DNA of 41,228 nucleotides from an uncultured Thermoanaerobaculia bacterium. GTDB lineage: Bacteria > Acidobacteriota > Thermoanaerobaculia > Thermoanaerobaculales > Sulfomarinibacteraceae. The notes under the pieces were generated by a model. It was not told the origin of the DNA, ran no database searches, and was given only the letters and a program-made list of their open reading frames with translations. The position numbers were made by a program, and so were the translations under genes. The DNA lies in assembly GCA_964497785.1 (NCBI GenBank), contig CAZCEX010000001.1, positions 1-41,228 of the forward strand, read 5' to 3'. Below, piece after piece: positions 1 through 41,228 of this stretch (positions within the stretch are counted from its first letter, which is position 1; each line of letters begins with the position of its first letter).

Positions 1-306
1 GTTGAGTCCGAGCACGTCGGCATCGAGCCCACTGAGTGCGTCCTCCAGATCACAGATGTTGGTGAGGCGCGAGTAACCGAGATTCGGGTTCTGAGGGCGC
101 TCGTCGATGGGGAAGTTGCGGATGTTCCAGACGGCGATGCGCAGGTTGCCCGTTTGAGGGCCGCTGGGTGGGAGGTCGGCGGCGCTGATACCACCGCCCG
201 GGAAGCCGGCGCAGCGCATCGTATCGCGGAGGAGGACGGCGGCAACGGCGACGATGGCGATGACCACCACAGATGCAATGACTACAAATCGTGATTTTCG
301 TTCCAT
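1..306 (-). CDS. Endonuclease/exonuclease/phosphatase (EEP, DNase I-like) family protein; N-terminal 102 codons only, gene runs off the left edge of the window
   Basis: Not in the ORF track because it has no stop inside the window. My minus-strand translation from the ATG at 306-304 gives MERKSRFVVIASVVVIAIVAVAAVLLRDT...GNLRIAVWNIRNFPIDE...LDADVLGLN. This is an N-terminal signal anchor followed by the typical EEP opening blocks (LRIxxWNIrnF ... DADVlgLqE). Confidence 0.65.
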   Translation of the reverse strand, partial: MERKSRFVVIASVVVIAIVAVAAVLLRDTMRCAGFPGGGISAADLPPSGPQTGNLRIAVWNIRNFPIDERPQNPNLGYSRLTNICDLEDALSGLDADVLGLN

Positions 307-422
307 GGATCAGAGTCTGGCCCAACACGGCATGGATGGCAAGAGGGGTTGGGTTATGGTTGAGGTTGGTGGCGCGCTCCGGTGTCTCAAAACGAGCGGT
401 GGAAGCGTCGCGGAGGTAGAAG

Positions 423-2081
423 TTGAAGAAGCGTCGGATTCCGAAATGGGTCGTGATTGCCGTGGCCGTCGGCGGCGGAGGGCTCGTGCTCGTTCTCGCA
501 GGGCTACTGGCTCTTGGATGGTATGTGAAAAACCAGATGCTGGATTCGGGTGGGGCTTTGTCGGCCGCCCAGGCAGCCTACGACGTGCGTCACTACCGCA
601 TCGAGGTTGGTGTGGATCCACCCTCGCGGACCATCGAAGGCGTCACAACCGTGACGGTCGAAGCCATCGCGCCGCTGTCGGTCTTCGAGCTCGATCTCGA
701 TTCGCGATTGACTGTTCGTTCGGTCCGCTGCGACGGCTGGGTGGTGGAGTTCTCTCACGAGGACGGCGTCATCGTGGTCGACTTGGCAGATTCTTGGAGT
801 GCCGGGGAGCGGCACGAGGTCGAGGTCGCTTATGGAGGGGCGCCCAAGGTCGCATTGCGGGCGCCGTGGATCGATGGCTTCGTATGGGCGAAGGCACCGT
901 CGGGCGCGCCCTGGATTGGAGTGACGGGGCAGGGTGATGGTGGTGACAACTGGTGGCCGTGCAAGGACCACCCGTCGGATGAACCGGACGAGGGTATGAC
1001 CATTCTTCTGACCGTACCTGACGATCTTGTGGGTCTCTCCAACGGCCGCAAGGTCGGCGAGAGCGACAATGGTGACGGGACCGTGACAACCGAATGGGTT
1101 GTGTCGTACCCGATCAACAACTACCTCGTGACCCTGAATATTGCCCCCTACGTGGCTGTTGAGGCGCCGTATCGGGGCGTTGACGGCACGCTCGACGAGA
1201 CCCTGGTGTTCTGGGCGGTGCCCGAGTTCGAGGATCGAGCCCGTGCGATGTGGCTGCAGATGCCGAAGATCCTCGAGGTCCTGGGCAAACGTTTCGGCGA
1301 GTACCCGTTCTTCGAGGACAAGATGTGGGTCGCTCACGCCCCGTACCTCGGCATGGAGCACCAGACGCTGGTGGCATATGGCGCCGAATTCACCGACAAC
1401 GCCTACGGGTTCGACGAGCTCCTCTTGCACGAGGTGGCGCATGAGTGGTGGGGGAACAAGGTCACCGCTAGCGACTGGGCCGACTTCTGGTTGCACGAAG
1501 GTTTTGCGACCTACGCCGAGGCCGTCTACGTGCTCGACACTCTGGGCGAGGGTCGATACCTGGACTACATGAGCATGCTCCGCGGCCGCATTCGCAACCA
1601 AACCCCTCTCGTCCAGGGTGAAGATCTGACCTCCGCCGGAGCCTACTCGGGGGACATCTACGTCAAGGGAGCGTGGGTCCTGCATTCCTTGAGGTGGCTT
1701 TTAGGAGACGAAGACTTCTGGGAGGTCTTGTGGCGATTCGCCAACGACGAACGTTTCGCCTACGGTCTGGTGGCAAACGAAGATCTCTTTGCGCTCGTGG
1801 CCGAAGTCAGTGGACGCGACGATCTCGGCTGGTTCTGGCAGCGTTATCTATTCGAGGCGAAAGAACCGCGTTGCTCGATCGAACGGGCCGCGGCGGGCGA
1901 CCACGATCTTATTCGGCTGCGATGGCACGATCCTTCCTTCGAGATGCCGCTGCCGGTGCAGGTTGGAGAGGTGATTGGGCGTGTGGACATGTGGGGTGGG
2001 GAGGGCAGCCTCGAAGTCGCACGCGGGGCCACCGTTATCGTCGACCCCGAAGGGCGTGTATTGGCGAGTCCGGCGGAGTGA
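423..2081 (+). CDS. M1-family (gluzincin) metallopeptidase/aminopeptidase with N-terminal membrane anchor
   Basis: HEVAHEWWGN-x-LHEGFATY gives HExxH-X18-E. There is a GMEH(Q) block in the position of the GxMEN exopeptidase motif. N-terminus is MKKRRIPKWVVIAVAVGGGGLVLVLAGLL. TTG start, preceded by GGAGG at 411-415. Confidence 0.85.
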   Translation: MKKRRIPKWVVIAVAVGGGGLVLVLAGLLALGWYVKNQMLDSGGALSAAQAAYDVRHYRIEVGVDPPSRTIEGVTTVTVEAIAPLSVFELDLDSRLTVRSVRCDGWVVEFSHEDGVIVVDLADSWSAGERHEVEVAYGGAPKVALRAPWIDGFVWAKAPSGAPWIGVTGQGDGGDNWWPCKDHPSDEPDEGMTILLTVPDDLVGLSNGRKVGESDNGDGTVTTEWVVSYPINNYLVTLNIAPYVAVEAPYRGVDGTLDETLVFWAVPEFEDRARAMWLQMPKILEVLGKRFGEYPFFEDKMWVAHAPYLGMEHQTLVAYGAEFTDNAYGFDELLLHEVAHEWWGNKVTASDWADFWLHEGFATYAEAVYVLDTLGEGRYLDYMSMLRGRIRNQTPLVQGEDLTSAGAYSGDIYVKGAWVLHSLRWLLGDEDFWEVLWRFANDERFAYGLVANEDLFALVAEVSGRDDLGWFWQRYLFEAKEPRCSIERAAAGDHDLIRLRWHDPSFEMPLPVQVGEVIGRVDMWGGEGSLEVARGATVIVDPEGRVLASPAE

Positions 2082-2171
2082 GAATCGAAAATGAAGGGGA
2101 TGATGAAGCGATTGGACTGACGATACGGATCGACGTGGAGGTGGATCCTGCCGGATACGGGATGAGCAGAA

Positions 2172-3272
2172 TCAGTCCCAGGCTGCCAGATCACCTGATT
2201 CGAAATCGTCGAAGAAGATCCCAGAGGATATTTTGTAGATCGCGTCGTGCACGTCGAGACCGTGAAATGCCGCCAGGTAAAGACTGCCCTGGTGTAGTGT
2301 GAAAAAATAGGGGACCTGACCGTCTCCAATGAGGTGACTGAGTTCCTCCCAGCGACCTTTCGCAAGGTCATCCCATGTACGAAACCGGACCAACTTGAAG
2401 AGGTTGGGGTCGGATCCATTCGCGTAATAGGGAGAGAAGAAATTGGACACGTACCAGTAACCGTCGTAGAACTCGATGTCGTTGATGATAAAGCCGGTCG
2501 TATCCCAGGTACCGGCGGATGTGTTGACGAGCTTCCCAAAGCTGGGATGGATCATCACCTCCCCGGTGTCGAAATCAACGATCTCGATGACCTGGCCCCA
2601 GGACGACGACGCGACGTAGACTGTGTTTTCGACGACGGTCAGCCCACGCGAGTATTTGGCGAGTCCCGACAGGTCGAGGGCGCCCTCTTGTTCCCCAAAT
2701 CGTGTCATGCGTAGCAGCGACGGCCGATCAGGGTTGAGGACATAAAGGAATCCGCTGACCGGGTCGAATGCCACATCGTGAGGTCGGGCGAGGTCAACTC
2801 CGGCAACAGAGTACGCGCTTTCGATCTCTTCATCTTCCGGGTGGGAGAACGAAATGACTCGGTGATTCTCAGTGTCGGCGGCGTAGAAACGGGAGTTATT
2901 GAGATGGTAGGTGACTGCATGGGGGCCGTTTACGGCGATTGTGGAAACGATCCACTCGCCGAGAGTTTCCTCCGGTCGGTATGTAAACCGGTCATGAACA
3001 ACCTCGGAGATGATCTCGTAGCCCGAGCCGAAGAAGATGTGTGTTGGGAGATTGAGCGAGATCGACGTATTCGCCGGCGCGTACTCCTCAACGGCGAGTG
3101 AGAACGGGGGAGCGGACCGTGCCAGGTGGGGGCGGTGGAGTTCGGGGTCCACCGGGACGTAGATTCTTTCCTCCGGCCTGCGGTCGTCAGCCGAGGCCAC
3201 GCAGCTCACGAGGGCTGCGGTGATCAGCGCCATCCATTGACGAATCCAGAACGATTGATTCGCGAATCTCAA
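2172..3272 (-). CDS. Secreted hypothetical protein, probably beta-propeller fold (NHL/SMP-30-like impression only); carries the C-terminal FxDxFExG...W tail
   Basis: 366-aa ORF with signal-like N-terminus MRFANQSFWIRQWMALITAALVSCVASADD. Repeated beta-strand-rich segments. Ends ...GIFFDDFESGDLAAWD*. Confidence 0.6.
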   Translation of the reverse strand: MRFANQSFWIRQWMALITAALVSCVASADDRRPEERIYVPVDPELHRPHLARSAPPFSLAVEEYAPANTSISLNLPTHIFFGSGYEIISEVVHDRFTYRPEETLGEWIVSTIAVNGPHAVTYHLNNSRFYAADTENHRVISFSHPEDEEIESAYSVAGVDLARPHDVAFDPVSGFLYVLNPDRPSLLRMTRFGEQEGALDLSGLAKYSRGLTVVENTVYVASSSWGQVIEIVDFDTGEVMIHPSFGKLVNTSAGTWDTTGFIINDIEFYDGYWYVSNFFSPYYANGSDPNLFKLVRFRTWDDLAKGRWEELSHLIGDGQVPYFFTLHQGSLYLAAFHGLDVHDAIYKISSGIFFDDFESGDLAAWD

Positions 3273-3326
3273 ATGCCAATCCCCTCATCCGGGTGGTGGT
3301 TTACCCGCCGACAACCGCATTGAGCT

Positions 3327-4748
3327 ATGATATGCCGGAGGAGTCGATACTGCCAGGTGAAACGATGTACGCTGCTTAAAAAGACGAACAGATGGTGGCG
3401 GGTTGTTTGCCTGGTGATGGTTGTTTTCGTATGGCCAGCCGATCCCAGATCCTGGGCAGAAGACGGTCCGGAGGTGATTCGGGGGCCCTATTTGCAGTCG
3501 AATACGCCGCATTCGGTGGTTCTGCGTTGGAAAACCGACATTCCGACGGCGACGTGGCTGGCCTACGGTCCGCAACCAGACCAACTCGATTCCACAGTCA
3601 GCGATCCGGCTGTCTTGTTCGATCATGAGGTTTTGGTTGATGGGCTGACGGCTGCAACGGACTACTACTACGCTGTTGGGGCCGACTCCGTCGTTCTCGC
3701 AGGGGGGAACGAGCAGTTTTTCATCCGGTCGGCCCCTGTGGCGGGTGCCGCCGCCGCGACGTGGATCTGGGCTTTGGGCGATTCGGGGACGGCCAAAATT
3801 GGTGCTCGCCGGGTGCGCGATGCCTACCTGTCATTCGCCGGTTCGGGCGCGACGGACGTCTGGCTGATGATGGGGGACAACGCCTACCCATCCGGGACCG
3901 CAGAGGAGTATCAGGCAGCGGTCTTTGACACCTACTCGGAGGTGTTGATCAACACCCCATTGTGGCCTGCGATAGGTAACCACGACATATTGAGCTCGGA
4001 CTCACCGACCCAGACGGGGCCTTTCTTTGATTTTTTTACCCTTCCGGACGATGCTCAGGCCGGAGGTGCAGCGAGCGGAACCGAAGCCTATTACTCCTTC
4101 GATCACGGGCCTGTCCACTTCATCTGCCTTGATACCGCCGACTCGAGCATGGCCGAGGATGGTGCCATGATGAGTTGGCTTCGACAGGATTTGGCGCCAA
4201 ATCGGGGGGGCTGGGTCATCGCCTTCTTCCACCATCCTCCGTACTCGAAGGGGCAGCACGACTCCGACGACCCCGCCGACTCGAGCGGACTGATGTTTGA
4301 CGTGCGACAGATCGTGGTCCCGATCCTCGAAGAATACGGAGTTGATCTGGTTTTGGCGGGGCATAGCCACTCCTACGAACGGTCGATTCTCCTCGATGGA
4401 CACTATGGGACCTCGGTTACCTTCGATCCTGGGACAATGGGCCTTGACGTGGGAGATGGCCGCGAGGACGGCGACGGTCCCTACCGCAAGGTAGCTGGCG
4501 CACACGGAGGTGCGGTTTTCGTCGTCACCGGAAATGGGAGCAATCTCGGAGGTGGCACATTCGATCACCCGGTCATGGTTGTGAGTCTTCGAATCCTCGG
4601 TTCTGTTGCGCTTGCAATCGACGGGGATAAGCTCGACGCCTGGATGATCGACGCCGACGGGCAAATTTTGGACTGGTTCACGATCATCAAGACCCAGACC
4701 CTGTTTGCCGATGGTTTCGAGGACGGGTCAACGAGTGCCTGGATTTGA
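3327..4748 (+). CDS. Purple-acid-phosphatase-like metallophosphoesterase (calcineurin-like), secreted; carries the C-terminal tail
   Basis: All five PAP metal-ligand blocks occur in order: LGDSGT, MMGDNAY, AIGNHD, AFFHHPPY, LAGHSHSYER. N-terminal PAP-N-like segment GPYLQSNTPHSVVLRWKTD. Hydrophobic signal region WWRVVCLVMVVFVWPA. Ends ...TLFADGFEDGSTSAWI*. The exact start is uncertain (ATG 3327 versus a downstream GTG). Confidence 0.8.
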   Translation: MICRRSRYCQVKRCTLLKKTNRWWRVVCLVMVVFVWPADPRSWAEDGPEVIRGPYLQSNTPHSVVLRWKTDIPTATWLAYGPQPDQLDSTVSDPAVLFDHEVLVDGLTAATDYYYAVGADSVVLAGGNEQFFIRSAPVAGAAAATWIWALGDSGTAKIGARRVRDAYLSFAGSGATDVWLMMGDNAYPSGTAEEYQAAVFDTYSEVLINTPLWPAIGNHDILSSDSPTQTGPFFDFFTLPDDAQAGGAASGTEAYYSFDHGPVHFICLDTADSSMAEDGAMMSWLRQDLAPNRGGWVIAFFHHPPYSKGQHDSDDPADSSGLMFDVRQIVVPILEEYGVDLVLAGHSHSYERSILLDGHYGTSVTFDPGTMGLDVGDGREDGDGPYRKVAGAHGGAVFVVTGNGSNLGGGTFDHPVMVVSLRILGSVALAIDGDKLDAWMIDADGQILDWFTIIKTQTLFADGFEDGSTSAWI

Positions 4749-6650
4749 TGGTTCTCCGGCGCCCCGAATCGCCGAGATCTGCTGCTCGGCAAGTTCGCGA
4801 TAGCGAATTGCGTTCTTGTCCTGAGAGCCTTCGGTGACCTCGCGAAAACGCTCCAGGGCCTTGATCGCATCGTCCGGGCGGCCGAGGTCCAGGTAGGCGC
4901 GGGCGAGGTGGAACATCGACAGCTGGCAGGCGACCTTGAGGTCCGGGCCGACGACATCCCACAAGGATTCGAGCTCGGATACGGCCTCGGGCCTCTTTCC
5001 GGTGGCATAGAGCACACGGCCGAGCTCGGAGGTGAAACTGCATGTGCCATACGAGATGACCTCGCGACCGTGCCTGAGCACCTCGATCGCCTCGTCGAGC
5101 CGTCCCTGTTGCTGGTAGAGCGTTGCGAGCTGGGCGTGTGATTTCGGGTGCTCCGGACGCCCCTCGATGACCTTCTTGAGGTCGGCCTCGGCGTCGTCCA
5201 GACGTCGTTGTGCGAGGGCCACCTTCGATCGCCCGACGTAAGCGCTGATGAGGCCCTTGATCTCCAACGCCCGGTCGAAAGCCTCGTGGGCCTCGTCGAG
5301 CTTGCCGTCCGCGGTCAGAGCGTGACCGTACTGCGACCAACTGAATGCGGCGCCCGGGTCGGACTTTACTCCTTGCTCCCACAAGCTCAGATTCGATTTC
5401 CACGCTGCCGCATAGCTCGAGGTCTGAAAGCCGAGCACGGCGATGACAAGGGCACACGGAATCAACACCGCGGACGCAGGCAGGCGTACCGGGATTTTTG
5501 CGACCATTCTGGCTGCGAGAATCAGGAAGCCGAGCAAAGGAAGATAGAGGTAACGATCGTGCACGATGTGCTCTTCGATGAAAGCGGAGATGTTGAATGC
5601 CGGCAACAGGGGCAAGACCCACAGGGCAAGCCCGAATCGAGCGATACGATCTCGGCGTGCCAGCCAGAGAGCGGCGGCGATCGCGACAGCCACGACGAGG
5701 GTCGGGCCCCAGAAATTGGTCCATGTCGTTGTCTCAAGAGTCACGGGCCGCAGCGGGTAGGAGGGGCCGAGCCAGAGAGGGGAAAGAGTCTGGCGGAGAT
5801 AGAAAAAGGCGATCGATGGGGCAGTGAGCACGGTTTCTAGCCATCCCGCATCCCATTGCGGCTCGACCTGTGTTCTGCCGAGTACGACACGGCGGACGAC
5901 GAGCCAGACAGCAGCAATCGCGATGAAAGGGATCATTGCCCGCCAGGGTGCCTTGCGGTTCGCACGGTCTGTTTCGGAGCGACCGGCATCGACGGCGAAC
6001 GGGATCAACAGCGGGATGGCGATGGCGATCTCTTTGGCCAGCTGGGCAAGCGAGTATGCCAGCCACGAGAAAACGTTTTTCCACCACGCTGGGCGACGGT
6101 CCGTTGACATCACCAGAATCAACGCGGCGAAGGCGCCGATTCCGACGAGGATGTCGGGTGATCCGGAGATCCAGGCAACCGACTCGACGTGAACGGGGTG
6201 GACAGCAAAGATCGCTGCGAGCACGGCGGAGACGCCGCGTGAGGGGAATAGCCTGCGCAGAAGAAGGTAGGCCAGGATGCTGACCACGGCGTGCAACAGT
6301 ATGTTCGTGATGTGCCATCCACGGGCGGACTCGAGCCCGAACGTGCGTTCGTTGGCGACCAGCCAGAGCACGAACGCCGGCCTCCAGTAGTTGCTCCAGG
6401 CCTCGGTCTTGTCACCGGTGAAGGCCCAGACATCGGACGTCAGAGCCTTGCCGAGCAGCTCGGGGTTCTGGATGAGCTGGTTCTTGAGAATCTGGTCCGT
6501 ATCGTCGTAGACAAAGCCTCCGTCGAGGATGGCCCAGTAGCAGGCAAACGTGAGTACCATCAAGGCGAGAATGACTACGACATCGAGCCCGGAGAATGCG
6601 GACGTTCGTTCGATCGGTGGAGAGTCAGGGTTGGGGGTTGGTGATGTCAC
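4728..6650 (-). CDS. Polytopic GT-C-fold glycosyltransferase-like membrane protein (PMT/TMTC/ArnT-like) fused to C-terminal TPR repeats
   Basis: About 430 aa with many hydrophobic helices. First-loop acidic motif GGFVYDDTDQI is the DD/DE motif typical of GT-C enzymes. The C-terminal ~200 aa are TPR-like (AFSWSQYGHALTADGKLDEAHEAFDRALEI..., AQLATLYQQQGRLDEAIEVL..., LARAYLDLGRPDDAIKALERF). GTG start. The 3' end overlaps the convergent phosphatase gene by 21 bp. Confidence 0.7.
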   Translation of the reverse strand: MTSPTPNPDSPPIERTSAFSGLDVVVILALMVLTFACYWAILDGGFVYDDTDQILKNQLIQNPELLGKALTSDVWAFTGDKTEAWSNYWRPAFVLWLVANERTFGLESARGWHITNILLHAVVSILAYLLLRRLFPSRGVSAVLAAIFAVHPVHVESVAWISGSPDILVGIGAFAALILVMSTDRRPAWWKNVFSWLAYSLAQLAKEIAIAIPLLIPFAVDAGRSETDRANRKAPWRAMIPFIAIAAVWLVVRRVVLGRTQVEPQWDAGWLETVLTAPSIAFFYLRQTLSPLWLGPSYPLRPVTLETTTWTNFWGPTLVVAVAIAAALWLARRDRIARFGLALWVLPLLPAFNISAFIEEHIVHDRYLYLPLLGFLILAARMVAKIPVRLPASAVLIPCALVIAVLGFQTSSYAAAWKSNLSLWEQGVKSDPGAAFSWSQYGHALTADGKLDEAHEAFDRALEIKGLISAYVGRSKVALAQRRLDDAEADLKKVIEGRPEHPKSHAQLATLYQQQGRLDEAIEVLRHGREVISYGTCSFTSELGRVLYATGKRPEAVSELESLWDVVGPDLKVACQLSMFHLARAYLDLGRPDDAIKALERFREVTEGSQDKNAIRYRELAEQQISAIRGAGEPSNPGTR

Positions 6651-6791
6651 GGCGTTTTGTCCTTTCCAAAAGGCTCACAGCGCTCAGGGTCCGGTTTCCT
6701 CCCGGCGATTTGGGAAATGCGCTCGCCCGAAAACCCGGAAGTCGTGAACTTGATGCTCGGTTCATCGTAATACATTACAGGAGGAGGAAAA

Positions 6792-7286
6792 ATGACAACA
6801 GACGCTTTCCACGACTGGAGCCCTTCCCAAGAGGCCGCAGCATCGACCGTTCGCGGGGAGCTCAAACGGTTGCACGCCCTCGATCCCTCTTCGACTCGGC
6901 TTCTGGAATCGCTCGCGTTTGTCCTGGCCAGGGTCGCCCATGCGGACTGTGAGATCTGCGATTCCGAAACGTTGGAGATGGAGCACATTCTGATGCGGCT
7001 GGCGGAGCTTCCCCCTGCCCAGGCAATCCTCGCAGTCGAGATCGCCAAACAACGTGCCAAGCTCGTCGGTTGCGGTGGGACCTATTCGGTGAGTCGCAGC
7101 CTGCGCCACCAGACCGATCCCCAGCAGCGGCTCGACCTGCTGCACGCGCTCGTCGATGTCGCATCGGCAGACGGCATGTTGAGCGAGCACGAGGTCGAGG
7201 CCATCGGGCGCATCGCCACCGAGCTCGGCTTTGCCAGCTCCATAGCCCGTGACCTGCTCATTGAGCGACGGTGTCTGAGGGCGTAG
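6792..7286 (+). CDS. TerB-family (tellurite-resistance TerB / DjlA-N-like) domain protein
   Basis: Two-lobed pattern typical of TerB: LAFVLARVAHADCEICDSETLEMEHIL ... RLDLLHALVDVASADGMLSEHEVEAIGRIATELGF. Strong RBS AGGAGGAGG lies just upstream of the ATG. Confidence 0.55.
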   Translation: MTTDAFHDWSPSQEAAASTVRGELKRLHALDPSSTRLLESLAFVLARVAHADCEICDSETLEMEHILMRLAELPPAQAILAVEIAKQRAKLVGCGGTYSVSRSLRHQTDPQQRLDLLHALVDVASADGMLSEHEVEAIGRIATELGFASSIARDLLIERRCLRA

Positions 7287-7315
7287 TCCGGAGCGAAGCG
7301 GAGTTCGAAGCCTGG

Positions 7316-9733
7316 TCACCGCCCACGCCGCCACCTCTTCCAGTGCATCCACAATCCCCAGAGGAAGATCACCGGACCGAGGAGGATGGCGCCCCAGAAG
7401 GCGAAGCCGGCGCGATTGGCGAGGTCCTGCATCGGGTTGGCGCCGAATGGGCTGTCGTTGACCTGATAGGTCCAGGTCGATGAGGGGCCGAGCAGGCCCT
7501 CTCGCTGCCAATCAACACCTTTCTCAGTGACCGTGATCCGGTCGAAAAGCTCGACGACACGGCTGTCGATTTCCGGTCGTAGACGCCCGAAAGCCTCGCC
7601 CGCCTCGCGCCAGAACTCTGCGAGGGGATTCTTTCCGGCAACGCCGACAACGTGAATTCCGTCCCGGATTCTGCCGACCTCTTCCAGATGGTCGCTCCAG
7701 GCACGGTCGATGGCGATCAGGGTGAGACGTCGCTCGATCAGGGACAAACCCTCGTCGCCGACGAGGGCCCGAACCGTCTTGGTTCGTTTTGGACGATGTT
7801 CGCTGATGAGGTTCAGGGGGATCAGACCGTCGAGGATGTTCTGCCGCCAACTCTGGATGTGCTGGCGCTGAGTCTCGACGAGGTTCGTATAGTCCCACAA
7901 GCGGCGTCGTACGGTGATGTTTTCGCCTTCGATGATGCGTTGGGCGCGGTCGATTTCACGCCGAAGCACGGCGCTCTCGATCGGCTCTTCCTGTTCCTTC
8001 GGGAGGTAGCGTGGCGCCACCAGGTTGCGCACTCCGTAGCGTGAAATGAGTGGATCCGTCAGGCTGGTGAAAAAACGCGAGGCGCCAGGGTCTCCTTGAC
8101 GTCCGGCTCGCCCACGGAGCTGCTGGTCGATGCGCAGGCTCTCGTGCCGATTCGTACCGATCACGTACAGACCACCAAGCGCGACCACTTCCTCACGATC
8201 GGTTTCGGAAGCGCCGCCGAGGCGGATGTCGGTCCCACGACCGGCCATGTTGGTCGAGATGGTGACCGCCCCTACGGCCCCGGCGTCGGCGATGATCTCG
8301 GCTTCGAGTTCGTCGTTCTTCGCGTTGAGCACCTGACAAGAGACTCCTGCATCGGCGAGTTTTGCCGCAAGCTCCTCAGACTCCGCAACACTGGCCGTAC
8401 CGACCAGGATCGGTCGTCCGGCGTCGTGCACACCGGCGATCTCCCTGACCAGGGCCCGCCGCTTGGCCCGCTTGTGGGTGAAGACCCGGTCAACGTGGTC
8501 GACCCGCCGGCACGGCTGGTGGAACCCAACGACGGTGACCTCGAGGCCGTAGTAACTTTCAAGCTCCTCGGTAGCTGGACGGGCCGTTGCCGTCATGCCG
8601 CACAAACGGTCGTAGGTTGTCAGAAAGTGCTGCATGGTGATCGAGCCGAGCACCTGCCCTTCATCCCCCGGACGGAGTGCTTCCTTGGCTTCGATCGCTG
8701 CCTGTAAGCCGTCCGGCCATTGGCGCCTGTCGGCGACTCGGCCAGTGAAGTCGTCGACCAGCTCGATCGCTCCGCCGCGAACGATGTAGTCGACATCGCG
8801 ATGGATCAGGTTCTCGGCGTGGAGGGCGTTTCTGAGGTGTGCGAGGAAGGCCTGGTTGTCTGGGGCGTAGAGGTTCTCCAGCCCGACGATCTCTTCGACT
8901 CGAGCCGAGCCCTGATCGGTGAGGAATATGTTGTGGCCATGCTCGTCGGTGTCGAAGTCCACGTCCTGCGTCAAGCGCCGGACCAGGTCCGCCATCGCCG
9001 CCAGACCGTCGGCCGGTTCGGTGCAGGCGCCGGCGATGACGAGCGGTATGCGGGCCTCGTCAACGAGGATTGAGTCCGCCTCATCCACCAGGGCAAATGC
9101 AGTGCGCTGCTGGATACGCTGCTCGCCGTCAAGGCAGAGCCGCTCGCGGAGAAAATCGAACCCCGCCTCCCTTGCAGTGAGATAGGTGACGTCGCAGGCA
9201 TAGGCGCGACGCTTCGCCTCGACCGTCATGCCTTCCTGGATGCTGCCGACATCGAGGTTGAAGACCTCGTAGATGGGGCTCATCCATGACGCGTCCCGTC
9301 GTGCGAGGTAGTCGTTTGCAGTCAATACATGAGCCCCAGATCCAGTGAGGGCATTGAGCACGACCGGCGCGACAGCCGCAAGCGTTTTTCCCTCGCCAGT
9401 CTGCATCTCGACGACCCGGCCTCGATGCATGGCGATGCCGGCGATCATCTGTTCGTCATAGGGTCTTTGAGCCAACGTCCGACAGGCCACCTCGCGCACG
9501 AGTGCGAAGGTTTCGCAGAGCAGGTCGTCCGACACCAGAGGTCCTTCGGCCTGGGCGTGGAGCCCTTCGGCTCTACGGAACAGAGTCTGGTCCTCGAGTG
9601 CACCGAGAGAATCCCCGAGGAGATTGATGCGTTCGAGAAGAGAAGTGAACGGGCGGATATCAGTCGCCGCCGTGGCGCCAGTCAAGTTTCCCCAAAGGCG
9701 GTTCAGGGGAGAGGGTTTACTCGGAACGGCCAT
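7316..9733 (-). CDS. secA: SecA-family preprotein translocase ATPase, atypical form with a C-terminal predicted transmembrane helix
   Basis: Motor motifs are complete: MQTGEGKTL (Walker A), LVDEADSILVDEARIPLVI (DEAD), TNMAGRGTDIRLGG, LRGRAGRQGDPG. An HSD-like block follows (IDRAWSDHLEEVGRIRDGI...NPLAEFWRE). It ends ...RAGFAFWGAILLGPVIFLWGLWMHWKRWRRGR*. I chose the start at MAVPSKPS (ATG 9733-9731) because the track's longer ORF (to 9934) would overlap the end of the upstream kinase gene. Confidence 0.85.
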   Translation of the reverse strand: MAVPSKPSPLNRLWGNLTGATAATDIRPFTSLLERINLLGDSLGALEDQTLFRRAEGLHAQAEGPLVSDDLLCETFALVREVACRTLAQRPYDEQMIAGIAMHRGRVVEMQTGEGKTLAAVAPVVLNALTGSGAHVLTANDYLARRDASWMSPIYEVFNLDVGSIQEGMTVEAKRRAYACDVTYLTAREAGFDFLRERLCLDGEQRIQQRTAFALVDEADSILVDEARIPLVIAGACTEPADGLAAMADLVRRLTQDVDFDTDEHGHNIFLTDQGSARVEEIVGLENLYAPDNQAFLAHLRNALHAENLIHRDVDYIVRGGAIELVDDFTGRVADRRQWPDGLQAAIEAKEALRPGDEGQVLGSITMQHFLTTYDRLCGMTATARPATEELESYYGLEVTVVGFHQPCRRVDHVDRVFTHKRAKRRALVREIAGVHDAGRPILVGTASVAESEELAAKLADAGVSCQVLNAKNDELEAEIIADAGAVGAVTISTNMAGRGTDIRLGGASETDREEVVALGGLYVIGTNRHESLRIDQQLRGRAGRQGDPGASRFFTSLTDPLISRYGVRNLVAPRYLPKEQEEPIESAVLRREIDRAQRIIEGENITVRRRLWDYTNLVETQRQHIQSWRQNILDGLIPLNLISEHRPKRTKTVRALVGDEGLSLIERRLTLIAIDRAWSDHLEEVGRIRDGIHVVGVAGKNPLAEFWREAGEAFGRLRPEIDSRVVELFDRITVTEKGVDWQREGLLGPSSTWTYQVNDSPFGANPMQDLANRAGFAFWGAILLGPVIFLWGLWMHWKRWRRGR

Positions 9734-9752
9734 TCGGTGCCCGTATGTTTGC

Positions 9753-11348
9753 TCAATCGCGGTCGAGCGCCTGGCGGACGCGCCGCGCCAATGTGGCCCC
9801 CGAGTAGGGTTTCTCGAGCACCTCATCGGGAGAGAGGGCGAGCAGGTGGTCCGTCGAGTACGTGGTATATCCCGTTGTGAATACGACTCGGGGTTCGTAT
9901 CCCCTTTGGCGCAAGCTTTCCACGAGCTCGACACCGCCCATATTCGGCATGACCAGGTCGGTGAGCACCAGGTCGATGTCTGCGCCGGCCTCGTCCCAGA
10001 TCCGCAGCGCTTCGAGGCCGTCGGAGGCGAACAGGACGGTATATCCTTTGCTGCAAAGCACCGTTTCTACCAGGGTGGACACTGCGGGCTCGTCCTCAAC
10101 GACGAGAATCGTCTCGTCGCCCCCCTCTGCTGTTCCTCGGTTGTTTGTCCGCTCGTGAGACGGGTTTTCGACGGAAAGGGGCAGGACGATTTCGATCGTG
10201 GTTCCCGATCCGACCTGGCTGTGAATTCCGACGGTGCCTTTGGCCTGCTGCACGATTCCGAGGGTCGTCGACAGGCCCAGACCGGTGCCATGCCCGACCT
10301 CCTTCGTCGTGAAGAAGGGGTCGAAGGCGTGGCTGAGCGTCTGTCCGTCCATGCCACTGCCGGTGTCGGAGACGGCCAGCCGGGCATAGGATCCGGGAGG
10401 CAGCCCCTGCGGCGCCGGCTCCGAGGGTGCGATCTTGCTGAGCATGAGCCTGATGGTGCCACCCTCAGGCATGGCATCGCGGGCGTTGGTAACGAGGTTG
10501 ACGACGACCTGCTCGATCTGCCCACTGTCGGCGAGGACCGGCAGTGGGTGCTGATCGAGCTGCACCTCGAGGTGAACGTTCTCACCGATGAGCCGGCTGA
10601 GCATCTTCTCGACCTCGCTGATGATGGAGTTCAGCTCGATGACCTTCGGCTGAACTTTCTGCTTGCGGCTGAACGCCAGGAGCTGGCGTACGAGCGTGGA
10701 TGCCCGTTCTCCCGCTTTGCGAATCTCTGCGACCTGCTCGAGTAGATCGGGTCTCATCGACAGTGACAGCTCGAGCAGCTCACTGTGGCCGACGATCGCA
10801 ACGAGCAGGTTGTTGAAGTCGTGGGCGATGCCACCCGCCAGCAGACCGACCGCCTCCATCTTCTGTGCCAGTCTGTAGCGCTCCTCCAGTTGCTTGCGCT
10901 CGGTGATGTCACGCCACACCACATGGAGGAACCGTTTGGACTGCTTCTCGACCGCCGTCAGGAGGACTTCGACCGGGAAGACCTCGCCGTCCGCCCGGCG
11001 GTGGTGCCATTCGAAGCGGTGATTCCCCTGCTCGAAGGCGGTTCGGATCATTTCGTCGGCCTTCTCCCGCGAGCTTCTGCCGTCTGGCTGGTACGGAGGG
11101 GAGAGCTCAGAAGGATGGGTCTGCAGGACCTGCTGTCGGTCGGAGCAGCGCAGCATCTCCACCGTCGCCTGGTTGCAGTCGACGAACTGTCCGTCTTCGA
11201 TGATCAGGATGGCGTCGGAGGTGTGCTCGAAGAGATCCCGGTAAGGATCCGTCGGTGCTCTCAAGGGATCCGGTTGCAACGGCCTTTCGTTTGATTCAGA
11301 CACCGGCGCTCCAGAGGTGACGCATGAGAGCCAGTATACAAGGGGCAC
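9753..11348 (-). CDS. Hybrid sensor histidine kinase (PAS - HisKA - HATPase_c - receiver)
   Basis: PAS-like N-terminus ([27 protein letters not shown]...). H-box [11 protein letters not shown]. ATPase blocks [11 protein letters not shown] and DTGSGM...GTGLGLS. C-terminal receiver [10 protein letters not shown]...[14 protein letters not shown]. Start is uncertain (GTG 11348 or an internal GTG). Confidence 0.85.
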
Positions 11349-11380
11349 GAGGCACGGCCGGGTCCCTCCCCAAAAAGGCG

Positions 11381-11419
11381 AACGCCTGGGTCGAAACCCA
11401 GGCGCCGCCGGTGAAAGGG
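11381..11419 (-). terminator. Candidate intrinsic terminator downstream of the repeat-lipoprotein gene
   Basis: Minus strand reads GGCG-G-CGCCTGGGT-TTCG-ACCCAGGCG-TT-CGCC followed directly by TTTTTG. That is a 13-bp GC-rich stem with small bulges plus a T-run, about 45 nt after the stop at 11464. Confidence 0.55.
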
Positions 11420-11463
11420 GGGGGGAGATCCAGACACAATGCCCGGATCAGGAGGAGACAGTT

Positions 11464-11952
11464 TTAGGAGGCAGTCTCTTTCTCGGAGGCTGGCTCGGTG
11501 TTGGACGCCAGCAGGGCTGTTGCGGTCTTCGCGGCCTCGTCAGCTGCTGCGCCGGCGGTTTTGGAGCAACCGCTCTCTGCGTAGGTCGTATCGTAGGCGG
11601 CCTGCTTGGCAGCGGTGGCCGCGGCGCTCGTCGCCGACTTCGAACATCCACTCGCTTCTTGTACGGCGGCGTAGGCGGCCTTGGTGGCCGACTTGGAGCA
11701 GCCGGTCTCGGCGTAGGTGTTCTTGTATGCCGCGGTGGCCATAGCGTCGTTGGCGGCCTTCTGCGCGGTCTTGGCGCATCCGGAGTCGGCCAAGCTTGCG
11801 TCATATGCTGCCTTGGCCGCAGCCTTGGGGCAACAGCCTTCCTTGGCGTCGGCGGTCTTGGCGCCGGCCGCGTCCTTATCGCATGCGACGACGGTACCGG
11901 TGAGTCCTAGGGCGAGGATCGCTACTGCACAGATGAGAAGGGTCTTTTTCAT
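11464..11952 (-). CDS. Ala-rich repeat lipoprotein with one Cys per repeat (function unknown)
   Basis: Start moved to MKKTLLICAVAILALGLTGTVVAC (lipobox-like VVAC), preceded by a perfect AAGGAG RBS. The mature part consists of units ending ...Y-x-x-x-[YLQ]A[ED][ST]G and restarting C[SA]K[ST]A (SGCAKTA, TGCSKSA, SGCSKSA, SGCSKTA), plus an EGCCPK. Confidence 0.75.
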   Translation of the reverse strand: MKKTLLICAVAILALGLTGTVVACDKDAAGAKTADAKEGCCPKAAAKAAYDASLADSGCAKTAQKAANDAMATAAYKNTYAETGCSKSATKAAYAAVQEASGCSKSATSAAATAAKQAAYDTTYAESGCSKTAGAAADEAAKTATALLASNTEPASEKETAS

Positions 11953-11982
11953 TTCGAGTCTCCTTTTTCTTTCTCTAATAAT

Positions 11983-12011
11983 ATTGAAACACATTCCCTT
12001 TTATTTTGCAA
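11983..12011 (-). promoter_or_regulatory. Possible sigma70-type promoter for the repeat-lipoprotein gene, inside an AT-rich island
   Basis: Minus strand reads TTGCAA-N17-TTCAAT, about 30 nt upstream of the RBS. The surrounding ~165 bp (11953-12117) are conspicuously AT-rich compared with the rest of the window. Pattern match only. Confidence 0.25.
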
Positions 12012-12117
12012 CACGTTTTCAACTACGATTGGCTGACCCTGTGGTTTCGCCTTCATGGGGAAGTATTCCGGAGATGGAGAAAAGTTACACTGCGGGTAGA
12101 AATTTTTCTGTTCGCGT

Positions 12118-13983
12118 TCACCATGCTACGCGGAAGCCTGCCGCAAACCTGCGGCCGGGTGCGGGATAGCCGTAGACTTCTGCATAGTCTCGATCGAGGA
12201 GGTTGGTCGCTCGCACCGTCACCTCGATCATCCTCCACGCCTGGCAAGCCAGGGCAAGATTCGCAGTGACAAAGCTCTCCGCAGTGACCGTGGCAAACGA
12301 AGTCGGGTCGACATCTTGGCGGGCGCCGACGTATTGCACGGTGAAATCGCCGCGCAGCCGATCGAAAGCCCTTCCGTGGAGGGTGTAGGCGCCGCTCCAT
12401 TCCGGACGCCTCAGGAGCTGGTCGCCGGACCCATCGGATGTGTCGAGCCATGTGAGGTCGATCGACGACTGGAGATTCTCAGTGTGTGGCACGGCAAGGC
12501 CCGCTTCGACGCCGTTGATCGTCGCTTTACCGACGTTCTGCATTGTATAGCTCGCGAAGTCGAAGAAGATCAGGTTGTCGATCTCGGTCCTGAAGGCGTT
12601 GAGCTGCCAGCTCGGTCCCCGGGGGCCCTTGGCCTGGAAACTGAGCCCGATCTCCGCCGAGCCCGAGGTCTCCGGCCGCAAGTCCTGGTTTCCGGATCCG
12701 GGAAAGTAGAGCTCGCCCAGCGAAGGCTCGCGGAATGCCTCCCCATACCCGACCGTCAGGGCGATTACGTCGCTGAGGCCCCAGCCAATGTGTGCTCGCG
12801 GTGACAGCTGAGAACCCCACTCGTCGGTGTGATCCCATCGGGCCCCGATGATCAGGTCGGTTCGATCGCCCAGGCCCCAGACATCCTGGACGAAGAGGCT
12901 CTCGGTCCTGCCAGTCGCGTCGTCGAGGTTGGTCCCGAAACTGCTCGAGGCGGTGACCGAGTCCTCGCGCCACTCGGCGCCCCACGTGATGGTGTGATGT
13001 GCGATGCCGTGGTGGGACGCCAGGCGAACCTGTGAGGTGTCGGCCACTGTGTGCGACGTCGTCAGGCCAAAAGGGTCGTCGGGGTCGGAAAAATTGAAAT
13101 CGCGCTCGACGAGAGACCCGGTGGCCTCGATTTTCCACTTTTCCGACAGCTGCCACTGGAAAGGAATCGCCAGCGTGCGCTGTTTGTTCGTCTCCCGTCG
13201 CGATGGCGTCGCCTGGCCCGGCGAGGAGTAGGGGATGCCGAGATCTGAGTCGACGTCGTGATAGACGAGCCCTACTCTGCCGCCCTCGGTCCAACTCCAG
13301 CCGGCATCGACAACAGCCTGGCGGATGTCGAAGTCGGAGTTGTTGAGATCTGTGTCGCCGCTGCGAGTCGAAGCCGACGCGTAGAGATCGAACCTCTCGT
13401 GACCGTATGTCATGGAGGCGTCGAGCCGTTGCCCCGATCCGGCGCCAACCTCCCCGAAAGCGGTTCCGTGAAAACCGTTTCGTCCCCGTCCGGTGATGAG
13501 GTTGACCACCCCTCCCACCGCGTCGGCGCCCCACAGTGCCGAATAGGGTCCGCGAGCGACTTCGATGCGGTCGAGACCGCTGGTGACGAGGTGGCTGAAA
13601 TCGTAACCACCGAAATAGGGTGAGTTCAGGCGCACACCGTCGATCATCACCAGGGTGCTGTTCGAGTTGTTGCCGCGGGTGAAGACCGAGGTCAGGGCGC
13701 CGGGACCTCCACTTTGCATGACCACGACTCCTGGGACCCTGCGCAGCATGTCGCCGACCGTATCGGCCTGGGCGTCATCGATCTCCGACCGGGATATGAC
13801 GGTGACGGGCAGTGGGACATCGGCGGTCGATACCGGTTCTCCGATCGCTGTCACGGTGATTTCTTCGGAGAAGGTGGCTTCCTCCTCGGCGGTTGCTCCC
13901 GCAGGCTCGTCGGTCGCTCCTGCAGAAATCGCCAGGAGTGTTGCCAGAAAAAATGCAAAGGGGATGACTCGGCGGACGGACAT
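12118..13983 (-). CDS. btuB: TonB-dependent outer-membrane receptor, BtuB-like (cobalamin uptake inferred from its riboswitch leader)
   Basis: Start set at MSVRRVIPFAFFLATLLAISAGA, with GGGAGG RBS upstream. TonB-box-like EEITVTA. Plug blocks (DMLRRVPGVVV, FTRGNNSNSTLVMIDGVRLN). C-terminal barrel ends ...AAGFRVAW*. The ~620-aa size matches BtuB-class receptors. A cobalamin riboswitch lies immediately 5'. Confidence 0.85.
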   Translation of the reverse strand: MSVRRVIPFAFFLATLLAISAGATDEPAGATAEEEATFSEEITVTAIGEPVSTADVPLPVTVISRSEIDDAQADTVGDMLRRVPGVVVMQSGGPGALTSVFTRGNNSNSTLVMIDGVRLNSPYFGGYDFSHLVTSGLDRIEVARGPYSALWGADAVGGVVNLITGRGRNGFHGTAFGEVGAGSGQRLDASMTYGHERFDLYASASTRSGDTDLNNSDFDIRQAVVDAGWSWTEGGRVGLVYHDVDSDLGIPYSSPGQATPSRRETNKQRTLAIPFQWQLSEKWKIEATGSLVERDFNFSDPDDPFGLTTSHTVADTSQVRLASHHGIAHHTITWGAEWREDSVTASSSFGTNLDDATGRTESLFVQDVWGLGDRTDLIIGARWDHTDEWGSQLSPRAHIGWGLSDVIALTVGYGEAFREPSLGELYFPGSGNQDLRPETSGSAEIGLSFQAKGPRGPSWQLNAFRTEIDNLIFFDFASYTMQNVGKATINGVEAGLAVPHTENLQSSIDLTWLDTSDGSGDQLLRRPEWSGAYTLHGRAFDRLRGDFTVQYVGARQDVDPTSFATVTAESFVTANLALACQAWRMIEVTVRATNLLDRDYAEVYGYPAPGRRFAAGFRVAW

Positions 13984-14002
13984 CGTGAAACCTCCCGTTT
14001 CG

Positions 14003-14236
14003 GCTCGGGGAATGGCAGGTCTCCTGGCTTCCGGATGTGATCTTTTTGGCCCAAGGCCTGAAAGATCCGCCGAACCGCCTCGCCTTCCCAGCTGGGTGTC
14101 ACCCAACCAGTGGCTGGCTCGACTCCGATTGTCGGAGCTCTGCCTCGAGTGGTTCGTCCCCGGTCACAGTGGCGGGGGCCGCGCCGGTTTCACACCGGCT
14201 TCCCTCACCCGACCGAAACGACCGACGGCGCCCGAT
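14003..14236 (-). promoter_or_regulatory. Cobalamin (B12) riboswitch in the leader of the BtuB-like gene
   Basis: Minus strand reads ...GGGTGAGGGAAGCCGGTGTGAAACCGGCGCGGCCCCCGCCACTGTGACCGGGGA...GCCACTGGTTGGG...CTGGGAAGGCG... This is followed by a textbook B12 box AGCCAGGAGACCTGCC (plus-strand 14014-14029), then the GGGAGG RBS and ATG. Confidence 0.9.
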
Positions 14237-14374
14237 TGCGCCTTGAGCCGCCCCGGCGGGCTCAACCATTCCCATTTGTCCCGGTCACAGTAGGTGCCTT
14301 GGGGCCCCGGGTCAAGAGGGCTGTGTTAGTGTTTGGCGGTCTTGGCGATTTATTTGGAGCGGCTCTTCGTGAAA

Positions 14375-16552
14375 ATGAAAATCATCCCCATCGTCCTCAC
14401 AGTTTTGTTTGTCATGGTGTTGCCGGCGGCAGCCCTGGATCTACTGCTCGTCGACGCTGACGGCGAGGGTCTCGCGGGCGCCCACGTGTCGGTGGTCGGT
14501 CAACCCGGGATCTGGGTTGCTGACCGAGAGGGTTTCCTGAATCTCGACCCGACACCGGAGCTGCCATTCGTTGTGATCGTCGCCCGTGCCGATGGCGTCG
14601 CACTGAGGCCGATCCCGGTGGTCGAGATCCCGAGCGAGGGCCGGATGACGCTCACGGTCGAGGGTATCGGCGGGACGGTGACTGTGATCGGCTCGGCGGT
14701 GCCGGATATCGAGCTGTCACCCGCCTCGGCGACGACCTTGATCGGCAAGAGTGATATCGAAGAGCGCGGTGCGACCAGTCTCTCCGATGTCCTGGAGACC
14801 GTTCCCGGAGTTGGTAGGACGGGGGAGGGCCACTCGGTTGTGCCGAGTCTGCGGGGTCTGCCCAAACACCGGACGCTGATCATTCTCGACGATGGCAGGG
14901 TGAGTACCGAACGCCGCGCAGGGCCATCCGGCACCTACCTCGATCCGGACACGCTCGATGAGGTCGAGGCGATCCGCGGACCGGGCTCGGTGGCGCATGG
15001 CTCGGATGCCTTCGGCGGGATCATTCGCGCACGATCACGCGCGCCACGGTTCAATATCGAGGGTGTCGAGGTCGATTATGCCGTACAGGGGGCGCAAGGC
15101 ACTCCGGGGTGGGGCGCAGCCGCCGATGTCACGATGCCGGCCGTCGGCGGGGGCTTCCTCCTCGGCGCCCAGGTGCGTGACTACGCGGACTACTCGAGCC
15201 CTGAGAGTGTGGTCCTGGATACTCGATGGGAGACATGGGGCGTGCGCGCCGGGTGGCAAGGCGTGGTTGGCAAAGGGGTGCTCCAGGTCGGGTGGAGGTC
15301 GGACCGCTCCGTTGACGTTGGCAAACCGAGCCCGGAATCGCACGTCAAACGGGTGTTCTACCCCATCGAGGACTCGGATCGGTTGAACATCCGTTTTGAG
15401 CAGCCGTTGCAGGGCAAATGGCAGAGGCTGTCGCTCAGCTTTGCGTGGGACGACTATCGGTTGGTGCTCGACAAGGACAATCTCGACGGAGCGGGTAACC
15501 CGGTCTCGAGGGCTCGGTCCGACACTGCAGCCAACGACTTCGACCTGCGGTTCGAGGCCGAGAGGTCCTTTGGCTCTGCTCGACTGGTGGTCGGGGCGAA
15601 TGTCAACGGTCGGTATGGCCTCGAGTCGACTCTGAGCGAGTACGCAGGCGGCAACGGTGGGCTCGAGGAGACATTGCGCGAGACGGCTATCGAGGAAGCA
15701 CGCGGAGGCAATGCCGGGATCTTTGCCGCCCTGAGTGGCGAGGTCGGTCGTTTTCGTCTGTCGGCCGGGCTTCGTGGGGATTCGGTGCAGAGTTCCAACT
15801 CGGGCGGGTATTTCGGAGACGTTTCGACCTCCGATTCTGATCTCGCCGGGTACGTGGCTGCAGCGTTGGATCTTGGTGCGGAAACCGATATCACGCTGCA
15901 GCTCGCACGTGGTTTCCGCTCTCCCCAACTGTCCGACCGTTACTATCGAGGCATTACGGGCCGCGGATTCATCACCGGAAACCCGTCTTTGGATCCGGAG
16001 ACGTCCCTCCAACTCGACGTGGCCTTCCATGCGCGCCGCGCCAGGTGGCAGCTCGGGGGCTATGCTTACCTCTATCGGATCCAGGATCTCATCGAACGCT
16101 ACAAGGACGACGGAAACTACTTTTTCCGCAATCGGGGTGAGGCGGAGATCCGTGGTATGGAGCTCGAGGCTGCACTCAACCTCGGGGGAACCACCTCTCT
16201 TCAACTCGGCGCCTGGTGGCTGCGCGGCGAGGTCCTGGACGACGGAATGCCGATGGATGATATTCCTGCGCCGGGTCTTTCGGTCGTACTCCGGGACGAC
16301 CGTTCCCACGGCATGCGGTGGATGCTGCGGGGCGCAGCGTATGCTCGCGATGACGACCCCGGTCCATCGGAACTCGTGACGCCCGGGTATGCGGTGCTGG
16401 ATGCCGCCGCGGGCTGGGCCTTTTCGGATGCGGTCCAGCTGCAACTGCTCGGCCGGAACCTGCTCGATCGGACCTACCCTGGATCTGCGGATGAGCAGGC
16501 CGTTTTGGCGCCGGGCAGATCATTCATGGTGACCCTGCGCGGGACGCTGTGA
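14375..16552 (+). CDS. TonB-dependent receptor with N-terminal carboxypeptidase-regulatory-like domain
   Basis: Signal MKIIPIVLTVLFVMVLPAAA. N-terminal segment LLLVDADGEGLAGAHVSVVGQPG. Plug blocks (TLIGKSDIEERGATSLSDVLETVPGV, LRGLPKHRTLIILDDGRV, IEAIRGPGSVAHGSDAFGGII). Long beta-barrel. Start chosen at ATG 14375; the track ORF begins at 14333. Confidence 0.8.
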   Translation: MKIIPIVLTVLFVMVLPAAALDLLLVDADGEGLAGAHVSVVGQPGIWVADREGFLNLDPTPELPFVVIVARADGVALRPIPVVEIPSEGRMTLTVEGIGGTVTVIGSAVPDIELSPASATTLIGKSDIEERGATSLSDVLETVPGVGRTGEGHSVVPSLRGLPKHRTLIILDDGRVSTERRAGPSGTYLDPDTLDEVEAIRGPGSVAHGSDAFGGIIRARSRAPRFNIEGVEVDYAVQGAQGTPGWGAAADVTMPAVGGGFLLGAQVRDYADYSSPESVVLDTRWETWGVRAGWQGVVGKGVLQVGWRSDRSVDVGKPSPESHVKRVFYPIEDSDRLNIRFEQPLQGKWQRLSLSFAWDDYRLVLDKDNLDGAGNPVSRARSDTAANDFDLRFEAERSFGSARLVVGANVNGRYGLESTLSEYAGGNGGLEETLRETAIEEARGGNAGIFAALSGEVGRFRLSAGLRGDSVQSSNSGGYFGDVSTSDSDLAGYVAAALDLGAETDITLQLARGFRSPQLSDRYYRGITGRGFITGNPSLDPETSLQLDVAFHARRARWQLGGYAYLYRIQDLIERYKDDGNYFFRNRGEAEIRGMELEAALNLGGTTSLQLGAWWLRGEVLDDGMPMDDIPAPGLSVVLRDDRSHGMRWMLRGAAYARDDDPGPSELVTPGYAVLDAAAGWAFSDAVQLQLLGRNLLDRTYPGSADEQAVLAPGRSFMVTLRGTL

Positions 16553-16613
16553 CCCTGGTCATCGAGTTGGGCGAACGGCCTCATACGACACGTCGGTGAG
16601 ATACACTCCGCCG

Positions 16614-18962
16614 ATGAGGTTGGTCTTGTCGAAGCGGTGGTTGGTATTTCTTCTCATGGTCGGTGGAATGGTTGGCGCCGAAGGACTGCCGCCTGGTGAT
16701 CATGATCGCTCTCGAGGCGAAGAGGAGAGGATCCGCCAACGGGAGCAATGGTTCTTCGAAAGCCGCGGCCTCGGCGGTGTTGAGCGACCGGATCTCATCC
16801 GCGCCAGCGCGGTGGAGCAGTTGAGGTCGGCCTCTGAAGGTGGGCGGGACATCCTGACTCGGTGGCGCAACCTCGGTCCGGAGAGCATGACGATGTTTGA
16901 CTGGGCCATGGGCAATGTGGCCGGGAGGGTGGCGGCGCTGGCCGTGGATCCGACCGACGAAAATACGATGTATCTCGGGGCCGCCTCAGGTGGGTTGTGG
17001 AAGACCGTCAACGGCGGCGCCTCGTGGGCGCCCATTTTCGACGACGTCGGAACGCAGACGATCGGCGCGATCTTCGTCGATCCCGCCGATTCGGATGTGG
17101 TCTGGGTTGGAACCGGAGAGCAGGGCCAGTCGTGCGGATCGTACTTCGGTCTCGGCCTGTTTCGTTCGCAAGATGGCGGCGCCACGTTCGAGGCCGTCAA
17201 CGGAACCCCGAGCCACCCCCTGCGGTTGTCCTACATTTCGAGCATCGTCGTGCACCCTCAGGATGCGCAGATCGTACTCGCCGGTGGCCATGGTTGGTGC
17301 TCGAACGGCACCTACTACGGTGGCGGACTCTACCGGTCAACCGACGGCGGCGCTACATGGTACCTGGAACTCTCAGGGCCGATGACCGACATCCTGGTCG
17401 ATCCCAATGAGCCGGGCACCATGTATGCGGCCATGGGCCGATGGGCGTGGTCCAACGACGGAATCTACAAGTCGACGGACGGTGGTTCCGCCTGGACGAG
17501 ATTGACAAACGGGATTCCCTACGGCGAGTCGGTAGGGCGAATCCGAATTGCAGCAGCATCCCAGAACCCCCAGATTCTGTATGCGCTCGTCAACAACGCG
17601 TCGAATTCCGCCAGCGGGCTCTACCGATCCGAGGACGGGGGCGCCCAATGGTCCCTTCAAAACGACGACGCCTGTGAAGGTCAATGTTGGTACGATCTCT
17701 GCCTGGCAGTCGATCCATTCAACAGCAATACCGTGCTGGTGGGATCGATTCGTTTCGCCCGGTCCACTGATGCCGGTATCACCCTCGAGTACTTGACCGA
17801 TGGCTGGGGAGGCGACCAGACGGTTCACCAGGACACCCATGTCCTGCTCTTTTCGACACGCGCTTATGGTCGATTCTGGGTCGGCTCGGATGGGGGACTG
17901 TGGAGAACCGACAACAGTGGGGTCGGATTCACGAACCTCAATGCAAACCTCGATGTGACGCAGTTCTACGATATTGCGGTGCATCCCAGCGATGGCGAGA
18001 TTATTTTTGGGGGCAGTCAAGACAACAGCTCGAGTCGGCGTAATGCTTATCAGGTCTGGGATACGACCGTGGTGTCGGGTGACGGCTTCATGAACCTCGT
18101 GAGCCCCGAGGACCCGAATACGGTATTTCAAACGAGCTATCCGTGGGGCGACAAACCCTCGATCTGTAAATCGGTGACAGGCGGAGGTCCGGGCAGCTGT
18201 TGGTGGATGAGCACCGACGGGATCGGTTCGGGCGAACCCTTTCCGTGGGTCACGCCGCTCGCCGTGTCGCACGCTGGGCCCGGTATACCGGCTCAACTAT
18301 TCGTGGCCTCGCACTCGGTCTACCGCGGCAGGGCCGATCAGTCGTCGTCGGCCTTCGAGTGGACGAAGATCTCGGGTGCTCTCACCGAAGACGAGTCGCC
18401 GGTCTCGGTGCTGGCGTCCCACTTCGACGGGCAGTCGGTCATCCTCTATGTCGGTACGGCCAACGGGCAGATCTGGCGCAATGACGACGCCATGGCGGGG
18501 ACCGCATGGCAGGACGTGACCGGCGCATACCCGGGCGGACGGATCAGCGACATCGCGGTCGATCCGACGCAGCCGGATCGGCTATTTGTCACCCGCAGTG
18601 AGTTTGGCGGCTCGAAGGTCTTCCGCTCCTTGACGGGTGGCGTGAGTTGGGCCGCCGCTGGTCAGGGGCTGCCGAATGTCCCCGCGAACACCGTAGCCAT
18701 CGATCCGGTGAACCCATTCAGGGTCTTTGTCGGCAACGATGTGGGTGTTTTTGAAAGCCTCAACGGGGGCGTTTCATTCACTCCGTCGACCAGAGGTTTA
18801 CCGCTCGGCGTGGTCGTCACCGACCTCGAGATCGATGACGACCCGCACTTGCTGACAGCCGGCACCTACGGCCGCGGCGCCTGGCAGAGAGACCTCGACC
18901 AGAATGTCAGCGGGATCTTCACTGATAATTTCGAGAGCGGTACCACCGACGCGTGGCGGTAA
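16614..18962 (+). CDS. Secreted BNR/Asp-box repeat beta-propeller protein (sortilin-VPS10 / GH74 / Ycf48-like architecture); carries the C-terminal tail
   Basis: Multiple SxDxGxTW-type boxes: SQDGGATF, STDGGATW, STDGGSAW, SEDGGAQW, STDAGITL, TDNSGVGF, LTGGVSW, LNGGVSF. Signal MRLVLSKRWLVFLLMVGGMVGAEG. Ends ...GIFTDNFESGTTDAWR*. Start could also be GTG 16596. Confidence 0.75.
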   Translation: MRLVLSKRWLVFLLMVGGMVGAEGLPPGDHDRSRGEEERIRQREQWFFESRGLGGVERPDLIRASAVEQLRSASEGGRDILTRWRNLGPESMTMFDWAMGNVAGRVAALAVDPTDENTMYLGAASGGLWKTVNGGASWAPIFDDVGTQTIGAIFVDPADSDVVWVGTGEQGQSCGSYFGLGLFRSQDGGATFEAVNGTPSHPLRLSYISSIVVHPQDAQIVLAGGHGWCSNGTYYGGGLYRSTDGGATWYLELSGPMTDILVDPNEPGTMYAAMGRWAWSNDGIYKSTDGGSAWTRLTNGIPYGESVGRIRIAAASQNPQILYALVNNASNSASGLYRSEDGGAQWSLQNDDACEGQCWYDLCLAVDPFNSNTVLVGSIRFARSTDAGITLEYLTDGWGGDQTVHQDTHVLLFSTRAYGRFWVGSDGGLWRTDNSGVGFTNLNANLDVTQFYDIAVHPSDGEIIFGGSQDNSSSRRNAYQVWDTTVVSGDGFMNLVSPEDPNTVFQTSYPWGDKPSICKSVTGGGPGSCWWMSTDGIGSGEPFPWVTPLAVSHAGPGIPAQLFVASHSVYRGRADQSSSAFEWTKISGALTEDESPVSVLASHFDGQSVILYVGTANGQIWRNDDAMAGTAWQDVTGAYPGGRISDIAVDPTQPDRLFVTRSEFGGSKVFRSLTGGVSWAAAGQGLPNVPANTVAIDPVNPFRVFVGNDVGVFESLNGGVSFTPSTRGLPLGVVVTDLEIDDDPHLLTAGTYGRGAWQRDLDQNVSGIFTDNFESGTTDAWR

Positions 18963-18991
18963 GCAACGCCGGGGCGCGAGAAATAGGGCAT

Positions 18992-19199
18992 TCAACGCAG
19001 AGGCGCAAAGGCGCAAAGGCGCAGAGAAGGAGAACCGGTAGAACCTTCGTATTCGGTAGGTCGTGACGCGTTGGCTGTGAGGCCAGCCTCCTGAGTTTCT
19101 CAGCGGGAGACCAGCAGGCCCGTATGGCGAAAAATCGTTCAGAAATTCCCTTTTTTCATAACTTTACGTCTTTGCGCCTTTGCGTTGATCTCTTCCTAC
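18992..19199. repeat. REP/MITE-like element: inverted CGCAAAG-repeat arms flanking ~130 bp, between two convergent genes
   Basis: Left arm is TCAACGCAGAGGCGCAAAGGCGCAAAGGCGCAGAG (18992-19025). The reverse complement of the right arm (19167-19190) is TCAACGCAAAGGCGCAAAGACG, matching 18/19 over the core. The right arm abuts the stop codon of the S8 protease gene (19196-19198). A related element occurs at 37795-37875. Confidence 0.7.
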
Positions 19200-20719
19200 T
19201 CGATCGTTTCGGACCACGCGGAGGTGTTGCCGGTCTCGAACCCGTCGGAGAAAAGCTCGAGCGGGCTGATGAGGAGGGCGGCGTTGACGGCGGCGAGGGC
19301 ATCGATCCGGCCCCAACCGTAGACGTTGTTCGGGACGTCGGTCGGTCCGTCCCCGCCGCAGCCTTCGTTGGTCGTGAGTGGGACCGCGGTATCGCGGATG
19401 ATCTGCTCGATGGTGTCGACGTCGCCTGCGAGGTTGGGGTTGGCCGAGATCATCAGGGCGACGAGGCCGGCAACGTGCGGGCCTGCCATGCTGGTTCCAT
19501 TCCAACCGCCGTCGTAGGAACCGTCTCGAGTGCTCGATCGGATGTCTACCCCAGGAGCGGAGATGTCCGGTTTCAAGCGGTTGCTGTTGTCGACGGTGAC
19601 CGGGCCACGGCTCGAGAATCCGGCGATGTCGTCGATCCAGTCGGTGGCGCCGACCGAAAAGCTCGCGTCGTAGGTAGCAGACGGTGTGGCGACGCTGCTG
19701 CAGCCGGAGCCCTCGTTGCCGGCCGAGTGGACCGTGACGATTCCCGCTGCGCGGACATTGTCGACGACGGTGAGCAGAACGTTGGGATCGGTGCAACCTT
19801 CGCTTTCGGGACAGCCCCAGGAGTTGTTGATGACGTGCGGCGCGAGGTCGGGGTTTGGGTTCAGGCCCGCGAGATCGGTCGGGGCCATGAAGAACTGGTA
19901 ACACTCGGTATAGGTCGCCGGTGTGCCGTCGCCCTGGTCCATGTTGCGACAGGCGATCCATTCGGCGCCAGGCGCCATGCCGACCTGGTTGCTGCCGCCG
20001 TCGTCGCCGATGATGGTGCCCATGGTGTGGGTGCCGTGGCCGTGGTCATCGCACGGTTCTGGGGAGTCACCAATGCAGCTCCCGGAGCTCGAGTGCACAG
20101 CATCGTGCCAGTTGTAATCGTGGTTCCCTGCGCCGCCACGGTACTGATTGACGAGGGCGGTGTGGCTCCAGAGATAGCCGGTGTCCTGACCCGCGACGAC
20201 GGCGCCGCTGCCGTTGATTCCGAGGGCCCATACGAGGTCTGCTCCGACGTGGGAGATGTTCCACTCGACGCCGCGCATCGCCGGGGCGCTGGTGTGGGCT
20301 GGGTCGAGCGTGCTGACGTGCACGCGCGGGTTCGCGCTGATGCGCTTCACGTCGACTCGTTCCGCCATCGCCCGTACGGTGTTGATGCCACCACGGACCC
20401 AGATCATGTTGGCCACCCAGTAGGCGCGGTGCTCGACTCTGGAGGCTGTGAGCGCTGCGAGTACCGGTCCCTGAGTAGCGGAGGCCGTCGCCGTCAGGCG
20501 TTTGTAGACGGCGCGTCCCTTTGCGGCCTTGCTTCGAAGGAGCTTGATAGCGCTCAGGTCAGCCTGCTCCTCGAGGACGACGAGGAACTCGGTCTCACCC
20601 GCCCGGCTGGTATTCAACACCCAGGGATCGACCTTCGAAACCCACGCTTGATCGCCAGCGCCAAAACACAAAGATGCAGCTGCGATCAGCAAACAACAGA
20701 AAAAGAATCGCGTCTTCAT
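19196..20719 (-). CDS. Secreted subtilisin-like serine protease (S8) with N-terminal propeptide; carries the C-terminal tail
   Basis: Catalytic triad blocks in order: VVAGQDTGY (Asp), HGHGTHTMGT (His), GTSMAGPHVAG (Ser). Signal MKTRFFFCCLLIAAASLCFGA. I9-like pro-region. Ends ...ELFSDGFETGNTSAWSETIE*. Confidence 0.9.
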   Translation of the reverse strand: MKTRFFFCCLLIAAASLCFGAGDQAWVSKVDPWVLNTSRAGETEFLVVLEEQADLSAIKLLRSKAAKGRAVYKRLTATASATQGPVLAALTASRVEHRAYWVANMIWVRGGINTVRAMAERVDVKRISANPRVHVSTLDPAHTSAPAMRGVEWNISHVGADLVWALGINGSGAVVAGQDTGYLWSHTALVNQYRGGAGNHDYNWHDAVHSSSGSCIGDSPEPCDDHGHGTHTMGTIIGDDGGSNQVGMAPGAEWIACRNMDQGDGTPATYTECYQFFMAPTDLAGLNPNPDLAPHVINNSWGCPESEGCTDPNVLLTVVDNVRAAGIVTVHSAGNEGSGCSSVATPSATYDASFSVGATDWIDDIAGFSSRGPVTVDNSNRLKPDISAPGVDIRSSTRDGSYDGGWNGTSMAGPHVAGLVALMISANPNLAGDVDTIEQIIRDTAVPLTTNEGCGGDGPTDVPNNVYGWGRIDALAAVNAALLISPLELFSDGFETGNTSAWSETIE

Positions 20720-20812
20720 GGCCGTACTTTAACACCGTCAATGTCGAATCTTCCGTCGCGGCGGGCAGCCGCGATCACGGCAGAAACGTCGGAGTTGGGT
20801 TAAGCTCAACCA

Positions 20813-21949
20813 ATGACGGCCTCGACCGATACGGTTCACCCGGGCGCCCGTTTTCTGCTGATGGCGGCCTGTACGATCATCGTCATCGGTGGGTTGAAGA
20901 TCGCCGGCAAGCTACTGATCCCGTTTTTTCTCGCCGCTTTTCTCGCGATGCTGTGCCTTCCGGCCGTTGGCTGGCTGACCCGGCATCGGCTGCCGAACAT
21001 CGTAGCGGTGCTATTGGTGGTCTTGGTCTTGGGGGGCTTGCTGTCGGCGGTGGGCGCCATCGCGACGACCTCGATCAATCAGTTCACGGCGGCGGCGCCC
21101 CGATACGAGGAACGGGTCGATCAGCTCTGGGCATCGATCAGCGAATGGCTCGACAGGGCGCCGTTCGAGATCCTGCCATTTGACCTCAACGAAGACGAGT
21201 CCTTCGAACCCCTTGCCATGATCAAGCCGGGACAGCTCTTGAGCTTCCTCGGCACCAGCCTGAAGGGTGTGCTGGCGGCGCTCTCGAATACCTTCCTCGT
21301 GATCCTGACTCTGGTATTCATGTTGTTGGAGGCGACGACCTTTCCGACCAAAATCAGACTTGCGTTCGGTGGGGACTCGTCCGAGGTCGACAAGTTCTCC
21401 GAGGTAACGCAGCAGGTGCAACGTTACCTGGCGATCAAGACGGTCACGAGCCTGACGACTGGAGTGGCTGTCGGCGTCTGGGTCGGCATCCTCGGTCTCG
21501 ATTTCGCAGTAGTTTGGGCGCTGGTCGCTTTCTTGCTTAACTACATTCCAAGCATCGGATCGATCGTGGCCGCCGTGCCGGCCGTACTCCTGGCCCTGGT
21601 GCAGTTGGGCTTCGGCCCCGGCCTGGCGGTAGCCATCGGCTACATGGTGATCAACGTGACGATCGGCAACATCGTCGAGCCGTCTCTTTTAGGGAGGACG
21701 CTCGGGCTGTCGACGCTGGTCGTCTTTTTCTCCCTCGTCTTTTGGGGTTGGATGTGGGGTACCGTTGGCATGCTGCTGTCGGTGCCCCTGACCATGATCA
21801 TCAAGATCCTGCTCGAGAACTCGGACGATCTGCAGTGGGTATCGGTGCTGCTCGACAGTGGCCGCGGTCTCGATGTTCGACTGGCCAGACTCAAAGGTCA
21901 GAAAGCTGCGCAAGCGGCCTCTTCTGTCAACAATACGAAGGATATTTGA
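20813..21949 (+). CDS. AI-2E family (PerM/UPF0118) transporter
   Basis: About 8 hydrophobic helices and the family-typical block FLLNYIPSIGSIVAAVPAVLLAL...GNIVEPSLLGRTLGLS. Confidence 0.75.
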   Translation: MTASTDTVHPGARFLLMAACTIIVIGGLKIAGKLLIPFFLAAFLAMLCLPAVGWLTRHRLPNIVAVLLVVLVLGGLLSAVGAIATTSINQFTAAAPRYEERVDQLWASISEWLDRAPFEILPFDLNEDESFEPLAMIKPGQLLSFLGTSLKGVLAALSNTFLVILTLVFMLLEATTFPTKIRLAFGGDSSEVDKFSEVTQQVQRYLAIKTVTSLTTGVAVGVWVGILGLDFAVVWALVAFLLNYIPSIGSIVAAVPAVLLALVQLGFGPGLAVAIGYMVINVTIGNIVEPSLLGRTLGLSTLVVFFSLVFWGWMWGTVGMLLSVPLTMIIKILLENSDDLQWVSVLLDSGRGLDVRLARLKGQKAAQAASSVNNTKDI

Positions 21950-22018
21950 TCACCGGCACTCACGGGGGAGGAATACCGCATTTTTGACTGGTATATATAC
22001 ACTCGCAGAGGGAGGGGT

Positions 22019-24268
22019 GTGAATTTTCAAAATCGTTTCTCGCCAACCATCGCGGTGACGCTCGTGCTCTGCGCGGGGATGTCCGTGCACGCGGAGGATC
22101 GAGGGGATGGATCTCCCGAGAGCCCATTCGTGATCACCCGGGCAACCGGCGAGATCGTCATCGACGGAGCTGTGGACGAGCCCGCGTGGGAGGAAGCGAC
22201 CCGGCTCGAGATCGGGTATGAGGTGAGCCCTGGAGAGAACATCCCGCCTCCGGTCTCCACCGAGGTCCGTCTGACGTACGACGACAAGGCCGTTCTGGTG
22301 GCTTTCCGGTGTAGCGACCCCAATCCAGGTGAAATCAGGGCTCGATTCTCGGATCGGGATCACCTATTGGACGACGACTGGGTCAGCCTCGTTATCGACA
22401 CTTTTAACGATGAACGGCGGGCCTATGAGTTCGTCGCCAACCCGCTCGGCGTGCAGATGGATGCGATCAACGACGACGTCAGCAAGAGGTATGACGTTTC
22501 GTGGAACGCCATCTGGTTCTCGAAGGGCAGGATCACTGCGGGCGGGTACGAGGTCGAAATTGCAATCCCATTCAACCAGCTGCGATTTCAGAAGACTTCC
22601 GGGCCGCAGGTGTGGGGGATCGATTTTGTCAGGTCCTATCCACGAGTTTTTCGCCACCACCTGGGATTCTTCGCGCGTCAGCGGGGTGAAAACTCCTATC
22701 TCAGCCAGACGCTCAAGATCGTCGGGTTCGAAGGCGCCGAGCAGGGTAAGAACCTGGAGATCGTTCCGACACTGACGGGCGCCAGGGTCGAAGAACGCGC
22801 CGATGTCCCGAACGGCCCGCTCGAGGTCGTCGACGAAACTGTACAGGCGGGCATCACCGGCGCCTGGGGGGTCACGCCCAACATCACGCTCGCCGGCGCC
22901 GTGAACCCCGACTTCTCTCAGGTCGAGGCCGATGCGGTTCAGCTGGGTATCAATCAGACCTTTGCCTTGTTCTACCGGGAGACCCGGCCCTTTTTTCAGG
23001 TTGGCGCCGACTACTTCGAGACCCCCCTGCGAATGCTCCATACGCGGATGATCGTCGACCCGGCAATCGCGCTGAAGGCGACGGGAAAGGTCGGTCGTCA
23101 CACATTCGGGGTCTTTTCGGCGCTGGACGACACCACCAATCTCATCGTCCCAGGGGCGGAGGACTCCCAAAGCGGGTCCTTCGACCAGAGGAGCCTGGCC
23201 TCGGTCGGCCGCTACCGCTTCGACTTCGCACGCAACTCCACCACCGGGGTGATGATCACCGATCGTAAAGGAGAGGACGGATACTTCAGCAGGGCCCTCA
23301 GCCTTGACGTGCTGTACCGGATGAGTTCATCGGACAAGTTGACGGCGAATATCATCTGGACCCGGACGCGATACAACGCCGACATGGTCGAAGAGTTGGA
23401 GATCGAAGATGTCGAGCCTCGAGGGCGGGGCATCCTCGTGGATTACAACCACAGCGTTCGAAATTGGGAAGGCTGGGCATGGTTCCGCGACATCGACGAG
23501 GACTTTCGCCTCGACCTGGGGTTCCGGCCCAACGTGGACTTTCGCAAGGGTGGCGTCGGCGGCAATCGCATCTGGTGGGGTGACGAAGAGGATTGGTATA
23601 CGAAGATCGAGGCCGGTGTCGCCTTCGACTACGGTCAGCGTCAGGATGGTAGCTTCTTCGAACGGGAGACCGAGGCATGGATCGACTATCAGGGGGCCTA
23701 CCAGAGCGCCGTGCATCTTGGCGGCACGGTGGGGACCACGGTATTCGGCGGTGAACACTTCCCGATCGACGGCTTTTTTCTGTTGGGCAGGATCAGGCCC
23801 AACAGGGTTTTCGAGCTCGACCTGCAACTGCGTTCTGGCAGGTGGATCGACTTCGAGCACACCCGCTCTGCGGACAGGCTGCGAATCGCACCTGAGGTGA
23901 CCATCCGCCCCGGACGCCACCTCCTGCTCGGGTTCGAGTACACCTACCTGGCCTTGGATGTCGAGGCGGGGAGATTGTTTACCGCAGGGGTGGCCGAGAT
24001 GCGCGGCATATGGCAGTTCAACGTTCGCACCTTTGTCCGGGTGATTCTCCAATACACCGAGATCACGAAAGACCCAACGCTTTACGCCGAAGAGGTCGAT
24101 CGGGAGAATCGCGATCTGTTCACCCAGCTTCTCTTTTCGTACAAGGTCAACCCCCGCACGGTCGTCTATGTCGGCTACAGTGATGGATCGGTGGCGACCG
24201 AGAACTACGGTCTGACGGTGCAGGACCGAACGGTGTTTGCAAAGCTCGGGTACTCGTTCTTTTTCTGA
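22019..24268 (+). CDS. Outer-membrane protein with N-terminal CBM9-like domain and C-terminal beta-barrel (DUF5916-like)
   Basis: GTG start after GGAGGGG. Signal MNFQNRFSPTIAVTLVLCAGMSVHA. IDGAVDEPAWEEA motif, typical of CBM9-like modules. Long alternating beta-strand region. Terminal ...AKLGYSFFF* is an OMP-type aromatic C-terminus. The family assignment is from memory. Confidence 0.55.
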   Translation: MNFQNRFSPTIAVTLVLCAGMSVHAEDRGDGSPESPFVITRATGEIVIDGAVDEPAWEEATRLEIGYEVSPGENIPPPVSTEVRLTYDDKAVLVAFRCSDPNPGEIRARFSDRDHLLDDDWVSLVIDTFNDERRAYEFVANPLGVQMDAINDDVSKRYDVSWNAIWFSKGRITAGGYEVEIAIPFNQLRFQKTSGPQVWGIDFVRSYPRVFRHHLGFFARQRGENSYLSQTLKIVGFEGAEQGKNLEIVPTLTGARVEERADVPNGPLEVVDETVQAGITGAWGVTPNITLAGAVNPDFSQVEADAVQLGINQTFALFYRETRPFFQVGADYFETPLRMLHTRMIVDPAIALKATGKVGRHTFGVFSALDDTTNLIVPGAEDSQSGSFDQRSLASVGRYRFDFARNSTTGVMITDRKGEDGYFSRALSLDVLYRMSSSDKLTANIIWTRTRYNADMVEELEIEDVEPRGRGILVDYNHSVRNWEGWAWFRDIDEDFRLDLGFRPNVDFRKGGVGGNRIWWGDEEDWYTKIEAGVAFDYGQRQDGSFFERETEAWIDYQGAYQSAVHLGGTVGTTVFGGEHFPIDGFFLLGRIRPNRVFELDLQLRSGRWIDFEHTRSADRLRIAPEVTIRPGRHLLLGFEYTYLALDVEAGRLFTAGVAEMRGIWQFNVRTFVRVILQYTEITKDPTLYAEEVDRENRDLFTQLLFSYKVNPRTVVYVGYSDGSVATENYGLTVQDRTVFAKLGYSFFF

Positions 24269-24277
24269 GGCTGGTAT

Positions 24278-27200
24278 CTACACCGGCTCCGAAGTTCCAG
24301 CCGCGATGCGGTTGCGACCTTGCAACTTCGCCTGATAAAGGCCGCGATCGGCCACATTCAGCAGCTCGTGGGGATCGTCGTTGATTCCCGGTGTCAGACT
24401 GCCGACGCCACAGCTGACGGTGACTCGACCGGGATCGGACGACGAGTCGTGCCGCAACCGAAGCTCGGAAACCGTCGTTCGTAGGAGATCCGCGACCGTC
24501 AACGCGCCGGCGGTGTCCGTTGTCGGCAAAATAACCGCGAACTCGTCGCCGCCGTATCGGGACACCGAGTCGCCCGACCGCGGCAGGGCGTCGGCTATGG
24601 CTGCTGCAACGACCTTGAGGCACTGATCGCCCTCGGCGTGGCCCAGACTGTCGTTGAGGTTTTTGAAGTGGTCGACATCGATGAGGATGAGTGAAAGTAC
24701 CTGGTGGGAGCGGAGGGCACGCTTCCACTCGTTCTGGAGCAGCTCGTCGAACCTGCGGCGATTGCCCACGCCGGTCAAGCTGTCTGCGTAAGAAAGCTCG
24801 ACAAGGAGTTCATTCGCTTCTTCGAGGCGACGAGTGCGCGCATCCACGAGGGCGGCCAGGCACCGTTCGCGCTCGCGAATCGCGCGCAGTCGCCACTGCA
24901 GGATGAGGTACGCCACCAGGGCGGCGAGCCCGAGGAAGAAGCCGTAGGCCCATAACGATTCCCAGGGTGCAGGTTTGACGGAGAAGGGGAAGTCCTGCGG
25001 CCCGGAGACGTTACCGGCAGAATCTCGCCCCCAGACCCGGAAGGTGTAGTGACCTCGGGCGAGGGTCCGATATTCGCTCTTGGCGTCTTCGGTCCACCGA
25101 GATGGTTCTTCGTCGAGACCGATGAGCTGGGTCTGGTAGCGGGTCTGATTCTGGTGAAAAAACGACAGCAATGCAAAATCGAAGGTGATGTGTTTTCGAT
25201 CGAAAGGAAGGTGGACCTCTGGTGTGAGGAACTCGTAGGGCTCCGACCCGGATCTTGCCTCGAGTACCAGCGGGTCCGGGGATCGGTCCTCTCGCTCGTA
25301 TGTCGGGTCCAACACAGCTGCTCCGCCGACGGTGCCGACCCAGATTCTCCCCGCGTGGTCGACGGTCGCGGCGCCTCTGTTCCCCTCGTTGAGAGGCAGA
25401 CCGTCCTGACCAGAATAGGTGTTGATAAGGTAATCGTGAGGGGATGTCGAATTCGGTCCGGTAGGGGTGAGGCGGGCAACGCCGGCGTTTGTCAGCATGT
25501 AAATCCGACCGGAACTGTCCTCGACGATGGCGGAGATGACGTTGTTCGGCAAGGCCGGATGTGTCGAGTCCGTCAAGGTAAAAAGGGTTCTCGGTTGTTG
25601 GTCGAGGTCAAGAACAGAGACGCCCCCTCCATCAGTGCCGATCCAGAGGAGCCGTCGCCCATCCGCCGTGCGATGGAGGTGGAGGCACTGGATGGAGCTG
25701 TTGAGGAGGGGTGGATCGAGAGCTATTGTCTGCCATTGGCCCTGGCGGAGGACCGCAAGACCGGCAACGGTGCCGGCCCAGAGAGCTTTTGTTCCATCGG
25801 GCTCGGAGGTCTCGAGGAGGCTGAGAACAGATTCGTTGGGGAGACCGTCCCGGCGTGTTACCTGCGTCCAATGTCCATCCTCGTAACGCGCCAATCCAGA
25901 TCTGGTGCCGGCCCAAAGGACCAGCTCTCCGTCTGCACCCCGAGTATGCAGAAGGGTCTGGATCATGTTCGACGGGAGATTGCCGGACTCCTCCGAAAAA
26001 ACGCTCCACCGGTTGTGCTCGAATCGCCCGAGACCCCCGGTCCTGGTTCCAACCCAGAGTATTGGAGAGCCGTCTCGCCCACTACTACCGAGAAGGCACT
26101 GGATCACTGTGCTCGGGAGCTCGGTCTTGAAGTGGGTCCAGGTTCCTTCCCGAAATCGAAAGACACCCTCGCCATCGGTTCCCAACCACATCGAAGATGA
26201 GCCCTGACTCTCGTGGAGCTCTTCGATGGCGTTGACCGGTGTCGCCGCTGGTCCCTCGGTCGGGGAAAAACGCCTCCATGTGCCGTCGGTCAGTTGGGCG
26301 AGGCCCCCGTTTCGGGTGCCGACCCAGAGCATTCCCGGTCCGGATTCCGGGTGCATTTCGACCACGCTGTACACACCGTTCGAAGGCAGTCCCGACGCGG
26401 TGTCGACGATGTCGATTCCGGCGGAGGAGAGGCGGGCCAGCCCACCGCCGTCGGTGCCGGCCCATAAAACGGTGCCTCCGTCTCCGGATCGCCTGACGGC
26501 CAGGCTCGTCAAGAAATTGCTGGGAAGACCGTCGACGGTCGTGAGCTGTGTCCAGGCCCCGTCTCGCAAAACATGCAGCCCGCCACCGTAGGTGCCGACC
26601 CACATTGTCGGGGGCGCCCCTGGAGGCCGGTCGAAGGCGAAGCTGTTGACCGAATCTGTTGGGAATCCTGGCTCAGTGGTGAATCGTTCTGCCCCAGGCA
26701 AAAGGATAGCCAGGCCTCCCTCAGTCCCAGCCCAAATGATTGAACCGGAGGAGGTTTCTTCCACAGCCAACCCCCATAAGCGATTACTGGGAAGCCCGTG
26801 CTCGGTCGTGTAGAGGGTCCACTCATTTTCCCGGAATCGGGCGAGCCCGGCGCCGTAGGTGCCTGCCCAGATCTCCGCGCCGCCGGTTGGGGAATTGTTT
26901 TCGGCGAGGGCATGGATTCGGTCACAGTCAGGCTGGTCACAGAGGGGAACCACTTCCGACCATTGCTCGCCCACCCGTCTGAACAGGCCCCCTGCCCGGG
27001 TTCCGAACCAGATGCTGCCGTCAGACGCGGGCAGAATCGCGCGTACGAAGTTCGATTCGTACCGACTGGGCATCGGGACGACGTGCCAGGTTCGGCCGTT
27101 GTAGAAGGCGGCGCCGTCCTGAGTGCCGATCCACAAAAAACCCCGGTTGTCGACGGCGATGGTCTGAACGGTGTTGTGGGGGAGACCGTCGGAATCGGTG

Positions 27201-27427
27201 TAGTGGCGGAAAGAAAGTGCTGCCTGATGATAAGGATCTGGGCCCGCGCTGCTTGTGGCCCAGACTCCCCCGACAATCCCGAGCACGATGACGGAGACGA
27301 GCAGCACGGATGCCATCGACTCAGACGAAAAGATCCGTCCCCGAACTTCCGAGGCGAAGGTCGACGAAGCACGCCACGAAGTCCCAATATTTAACCCGAA
27401 AAGATCAATCATCTTTTCAGAATACAC
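24278..27427 (-). CDS. Diguanylate cyclase with a large periplasmic two-component-regulator-propeller (Reg_prop) / Y_Y_Y sensor, one TM helix and a C-terminal GGDEF domain
   Basis: Many repeats of the type GLPSN.V..I..D..G.LW[IV]GT..GG. A Y_Y_Y-like segment (YRTLARGHYTFRVWGRD), then TM GFFLGLAALVAYLILQW. GGDEF domain has RYGGDEFAVIL and an RSGD I-site 5 residues upstream. Start is uncertain (27427, 27412 or 27316). Confidence 0.85.
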   Translation of the reverse strand: MYSEKMIDLFGLNIGTSWRASSTFASEVRGRIFSSESMASVLLVSVIVLGIVGGVWATSSAGPDPYHQAALSFRHYTDSDGLPHNTVQTIAVDNRGFLWIGTQDGAAFYNGRTWHVVPMPSRYESNFVRAILPASDGSIWFGTRAGGLFRRVGEQWSEVVPLCDQPDCDRIHALAENNSPTGGAEIWAGTYGAGLARFRENEWTLYTTEHGLPSNRLWGLAVEETSSGSIIWAGTEGGLAILLPGAERFTTEPGFPTDSVNSFAFDRPPGAPPTMWVGTYGGGLHVLRDGAWTQLTTVDGLPSNFLTSLAVRRSGDGGTVLWAGTDGGGLARLSSAGIDIVDTASGLPSNGVYSVVEMHPESGPGMLWVGTRNGGLAQLTDGTWRRFSPTEGPAATPVNAIEELHESQGSSSMWLGTDGEGVFRFREGTWTHFKTELPSTVIQCLLGSSGRDGSPILWVGTRTGGLGRFEHNRWSVFSEESGNLPSNMIQTLLHTRGADGELVLWAGTRSGLARYEDGHWTQVTRRDGLPNESVLSLLETSEPDGTKALWAGTVAGLAVLRQGQWQTIALDPPLLNSSIQCLHLHRTADGRRLLWIGTDGGGVSVLDLDQQPRTLFTLTDSTHPALPNNVISAIVEDSSGRIYMLTNAGVARLTPTGPNSTSPHDYLINTYSGQDGLPLNEGNRGAATVDHAGRIWVGTVGGAAVLDPTYEREDRSPDPLVLEARSGSEPYEFLTPEVHLPFDRKHITFDFALLSFFHQNQTRYQTQLIGLDEEPSRWTEDAKSEYRTLARGHYTFRVWGRDSAGNVSGPQDFPFSVKPAPWESLWAYGFFLGLAALVAYLILQWRLRAIRERERCLAALVDARTRRLEEANELLVELSYADSLTGVGNRRRFDELLQNEWKRALRSHQVLSLILIDVDHFKNLNDSLGHAEGDQCLKVVAAAIADALPRSGDSVSRYGGDEFAVILPTTDTAGALTVADLLRTTVSELRLRHDSSSDPGRVTVSCGVGSLTPGINDDPHELLNVADRGLYQAKLQGRNRIAAGTSEPV

Positions 27428-27452
27428 TTTTTCCGCGTTTTCGTTGGGGACC

Positions 27453-27494
27453 TTGACATTCCTTGGAATTGCGTCGATGATCGTTTTGTTAAAT
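27453..27494 (+). promoter_or_regulatory. Possible promoter region of the cus-type operon, with a short dyad
   Basis: TTGACA (27453-27458) is followed immediately by the dyad ATTCC-TT-GGAAT. Weak -10 candidates are GATGAT (17-bp spacing) or TAAATT further down. The segment is locally AT-rich. Pattern match only. Confidence 0.25.
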
Positions 27495-27501
27495 TGAACG
27501 T

Positions 27502-27903
27502 ATGAGCAAACGATCGATTATTTTCCGCGCCCTCCTCGTCGCCATTGCCGTATCGGCTATGGTGATCGGCCCGGTTATGGCTGGGTCTTCCCGGTCCTGT
27601 ATGGAGGTGGCACCCTGTTGTTCGGTTCAGCCCGAGATCGAGCAAGGGTGTTGCGGGCAGGATCATCCGGCTGACGATCCAGGGTCGAGAAGACACGATC
27701 TGTGTGACTGCGACCACGGCTCCGGACCGGTCGCGGTGTCCGCGGCTATTTCGAGTACCCCGACTGAAACCCTGATGATCGGGGCGGTTTCCCAGGACAT
27801 CGAAGTTGCTGCGCTGGTGCGGGTTGAATCTCCGGACATGGATGAGTATCGCGGTCCACCGGGTCCATCGCTCTTCCTGCTCGACTGTACCTTCCTGATC
27901 TGA
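27502..27903 (+). CDS. Small secreted Cys/His-rich protein, first gene of the cus-type operon (unknown function)
   Basis: Signal MSKRSIIFRALLVAIAVSAMVIGPVMAG. Then SSRSCMEVAPCCSVQPEIEQGCCGQDHPADDPGSRRHDLCDCDHGSG. Same strand as the TolC-family gene and 75 bp upstream of it. I recognise no family. Confidence 0.55.
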   Translation: MSKRSIIFRALLVAIAVSAMVIGPVMAGSSRSCMEVAPCCSVQPEIEQGCCGQDHPADDPGSRRHDLCDCDHGSGPVAVSAAISSTPTETLMIGAVSQDIEVAALVRVESPDMDEYRGPPGPSLFLLDCTFLI

Positions 27904-27977
27904 TCCTCCAACAAGACGGTCTTTTCAACCCGTGAGCCCAAGGCCGCGGGCAACGTCTCGTTGGAGGAATCAAGACA

Positions 27978-29354
27978 ATGAATAGAAGAACGCTCTTCAT
28001 ACATACGATTTTCGTCGTATTGGTGATGGGTATAACATCGGTTGGGAGGGCGCGCGGGGCGGATTCGGTTCCCCCGGACCTCCCCGCGAGTGGGTGGCAG
28101 GCGGATCCGGCGGCAGCGATCATCGAAGGTCTCGCTGACGCGGATCTCCAGCTCTTAGCGTGGGAGGTCTTGGACCGCAACCCGGGCCTTGCCGCGGCGG
28201 TAGCTGACGCGCGGGCTGCGAGTGCGAGGACTGCGCAGCGACAGAGCCTGCCCGACCCGATGCTCGCCGTCACCTGGTTCGCCATGAGTCCGCAAACGAG
28301 GGTCGGTCCGCAGAAAGCTGGCGTGAGTCTTGCGCAACGCCTGCCGTGGTTCGGCAAGCTCGATCTCCAGGGCAGGGCGGCGGCCCTTGACGCGATTGCC
28401 GCCGACGCGCGGGTCGAGGCATTGAAGATCGAGCTGCTGACGCGAACCCGCACCCTGCACCAGGAGCTTCTCTTCGAGGACGTTCAGGAGCAGATCTTAG
28501 ACGAAGAGCGTTCGGCGTTGGAGAGGTTCGAGGAGTTGGCTCGTGCTCGCTACGCATCAGGTGCCGGGCACCGGCAGGCGGTCGTCAAGCTGCAGGCGGA
28601 GATCACCCGCGCCGACGCCCGTCGGTTGGGCATCGATCAGCGGCGCGCCGAGCTGACTGCGGCCGTCAACGTTCTGAGAGATCTCTCTTCGCACACGGCT
28701 GTGCGCCTCGCACGCGGGGACCGGCATTTCGATCTCCCTGTCGACCTTGTTTTCCTGCGAACCAGAGCGGTTGTCGCCCGTCCTGAAGTAACGGCTGCCG
28801 ACGCCGAGGTGGCTGCGGCTGACGTCAGGGTTCAACTCGCGGCAAAACGGCGATCCCCGGACGTCACGGTCGGACTGAGCTACGGGTTCGTGGGGCGTCG
28901 TGACGACGCAGCCGGTGAGGCAAACCCACCGCAGGGAAACGGCAACGACATCCTTGCCCTCAGCGGGGGGATCAACCTGCCGGTGTGGTCCAAGGCTCTC
29001 GACGCCGGCGTCGAGGAGACGGTGCAGAAACGTCTTTCTGCCGAAGAACGACGGCGAGCGGTCATCGCCGTGATCGAGGGTGAGCTCGGTGACGTCGCTC
29101 GGCGTATCCCCGTCATGCGCGAACAGCTCGAGCTCTTTGAGCAGACCTTGCTCGTGCAGGCCCGGGAGAGCCTGCATTCGGCTGAAATCGCCTATGCGTC
29201 CGGCACGGGGGGCGCGCTCGACCTGCTCGACGCCGAGAGGACGCTCCATGAGATCCGGCTCGGTGCCGAGCGCACCCGTGCCGACCTCGCGATTGCCCGA
29301 GCGCGTCTTGAGGGCGTGATTGCTGGACCGCTTGTAATGGATTGGGAGGACTGA
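27978..29354 (+). CDS. cusC: TolC-family outer-membrane efflux factor (CusC/CzcC-like)
   Basis: Signal peptide, then two-fold repeated coiled-coil/beta pattern (LSLPDPMLAVTW..., TVGLSYGF..., ARARLEGVIAGPL). Its stop overlaps the next gene's ATG (TGATG). GGAGGA RBS. Confidence 0.8.
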   Translation: MNRRTLFIHTIFVVLVMGITSVGRARGADSVPPDLPASGWQADPAAAIIEGLADADLQLLAWEVLDRNPGLAAAVADARAASARTAQRQSLPDPMLAVTWFAMSPQTRVGPQKAGVSLAQRLPWFGKLDLQGRAAALDAIAADARVEALKIELLTRTRTLHQELLFEDVQEQILDEERSALERFEELARARYASGAGHRQAVVKLQAEITRADARRLGIDQRRAELTAAVNVLRDLSSHTAVRLARGDRHFDLPVDLVFLRTRAVVARPEVTAADAEVAAADVRVQLAAKRRSPDVTVGLSYGFVGRRDDAAGEANPPQGNGNDILALSGGINLPVWSKALDAGVEETVQKRLSAEERRRAVIAVIEGELGDVARRIPVMREQLELFEQTLLVQARESLHSAEIAYASGTGGALDLLDAERTLHEIRLGAERTRADLAIARARLEGVIAGPLVMDWED

Positions 29355-30712
29355 TGTTACACAACAACGAGATGGAAGCCGCGCCTCCCGGTGCAGGCGT
29401 TCGAAGAGTCCTCCTTCCCCTACTGTGGATAACGCTTGGGGGCGTGATCGTGCTCGGTCTTCTGATGTTCTTCGGGCTTGTTGAAAGACCTGACGCCGTC
29501 GACGGACAAACGGAGTCCGTCTGGACCTGCCCGATGCACCCGGAGGTCATCGCCGAGGAGCCTGGGTCGTGTCCGATATGCGGCATGGATCTTGTACCCG
29601 TGAGCCGCTCGACGGACTCCGGAGCCATGCCGCCGACGCACGAATCAGGTGGCGACCACGGGGCGGTGGTGACCATCGATGCGGCGACGCACCAGAACAT
29701 GAATGTGACGACCGCGCGCGCCGAGCGCAGGGACATCAACCATCGCATCCGAACGGTCGGTTATCTGGACTACGACCAGGAGCGAATGCACTCGGTGACC
29801 ACCAAGTTTTCGGGATTCATCGAGAAGACCTTTGTGAGCTCCATCGGCCAGTCGGTGGTCAAGGGTGAACCACTGTTCGAGGTCTACTCGCCGGATCTGG
29901 TGCAAACACAGCAGGAGCTGCTGACGGCGAAGAAGTACGCCGACCAGATGGCCGGAACCGGGGCCGATGCGCATGGGCGCGCTGTTGCCCTGCTCGAGGC
30001 GGCGCGGGAACGGCTCGCCTACTGGGACGTCGCTCCTGAGCAGATTTTGCACCTCGAAGAGACCGGAGTCGTGCAGCGCACCCTGCAGGTGGTTGCCCCG
30101 GCAACCGGCCTCATCATGAAGCGTCTTCCGGGGCTCGAGGGCATGGCGGTTCATCCCGGCCTGGATCTCCTGCACATTGCCGACATTTCGAGGTTGTGGC
30201 TCAACGTCGACGTCTTCGAGGAACAGCTGTGGTGGTTGCAGATCGGCAGCCGGGCAGAGATCACGATGGCCTACTTCCCCGGCAAGGCTTTCACCGCAAG
30301 GGTGCGCTTCATCGAGCCCGAGGTGTCCGAGGAGACGAGATCCATTCGCCTGACGCTCGACGTTGCCAACCGCAACCACCAGCTGCGGGTCGGCATGTAT
30401 GCCACCGTGGTCTTCGAACCGACCGCAGCCGCGAGTGCCATCACCGTGCCTTCGAGCGCTGTGCTCCGCACCGGCGAACGCAGCGTCGTGATCGTTGTTC
30501 TCGGCGAGGGGCGTTTCGCCCCGCGCGAGGTGGCGCTGGGGCCCGAAGGTGAGGGCTTTGTGCAGGTTCTCGAGGGCCTCGACGAGGGCGATCAGATCGT
30601 CACCTCGGCCCAGTTCCTCATCGACTCCGAGTCGAACCTGCAGGAGGCGATCCAGAAAATGACCGCCGGGCGCGGAGCTTCGGGCCCCCAGGGCCACGCG
30701 CACGGGAGCTGA
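29354..30712 (+). CDS. cusB: RND efflux periplasmic adaptor (CusB-like) with N-terminal CxxC-type heavy-metal-binding domain
   Basis: WTCPMHPEVIAEEPGSCPICGMDLVPV is the metal-binding module seen at the N-terminus of Cu/Ag-type MFPs. MFP blocks follow (GEPLFEVYSPDLVQTQQELL, VPSSAVLRTGERSVVIV, GDQIVTSAQFLIDSESNL). ATG 29354 is preferred over the track's TTG 29342 because a GGGAGGA RBS precedes it and it is coupled to the upstream stop. Confidence 0.85.
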   Translation: MLHNNEMEAAPPGAGVRRVLLPLLWITLGGVIVLGLLMFFGLVERPDAVDGQTESVWTCPMHPEVIAEEPGSCPICGMDLVPVSRSTDSGAMPPTHESGGDHGAVVTIDAATHQNMNVTTARAERRDINHRIRTVGYLDYDQERMHSVTTKFSGFIEKTFVSSIGQSVVKGEPLFEVYSPDLVQTQQELLTAKKYADQMAGTGADAHGRAVALLEAARERLAYWDVAPEQILHLEETGVVQRTLQVVAPATGLIMKRLPGLEGMAVHPGLDLLHIADISRLWLNVDVFEEQLWWLQIGSRAEITMAYFPGKAFTARVRFIEPEVSEETRSIRLTLDVANRNHQLRVGMYATVVFEPTAAASAITVPSSAVLRTGERSVVIVVLGEGRFAPREVALGPEGEGFVQVLEGLDEGDQIVTSAQFLIDSESNLQEAIQKMTAGRGASGPQGHAHGS

Positions 30713-30746
30713 TGATGGCGAGCGCACAGATTCGTGGAGCGTCGCC

Positions 30747-33700
30747 ATGTTGAGCAAGATCATCGAGTGGTCGCTGCGCAATCGCCTCATCGTCGTGCTC
30801 GGTGTGGTCTTCTCCCTGCTCGGCGGTGTCTGGGCGCTGCGGGGGATGCGCCTCGACGCCATTCCCGACCTCTCCGACGTGCAGGTCATCATCTATACCG
30901 AATACCCGGGACAGGCCCCTCAGATCATCGAGGACCAGGTGACCTATCCGATGGCTTCCAAAATGCTGTCGGTTCCTTTTGCCAAGGTCGTGCGCGGATA
31001 CTCCTTCTTCGGTTTCTCATTCGTCTACGTGATCTTCGAGGACGGCACCGATCTTTACTGGGCCAGGTCGCGGGTGCTCGAGTACCTCAACGGGCTCGCC
31101 GGTCAGCTACCGGCCGGAGTGACGCCTCAGCTCGGACCCGACGCGACGGGGGTCGGCTGGGCCTTCATGTACGTGCTCAACTCGAACGAACGGTCGCTCG
31201 CAGATCTGCGGTCGCTGCAGGATTGGTACCTCAAGTACGGGCTCATTTCGGTCGAAGGAGTGTCCGAGGTGGCGTCGATCGGCGGCTTCGTGCGCCAGTA
31301 CCAGGTCGAGATCGACCCGGTTCGGGCCCGAGCCTTCGGTATATCGCTTGCCGATGTCAAACGAGCGATTCAACGATCCAACAACGATGTTGGTGGGCGA
31401 TTGCTGGAGATGGGGGAGCGTGAGTACGTCGTACGCGGCCTCGGCTACATCAAAGAGATCAAGGACCTCGAGACCATTCCGCTTGCGGTCGGGCCAGGGG
31501 GCGCGCCGCTGCTGCTCAAGGACGTCGCCAATATCGGCATCGGACCGGAGATCCGGCGCGGTGTCGCCGAATGGAACGGACAGGGGGAGACGGTCGGGGG
31601 CATCGTCGTCGTGCGCTCGGGCGCCGACACCCTGTCGACGATCGCCCGGGTCAAGGAGCGTCTCGCCGAGCTCAAGGACGGCCTGCCCGACGACGTCGAG
31701 ATCTCGGTCGCTTACGACCGCACGACGCTGATCCAGAGCTCGATCAAGACGCTCACACGCACTCTCGTCGAGGAGTCGATCATCGTCGCCCTCGTCTGTA
31801 TTCTCTTTCTCTTCCACTTTCGCTCGGCTTTCGTGGCGATTTTTTCTATACCGGTGTCGATCCTGCTCGCGTTCATCGTCATGAAGATGCAGGGTCTCGG
31901 CGCCAACATCATGTCGCTCGGGGGCATTGCGATCTCGATCGGCGTGCTCGTCGACGCCTCGATCATCATGGTGGAGAACGCCCACAAGCACTACGAGGAG
32001 TGGCACGGCAAACGCAGCCACTTCGAGATCATCTTGCGATCGGCCCAGGAGGTCGGACCGACCCTCTTTTTCAGCCTGTTGCTGATGACCGTGTCCTTCA
32101 TACCGGTCTTCAGCCTGCAGGCGCAGGAGGGCAGGCTCTTCACCCCGCTGGCATTCACCAAGACCTACTCGGTGGCCATGGCGTCGATCGTCGCGATCAC
32201 AGTCATCCCGGTGCTGATGTTCTGGTTCGTTCGCGGGCGTATCCGCAGCGAAGAGAAGCACCCCGTTTCTCGTCTGCTGCGCTTCATCTATGGGCCGGTA
32301 CTGGCGGTGGTTCTCAGGGGGCGGTGGGTGGTCGTGATCCTCGCCATCATCGCCATCCTGTCGGTATGGATACCGTTGCAGCACATCGGATCGGAGTTCA
32401 TGCCGCCGCTGTGGGAAGGCGACCTGCTCTACATGCCGACGACCTTCCCGGGGATCTCCATCACCAAGGCCAAGGAGCTCCTGCAGCAGACCGACAAGAT
32501 CATCAAGACGTTTCCAGAGGTGGAGTCGGTGATGGGCAAGATCGGGCGGGCGGAGACCGCGACCGATCCGGCGCCCTTGTCGATGATCGAGACCACGATC
32601 GTGCTCAAGGACCCCTCCGAGTGGCGTGAGGGCATGACGAAGGAGAAGCTCATCGAGGAGCTCGACCGGTCGATCCAGTTTCCCGGTCTCACGAACGCGT
32701 GGACGATGCCTATCAAGACCCGCATCGACATGCTTTCGACCGGCATCAAGACCCCGGTCGGCATCAAGATCGGCGGCCCGGATCTCGTCGTTCTCGAGCG
32801 TCTGGGGAAGGAGGTCGAGGCCCTCGTCAAGCCTCTCCCGGGCACGCTTTCTGCCTATGCTGAACGGGTCATGGGCGGCACCTACCTGGACCTCGACATC
32901 GACCGCGAGGCTGCTGCCCGCCACGGCCTCACGGTCGGCGATGTGCAGGACGTCATCACCTCGGCGATCGGGGGCATGAACGTCGGCTGGACCGTCGAAG
33001 GCCTCGAGCGCTACCCGATCAACATCCGTTACCCGCGTGAGCTGCGGGACAACGTTGAAGCACTCGGCGCCACCCTGGTGCCGACGCCCTCCGGAGCTCA
33101 GGTGCCGCTGGCGCAGCTTGCAGATATTCGATTTCAACAAGGGCCACCGGCCATCAAGTCGGAGAATGCACGGCCCAACGCCTGGGTCTACGTTGATCTG
33201 CGTGGCATCGATGTCGGGACGTGGGTAGAAAGAGCGCGCCGCGAGGTCGCCGACAATATCGACCTGCCGCCTGGATATACGATCTTCTGGTCCGGCCAGT
33301 ACGAGTACATGCAACGGGCCAGGGCACGCCTGCTCCTGATCGTGCCCATCACGCTGCTGCTCGTCTTCCTCATCCTCTACCTCAATACCGGGAGCCTGGT
33401 GAAGACCGGCATCGTGCTGCTCGCGGTGCCGTTTTCGGCCGTGGGCGCCGTCTGGCTCATCTACCTGCTCGGCTACAACTGGTCGATCGCCGTTTGGGTC
33501 GGGCTCATCGCCCTCGCCGGGCTCGACGCGGAGACTGGCGTCGTCATGCTGCTCTACCTCGACCTGGCCTACGAGAAGTGGAAAGAAAAGGGTCGAATGG
33601 CCACGTGGAAGGACCTGGCCGAGGCTGTTGACCACGGCGCCGTGCAGCGCATCCGGCCAAAGACCATGACCGTCGTGACGACCTTTCTCGCGCTCGTGCC

Positions 33701-33929
33701 CATCCTGTGGGCCACCGGAACGGGCGCCGACGTCATGCGGCGTATTGCGGCGCCGATGGTCGGCGGGATCGTGACCTCCTTCGCTGGTGAGCTCGTCGTC
33801 TACCCGGCGATCTACTTCATCTGGCGTTCTCTCGGATTACAACGCGGCCCGCTCAGCTGGCGGCGCCGCAACGATGAATTGACCGAACAACGACCGGCGG
33901 AAGCCGGTCTGAATGGAGAAGAGTCATGA
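30747..33929 (+). CDS. cusA: CusA-type heavy-metal efflux RND pump (Cu(I)/Ag(I) class)
   Basis: 1060 aa with 12-TM RND layout. TM4 block GGIAISIGVLVDASIIMVENAHKH is CusA-like rather than the CzcA DFG...DGAVV type. The contexts of the three E. coli CusA metal-binding methionines, as I recall them, are retained: DLLYMPTT, APLSMIETT, RIDMLSTGIKTPVGIK. Confidence 0.9.
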   Translation: MLSKIIEWSLRNRLIVVLGVVFSLLGGVWALRGMRLDAIPDLSDVQVIIYTEYPGQAPQIIEDQVTYPMASKMLSVPFAKVVRGYSFFGFSFVYVIFEDGTDLYWARSRVLEYLNGLAGQLPAGVTPQLGPDATGVGWAFMYVLNSNERSLADLRSLQDWYLKYGLISVEGVSEVASIGGFVRQYQVEIDPVRARAFGISLADVKRAIQRSNNDVGGRLLEMGEREYVVRGLGYIKEIKDLETIPLAVGPGGAPLLLKDVANIGIGPEIRRGVAEWNGQGETVGGIVVVRSGADTLSTIARVKERLAELKDGLPDDVEISVAYDRTTLIQSSIKTLTRTLVEESIIVALVCILFLFHFRSAFVAIFSIPVSILLAFIVMKMQGLGANIMSLGGIAISIGVLVDASIIMVENAHKHYEEWHGKRSHFEIILRSAQEVGPTLFFSLLLMTVSFIPVFSLQAQEGRLFTPLAFTKTYSVAMASIVAITVIPVLMFWFVRGRIRSEEKHPVSRLLRFIYGPVLAVVLRGRWVVVILAIIAILSVWIPLQHIGSEFMPPLWEGDLLYMPTTFPGISITKAKELLQQTDKIIKTFPEVESVMGKIGRAETATDPAPLSMIETTIVLKDPSEWREGMTKEKLIEELDRSIQFPGLTNAWTMPIKTRIDMLSTGIKTPVGIKIGGPDLVVLERLGKEVEALVKPLPGTLSAYAERVMGGTYLDLDIDREAAARHGLTVGDVQDVITSAIGGMNVGWTVEGLERYPINIRYPRELRDNVEALGATLVPTPSGAQVPLAQLADIRFQQGPPAIKSENARPNAWVYVDLRGIDVGTWVERARREVADNIDLPPGYTIFWSGQYEYMQRARARLLLIVPITLLLVFLILYLNTGSLVKTGIVLLAVPFSAVGAVWLIYLLGYNWSIAVWVGLIALAGLDAETGVVMLLYLDLAYEKWKEKGRMATWKDLAEAVDHGAVQRIRPKTMTVVTTFLALVPILWATGTGADVMRRIAAPMVGGIVTSFAGELVVYPAIYFIWRSLGLQRGPLSWRRRNDELTEQRPAEAGLNGEES

Positions 33930-34627
33930 GACGTTTTCTAGTTTTGTGTGTGGTTTTGGCCCTTCCGACGACCGGAGGACTATGGGCCCAGGGCCATGGC
34001 GGTATGGGTGGACAGATGATGGGGGGCTCCGGATCGGTGGTTGTCGCCGACGATGGCAGCTTGCTCCTGAATGAAATGGACCAAGGTGGAATGATGGGAG
34101 GAGGTGAGCTCTTGCGGGAACTTGTCAACATCTCCGCCGATGGCGAAGAGCGTTGGCGGGTGTCGTTCGAGGACGGTTGGCCGATGATGCCCGTCACCGA
34201 AGGCGATCTGGTGGTCGTCGTGCTCGTCGACGACTGGTTTGTCGTCGGCGACGGCTCCGGCGACTGGGGCTGGGGTGACGGACACGGCGGCGGAGGACCG
34301 GGAACCGGAGAGGCCGGCGAGGCGGCGATTGTCGCTCTCGATCTGGCAACCGGCGTTGAGCGGTGGCGGACCGATGTGACGGGCGCCATGGCATCGATGA
34401 CTCAGTTCAGTCCCGATGGTTCGCGGCTCTACGTCACCGTGCGCGGCTCGAGCTCCATGGGCGGTGGACACGGCGATGACCCGATCCGCCAGGGCGACGC
34501 CTCCGATGGCCGTTTCCTGATGTCGACGACCATTGCCGCCTTCGACAGGCAGGGTCACGAGCTCTGGACCTATGACAGTTCCTCGGGAGGTATGGGTGGA
34601 GGCCCGGTTGTTGAAGGAGGCGTGTGA
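33926..34627 (+). CDS. Secreted Met/Gly/His-rich protein with beta-propeller-blade-like segments, translationally coupled to cusA (unknown; candidate periplasmic Cu(I) binder)
   Basis: Its ATG overlaps the cusA stop (ATGA). Signal MRRFLVLCVVLALPTTGGLWA. Motifs GHGGMGGQMMGGSG, QGGMMGGGE, GDGHGGGGPG, SSMGGGHGDD and SSGGMGGGP are interspersed with PQQ/BamB-like strands (IVALDLATGVERWRTDV, AAFDRQGHELWTYD). Confidence 0.6.
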   Translation: MRRFLVLCVVLALPTTGGLWAQGHGGMGGQMMGGSGSVVVADDGSLLLNEMDQGGMMGGGELLRELVNISADGEERWRVSFEDGWPMMPVTEGDLVVVVLVDDWFVVGDGSGDWGWGDGHGGGGPGTGEAGEAAIVALDLATGVERWRTDVTGAMASMTQFSPDGSRLYVTVRGSSSMGGGHGDDPIRQGDASDGRFLMSTTIAAFDRQGHELWTYDSSSGGMGGGPVVEGGV

Positions 34628-35409
34628 TGCGCACGACCGTCGCCGTTCTCGGTCTCGTATTGCTCTGCTCCGCCGTTTCTCCAGCACTGGCTGCCTCGGG
34701 CCACACCGAGGGATACGTGCCCGCAGTGGCCCACGCCGAAGGCAGGTTCGGTTCGATGTGGACATCCGACGTGTGGGTCTACCATCAGGGTGCAGGAACA
34801 GTGCACCTGTGGTTCAACCCGGCCGGCAATGACAACGCCGACAACCAGAGCATTGCCGTGAGTCTCGATCGACCCGTGACGGTACTCAAGGATGTCGTTG
34901 GAAGCCTGTTTTCGACGGACGGTGTGGGGAGCCTGCACTACATCGCGGACGGACCGGTGACCGTTGTCTCGCGGACCTGGACGCCTGGGGCTTCTGGTGA
35001 CGGCACCTACGGACAGACGATCCAGGGTGTGCCCATAACCGCAGCTGCGCCGGGTGGTGCAGGTCAGGCAGTGGGCACCATGCGAATGCTCATCGACTAC
35101 AGGCCTGGATTCCGGACGAACCTGGGGCTGGTCAACGTGTCACCGAACTCGGTTTCGGTCCTTGTCGAGATCTTCACTGCCGACGGGCAGAGTGTTTCGA
35201 GCGCGTCGTCGTTCTCGGTCGACCTGGCGCCTTTTGGGATGAGGCAGGTCAACGACGTCTTTGCGTCGCTCGGGATCGAGGGTGTTGAGACCCTCATCGT
35301 CCGCGCTGGAGTGGAGTCGGGAAACGGTTCGATTCTGGCCTACCTCTCGGAGGTCGACAATACGACCAACGACGCGTCGTACCAGGAGGGTTTCAGGTTC
35401 GGTTTCTGA
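34624..35409 (+). CDS. Secreted hypothetical protein (beta-rich), last gene of the cus-type operon
   Basis: Start (GTG 34624 or ATG 34627) overlaps the upstream stop. Signal MMRTTVAVLGLVLLCSAVSPALA. Then YVPAVAHAEGRFGSMWTSDVWVYHQG..., a pattern I have seen in uncharacterised secreted proteins of environmental bacteria. Ends ...YQEGFRFGF*. Confidence 0.55.
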   Translation: MMRTTVAVLGLVLLCSAVSPALAASGHTEGYVPAVAHAEGRFGSMWTSDVWVYHQGAGTVHLWFNPAGNDNADNQSIAVSLDRPVTVLKDVVGSLFSTDGVGSLHYIADGPVTVVSRTWTPGASGDGTYGQTIQGVPITAAAPGGAGQAVGTMRMLIDYRPGFRTNLGLVNVSPNSVSVLVEIFTADGQSVSSASSFSVDLAPFGMRQVNDVFASLGIEGVETLIVRAGVESGNGSILAYLSEVDNTTNDASYQEGFRFGF

Positions 35410-35610
35410 CGAGGCTACGGACGGGTCCAGCGGCCCGGTCATGGCGATCTTTCGTCTCGCTGGGTAGCGTGCTTTGAGTTGAGGCTCGATCAAGCTCACC
35501 CGGTGTTGCCGGGAAGGGGAGAGCCGCGCACAATAGGTGCCGTACGACCTCGCCGTCCTCAACGGCAGAGCGTGAGAGATCTCAAAATTCCAATGAGCTT
35601 TGACGAAGGG

Positions 35611-37725
35611 ATGCCGACCGTGAAAAAGACCATGTTGCTGACAGCTGTGGTGTTGCTCTCAACCATCGCCTGCACGAACCCCGGAACCGAACAGGCGAAG
35701 ACGGATGGCAACCCGTTCCTCGTACCTTACGATACGAGCTTCAACGTGCAGCCGTTCGACCGCATCTCGCACGAGCATTTCGTGCCCGCCTTCGAGGAGG
35801 CCATGTCCCGGCAGAATGCCGAGATCGAAGAGATCGTCAATGATCCGGAGGCGCCCGACTTCGACAATACGATCGCAGCGATCGACCGGACCGGTGGACT
35901 GCTCGCCGAGGTCTCGGCGGTTTTCTACGGCCTGAGTGGGTCCAATACGAGCGAGGAGCTGCAACAGATCAATGCAGAGATATCGCCCAGGTTGGCGGCC
36001 CATCGAGATGAGATCCGGCTCAACAAGCCGCTCTTCGAGCGCGTAAAGGCGGTCTATGACGCGCGAGAAAGCCTGGACCTCGACCCCGAGCAGTCCTTCC
36101 TGCTGAAAAACACATATAAGGACTACGTGCGCAGCGGGGTGCTCCTGGACGATGAGGGCCAGGCCAGGCTCAGGGAGATCAACCAGGAGCTGTCGAAGCT
36201 CCGGGTCGATTTCAGCAACAATTTACTGGCGGAGACCAACAACTTCCAGCTGGTGATCGAGGATGAATCAGATCTTGCTGGCCTGCCCGAAGGCGTCGTA
36301 ACGACTGCCGCCGAGGCGGCCGCGACGGCGGATTTAGAGGGTAGGTGGCTCTTCACCACCCACAAACCCAGCATGTTGCCCTTCCTCACCTACGCCGATA
36401 ACCGCGGCCTGAGGCAACAGCTCTTCACCGCCTATACGATGCGGGGCAACAATAGCAATCAGAATGACAACTCAGCCATCATCGCCGACATCATCAACCT
36501 GCGGGTGGAGAAGGCTGAGCTGCTCGGTTACGACACCTATGCCGACTACGTACTGGAACGGCGCATGGCCGGGACCCCTGACAGGGTCTACGAACTGCTG
36601 AACCGGCTCTGGGAGGCATCGCTGCCAGTGGCCATCGACGAGGTCGCTGAAATGCAGCAGATCATCGACCGGGAGGGTGGCGGCTTCAAGCTTGCCGCGT
36701 GGGACTGGTGGTACTTCGCAGAGATGGTGCGCAAGGAGAAGTACGAGCTCGACGATACCGAGCTGCGGCCCTACTTCCAGCTTGCTATGGTCCGGGACGG
36801 CGCATTCTGGGTGGCCAACCAGCTCTACGGTCTGACCTTTGAGCCGATCGAGGGTTTGCCCAAGCCCCACCCCGATGCCCAGGTCTTCGAGGTCAAAGAA
36901 GCCGACGGCTCCCACTGCGCCGTCATCTACATGGACTTCCACCCACGCGCCAGCAAACGAGGCGGTGCGTGGTGCGGCGGCTACAGGGGACAGCATCGGG
37001 CATACGGCGACGAGGTCGACCCGGTCATTAATCTGGTATGCAACTTCACGACGCCCACCGGCGATGTCCCGGCCCTGCTCAGCATGGACGAGGTGACGAC
37101 CCTGTTTCACGAGTTTGGCCACGCCCTGGACGGCATGCTCTCCAACGTCACGTACAGGACCAGGTACAGCTCGAGCGATTTCTCCGAGCTGCCCAGTCAG
37201 ATCATGGAGCACTGGGCCGTCGCGCCGGAGGTCATGAAGCACTACGCCAAGCACTACCAGACCGGAGAGGCGATCCCGGACGGGCTCATCGAGAAGATCA
37301 ACAACAGCAAGCTCTTCAACCAGGGTTTCATCACCGTCGAGTACCTGGCCGCCTGCCTGCTCGACATGGAGTACCACACCCTGAGCGAGCCGACTGAGAT
37401 CGACGTGGTGGCGTTTGAAACCGAGTACTTCGACAAGATCGGCCTCATTCCGGAGATCGTATCGCGCTACCGTTCCACTTACTTCGCCCACATCATCGGC
37501 GGATACGCCGCCGGGTATTACGGCTACATATGGTCCGGCGTGCTCGACAACGATGCCTTCGAGGCGTTCAACGAGACCAGCCTCTTCGACCCGGAGACGG
37601 CGTTACGCTTCCGCACTGCCGTTCTCGAGAGGAACGGGTCGGCAGACTTCATGGAGATGTATACCGACTTCAGGGGACGGGAGCCTGACATCGAGCCGCT
37701 GCTGAAGAACCGGGGCCTCAACTAG
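35611..37725 (+). CDS. dcp: M3-family peptidyl-dipeptidase (Dcp-like), probable lipoprotein
   Basis: HEFGHALDG zinc motif. N-terminal NPFLVPYDTSFNVQPFDRISHEHFVPAFEEAM resembles the E. coli Dcp N-terminus as I recall it. MPTVKKTMLLTAVVLLSTIAC is a signal/lipobox-like start. The start could also be ATG 35593; the track's 35479 start looks too long. Confidence 0.85.
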   Translation: MPTVKKTMLLTAVVLLSTIACTNPGTEQAKTDGNPFLVPYDTSFNVQPFDRISHEHFVPAFEEAMSRQNAEIEEIVNDPEAPDFDNTIAAIDRTGGLLAEVSAVFYGLSGSNTSEELQQINAEISPRLAAHRDEIRLNKPLFERVKAVYDARESLDLDPEQSFLLKNTYKDYVRSGVLLDDEGQARLREINQELSKLRVDFSNNLLAETNNFQLVIEDESDLAGLPEGVVTTAAEAAATADLEGRWLFTTHKPSMLPFLTYADNRGLRQQLFTAYTMRGNNSNQNDNSAIIADIINLRVEKAELLGYDTYADYVLERRMAGTPDRVYELLNRLWEASLPVAIDEVAEMQQIIDREGGGFKLAAWDWWYFAEMVRKEKYELDDTELRPYFQLAMVRDGAFWVANQLYGLTFEPIEGLPKPHPDAQVFEVKEADGSHCAVIYMDFHPRASKRGGAWCGGYRGQHRAYGDEVDPVINLVCNFTTPTGDVPALLSMDEVTTLFHEFGHALDGMLSNVTYRTRYSSSDFSELPSQIMEHWAVAPEVMKHYAKHYQTGEAIPDGLIEKINNSKLFNQGFITVEYLAACLLDMEYHTLSEPTEIDVVAFETEYFDKIGLIPEIVSRYRSTYFAHIIGGYAAGYYGYIWSGVLDNDAFEAFNETSLFDPETALRFRTAVLERNGSADFMEMYTDFRGREPDIEPLLKNRGLN

Positions 37726-37794
37726 TCCGCGCCCGGTCTGTCTACCCGAGTCAGGTTGATCGTGGTTGGCAGCCGAAAGGCGATATAGGGAATT

Positions 37795-37875
37795 TGAAAC
37801 GCAAAGACGCAAAGGGCGCAAAGTTTTTGTTTTATAGCGGTTATCCTTCGCGTTCTTGGCGTCTTTGCGGTTCAG
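37795..37875. repeat. REP-like imperfect hairpin built from CGCAAAG repeats, between convergent genes
   Basis: Left arm is GAAACGCAAAGACGCAAAGGGCGCAAAG (37797-37824). The reverse complement of the right arm (37846-37873) is GAACCGCAAAGACGCCAAGAACGCGAAG (23/28 match). T-rich 21-nt loop TTTTTGTTTTATAGCGGTTAT (37825-37845). Same repeat family as 18992-19199. Confidence 0.7.
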
Positions 37876-37892
37876 ATTCTAGCTGTCACCAG

Positions 37893-39218
37893 TTACGGAG
37901 CAGTCGGAGACCAGCGGGAAGTCTCACCGGACTCGAACCCGTCGGCGAAGAGGACGCCGACGCCCTCGAACGCGCCGATGTCGTGGGTGACGCCGATGGG
38001 GCGAAAGGCGCCCTCCAGATCGGTTGTCACATCAGCGCGGAGCTGACCGGCATCGGCCCCGGGGCTGCCCAACTTCAGGTGGTAGTCGTTGGCGGGCACT
38101 GACTCGAACAGTTGAGTGGGGGAGGCTACCAGTGAAGAGAGATCCTGGCCCGTAGCCGTACGCCACTCGGCCAAGGTCAAGACCGTATCGCCATCGTCGA
38201 GGGTGAACCGATCTTCGACCGCATTGTTGTTCGAGGTGAATCCCGGCAGGCACGATGCGCACACCGACATGGCGCCGCGATAGCTCTGCTCGCTCCAGAA
38301 GACATTGTTGCGCACCACGTTACCGGTGGAACTGCTCTGGATGTTGAGGGCCCAGCGGCCGTCCGAAGCGACCAGGACCGTATTGTTGAGTACCCGGTTG
38401 TTATTCGAACCGGCGGCGCCGTCGATCTGGTAGAGCGAGATGCCGCTGGCGTGGCTGTCGTAGATCAGGTTGTTACGCACCAACGAGCTCTGAACACCGT
38501 CCATGTTGATGCCCGAGCCGCCGCCGACGCCGTTGTCCCAGATGACGTTGTTCTCGACCAGGGCATCGCTGATCAGGCCGTCGCCGCCCATTGACGCGTC
38601 ACCGTTCATGTGGATGCCGTTGGCGTTGTTGCCCCAGATGAGGTTGCCTCGGATCACCGGACGGTCGCCGCTGTTGCTGGTATAGATACCGTGCTCGAGG
38701 CCGCTTCTCGATGTCTCGTTGCCTTCGATGAGCAGGTCGTTGCAAAAGCCGGTGAAGATGCCCCAGGTACCGTTGGAGTCACAGCTGTTGTTGCGGATGG
38801 TGACATGGTCACACAGCACGGCGCGGATGCCGGCGCGGCTGCGACCGTTGACCGTGAAACCTTCGATCACGATCCAACTCGCCCCTTCGATGTTGAAACC
38901 GTCCGGCGTCGACGGGTTGTCGGCGGTGATCTGAGGTGCAGAGCCGTCTGTAGCTCGAAAGGTGATCGGCTCGGTGGAGGTGCCGGACGTCGTCAGCTCG
39001 GCGCCGACGTAGCTCCCGTCGAGCACGAGAACCGTGTCGCCGGCCAGGACCTCGTCAGCGGCGTGCTGCAGGGTCGCCCAGGGCAAGACTTCGCTTCCTG
39101 GGTTCGTGTCGTTGCCTTGTGGTGGTGGCGCGACCCAGTAGGTCGTGGCGGCGAGGGTGGGGGAGGTGATGAGGAGTGCCAAGCAGGTCAGCCCCAATGC
39201 TCGAAAACAGATGTTCAT
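37893..39218 (-). CDS. Secreted right-handed parallel beta-helix repeat protein (pectate-lyase/NosD-like fold); carries the C-terminal tail
   Basis: Signal MNICFRALGLTCLALLITSPTLAA. YWVAPPPQGNDTNPGS...PWATLQHAADEVLAGDTVLVLDGSY opening, typical of this family. Repeated N-x-I/V-x-x-N turns (IRNNSCDSNG, IEGNETSRSG, IRGNLIWGNN, VENNVIWDNG, VRNNLIYDSH). Ends ...VLFADGFESGETSRWSPTAP*. ATG 39218 has a GGAGGG RBS; the track starts one codon earlier at TTG. Confidence 0.8.
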   Translation of the reverse strand: MNICFRALGLTCLALLITSPTLAATTYWVAPPPQGNDTNPGSEVLPWATLQHAADEVLAGDTVLVLDGSYVGAELTTSGTSTEPITFRATDGSAPQITADNPSTPDGFNIEGASWIVIEGFTVNGRSRAGIRAVLCDHVTIRNNSCDSNGTWGIFTGFCNDLLIEGNETSRSGLEHGIYTSNSGDRPVIRGNLIWGNNANGIHMNGDASMGGDGLISDALVENNVIWDNGVGGGSGINMDGVQSSLVRNNLIYDSHASGISLYQIDGAAGSNNNRVLNNTVLVASDGRWALNIQSSSTGNVVRNNVFWSEQSYRGAMSVCASCLPGFTSNNNAVEDRFTLDDGDTVLTLAEWRTATGQDLSSLVASPTQLFESVPANDYHLKLGSPGADAGQLRADVTTDLEGAFRPIGVTHDIGAFEGVGVLFADGFESGETSRWSPTAP

Positions 39219-39483
39219 CAAAGACCCTCCGCTGGTCCATTCTCGGGGTATTGCTGGCCGAACGGTGTGACGACCCTCACGGCCTCATTCGTGACGGTTT
39301 ACGCAACCGGTGTTCTTCCCAGCGCCGGCCTTCTGGGATGCCGTAGGACGGTCATCCCAGCGTCGCATGAGCAGCGCGGTCGCGCGGAGAAGGTTGGATC
39401 GTCTGCGACCACGCTGCTCAAGCGAGCGGCGGCCTACCTCGTAGACTGGAGATCACGGTCGCAACGACCTCCCCGGGCATTGC

Positions 39484-39547
39484 CCGGTGACATCATTGTG
39501 TGGATGACCTTCGAAAATGGTGCGACCACGTCACAATGATGCACCCG
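39484..39547. repeat. Long hairpin / inverted repeat in a non-coding gap
   Basis: CCGGTGACATCATTGTG ... 31 nt ... CACAATGATGCACCCGG. The 10-bp core CATCATTGTG/CACAATGATG is perfect and the flanks mostly pair. Confidence 0.6.
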
Positions 39548-39643
39548 GCACGTGCCGCCGGGGCGCGCATTCGCTGGTTTTCTGGTCGGTTCCGTAGCCG
39601 CAGCGGAGAACGAGAGGGCGCTTCCGGTGGGACGTGCCGCTTT

Positions 39644-39679
39644 TGACATTGTGCGGCTGGGGGGTGGGGCACAATGTCG
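39644..39679. repeat. Second hairpin / palindrome with the same ATTGTG/CACAAT core
   Basis: TGACATTGTGC-GGCTGGGGGGTGGG-GCACAATGTCG. The 10-bp arms GACATTGTGC/GCACAATGTC are perfect and the loop is G-rich. About 115 nt upstream of the DUF302 start. Confidence 0.6.
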
Positions 39680-39791
39680 AGGGTGGCAATCCGCGGGGAG
39701 ATCGCTGACGATACTTCCCGCTGCGGCAATGGAGTCCTTCAGAAGCGGCAGAGAATTGTATGCGGTACCCTGTAGGAGTACAGGAGGCACC

Positions 39792-40190
39792 ATGGAAATT
39801 CGCTACGCTGTCGTCAAGGAGTATCCCGAGCTCGATTATCCCGACGCTGTGGAGCAGGTCACCGAGGCGCTGAAAACGGAGGGTTTCGGTGTGCTCACCG
39901 AAATCGACGTCAAAGCGACCCTCAAGAAGAAGATCGACGTCGATTTTAAGCGGTACGTGATCCTCGGTGCATGTAACCCTGAGCTCGCTCATCAGGCCCT
40001 TTCCGGTGAGCCGATGATCGGCGTCCTCCTGCCCTGCAACGTTATCGTTATGGACCGGGATGGTGGCGGATCCATCGTCGCAGCCTTCAAACCGACCGCT
40101 GCCTTCGCACTCGTCGACAACCCCGATGTCGACCCGATCGCGCAGGAGGTTGAAGGTCGGCTGCGGAGGGTGCTGGAGCTGGTCGGCTGA
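39792..40190 (+). CDS. DUF302 domain protein
   Basis: MEIRYAVVKEYPELDYPDAVEQVTEALKTEGFGVLTEIDVKATLKKKIDVDFKRYVILGACNPELAHQAL...LLPCNVIV is the characteristic DUF302 pattern. AGGAGG RBS lies 5 nt upstream of this ATG. The track's upstream start (39552) adds a low-complexity extension with no RBS. Confidence 0.8.
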   Translation: MEIRYAVVKEYPELDYPDAVEQVTEALKTEGFGVLTEIDVKATLKKKIDVDFKRYVILGACNPELAHQALSGEPMIGVLLPCNVIVMDRDGGGSIVAAFKPTAAFALVDNPDVDPIAQEVEGRLRRVLELVG

Positions 40191-40269
40191 AGGGAGCCGC
40201 CAGCACGCCAGCCCGCCCGGATGCCAGATGCCGGATGCCAACGTTGTTCTCGACAGTTGCGGTGATTAG

Positions 40270-40584
40270 GCGAAGAATCGCCGCAAGAAATGCGGTAATG
40301 CGGACGAGACGCTGGCCGCTGTGCTGCGCAAGGCGAGAATCTGGCAGCAAATCAACCGGCGCCCGGTCAACCTCCGGCAGCGCACGGTGATCAACCGGAT
40401 GTTGCAGGACTTCGAGGGCAAAATGACGACATCCAAGTACGCCAAGCTCAACAAATGCTCGGCGGATACTGCACTGCGCGACATCAGAGAGTTGCTGAAG
40501 CGAGGCATCTTCGTACAGAACCCCGGCCATGGCCGGAGCACGAGCTATCGGCTCGCCGGGCCGGACATGGTCTTGAGGTCTTGA
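40270..40584 (+). pseudogene. 3' remnant of a Fic-family gene (C-terminal winged-helix part only)
   Basis: The in-frame translation after the TAG at 40267 reads AKNRRKKCGNADETLAAVLRKARIWQQINRRPVNLRQRTVINRMLQDFEGKMTTSKYAKLNKCSADTALRDIRELLKRGIFVQNPGHGRSTSYRL. This matches, as I recall it, the conserved C-terminal ~90 aa of long Fic/DUF4172 proteins. The Fic core (HPFxxGNGR) and N-terminal domain are absent upstream. Confidence 0.6.
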
Positions 40585-40650
40585 GGACCTGAGGTTCAGC
40601 TGCGGTTTTCCTGCGGATTCATCTGACCTATGATCTCTAAAGGAGTGACA

Positions 40651-41228
40651 ATGTCTTCTGGAGATCATCATTTCCCCTGCCCGGTAACCACCATGATCAC
40701 TCGCCGTGTGCGTCCCGGTTGCGAAGCCGCATACGAGAGGTGGACCCACAGCATCGGCGAAGCCGCCATCAAATATCCCGGGCACCAGGGCGTGACGGTA
40801 CTCGGACCACACGGCGTTCCACCCGTTTCCTTCACGGTCATCTTCACTTTCGACACCTCCGAGAACCTCAGGCGCTGGATGACGTCGGTAGACCGTCGGG
40901 AATGGCTCGCCGAAGGTGAACCTTTGACTCTCGACGATACCGACGTGCAGACCCTGACCGGTCTCGAACGCTGGTTCACGCTGCCGAACCGGGCGATCAA
41001 TCAACCGCCGCCACGCTACAAGATGGCTCTGCTCACGGCCCTCGGCGTGTACCCGATGCTGGTGCTCCTGGGCTACGCCCTCAACCCGCTCATCGGCAGC
41101 TGGCCGATGCCGCTGCGCATGCTGATATCTCTCTCCATCGGCATTCCGCTGATGACCTGGCACATCATGCCAATGTTGTCGAGGGTCTTCTTCAACTGGC
41201 TGTACCCCGAACCGAAACGGGAGTCGGA
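40651..41228 (+). CDS. Antibiotic-biosynthesis-monooxygenase (ABM/Dabb)-like domain protein with C-terminal membrane segment; 3' end runs off the window
   Basis: Not in the ORF track because it has no stop inside the window. AAGGAG RBS plus ATG 40651. MSSGDHHFPCPVTTMITRRVRPGCEAAYERWTHSIGEAAIKYPGHQGVTVLGP...FTVIFTFDTSENLRRWMTSVDRREWLAEGEPL...TGLERWFTLP...PPRYKMALLTALGVYPMLVLLGY... matches the COG3224-type pattern I recall. Confidence 0.65.
   Translation, partial: MSSGDHHFPCPVTTMITRRVRPGCEAAYERWTHSIGEAAIKYPGHQGVTVLGPHGVPPVSFTVIFTFDTSENLRRWMTSVDRREWLAEGEPLTLDDTDVQTLTGLERWFTLPNRAINQPPPRYKMALLTALGVYPMLVLLGYALNPLIGSWPMPLRMLISLSIGIPLMTWHIMPMLSRVFFNWLYPEPKRES

Follow-up and report, generated by a model that had tools for sequence, protein, structure and literature searches.

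An acidic C-terminal tail on unrelated exported proteins of Acidobacteriota probably marks a surface-sorting or anchoring system

Introduction

Within a single stretch of DNA of 41,228 nt (the window, meaning the whole stretch analysed here), five proteins of unrelated fold end in the same short motif, which raises the question of what such a shared tail is for. Short C-terminal signals have repeatedly opened new envelope machineries, namely those of the sortases, exosortases, rhombosortases, myxosortases and T9SS, and the tail has most of the statistical hallmarks behind those earlier discoveries. The Thermoanaerobaculia and Holophagae are abundant, almost uncultured Acidobacteriota of sediment and soil, and at stake is the route by which their degradative enzymes and extracellular electron carriers are exported. 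An earlier note on this DNA had suggested a role in sorting, retention or modification, and these roles are treated as conditional below.

Results

Five tails in the window

A six-frame search of the window with the regular expression F.[DN].FE.G (F-x-[DN]-x-F-E-x-G) yielded exactly five matches, each 6-10 residues ahead of a stop codon. The DNA pattern TTYNNNGAYNNNTTYGARNNNGGN(12)TGG was likewise observed five times, against a mean of 0.00 in 100 dinucleotide-preserving shuffles. The genes and their tails are:

2172..3272, minus strand: gene A, NHL-repeat beta-propeller-like protein with a signal-peptide-like N-terminus
2172..2222, minus strand: tail A, GIFFDDFESGDLAAWD, then stop; truncated form ending one residue past the Trp
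3327..4748, plus strand: gene B, purple-acid-phosphatase-like metallophosphoesterase (Metallophos and Pur_ac_phosph_N), divergent from gene A
4698..4748, plus strand: tail B, TLFADGFEDGSTSAWI, then stop; truncated form ending one residue past the Trp
16596..18962, plus strand: gene C, Sortilin/BNR propeller protein
18912..18962, plus strand: tail C, GIFTDNFESGTTDAWR, then stop; truncated form ending one residue past the Trp
19196..20719, minus strand: gene D, S8 subtilase (Peptidase_S8), convergent with gene C
19196..19258, minus strand: tail D, ELFSDGFETGNTSAWSETIE, then stop; full length with five residues past the Trp, the last being Glu and not Pro
37893..39221, minus strand: gene E (P0157), right-handed beta-helix protein (Beta_helix/NosD)
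37893..37955, minus strand: tail E, VLFADGFESGETSRWSPTAP, then stop; canonical form with five residues past the Trp and a terminal Pro

Six residues, F, D, F, E, G and W, are identical in all five tails. Tail A is an exception among them in having Leu at position x10, as true jelly-roll domain starts do. Gene A also encodes a possible lipobox (LVSC), and gene C lies directly 3' of a TonB-dependent receptor gene (14333-16552). The earlier note had reported the same five tails, with coordinates, strands and sequences that proved exact, in a set of about 27 genes (about 26 in the rough map made here). Its divergent A/B pair and convergent, tail-to-tail C/D pair are arranged as it described, domain searches agree with its five unrelated folds, and inspection located a basic n-region followed by a hydrophobic h-region in all five proteins for which it had claimed signal peptides.

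The likeness among the tails is kept at the protein level and not at the DNA level. Identity at third codon positions is 0.49 among the window tails, and the 60-nt flanks downstream of them are 25% identical, which is the random level. Spread of the tail by a DNA repeat or mobile element was rejected, since the flanks are unrelated and synonymous sites vary. The stop codons of tails A to E are TGA, TGA, TAA, TAG and TAA, and the use of all three excludes stop-codon recoding or readthrough as the source of the tails. A split gene or frameshift concealing the rest of a jelly-roll domain was also rejected, because tblastn with 199 domain remainders found no such remainder downstream of the window tails. 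A search of the window for additional degenerate or short-form tails gave none.

Distribution and consensus of the tail

The motif was scanned over 185,579 species genomes; the proportions by taxon given here are those among the matches listed, and the taxon labels of metagenome-assembled genomes (MAGs) in the scan may be wrong. The matches listed fell mostly in Thermoanaerobaculia and Holophagae. In Acidobacteriota MAGs the motif lies at most 12 residues from the stop in 77 of the 90 matches listed and is internal in 9-13 of them, whereas 24 of the 32 listed from other phyla are internal. The tail consensus among the matches listed is h-F-x-D-G-F-E-S-G-D-T-S-A-W-S-x-T-V-P-COOH, about 20 residues in all. 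Between the Trp and the stop there are 0-12 mostly polar residues, with exactly five in the modal tail (51 of 88 listed), and the last residue is Pro in 42 of 48 listed. The canonical tail, ending in W-S-x-T-V-P-COOH, is therefore longer than the motif delimited in the earlier note, and tails A to C of the window are truncated variants of it.

Five tails occur in this 41-kb contig, three in 21 kb of L119, and the MAG JBCCGX01 has at least four separate tail loci. A single tail scores about 50 bits with the tail profile, and this profile matched 6,352 cluster representatives at E <= 1e-3 among 1.84 billion proteins, a total that includes jelly-roll domain starts. The position is C-terminal in 49 of the 56 single-copy top matches, and 12 library proteins carry tandem tails in two to three copies. 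A padded 40-aa tail profile retrieved nine short fragments only, a limit set by the word index of that search.

Carrier proteins

The 77 tail proteins match 42 Pfam and 67 NCBIfam families, and in their alignment the mean column identity outside the tail is 8%. The passengers include peptidases, phosphatases and exo-enzymes, adhesin-like propellers and a multihaem cytochrome. As called by a crude hydrophobicity heuristic, a signal-peptide-like N-terminus is present in 49 of 60 tail proteins (82%) as against 80 of 230 neighbouring ORFs (35%; p = 6e-11). The earlier note would have abandoned its reading had the motif been internal as often as C-terminal or had cytoplasmic carriers been as common; the C-terminal share within the clade and the excess of signal peptides over neighbouring ORFs both went the other way. 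The strong enrichment it had seen extends beyond the window, where the motif is abundant and clade-enriched. The reading as a modular C-terminal element on unrelated Sec-exported proteins has stood, and the motif itself has turned out not to be unique to tails.

In 12 of the 77 proteins the tail starts 2-10 aa past a choice-of-anchor Q, J or B domain, and so occupies the slot where other lineages place anchors. Matches to the 'sortase-dependent M36 peptidase' were not counted as anchor swaps, as they stem only from the shared choice-of-anchor J domain. In L108, a relative 68% identical to protein D, the S8 domain and the tail are separated by an inserted choice-of-anchor J domain, and the tail is kept in spite of it. 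In protein E a choice-of-anchor Q domain at residues 377-419 precedes the tail.

The AlphaFold2 model of protein E has a pLDDT above 90 for the passenger and below 50 for the tail (residues 422-441). In 58 orthologs of E, picked without use of the motif regular expression, F424 and W436 never vary, and D, G, F and E hardly do. The majority-residue frequency in this set is 0.79 for the tail core against 0.75 for the passenger; the tail core is conserved as strongly as the folded passenger. One ortholog family has graded tail truncations that end at the Trp or already at ...IFADGFE-COOH, which shows that some lineages can do without a large part of the tail.

Relation to jelly-roll domains

In Chloroflexota, Actinomycetota, Armatimonadota, Verrucomicrobiota and an archaeon, the motif is internal and forms the first beta-strand or strands of ConA/LamG-like jelly-roll domains. 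The earlier note had overlooked that the same words are the ordinary first beta-hairpin of such domains in other phyla. Against the profiles of 3keto-disac_hyd, Polysacc_lyase, Cip1-like and CBM_4_9, the internal copies occupy the opening positions (about 1-6), and tails and internal copies do not differ in their core profile. Across the ConA/LamG-type hairpins (3keto-disac_hyd/DUF1080, Polysacc_lyase, Cip1-like, CBM_4_9 and Laminin_G_3, with NCBIfam NTTRR-F1) the core is nearly identical to that of the tails, reading h-F-x-D-[GD]-F-E-S-G-x-x-S-A-W.

The two contexts differ in what surrounds this core. Jelly-roll domains continue for about 170-280 residues after the hairpin, whereas the tails stop 0-12 residues past the Trp. 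Position x10 is Thr in 69% of tails and Leu or Phe in 74% of domain starts, Ser/Thr is enriched at +1 and +3 specifically in tails, and the S-x-T-V-P end is found only in tails and is absent from domain starts; in this comparison 78% of tails have Pro as last residue. In evolution, the N-terminal jelly-roll hairpin very probably gave rise to the tail, and the tails appear as a specialised derivative of it, with Thr in place of a buried Leu/Phe and an added T-V-P.

Search for a partner gene

In the neighbourhoods of 73 tail loci, no receptor, protease or transferase linked to the tail was found. Proteins combining a Ser/Thr kinase with TPRs occur in 10 of the 73 loci and were judged a likely paralog-rich background. 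The family of window gene 34624-35409 recurs in five of the 73; it was rejected as partner because it belongs to a conserved Cus efflux operon and has a tandem beta-sandwich fold and not an incomplete jelly-roll. A multi-pass membrane protein with a TPR domain (4728-6650), encoded convergently to gene B, was set aside as well, since it lacks a glycosyltransferase signature and does not recur at other tail loci. The neighbourhood of one E ortholog showed neither synteny nor a conserved partner.

Discussion

The tails are a lineage-specific, modular, non-membrane C-terminal element of about 20 residues, borne by many unrelated Sec-exported proteins of Acidobacteriota, mainly Thermoanaerobaculia and Holophagae. 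With a probability of roughly 55%, this element is a tag that would serve recognition in sorting or surface retention, and it probably marks a surface-sorting or anchoring system. It very probably arose from, or else mimics, the first beta-hairpin of ConA/LamG-type jelly-roll domains, and has later acquired constraints of its own in the form of Thr for the buried Leu/Phe at x10 and the T-V-P carboxy-terminus. The tail is a flexible appendage outside the passenger fold, and after Sec export it would most likely be the recognition element. We infer docking, probably in the form of a beta-strand or hairpin, to an envelope component, and this putative component would bring the protein to the outer membrane or through it, or retain it at the cell surface or in the matrix.

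Several observations were weighed against the tag reading: the absence of a TM helix and a basic cluster, which are two of the seven canonical attributes of sorting signals; the use of the same words as an ordinary domain start elsewhere, together with the 9-13 internal cases among the 90 Acidobacteriota matches listed; the graded truncations in one ortholog family; and the absence of a receptor or processing gene from the 73 neighbourhoods.

A modification site (O-glycosylation or other), or a site for a C-terminal processing protease acting in maturation or turnover, is an unlikely reading, which could coexist with that of a sorting tag. It is suggested by the Thr that replaces a buried Leu/Phe at x10, by the tail-specific Ser/Thr at +1 and +3, and by an exposed G-D-T-S-A-W-S-x-T stretch in a tail that AlphaFold2 predicts to be disordered and accessible. 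Genes for GT-C-type membrane glycosyltransferases (Mannosyl_trans2, TMEM260_N/PMT_2) are present in these genomes, one of them directly upstream of a small motif-bearing protein (L120), and the membrane-TPR protein is convergent to gene B. However, the L120 association is a single case in which the motif stands in a domain-start context, and the membrane-TPR neighbour has no detectable glycosyltransferase domain and no recurrence at other tail loci. Moreover, invariance is confined to F, D, F, E, G and W and does not extend to Ser/Thr, and short forms ending in ...DGFE, with no Thr/Ser position at all, are still conserved.

Less probable again is a small peptide that binds a ligand or the matrix (Ca2+, exopolysaccharide or a mineral surface) and would hold exo-enzymes and cytochromes close to the cell with no need of a dedicated protein receptor. 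The tail is acidic (D, E, D, with no basic core residue) and aromatic (F/F/W), tandem copies would raise avidity, among the passengers there are typical exo-enzymes, propellers of adhesin-like type and a multihaem cytochrome, and no receptor gene was found at the 73 loci. A hairpin of 13-20 residues is nevertheless small for specific carbohydrate binding, and in intact jelly-rolls it is a structural edge or core element and not the known ligand site. Simple ligand binding would also leave unexplained why the tail is strictly C-terminal and why its T-V-P-COOH end is conserved.

It is more doubtful still that the tail acts as a 'split-domain' docking tag, an orphan beta1-beta2 hairpin that would complete or augment a jelly-roll that is itself incomplete, or the exposed edge of a barrel, on a dedicated envelope receptor. 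If this were true, the Thermoanaerobaculia and Holophagae would possess a previously unknown secretion or surface-display system, in which dozens of unrelated exo-enzymes, adhesin-like propellers and cytochromes would be loaded by strand complementation and not by sortase-like membrane processing.

That the tails are functionless remnants of lost C-terminal jelly-roll domains, or a generic inter-domain linker, is improbable. The motif does correspond to profile positions 1-6 of ConA-like domain families, several tails come after the last MAM or choice-of-anchor J strand as the next domain in a tandem array would, and graded truncations exist. Remnants would be expected to decay, yet conservation of the tail core matches that of the folded passenger, and the tails share the derived features of Thr at x10, the S-x-T-V-P-COOH end and exactly five residues past the Trp in 51 of the 88 matches listed. 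Dozens of independent, identically placed truncations would be required across the 42 Pfam families, and tails can be tandemly duplicated. An intramolecular structural element, such as a propeller 'velcro' strand or a beta-helix cap, is largely refuted. Beta-propellers, whose closure often relies on a terminal strand, account for two of the five window passengers, but the same tail is found on subtilases, metallophosphatases, beta-helices and cytochromes as well as on numerous further folds, occurs in tandem, and is unpacked in the otherwise confident model of protein E.

As a probable sorting or retention tag, the tail flags a large list of probable surface or secreted proteins, among them peptidases, phosphatases, glycan-active propellers and multihaem cytochromes. 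Its profile of about 50 bits is now available both for protein annotation and for phylogenetic profiling to seek the partner. The tail is also a case of a structural beta-hairpin of a common domain being reused as a stand-alone linear motif.

Comparison with known sorting signals

No Pfam or NCBIfam model covers the tail at E <= 10, whether whole proteins or isolated window and canonical tails were searched, in line with the earlier claim that it is not PEP-CTERM, LPXTG, GlyGly-CTERM or a T9SS CTD. The only weak matches were at an internal junction in the rhombosortase-dependent M36 model and where NTTRR-F1 starts, and a PDB sequence search with the tail profile gave chance-level matches only. 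Literature searches returned no 'DGFESG', no Thermoanaerobaculia C-terminal secretion signal and no Holophagae sorting signal, nothing relevant was found on C-terminal sorting in Acidobacteriota, and 'C-terminal' and 'sorting' are both absent from the main text of Flieder et al. 2021 (PMC8528874).

Seven criteria for small C-terminal protein-sorting domains have been set out (Haft 2023, doi 10.1101/2023.06.07.544157), and the tail agrees with criteria 1, 2, 3, 6 and 7 and departs from 4 and 5. It is C-terminal (1: 5/5 in the window, 77/90 of the Acidobacteriota matches listed, 49/56 single-copy library proteins), multi-copy (2: five in the contig, three in L119, at least four loci in JBCCGX01) and built on invariant residues (3: F, D, F, E, G and W in the window tails). 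Most members have a signal peptide (6: 49/60 by the crude heuristic, 5/5 in the window by inspection), and many pairs lack homology outside the signal (7: 42 Pfam and 67 NCBIfam families). A strongly hydrophobic TM-type segment (4) was flagged in no tail protein by a C-terminal TM scan, and in place of a terminal basic cluster (5) the consensus ends in S-x-T-V-P on a net acidic tail.

The signals of LPXTG/sortase, PEP-CTERM/exosortase, GlyGly-CTERM/rhombosortase, MYXO-CTERM/myxosortase and IPTL-CTERM are likewise short, at the extreme C terminus and multi-copy. These tripartite signals and the tail also have in common invariant signature residues, unrelated signal-peptide carriers, a place after choice-of-anchor domains and restriction to one lineage. 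Unlike them, the tail is acidic with Pro at its end and has neither a hydrophobic TM segment nor an Arg/Lys cluster. It is therefore implausible that an intramembrane protease cleaves the tail and that a lipid or cell-wall anchor is then attached, and the tail cannot act like the membrane-processed signals of the sortase, exosortase, rhombosortase or myxosortase type. Because the membrane-spanning part common to all small signals is missing, its reader is likely another kind of machine, and we know of no cognate enzyme.

The T9SS CTD resembles the tail in being C-terminal and non-membrane and in its passengers, which are Sec-exported hydrolases, propellers and adhesins of a diderm; it is recognised once Sec export is over, for passage through the outer membrane and attachment at the surface. 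However, the CTD is a folded Ig-like beta-sandwich of 70-100 residues, whereas the tail has about 20 and is predicted to be disordered. T9SS is typical of Bacteroidota and not of Acidobacteriota, T9SS CTD models had no match on the tails at E <= 10, and the 41-kb window holds no T9SS machinery genes (PorU/PorV/SprA and others). The beta-signal of outer-membrane proteins ends in an aromatic residue within a C-terminal barrel strand, unlike the mostly Pro-terminated tail, whose passengers are soluble folds and not barrels.

Among peptide-docking systems, dockerin is a Ca2+-binding helical module of about 70 residues and encapsulin cargo is cytoplasmic, and none of these systems is related to the tail in sequence or family. 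Dockerin-cohesin pairs, donor-strand complementation in chaperone-usher pili and encapsulin cargo peptides offer the functional analogy of a short terminal module on many unrelated cargo proteins that binds one receptor non-covalently, and tandem tails parallel the duplication seen in the two dockerin segments.

A C-terminal tail shared by five exported proteins

The earlier note had described five unrelated secreted proteins (proteins A to E) with similar C-terminal ends (tails A to E) and had proposed an uncharacterised sorting or recognition tag. All five tails, each followed directly by a stop codon, lie exactly where they had been placed.

Tails in the window
2172-2222, minus strand: tail A, GIFFDDFESGDLAAWD
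4698-4748, plus strand: tail B, TLFADGFEDGSTSAWI
18912-18962, plus strand: tail C, GIFTDNFESGTTDAWR
19196-19258, minus strand: tail D, ELFSDGFETGNTSAWSETIE
37893-37955, minus strand: tail E, VLFADGFESGETSRWSPTAP

The folded remainders, here called passengers, proved to be those assigned from sequence, namely an NHL propeller, a purple-acid-phosphatase-like metallophosphatase, a Sortilin/BNR propeller, an S8 subtilase and a beta-helix, and the signal peptides claimed were borne out by signal-peptide-like N-termini in five of five proteins. A rough map of the window counts about 26 genes, and a six-frame scan for F.[DN].FE.G returned the five tails only, each 6-10 residues from the stop. The corresponding degenerate DNA pattern gave 5 matches, against 0.00 expected from 100 dinucleotide-preserving shuffles of the window. 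Third-codon-position identity among the tails is 0.49 and the sequences beside them are unrelated, so that the likeness is confined to the protein level and the tails are not copies of a DNA repeat. Because the stop codons are mixed, recoding at the stop was also ruled out. Tail E is canonical, tail D is of full length with Glu last, and tails A-C stop just past the Trp.

Two further features of the window were recorded. A pair of TonB-dependent receptor genes lies directly upstream of tail gene C, the Sortilin/BNR propeller (span 12118-18962); the layout is reminiscent of a polysaccharide-utilisation locus and would be consistent with a partner enzyme exposed at the surface. SecA usually ends in a C-terminal zinc-binding tail; the SecA ORF of the window is without it and has a C-terminal hydrophobic TM-like segment followed by KRWRRGR.

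12118-14106, minus strand: TonB-dependent receptor
14333-16552, plus strand: TonB-dependent receptor
7316-9934, minus strand: SecA ORF

Distribution and variants of the tail

The observation of the five tails held and extends far beyond the window, as a DNA-pattern scan of one genome per species (185,579 species) found at least 118 loci. Most of the loci listed belong to Acidobacteriota MAGs labelled Thermoanaerobaculia, Thermoanaerobaculales, Holophagae, Acanthopleuribacteraceae, Ca. Multivoradales or Ca. Sulfomarinibacteraceae, the last two being orders or families of Thermoanaerobaculia. The names of homologs suggest that the window, too, comes from a Thermoanaerobaculia-like member of the Acidobacteriota. 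Among the matches listed, Acidobacteriota-labelled MAGs supply 90 of the 131 in-frame motif matches, with a stop at most 12 residues away in 77 of the 90. Three C-terminal matches are labelled Deltaproteobacteria or Pirellulaceae, and the taxon names given to MAGs, here and in general, may be in error. In the commonest arrangement exactly five residues follow the Trp (51 of the 88 C-terminal matches listed, all taxa), and the consensus is h-F-x-D-G-F-E-S-G-D-T-S-A-W-S-x-T-V-P-stop, with Pro as the last residue in 42 of 48 among the matches listed. The regular expression that defines a match presets the invariant residues, and the alignment of protein E orthologs serves as the independent check.

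An HMM profile made from the window tails together with database fragments was run exhaustively against 1.84 billion proteins and gave 6,352 cluster representatives at E <= 1e-3, a total that also counts internal copies at domain starts (see below). A single tail scores about 50 bits, and the match is C-terminal in 49 of the 56 single-copy top matches. Twelve proteins of the comparison library (P0032, P0041, P0053, P0054, P0058, P0068, P0074, P0077, P0078, P0083, P0089 and P0095) end in two or three complete tandem copies about 20 residues apart, for example ...IFADGFESGDTSAWSKLSSPFIFADGFESGDTTAWSG.

Close homologs of protein E (120 proteins, >=60% identity) show the complete tail, tails that stop at the Trp or shortly after it, degenerate versions and very short ones. 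The forms cut short after the Trp represent allelic variation in one element. The very short ending, ...IFADGFE-stop or ...IFADGFD-stop, is kept in a sub-clade of the beta-helix family (e.g. P0241, P0250, P0252 and P0264), and some short-form members are labelled Rhodanobacteraceae or Vicinamibacterales by NCBI, labels that are possibly wrong. The minimal conserved core may therefore be as small as h-F-x-D-G-F-[ED], and the range of the tail may be wider than Thermoanaerobaculia and Holophagae. The flanks of the locus around one protein E ortholog (L119) contain two further tail genes within 21 kb. One of the two, at 17069-17776, encodes a small four-haem cytochrome c, an exported protein of 235 aa that has four CxxCH haem-binding motifs and ends in a canonical tail; the tagged cargo may thus include small multihaem cytochromes.

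Unrelated carriers and the anchor slot

The 77 tail proteins from the loci listed comprise 42 Pfam families, among them FG-GAP, BNR, beta-helix, S8, reprolysin, GSDH, DUF1501, ThuA and GH114, and column identity outside the tail is about 8%. A signal-peptide-like N-terminus was found in 49 of 60 tail proteins, compared with 80 of 230 other ORFs at the same loci (p = 6e-11), by a crude heuristic applied uniformly to both groups.

In protein E the NCBIfam choice-of-anchor Q domain is followed by the tail a few residues on. Choice-of-anchor Q, J or B is present in 12 of the 77 tail proteins, and in the representatives examined these models stop 2-10 residues short of the tail. Since the name of the choice-of-anchor families refers to their place before C-terminal anchors that differ between lineages, the tail sits in an anchor slot. 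A relative of subtilase D (68% identical) has an additional J domain between catalytic domain and tail, and the tail thus remains terminal despite a change of architecture. Matches to myxosortase-, rhombosortase- and T9SS-dependent peptidase models were discarded, being due solely to the shared choice-of-anchor J (MAM-like) domain.

Structure of the tail and its relation to jelly-roll domains

An AlphaFold2 model of protein E, made with 57 homologs, gave a confident beta-helix passenger (mean pLDDT 91, pTM 0.87). Residues 422-441, which are exactly the tail, have pLDDT below 50 and are unpacked against the fold. In the same alignment the majority-residue frequency is 0.79 for the tail core and 0.75 for the passenger, and F424 and W436 are invariant. 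Conservation together with disorder is what would be expected of a functional linear motif and not of a decaying remnant or a structural strand, and the data largely exclude neutral relics and intramolecular strands as explanations.

Outside Acidobacteriota the motif is internal in 24 of the 32 matches listed, from Chloroflexia, Ktedonobacterales, Actinomycetota, Fimbriimonadales, Verrucomicrobiota and one haloarchaeon. There it matches the very first profile positions of 3keto-disac_hyd/DUF1080, Polysacc_lyase, Cip1-like and CBM_4_9, which are ConA/LamG-type jelly-roll families. The best matches of the exhaustive search are mostly proteins of 2-6 tandem jelly-rolls, each opened by the motif, with a period of about 190-300 residues. 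Because the motif opens jelly-rolls in other taxa, the tail, as judged from sequence, is probably a common domain's first beta-hairpin on its own. Downstream of the five window tails, no remaining jelly-roll sequence is encoded. A comparison of 137 tails with 198 jelly-roll domain starts showed the same core, but position x10 of the hairpin is Thr in 69% of tails and Leu or Phe in 74% of domain starts, and the S-x-T-V-P terminus occurs in tails only. These two differences argue against a merely shortened jelly-roll domain. This connection with jelly-roll domain starts adds new information, which constrains both origin and mechanism.

Gene neighbours of tail genes

No partner gene for the tail was found among the neighbours of tail genes at 73 loci. 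Genes for Ser/Thr-kinase and TPR proteins adjoin tail genes in 10 of the 73, a recurrence that may reflect a large paralogous family and a paralog-rich background. In L042 the kinase-TPR gene and the tail gene overlap by 4 nt.

Large Ser/Thr-kinase and TPR proteins next to tail genes in other genomes
L042, 2493-5498
L059, 4378-7380
L031, 5106-7898

Two candidates from the window were rejected.

27978-35409, plus strand: Cus-type heavy-metal efflux operon (outer-membrane factor, CusB-like adaptor with heavy-metal-binding domain, AcrB-family pump)
33926-34627 and 34624-35409: small conserved uncharacterised genes continuing the operon
4728-6650, minus strand: multi-pass membrane protein, about 8 predicted TM helices, C-terminal TPR domain

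The family of 34624-35409 was dismissed as a member of the conserved efflux operon that folds as tandem beta-sandwiches. The gene order is the same in a Sulfomarinibacteraceae MAG (L120, 1-10783). The 260-aa product is conserved and secreted, with 259 homologs essentially without Pfam annotation (PF18986 is precomputed on 2 of 120 listed); its AlphaFold2 model (pLDDT 78) has two beta-sandwich halves with weak Foldseek matches. In L120, 11022-14793 holds in operon-like order genes for Mannosyl_trans2, a TMEM260_N/PMT_2 GT-C glycosyltransferase and a 211-aa signal-anchored protein, in which the signal is directly followed by the tail-like FLDGFESGDTTWWSQTVP and a domain of about 150 aa.

The membrane-TPR gene 4728-6650, whose 3' end overlaps that of tail gene B by 21 nt, does not recur at other tail loci and has no recognisable catalytic domain. 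The membrane part of its product has no Pfam or PDB match; its FVYDD loop motif may resemble TMTC/PMT-type GT-C transferases.

Proposed function

The best-supported reading of the tail is a putative sorting or recognition tag. The protein would first be exported by Sec, leaving the acidic and aromatic hairpin exposed; a component of the envelope probably reads this hairpin and would either hold the protein at the surface or deliver it to, or across, the outer membrane. Given the probable jelly-roll origin of the tail, docking through beta-strand augmentation is plausible. The Thr at a normally buried position speaks against the tail literally completing a split jelly-roll. The terminal Pro may, as a speculation, shield the free end against carboxypeptidases. 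That the tail is a site of modification or processing is unlikely, and that it is a matrix- or ligand-binding peptide is slightly less likely still.

Comparison with known C-terminal signals

The tails matched no Pfam or NCBIfam (release 20) model, either on whole proteins or on isolated window and canonical tails, at E <= 10; the tail occurs in no PDB chain, and no description of it was found in the full-text literature. NCBI names of tail proteins reflect the passenger domain alone. According to a preprint by Haft (10.1101/2023.06.07.544157), small C-terminal sorting domains have seven attributes. Five are seen in the tail, namely C-terminal position, many copies, invariant signature residues, signal peptides and unrelated carriers; it has neither the transmembrane helix nor the basic cluster that make up the remaining two. 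An OMP beta-signal was rejected on account of the final Pro and the soluble folds of the carriers. The tail is not a T9SS CTD either, for which its length is far too small and its disorder too great. In a Thermoanaerobaculia MAG (L041), the adjacent ORFs 930-1934 and 1906-2928 end in IPTLS or IPALS, a TM helix and a basic cluster, an IPTL-CTERM-like arrangement; classical exosortase-type membrane anchors therefore coexist with the tail in at least one organism.

Follow-up and report, generated by a model that had tools for sequence, protein, structure and literature searches.

The window analysed here, a stretch of 41,228 nucleotides from an uncultured Thermoanaerobaculia bacterium, carries on its minus strand a complete gene for a SecA-type ATPase, which is preceded by the gene of a hybrid histidine kinase and is followed, only 30 nt after its stop codon, by a convergent TerB gene (Table 1). 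The longest open reading frame at this place spans 7316..9934 on the minus strand, and translation from the ATG at 9733 gives a protein of 805 residues and a stop codon, in agreement with the length of about 805 residues quoted in a preliminary description of this DNA. That the protein belongs to the SecA family, as was claimed there, is borne out by the motor motifs MQTGEGKTL, LVDEADSILVDEA, TNMAGRGTDI and RGRAGRQGDPG, all of which were found in the translation. Pfam detects the domains SecA_DEAD, SecA_PP_bind (the preprotein cross-linking domain), P-loop_SecA and SecA_SW, and the SecA fold was confirmed by Foldseek.

Table 1. Features of the SecA2 locus, in the direction of transcription, with the evidence for each
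Feature	Coordinates	Strand	Evidence
Terminator-like hairpin upstream of the kinase gene	11381..11406	-	Consensus scan, pattern match only; such sites are rarer than in shuffled sequence
Soluble hybrid histidine kinase (PAS-HisKA-HATPase-receiver), upstream of SecA2	9753..11348	-	Pfam
SecA2-type ATPase gene, complete, 805 aa	7316..9733	-	Open reading frame and translation, Pfam, TIGR04221, Foldseek; stop codon 7316-7318
Degenerate N-terminal motif, residues 9-17, PLNRLWGNL	9683..9709	-	Family alignment; equivalent of the canonical SecA lipid-binding N-terminus
Nucleotide-binding domain 1 (SecA_DEAD), residues 18-391	8561..9682	-	Pfam PF07517, E 5.7e-94; Walker A MQTGEGKTL, DEAD-like LVDEADS
Preprotein cross-linking domain, residues 245-348	8690..9001	-	Pfam PF01043, E 6.5e-30
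Nucleotide-binding domain 2, residues about 407-586	7976..8515	-	Pfam PF21090, E 1.2e-61, and model secondary structure; TNMAGRGTDI, RGRAGRQGDPG
Helical scaffold and two-helix finger, residues 588-732	7538..7972	-	AlphaFold2 model helices, 4UAQ alignment, finger alignment; finger tip HVVGVAGKNP
Family signature P750-D760, PSSTWTYQVND	7454..7486	-	Family alignment; matches PTSTWTYMVND of 4UAQ
Flexible linker, residues 761-774, conserved R774 at its end	7412..7453	-	Low pLDDT; charge statistics
Predicted hydrophobic anchor helix A775-W798, 24 residues without charge, P787 at its centre	7340..7411	-	Hydropathy, AlphaFold2 helix, conservation
Polybasic C-terminus K799-R805, KRWRRGR	7319..7339	-	Charge statistics in 120 homologs

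The AlphaFold2 model contains helices at residues 588-634, 648-697, 703-716 and 718-732, and the helical wing domain is missing, as the scaffold helix 588-634 leads straight into helices 648-732. This absence had been passed over in the preliminary description. In the finger alignment, an aliphatic residue takes the place of the canonical finger-tip tyrosine, and four residues of the signature that follows the finger (P750, T753, T755 and Y756) are invariant in the homolog alignment. At the other end of the protein, the canonical N-terminal opening had been reported as absent. Its canonical form is indeed lost, but residues 9-17 align with a basic L.RRFRR.L.G motif that many family members have at this position, and they are modelled as a low-confidence helix. 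The family alignment also contains one subclade in which the N-terminal motif is wholly absent and the C-terminal anchor is retained.

The hydropathy peak of the whole protein (Kyte-Doolittle 1.86 over 19 residues) lies in the tail, with the window starting at residue 776. AlphaFold2 builds residues 775-804 as a single helix after a low-confidence linker, the region 757-776 having pLDDT below 50. The protein thus ends, as had been described, in a hydrophobic helix and a basic cluster (RAGFAFWGAILLGPVIFLWGLWMHWKRWRRGR) with no Cys/His tail. This ending is conserved in relatives: it is present in all of the 120 nearest homologs (55-63% identity; the best 120 listed) and in about 64 of 79 GTDB species-representative loci, a frequency that is far above chance. 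A search of a representative library gave a clear hydrophobic and basic tail in 89 of 150 sequences, which were mostly fragments and inform only on the proportions of tail types. Among the 120 nearest homologs, the uncharged run has a median length of 23 residues and always contains an internal proline, and W798 is near-invariant, being kept in at least 90% of homologs. The charge is distributed unevenly around the run, with a median net charge of +1 over the 10 residues ahead of it and of +5 (range 2-7) over the 12 residues past it; a median of 15 residues, and up to 65, remain after the run. The possibility that a frameshift or an assembly error had created the hydrophobic tail, raised in the preliminary description, has a negligible chance of being true. 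The same tail is found in independent assemblies of the homologs, a protein with 100% identity was assembled independently from a second sample, the zinc-finger motif C.C.SG...C[HC] occurs in no frame of the window, and there is little room between the stop codon and the TerB gene. A hidden canonical tail was ruled out on the same grounds.

To which class of SecA the protein belongs is indicated by curated profile models. It scored 791.9 bits on TIGR04221 (SecA2_Mycobac), above the cutoff of 725 and over profile positions 4-753 of 762, while it stayed below the cutoff of all housekeeping models (TIGR00963, 722 against 800; PRK12904, 738 against 814; PRK09200, 653 against 862; PRK12901, 544 against 1493). 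Nine relatives from six phyla behaved alike, scoring 789-869 on TIGR04221 and failing all housekeeping SecA models. The best match among PDB sequences is Mycobacterium tuberculosis SecA2 (PDB: 4UAQ), which aligns with residues 45-769 with no gap for a wing domain. In the fold comparison by Foldseek, no target exceeds 4UAQ in identity (40%) or, among full-length chains, in target-normalised TM-score (0.75). On the other hand, phmmer gave nearly equal bit scores for M. tuberculosis SecA2 (550.6), Clostridioides difficile SecA2 (547.7) and Thermotoga maritima SecA (546.8), so that the affinity to mycobacterial SecA2 rests mainly on the curated HMM, on STWTY and on an architecture common to both. 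Judged by the NCBI curated models, together with the wing deletion and the STWTY signature, the protein is classified as a mycobacterial-type SecA2. The resemblance to accessory SecA2 proteins noted earlier therefore holds, since the protein passes TIGR04221 and has neither a wing domain nor a metal-binding tail.

Members of the family were found in Acidobacteriota, Chloroflexota, Rhodothermales, Myxococcota and some Clostridia, and the pattern P[SA][SA]TWTYLV retrieved at least 594 confirmed relatives. The carriers include complete chromosomes of Vicinamibacterales (OZ253457.1, OZ242003.1, OZ244838.1 and OZ252227.1) and of Rhodothermales (OZ244956.1). Sister lineages (Planctomycetota, Holophagales and some Clostridia) have an amphipathic basic tail at the same place, with a hydrophobic moment of 0.5-0.8, suggesting that a C-terminal membrane-binding element is a theme of the family. 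The preliminary description knew of no class with such a tail, and we likewise found no description of an anchored SecA class in the searchable literature. The protein is thus apparently an undescribed, but real and widespread, variant of SecA2.

Could this be the single housekeeping SecA of these lineages, streamlined by the loss of the wing domain and zinc finger and anchored to the membrane? We consider this very unlikely. The 41-kb window holds no second secA gene, and the motor, clamp, scaffold and finger needed for translocation are all present, as such a proposal would have it. Against it, the protein fails four NCBI housekeeping models and passes the SecA2 equivalog model, and the family is coherent (about 49-58% identity) over phyla whose housekeeping SecAs differ in type. 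The Rhodothermales member, for instance, scored 570 against a cutoff of 1493 on PRK12901, the housekeeping model of its own phylum. Canonical SecA is expected in Clostridia such as Alkaliphilus peptidifermentans, an isolate that is among the family members. Moreover, the gene contexts of family members vary widely and are not those of a housekeeping gene, and at locus L064 the family gene occurs in tandem copies. The variable contexts, the tandem copies, the low score of the Rhodothermales member on its housekeeping model, the lack of a recurrent Pfam family among the neighbours and that of a SecY-like gene in the window argue for an accessory paralog, and we infer that the 805-residue SecA2 is not the housekeeping enzyme.

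The neighbourhood survey used loci of up to 10 kb on each side of the family gene and took in 93 immediate neighbours; each Pfam family turned up in at most 2 of these. A SecY-like gene is neither present in the window nor recurrent among these neighbours, and no SecY2, Asp or glycosyltransferase gene was found in either. The sole SecY-related neighbour, at locus L002, is 294 residues long, corresponds to just the N-terminal half of SecY and reaches 107 bits on TIGR00967, where the cutoff is 254. As it occurs in only three near-identical Vicinamibacterales genomes and not in the window, it was rejected as a dedicated SecY2. The closest relatives have, upstream of SecA2, either nothing recognisable or an uncharacterised gene for a protein of about 295 residues, which has no match in Pfam, NCBIfam or PDB sequences. 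Its AlphaFold2 model is confident (pLDDT 89.8) and gives weak matches to winged-helix and MukF-like folds. Not even an HMM search finds this partner in the window, so it cannot explain the locus studied here. A family of small membrane open reading frames ('SRAPP') was likewise rejected as partner, as it is specific to a different subclade and does not occur in the window. The speculation that SecA2 is linked to the exported proteins encoded nearby found no support, as the C-terminal F.DGFE.G.T..W motif of those proteins is unrelated to the SecA2 tail.

The protein could also be a SecA-derived ATPase with a task other than Sec translocation. It could serve in the quality control or extraction of membrane proteins, or could energise another secretion module, and a role outside Sec has been proposed for secondary SecA_DEAD proteins encoded beside HlyD, OEP and M50 genes (PMC4452313). 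That the conserved upstream partners in relatives are uncharacterised would fit such a role. We nevertheless find it quite unlikely, since the protein, unlike those SecA_DEAD proteins, retains its scaffold in full, along with the two-helix finger and the domain for preprotein cross-linking, and none of the HlyD, OEP and M50 families is recurrent among the 93 neighbours.

The kinase gene is joined to the SecA2 gene by a short junction (TGA, 19 nt, ATG), and a consensus scan found no terminator-like site between the two genes. The co-transcription suggested in the preliminary description is therefore plausible, and from this arrangement the two genes probably form an operon headed by the kinase gene, in this organism alone. 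The hairpin upstream of the kinase gene, a pattern match only, likely marks the 5' boundary of the transcription unit. The adjacency of the two genes is conserved in none of the relatives examined: a conserved kinase-SecA2 operon was rejected after no orthologous kinase neighbour was found in 79 GTDB loci and five close-relative contigs. At locus L084 a kinase lies two genes off on the opposite strand and has only the catalytic core in common with the kinase of the window (44%).

Membrane anchoring by the tail is predicted from hydropathy, conservation and the helix in the AlphaFold2 model. As the hydrophobic helix and the positive cluster at the end are conserved, the motor is probably fixed to the cell membrane. 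In the preliminary description the tail was taken as an integral transmembrane anchor. The hydrophobic helix of that proposal is predicted, but its topology is in conflict with the positive-inside rule: with the motor in the cytoplasm, a membrane-crossing helix would place the +5 cluster in the periplasm, so that the simple picture of a tail anchor may be wrong. Like a tail-anchored protein, SecA2 has no N-terminal signal or transmembrane segment, and its single hydrophobic segment, the uncharged run at residues 775-798 of 805, falls within about the last 30 residues; its strongly positive C-terminal end is at variance with the short and weakly charged end of that class. We lean slightly towards an arrangement in which the polybasic end is cytoplasmic and the helix is kinked, re-entrant or embedded in protein, rather than a classical Nin-Cout tail anchor.

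It is also conceivable, although unlikely, that the tail is no lipid anchor but a pseudo-substrate or docking element, which would sit in the clamp of SecA or at the lateral gate of SecY. There it would act as an autoinhibitor, prime the motor or keep it bound to a single channel, with the polybasic end in the cytoplasm. Such an element would obey the positive-inside rule, unlike a plain tail anchor, and the disordered linker of about 20 residues would give it the reach it needs. The invariant central proline and the near-invariant W798 stand out in a hydrophobic run that varies elsewhere, which suggests specific packing beyond mere hydrophobicity. The C-terminal tail of canonical SecA occupies the substrate groove and modulates activity (PMC6620043). 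The order of the elements, hydrophobic and then basic, is however opposite to that of a signal peptide, and in sister clades the helix is replaced by simple amphipathic helices, which are typical of lipid binding.

Taken together, we favour with fair confidence the reading that the protein is an accessory translocation ATPase, a mycobacterial-type SecA2 that has acquired a C-terminal membrane anchor. In the mechanism that we propose, the anchor consists of a linker of about 20 residues, a 24-residue helix whose central proline is invariant, and a polybasic cluster. It would keep the motor constitutively against the cytoplasmic side of the inner membrane, and would supplement or replace the N-terminal amphipathic lipid-binding helix of canonical SecA. 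The flexible linker would let the motor dock on the housekeeping SecYEG channel, which is proposed because no dedicated SecY2 is linked, and the docked SecA2 would then drive a subset of proteins across or into the membrane. In this organism, SecA2 would probably be expressed on a two-gene transcript with the soluble PAS hybrid kinase.

A broader proposal is possible but doubtful as a whole. The family could form an unrecognised class, widespread in diderm phyla, of permanently membrane-resident SecA motors. Their proline-kinked C-terminal helix, with the polybasic end cytoplasmic and the helix re-entrant or at the lateral gate of SecY, would have taken over the essential tethering function of the N-terminus, which was lost in some members. 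Each motor would serve a dedicated export route for a specific set of proteins under the control of a regulator, which would be the hybrid kinase in this organism and, in other subclades, a winged-helix partner or a small membrane protein.

Textbooks present SecA as the model of a soluble motor that binds to the membrane and leaves it again in cycles, and work on SecA2 systems has, to our knowledge, dealt almost exclusively with Gram-positive pathogens. The family described here suggests that accessory Sec export may reach far wider than assumed. The anchored clade can serve as a natural experiment that asks whether tethering to the membrane is by itself enough to stand in for the lipid-binding helix at the N-terminus, and a cytoplasmic enzyme whose hydrophobic helix is followed by a polybasic end poses a topology puzzle that is testable. 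There is also a gap in annotation: databases call these proteins 'SecA' or 'SecA2' and leave the anchor unmentioned, and the two partner families tightly linked to SecA2 in relatives carry no annotation at all.

Housekeeping SecA works only with the membrane surface, and canonical SecA is tethered to it peripherally by an N-terminal amphipathic helix. The housekeeping enzymes of Escherichia coli, Bacillus subtilis and T. maritima share with the 805-residue protein the fold, the catalytic and clamp motifs and, although degenerate here, the N-terminal motif; they differ in having a wing domain and a Cys/His metal-binding domain, both absent here. In contrast to the N-terminal tether of canonical SecA, the C-terminal hydrophobic helix is found in all aligned anchored members, including those without an N-terminal motif. 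Bacterial C-tail-anchored inner-membrane proteins such as ElaB and YqjD of E. coli lack a signal peptide and end in one hydrophobic helix with basic residues behind it. Only about 2 residues lie past that helix, whereas in the SecA2 family the net charge is +5 and the median number of trailing residues is 15, with a maximum of 65, which is hard to reconcile with translocation of the C-terminus.

The SecA2/SecY2 system of streptococci and staphylococci (TIGR03714, TIGR02920) is alike in being built on a second SecA paralog. It differs in that the 805-residue protein scored only 539 against a cutoff of 930 on TIGR03714, and in the SecY2, Asp and glycosyltransferase genes, none of which is linked here. 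Kamneva et al. (2015) described additional SecA-like proteins from Gram-negative phyla, namely secondary SecA_DEAD proteins in Planctomycetes, Verrucomicrobia and others, and related them to the actinobacterial SecA2 clade (PMC4452313). Those proteins lack most or all of the wing and scaffold and are encoded beside HlyD, OEP and M50 genes, whereas the protein studied here keeps scaffold and finger. Acidobacteria are not named in the main text of that study, where the word 'transmembrane' is applied to SecYEG and M50 peptidases alone; it thus reports no membrane anchor on SecA_DEAD proteins (PMC4452313).

The closest parallel is M. tuberculosis SecA2 (Rv1821; TIGR04221), an accessory 'SecA2-only' system. 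Both proteins have a full motor and clamp, lack the wing domain and the metal-binding tail, carry P(S/T)STWTY.VND near the C-terminus and have no linked SecY2. SecA2 of the mycobacterial type accompanies an essential canonical SecA1, works with the housekeeping SecYEG and exports a particular subset of proteins. M. tuberculosis SecA2 is reported to be largely cytosolic. It comes from Actinobacteria, whereas the anchored family occurs in diderm phyla (Acidobacteriota, Chloroflexota, Rhodothermales and Myxococcota); and where the M. tuberculosis protein stops about 9 residues past the signature, the anchored family adds the linker, the hydrophobic helix and the polybasic cluster.

The SecA-family gene of the window (SecA2 below) encodes a protein in which every motor motif named in the preliminary description is found on translation, with Pfam matches to the SecA DEAD-like motor, the preprotein cross-linking domain, the second P-loop domain and the wing/scaffold family. 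The protein ends in ...LANRAGFAFWGAILLGPVIFLWGLWMHWKRWRRGR*, and this tail holds the most hydropathic 19-residue window of the whole protein (Kyte-Doolittle 1.86). The same tail layout is present in all of the 120 best matches in a collection of 5.8 billion proteins (55-63% identity, 774-904 aa): an uncharged run (median 23 residues, range 20-38) with a proline inside it in 120 of 120, then 12 residues of median net charge +5 (range 2-7), with 15 residues in the median (range 6-65) C-terminal to the run. Of 44 aligned members, at least 90% keep W798, the residue right before the basic cluster. These observations confirm that a hydrophobic helix and a basic cluster stand in place of the zinc-finger tail. 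That the tail is an artefact, with a frameshift hiding a canonical tail, is ruled out by the 120 homologs, by an independent assembly from a second sample that yielded the identical protein, and by the absence of a Cys/His zinc-finger motif in any frame, near the SecA2 3' end or window-wide. The core of the earlier reading, a SecA2-type motor with a conserved hydrophobic and basic tail, was right.

The motor, clamp, scaffold and two-helix finger of SecA2 are all intact. In the AlphaFold2 model (pLDDT 76.9, pTM 0.71), the scaffold helix 588-634 runs straight into the finger helices, so that the wing domain is absent, and a low-confidence linker (residues 757-776) leads to a single helix (775-804). 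The finger-tip residue is valine, whereas E. coli SecA has tyrosine; family-wide the position is mostly leucine, valine or phenylalanine, and bulky hydrophobic residues are reportedly tolerated there.

Among the NCBI curated models, SecA2 exceeds the equivalog cutoff of TIGR04221, the mycobacterial-type SecA2 (791.9 bits, cutoff 725); against each housekeeping SecA model, and against the three other SecA2 models, its score stays under the cutoff. Nine family members, drawn from six phyla and from both tail types described below, behave alike: all nine are above the TIGR04221 cutoff (789-869 bits) and below that of every housekeeping model, the Rhodothermales member scoring 570 against the Bacteroidota-type SecA model (cutoff 1493). 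Because of this classification, and because the family is coherent over phyla whose housekeeping SecAs differ in type, occurs in Clostridia (an isolate among them), is found in tandem copies in one Holophagales locus and has variable, non-housekeeping gene contexts, SecA2 is very probably an accessory paralog rather than the housekeeping SecA.

The finding reaches past one gene. Scanning GTDB, with one genome per species, for the family-specific pattern P[SA][SA]TWTYLV gave at least 600 matches, 594 of which are confirmed relatives. In the best 79 loci of these at least 594 relatives, about 64 encode the hydrophobic helix and polybasic cluster; they come from Acidobacteriota (Thermoanaerobaculia, Vicinamibacterales and others), Anaerolineae/Chloroflexota, Rhodothermales, Myxococcota, Aminicenantes, a Desulfobacterota-like MAG and a few Clostridia. 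Another 14 of the 79, from Pirellulales, Phycisphaerae, Holophagales, Ruminiclostridium and Alkaliphilus, have a short basic tail lacking the hydrophobic span; with a hydrophobic moment of 0.51-0.82, these short tails are strongly amphipathic and resemble classical membrane-targeting helices. Of the best 150 cluster representatives (50% identity) with the C-terminal module, 89 clearly show the hydrophobic and basic tail. By its nearest relatives, the window most likely belongs to an acidobacterial, Thermoanaerobaculia-like MAG. In eight MAG loci (L007, L015, L028, L034, L050, L054, L058 and L077) the SecA2 gene is broken over frames into several tblastn segments, in L054 by a frameshift that removes the tail; such genes are pseudogenes or reflect errors of assembly.

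The topology of the tail is the most interesting mechanistic point. In canonical SecA, an N-terminal amphipathic helix is required for binding acidic lipids, and an artificial tether is able to replace it. The N-terminal opening of SecA2 is indeed not canonical, as had been noted, but it is degenerate (PLNRLWGNL) rather than lacking; the motif is basic in many family members and absent from one whole subclade. The C-terminal module is kept by every aligned member, that subclade included. On the simplest reading, the module would keep the motor fixed to the inner membrane at all times, and the flexible linker of ~20 residues connecting the two would leave the motor free to dock on the housekeeping SecYEG. 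The claim of an integral transmembrane anchor stands as regards the conserved hydrophobic helix, but its topology is questionable. Basic residues flank the hydrophobic run on both sides (R774 before, KRWRR after), the central proline of the run is invariant, and the polybasic segment, which often has 15-65 residues, bears a net charge of +5. If the ATPase is cytoplasmic and the helix spans the membrane, this segment would be periplasmic, against the positive-inside rule. Three alternatives may be considered: the anchor could be kinked or re-entrant and monotopic, with both ends cytoplasmic; the helix could be lodged in a protein, for instance at the lateral gate of SecY or in the clamp of SecA; or it could be a genuine, unusual tail anchor. 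The helix is drawn straight by AlphaFold2, which does not discriminate among them.

The adjacency of SecA2 to a hybrid histidine kinase holds in the window, where 19 nt separate the kinase TGA from the SecA2 ATG, no terminator-like site was found between the genes, and that strand has a single terminator-like hairpin, which precedes the kinase gene. It does not extend to relatives: neither in the best 79 GTDB loci of at least 594 relatives nor on five contigs from the closest relatives does an orthologous kinase stand beside SecA2. For a hybrid kinase near SecA2 in one locus (L084), the 44% identity to the window kinase is confined to the catalytic core and the receiver; it differs in its sensor region and lies on the opposite strand two genes away. 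By this comparison of genomes, the link to the kinase is specific to the lineage.

Among 93 immediate SecA2 neighbours surveyed with Pfam, any one family appears in at most two loci, and genes for SecY2, Asp, HlyD, M50 or a glycosyltransferase are absent; the window, too, has no SecY-like sequence. The arrangement is thus 'SecA2-only'. Three upstream gene types, each specific to a subclade, recur elsewhere, none of them encoded in the window (see the table). The first, a ~295-aa protein, immediately precedes SecA2 in at least 11 loci (gaps -41 to +15 bp), among them 3 of the 5 closest relatives checked. All of its 138 homologs are labelled hypothetical, and at least ten of them come from contigs equal in length to contigs with a SecA2 match; no Pfam, NCBIfam or PDB sequence match was found. 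Its confident model (pLDDT 89.8) has an N-terminal winged helix and long coiled-coil helices, with only weak PadR/ArsR/MukF-like fold matches. The second (~78 aa, range ~71-94), for which no family annotation was found, has a conserved ...SRAPP... motif at its C-terminus and a single hydrophobic helix, and lies directly upstream of SecA2 in another subclade (tail type DDPFRNQI..LTGPG). The third is a gene set found only on chromosomes of three near-identical Vicinamibacterales genomes. In its 294-aa protein, an N-terminus resembling a permease prefix is joined to no more than the N-terminal half of SecY (107 bits to TIGR00967, profile positions 8-213 of 414); the gene may be either a half-SecY or a pseudogene. 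An upstream regulator-like gene (winged helix, PadR or the window kinase) would, we infer, fit conditional expression of an accessory factor.

Features of the window and of SecA2 loci in other genomes (L-numbers)
Feature	Locus	Position (strand)	Remarks
SecA2 ORF	window	9934 to 7316 (-)	ATG at 9733 gives 805 aa; convergent TerB-domain gene ends 30 nt from the stop codon
Hybrid kinase	window	9753-11348 (-)	soluble; PAS-HisKA-HATPase-receiver
Ala-rich protein, 176 aa	window	11464-11994 (-)	four or five GC(S/A)K(S/T)A-containing repeats; no Pfam match
TonB-dependent receptor	window	12118-14106 (-)	likely BtuB-type B12 transporter
Cobalamin riboswitch	window	13997-14238 (-)	RF00174 (Rfam), 73.8 bits; 5' end of receptor gene
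Secreted protein (predicted)	window	16596-18962 (+)	BNR/sortilin-like; ends ...FTDNFESGTTDAWR
Secreted protein (predicted)	window	19196-20719 (-)	subtilisin-like DxG...HGTH...GTSMA pattern (by eye); ends ...LFSDGFETGNTSAWSETIE
Secreted protein (predicted)	window	37893-39221 (-)	beta-helix-repeat-like (by eye); ends ...LFADGFESGETSRWSPTAP
ORF, 1049 aa	window	24278-27427 (-)	by eye: many beta-propeller-like repeats, one hydrophobic helix, C-terminal GGDEF-like motif (RYGGDEF)
Three ORFs adjoining the 1049-aa ORF	window	27978-33929 (+)	by eye: outer-membrane factor, periplasmic adaptor (CPMHPE...CPICGM metal-binding motif), RND pump
~295-aa protein	L003	7067-7966	six more loci besides the five given
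~295-aa protein	L084	1594-2481	
~295-aa protein	L085	6450-7343	
~295-aa protein	L058	4869-5759	
~295-aa protein	L032	2629-3507	
SRAPP protein	L049	7631-7864	
SRAPP protein	L060	7654-7887	
SRAPP protein	L062	7531-7917	
SRAPP protein	L070	7637-7873	
SRAPP protein	L042, L050, L072, L075, L077		HMM matches
SRAPP protein	L056, L069, L074		motif-only matches
PadR, 294-aa half-length SecY, 72-aa membrane protein	L002	8121-9930	in this order, just upstream of SecA2; also L012, L013
SecA2-type copies/fragments	L064	1378-10333	Holophagales MAG; three in tandem within 9 kb, short amphipathic tail

Elsewhere in the window, three proteins predicted to be secreted have a motif in common at their very C-termini, which may be a sorting signal. 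A link between SecA2 and neighbouring exported proteins, offered earlier as speculation, finds no support; this motif is unrelated to the SecA2 tail. The Ala-rich protein whose gene separates the kinase-SecA2 pair from that of the B12 receptor has an N-terminal hydrophobic segment ending ...TGTVVAC and is possibly a lipoprotein; the three ORFs at 27978-33929 suggest a putative heavy-metal efflux operon.

Our full-text literature search turned up neither an account of a SecA or SecA2 that carries a hydrophobic anchor at its C-terminus nor a report of SecA2 in Acidobacteria, Chloroflexi or Rhodothermales. A 156-species survey of the C-terminal tails of SecA noted 'alternative' and positively charged tails (PMC6620043); SecA2 was outside its scope and the word 'transmembrane' is absent from its text. 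The 'secondary SecA_DEAD' proteins of Kamneva et al. (PMC4452313), which lack most of the wing/scaffold domain and lie beside type I secretion-like genes, are a different family. SecA2 of the window belongs to a large, apparently undescribed variant of mycobacterial-type SecA2 that crosses phyla and is marked out by its C-terminal module of linker, proline-containing hydrophobic helix and polybasic segment.

The closest known system is SecA2 of M. tuberculosis (4UAQ), the top sequence match among solved structures (E 6e-164). It aligns end to end (query residues 45 to 769), whereas alignments of housekeeping SecAs stop near residue 636, at the start of their helical wing domain. Foldseek matches to the model were significant exclusively for SecA proteins, 4UAQ giving the top identity (40%) and, of full-length chains, the top target-normalised TM-score (0.75). 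Both proteins have the signature P-S-S-T-W-T-Y-x-V-N-D (residues 750-760 in the window protein), but M. tuberculosis SecA2 terminates about nine residues past it, where the window protein has its extra module. Since the signature is shared and M. tuberculosis SecA2 ends soon after it, SecA2 of the window is the mycobacterial-type architecture plus a C-terminal linker-helix-polybasic module.

Follow-up and report, generated by a model that had tools for sequence, protein, structure and literature searches.

A methionine-rich three-blade propeller fragment at acidobacterial copper-export loci, a candidate periplasmic Cu(I)/Ag(I)-binding accessory

Described copper binders and propellers, and the present locus

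Periplasmic copper handling is understood chiefly from Proteobacteria, through CusF, PcoE/SilE and CueO. PcoE and SilE are intrinsically disordered Met/His proteins, while the Met-rich region of CueO is an insert in a multicopper oxidase. CusF of E. coli (PF11604) is a five-stranded OB barrel with one defined site, and its ligands include Trp. Met-rich periplasmic segments, for example that of CueO, are established Cu(I) recruiters (PMC11494321). Here we describe a gene (33926..34627, + strand) for a secreted, Met/Gly-rich protein of 233 residues, hereafter the target, that lies in a 41,228-nucleotide stretch of DNA (the window) from an uncultured Thermoanaerobaculia bacterium. We found no published description of its family, which agrees with the initial annotation, where the protein had been presented as an undescribed, Met/Gly/His-rich, propeller-like candidate Cu(I)/Ag(I) chaperone that is translationally coupled to cusA. 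The peptide segments quoted there are all present in the translation.

The target resembles CusF as a small Sec-exported protein encoded with cusCBA, with Met thioethers as proposed ligands and a probable role between CopA output and CusB/CusA intake. However, the two have no relation in sequence or fold, the target being a predicted propeller fragment with ~20 Met. The target also has an obligate partner protein, and its place in the cus operon is not constant. The CusF profile gives no match in the Pfam scan of the target, nor any in the window's genome. With PcoE, SilE and the Met-rich domain of CueO the target shares flexible, Met-rich, largely disordered periplasmic segments linked to copper resistance, and like them it is likely to bind several metal ions with moderate affinity. 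The target differs in that its Met loops are carried on a folded propeller, at an equivalent loop of each blade, and in having little His and no oxidase domain.

Hairpins with the repeat motif [VI]xAxDxxxGxExW are common to the target and to BamB/PQQ_2 proteins. BamB, however, is an eight-bladed lipoprotein of ~390 residues in the BAM complex, whereas the target has three blades, bears Met/Gly loop inserts and resides in copper-efflux loci. An assignment to BamB proper (TIGR03300) was rejected, since the target reaches 17.7 bits where 285 are required, fits three blades into 233 residues and lacks the lipobox Cys; indeed, the lipobox motif L-[AS]-[GA]-C was not found in the target, and Cys makes up 0.1% of family residues. 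The names 'BamB' and 'PQQ-binding-like' that annotation pipelines give to relatives of the target are repeat-level matches only.

Fold and methionine pattern of the target family

The window protein begins with a short signal peptide, as originally proposed, which we read directly from the sequence as Sec-type (33926..33988, + strand; residues 1-21), cut after LWA (MRRFLVLCVVLALPTTGGLWA|QG) and without a lipobox; the consensus across the family is ...AFA|HGG. Although the window copy starts with MRRFLV, Tat export was set aside: relatives have KR, RK or RN instead, and since the twin Arg is not conserved across the family, the target is read as Sec-exported. A signal peptide without a lipobox would place the mature protein in the periplasm.

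PQQ_2 (PF13360) matches all 89 family members at E<=0.01 (best 4e-11), the window copy lying, with 26.2 bits, slightly below the gathering score of 27.6. The AF2 model of the target (pLDDT 73.5, 96 residues above 90) has a confident core with 12 strands in three groups; both the profile match and the four-stranded antiparallel blades of the PQQ_2/BamB-like superfamily are thus found. The best 50 Foldseek matches of this model are nearly all beta-propellers, and a PDB profile search with the family matches PQQ-type and BamB chains, with designed PQQ-type 'Cake' propellers as the best. AF2, Foldseek and Pfam PQQ_2 therefore agree that the target, as modelled, is a three-blade PQQ/BamB-type fragment. 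The earlier notion of a propeller-like protein holds for the blades, but not for an entire propeller.

Three blades alone cannot close a propeller ring, and so the target is probably oligomeric, working as a dimer (6 blades) or a trimer (9 blades). Designed two- and three-blade propeller fragments do self-assemble into closed propellers (bioRxiv 10.1101/2021.04.12.439409). Such designs (the 2- and 3-blade Pizza proteins, and Cake2-Cake10 derived from PDB 3hxj) are, like the target, short PQQ-type blade arrays unable to close alone. They differ in being artificial and free of any metal-resistance context, and they self-assemble, whereas for the natural protein we infer oligomerisation.

The family comprises at least 226 homologue clusters, all of 190-250 residues, and its mean composition is 9.4% Met, 21% Gly, 1.0% His and 0.1% Cys; Met averages 1.07% in 56 generic PQQ-type propellers and 1.9% in neighbouring window proteins. 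Thus the family is rich in Met and Gly as first described, but not in His, of which the window protein has 4. As reported, Gly/Met loops do alternate with propeller strands, and this arrangement is conserved across the 89 homologues. Since ~20 columns of the alignment of these homologues are at least 50% Met, chance low complexity is excluded for the loops. These columns all fall in the tails, at strand ends or in the B-C and D-A loops, and the C-D hairpins are essentially Met-free. Conservation reaches 93-99% at M56/M57, M87/M88 and M155 of the same alignment. The conserved Met sites lie in the N-terminal tail, in the three B-C loops and in an almost invariant GWPMMP D-A loop, and in 3 of 3 blades the Met/Gly inserts occupy the equivalent slot, the B-C loop.

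In the window copy (all features on the + strand), the N-terminal Gly/Met tail (33989..34036, residues 22-37) reads QGHGGMGGQMMGGSGS and has pLDDT <50 up to residue 31; the family means for this tail are 3.8 Met and 9.2 Gly. The B-C loop of blade 1 (34085..34108, residues 54-61) is GGMMGGGE, with M56 and M57 93-98% conserved. The D-A loop between blades 1 and 2 (34166..34192, residues 81-89; FEDGWPMMP) is fixed in length, with 9 residues in 89 of 89 aligned sequences; W85 is >90% conserved, P86 is invariant, and 97-99% of the sequences have Met at the positions of M87 and M88. In blade 2, the B-C loop (34229..34318, residues 102-131) is a long Gly-rich insert with pLDDT <50 at residues 108-127, where the family has a mean of 3 Met and the window copy has 0, with W, H and D in their place. 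Finally, the B-C loop of blade 3 (34451..34519, residues 176-198), SSMGGGHGDDPIRQGDASDGRFL, contains a Q189-G190-D motif in which Q189 is invariant and G190 nearly so. With 14 Met against a family mean of 22, the window copy is poor in Met for its family.

Mapping the loops on a predicted structure, as the initial annotation had suggested, places Met in the B-C and D-A loops of the AF2 model, but the longest loop of the window copy is Met-free. Most Met-bearing loops are predicted by AF2 to be disordered and are of low complexity. By textbook propeller topology, rather than model coordinates, the conserved Met would be grouped on one face; the 'top' face is the one that propellers normally use for ligands. 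The family shares with Met-rich periplasmic Cu(I)/Ag(I) binders such as CusF, PcoE, SilE, CopK and the CueO insert exposed, conserved Met clusters (MM/MxM), a periplasmic export predicted from sequence and genetic linkage to copper/silver resistance determinants.

Copper-export neighbourhood, partner protein and distribution

The window operon (+ strand) has one promoter-like site (27453-27481) and is headed by a small Cys/His-rich secreted ORF (27502..27903; ORF list and Pfam scan), for which tblastn matches the window alone and which was not found in any related locus. Genes follow for a CusC-like outer membrane factor (27978..29354; OEP E=5e-29), for a CusB-like membrane fusion protein (29342..30712; HlyD_D23 E=2e-65, HMBD E=2e-15) in which the HMBD (CxxC) module is placed behind the N-terminal membrane anchor, and for a CusA orthologue, the RND Cu(I)/Ag(I) pump (30747..33929; ACR_tran E=2e-216). 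This pump scores 1165 bits to E. coli CusA versus 553 to ZneA, and it keeps the Met triad, the positions equivalent to M573, M623 and M672 all being Met. As reported initially, the start of the target gene (ATG, 33926-33928) overlaps the cusA stop (TGA, 33927-33929) in an ATGA overlap; its Shine-Dalgarno sequence is GGAG (33915-33918). Translational coupling to cusA is therefore sound for the window, but peculiar to it: elsewhere the target gene stands behind the ATPase or heads its own transcription unit, often not in the pump operon.

The proposed association with Cu(I)/Ag(I) export is borne out by the intact triad of CusA and by 19 of 20 non-redundant loci, where a CusA orthologue and/or a P1B-1 Cu(I) ATPase precedes the target at <=10 kb on its own strand. 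In locus L001, where ATPase motifs and HMBDs were checked, the P-type ATPase carries the CPC, YN and MxxSS Cu(I) signature together with HMBDs. Genes for YHS, DUF2231 and DUF302 proteins recur near target loci. There are exceptions to the copper linkage: at L012 copper genes are absent from the 8.3 kb upstream, and at L032 a Met-rich relative stands alone beside a transposase. The Met-rich relative P0263 is isolated, and the Met-poor P0247 still comes with the partner; upstream of it lies a fragment bearing YCPM, a motif typical of a copper-associated family. Judging by P0247 and P0263, Met richness tracks copper context in part and not strictly.

Immediately downstream of the target lies the gene for this partner (34627..35409, + strand), a secreted, 260-aa, predicted all-beta protein without a Pfam family (ORF, Pfam scan, AF2), whose start overlaps the target stop (TGATG) and whose Shine-Dalgarno sequence is AAGGAGG (34614-34620). 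The initial annotation had left out this ~260-aa protein, an invariant genetic neighbour of the target. It directly follows the target in 19 of 19 loci and in 29 of 29 genomes with a testable neighbourhood, so that the conserved genetic link of the target is the one to the partner, and the coupling to cusA varies. Partner homologues form 259 clusters at 55-64% identity. An AF2 model (pLDDT 78.6) gives weak tandem beta-sandwich matches in Foldseek (TM ~0.2), and a PDB profile search with the partner family gave no match. The two families appear under the pipeline labels 'BamB', 'PQQ-binding-like' and 'hypothetical'. A G-H pair after the partner's signal peptide is invariant in its family, and a His-brace Cu(II) site at the mature N-terminus was considered; it is set back to a weak lead by an ambiguous cleavage register and by a paralogue in the same genome in which the GGH motif is internal, behind a 200-aa N-domain. 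Two Met-poor relatives of the target (2.6-4% Met; L030 and L034) still come with the partner, indicating that the pairing of scaffold and partner is independent of Met richness.

It is possible that fragment and partner form a protein-protein interaction module, for example for periplasmic sensing by histidine kinases or FecR-like proteins, in which the Met/Gly loops would not be a transport intermediate but would act as flexible linkers or as a metal-sensing switch. In L003, L006 and L030 the pair is flanked by genes for histidine kinases and response regulators, and a divergent subfamily always adjoins a gene for a FecR-like protein and, in divergent orientation, one for a CHASE2 kinase with a sigma-54 regulator. 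Retention of the partner by Met-poor variants fits such a module as well, and propellers are typical interaction platforms. However, two-component systems normally flank copper loci anyway, no kinase is adjacent in the window, L001, L002 or L005, and a linker role leaves unexplained why Met is conserved at specific positions on what would be one face. We regard this explanation as rather improbable. One member of the divergent subfamily, beside a FecR-like gene and without the partner, directly follows a CusA that is 83% identical to the window's.

Alternatively, the target might be a sacrificial antioxidant sink like MrpX of Azospira, a periplasmic Met-rich peptide; its Met would absorb the oxidants of copper stress and be repaired by a methionine sulfoxide reductase. 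Copper stress is oxidative, and a periplasmic protein with a surface rich in Met would suit this role. Yet a MsrP/MsrQ-type gene (Oxidored_molyb) is present in none of the annotated loci, the linkage is to Cu(I) exporters, and a sink would need neither conserved Met positions nor a partner. We regard this as the least credible of the explanations considered here.

The target occurs in 30 of the 77 genomes of one GTDB family in Thermoanaerobaculales; of 397 further Acidobacteriota in the sample, 0 have it, and a tblastn search of 72,556 plasmids gave no target match. The association with cusA across genomes, which the initial annotation had proposed to examine, is apparent from the side of the target: CusA is found in 26 of the 30 target-bearing genomes versus 30 of the 47 without it (Fisher p=0.024), and the two share a contig in 20 genomes, with a median gap of 2.7 kb. 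It does not extend to the side of the pump, as 30 of the 56 CusA-bearing genomes are without the target. Thus, the target pair appears dispensable for the pump and is an optional accessory. CusF was detected in control genomes and in 0 of the 77 genomes of the GTDB family; a complementary distribution of CusF and target offers no discrimination, since CusF is missing from 77 of 77 genomes with or without the target.

That the gene is optional for CusCBA, often lies outside the pump operon and is able to start its own transcription unit might be expected if the target, in the manner of PcoE or SilE, were nothing but a sponge for Cu(I)/Ag(I). The many Met in its flexible Gly loops would then give a stoichiometric first-line buffering, and neither CusB, CusA nor the partner would receive the metal by a specific hand-over. 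This explanation overlaps with the one that we prefer, which spans buffering and relay. We consider a pure sponge unlikely, though it is the strongest of the competing explanations. Indeed, the folded and conserved scaffold, the almost invariant GWPMMP loop and the strictly co-inherited partner suggest interactions that are more specific than a disordered sponge needs.

A candidate Cu(I)/Ag(I) accessory module and its implications

The scenario that we favor, with slightly better than even confidence, is that the target is an accessory module that binds Cu(I)/Ag(I) in the periplasm, as a buffer or relay. The Sec-exported protein would fold into three PQQ/BamB-type blades, on one face of which the Gly-rich inserts of the B-C loops, the GWPMMP D-A loop and the N-terminal tail would display ~20 conserved Met thioethers. 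This thioether surface would bind Cu(I), and also Ag(I). Together with the obligate ~260-aa partner, a putative beta-sandwich, the target would constitute a periplasmic Cu(I) buffer or relay, capturing Cu(I) that is delivered by the P1B-1 ATPase or that enters the periplasm, and holding it until it is expelled by CusCBA. Since CusF is missing from this bacterial family, the target may fill part of the role of CusF, PcoE and SilE. Metal binding by the target, its oligomerisation and any transfer to the pump are steps that we infer.

A bolder variant, which we think unlikely, is that the three-blade subunits form a closed homo-oligomeric ring, for example a trimeric nine-bladed one that matches the three-fold symmetry of CusA and CusC, with the Met-lined top face and the partner docking on the export machinery so that Cu(I) is led from the P1B ATPase to CusCBA. 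Were this true, it would reveal a structurally new class of periplasmic metallochaperone that replaces CusF in Thermoanaerobaculales, and a natural propeller built from fragments.

Confirmation of the favored buffer or relay function would add a new scaffold to the known thioether binders of Cu(I)/Ag(I), assign a function to two families of a few hundred 90%-identity clusters each, and provide a natural incomplete propeller that is presumably closed by oligomerisation. The practical gain would be modest: metal-resistance loci in metagenomes from sediment and soil could be annotated better. In the target, Met loops have apparently been grafted on a propeller fragment that is paired with a second uncharacterised protein, which suggests that an acidobacterial lineage without CusF, largely uncultured and little studied, has met the same problem of periplasmic copper with a different solution.

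A Met-rich fragment of a propeller

The open reading frame at 33926-34627 (+) encodes 233 aa, and its start codon overlaps the TGA stop of the 1060-aa RND gene before it (tcATGa, 33926-33929), as the initial annotation had described, with a GGAG 7 nt upstream. A second gene, at 34627-35409 (+), begins where this one stops, with stop and start codons overlapping (TGATG, 34625-34629) and AAGGAGG ahead of its start; its product, here called the partner, was missed in the initial annotation. The N-terminus carries a signal peptide, also as predicted, which is short and of Sec type, and no lipobox was found there. Tat export is unlikely, since relatives do not conserve the RR that the window copy has. 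All loop and strand peptides quoted previously are found in the translation.

Pfam PQQ_2 is matched by 89/89 family members (best 4e-11), the window's copy scoring 26.2 bits, short of the cut-off at 27.6. In an AlphaFold2 model built on the 89-sequence alignment (pLDDT 73.5, pTM 0.69, 96 residues above 90), twelve strands form three sets of four, and low confidence is confined to the Gly/Met stretches (residues 1-31, 108-127 and 224-233). Foldseek searches of the PDB with this model returned only large beta-propellers (CylK, tetrathionate hydrolase, PQQ dehydrogenases, BamB), each only partly covered (TMq at most 0.48), and the best sequence matches of the family profile in the PDB were designed PQQ-type 'Cake' propellers and their template 3hxj, BamB being a weak match. 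Structurally the protein belongs to the PQQ_2 repeat superfamily, which it shares with BamB, but it is not BamB. The proposed beta-propeller likeness is upheld by the Pfam, AlphaFold2 and Foldseek results, but for three blades only and not for a whole propeller. Three blades cannot close a ring, which makes an oligomer plausible by analogy with designed fragments. Such two- and three-blade designs self-assemble into closed propellers (bioRxiv 10.1101/2021.04.12.439409).

The sequence comprises three repeats in which an A-B strand pair is followed by a Gly/Met insert and a C-D hairpin: VVVADDGSLLLNEM, GGMMGGGE and LVNISADGEERWRVSF in blade 1; VTEGDLVVVVLV, a long loop and IVALDLATGVERWRTDV in blade 2; and FSPDGSRLYVTV, SSMGGGHG...QGDA... 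and IAAFDRQGHELWTYD in blade 3. Averaged over 89 sequences, the number of Met residues is 3.8 in the N-tail, 2.3 and 3.1 in the A-B strand pairs of blades 1 and 3, 1.9, 3.0 and 2.3 in the three B-C loops, 2.0 in the fixed-length D-A loop FEDGWPMMP and 0.0-0.4 in the C-D hairpins. Established propeller topology puts the B-C and D-A loops on one ('top') face, and the conserved Met residues should therefore decorate one face. The AlphaFold model that had been suggested gives three blades, the common face being deduced from topology.

A search of 5.8 billion protein clusters gave 226 homologue clusters at E<=1e-3. Among the matches listed (120 of 226), homologues are 189-253 aa long and 45-62% identical, come almost entirely from metagenomes and are named only by pipeline labels, e.g. 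'BamB' or 'PQQ-binding-like'. When 1.84 billion representatives were searched exhaustively with HMMER, only 33 fell below 1e-10; the matches after these were generic multi-blade PQQ-type propellers aligned over residues ~122-175 alone, so the family is compact and distinct. No description of it was found in the literature searched, and the claim of novelty stands.

The family averages 9.4% Met, 21.1% Gly, 1.0% His and 0.1% Cys (89-sequence alignment), so that the label 'His-rich' is not borne out as a family property; Met content is 1.07% in 56 generic PQQ-type propellers and 1.9% in the window's neighbouring proteins. The window's copy lies at the Met-poor end (14 Met vs a mean of 22, range 12-32). 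It is possible that the Met richness of the family makes the protein a pure sponge for Cu(I)/Ag(I), which we regard as unlikely, or an oxidant sink, which is highly improbable. About 20 alignment columns are at least 50% Met, and several Met sites are fixed positions, beyond mere composition: conservation reaches 93% at M51 and M56, 98% at M57, 99% at M87, 97% at M88 and 99% at M155.

Copper-export loci and the partner

Upstream of the gene, the window encodes a CusC-like OMF (27978-29354), a CusB-like MFP with an HMBD (29342-30712) and the RND pump (30747-33929, +). The pump scores 1165 bits to E. coli CusA vs 553 to ZneA, has Met residues equivalent to M573, M623 and M672 and is, judged by its sequence, a CusA orthologue. 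Related loci were gathered by exact-protein look-up and a scan of GTDB species genomes and annotated by tblastn, giving 20 non-redundant loci, 19 with downstream DNA. In 19/19 of the latter the next gene downstream on the same strand is the partner, and the two usually overlap by 1 nt. Within the preceding 10 kb of the same strand, 19/20 loci encode a CusA orthologue (54-85% identity), a P-type ATPase or both, which substantiates the link to copper export; the one ATPase checked, in L001, has CPC, YN and MxxSS motifs and two HMBDs, a P1B-1 Cu(I) signature. YHS, DUF2231 and DUF302 genes recur nearby. The exception is L012, whose contig is cut right after the gene: there, no copper exporter was found in 8.3 kb upstream, which hold a desaturase and a MacB-like permease instead. 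Translational coupling to cusA holds in the window but not elsewhere, where the gene either follows the ATPase by ~60 nt or starts its own unit, preceded by either a divergently oriented gene or a gap of 437 nt.

Several neighbouring genes deserve mention. The small Cys/His-rich secreted ORF at the operon head (27502-27903) has no tblastn match in any related locus and therefore lies outside the conserved module. A DUF302 gene at 39798-40175, 4.4 kb downstream of the pair beyond dcp and beta-helix genes, is 71% identical to the DUF302 directly after the pair in L003, a type that recurs nearby in L002, L009, L010 and L017; its placement hints at a rearranged copper island. In L001, an unannotated ~363-aa gene without a Pfam family (3376-4467) sits between the cusB-like and cusA-like genes, and the DNA ahead of the cusA-like gene partly matches it in L005 (4112-4555) and L017 (306-857). 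One 990-aa gene call in L005 (1143-4115) with OEP (outer membrane factor), HMBD and CusB domains reflects either a fusion of OMF and MFP or the merging of separate genes in the call.

The partner is a secreted protein of ~260 aa without a Pfam family. Its homologues form 259 clusters (55-64% identity, 71% mean column identity). The AlphaFold2 model (pLDDT 78.6) is all-beta and apparently a two-sandwich protein; Foldseek gave only weak tandem FnIII/RbmA-like matches, and the family profile had no match in the PDB. The core domain is expanded in this GTDB family, with up to ~30 matches per genome at E<1e-10, and copies are often arrayed one after another inside long open reading frames; Pfam has no model for it beyond faint DUF5719 matches. 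L025 and L026 are further loci of this domain family. A His-brace at the invariant G-H after the signal peptide was considered and is weakened by a 438-aa paralogue in the window's own genome (contig C446, L024), which has an extra ~200-aa N-terminal domain and keeps the GGH...YQEAFQF ends.

Distribution and divergent relatives

One copy of the gene is present in the genome from which the window comes (4.5 Mb, 92% complete). Among 401 sampled genomes of the phylum, it occurs only in the window's GTDB family (3/4 there, 0/397 elsewhere), in which it is present in 30/77 genomes and 14/24 genera, patchily within genera; the loci belong to Thermoanaerobaculia, Thermoanaerobaculales, Ca. Sulfomarinibacteraceae. 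A tblastn search of 72,556 plasmids gave no match. Partner orthologues (E<1e-74) adjoin the gene in 29/29 genomes where this is testable. CusA orthologues occur in 56/77 genomes of the family, 26/30 with the gene vs 30/47 without it (Fisher one-sided p=0.024), in line with the association with cusA that had been put forward, and both share a contig in 20 genomes (median separation 2.7 kb). Since CusA is found in those 30 genomes without the gene, the pair is an optional add-on to copper-export loci that the pump does not require.

Homologues commonly located away from metal-resistance genes and without Met/His loops had been named as evidence against the proposed Cu(I)/Ag(I) chaperone. The core family withstands this argument because copper context and Met loops are both kept, while its periphery has exceptions. 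A divergent subfamily without partner (L028, L035, L037; 2/3 members Met-poor) always follows a FecR-like ~250-aa gene. Opposite the subfamily gene in L028 and L035 lie a CHASE2 histidine kinase and a sigma-54 response regulator, the short L037 contig ending before that side; in L035 the FecR/subfamily block directly follows a CusA 83% identical to the window's. Perhaps the protein is a signalling or interaction accessory, a reading we hold to be distinctly improbable. Two Met-poor relatives keep the partner (L030, 4% Met; L034, 2.6% Met), so scaffold-partner pairing can exist with few Met, and in L032 a Met-rich relative stands alone beside a transposase.

Individual loci vary further. The partner of the 4%-Met protein in L030 (4174-4959) carries Asn at position 26, where His is otherwise invariant, a single case that may reflect joint loss of metal-binding features. 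In L022 (10001-11313, an Acidobacteriota MAG), downstream of intact CusCBA and ATPase genes, only residues 35-104 are matched and the partner is split in two frames; this suggests either pseudogenes or an assembly error. L003 has a second, 40% identical Met/Gly/His-rich copy (14062-14787, = G409:C4:48304-48981; 241 aa, 18 Met, 7 His) without a partner; this copy comes after genes for a kinase and two response regulators, 3.3 kb downstream of that locus's first pair.

A putative accessory module for copper export

Except for 'His-rich' and 'whole propeller', the initial observation is largely confirmed; its interpretation is partly supported overall, copper link and novelty holding. The protein is proposed to work like CusF, PcoE, SilE or the Met-rich insert of CueO (PMC11494321), but it is a member of none of these families. 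CusF (PF11604) was found neither in the window's genome nor in any of the 77 genomes of the GTDB family, in a search whose control detects E. coli and Caulobacter CusF. The reading we favour, by a modest degree, is that the protein and its partner constitute a putative accessory module that would lie in the periplasm and bind Cu(I)/Ag(I) through thioethers. It would stand between CusCBA on one side and the P1B-1 ATPase or the periplasm on the other, buffering or relaying copper in a lineage without CusF.
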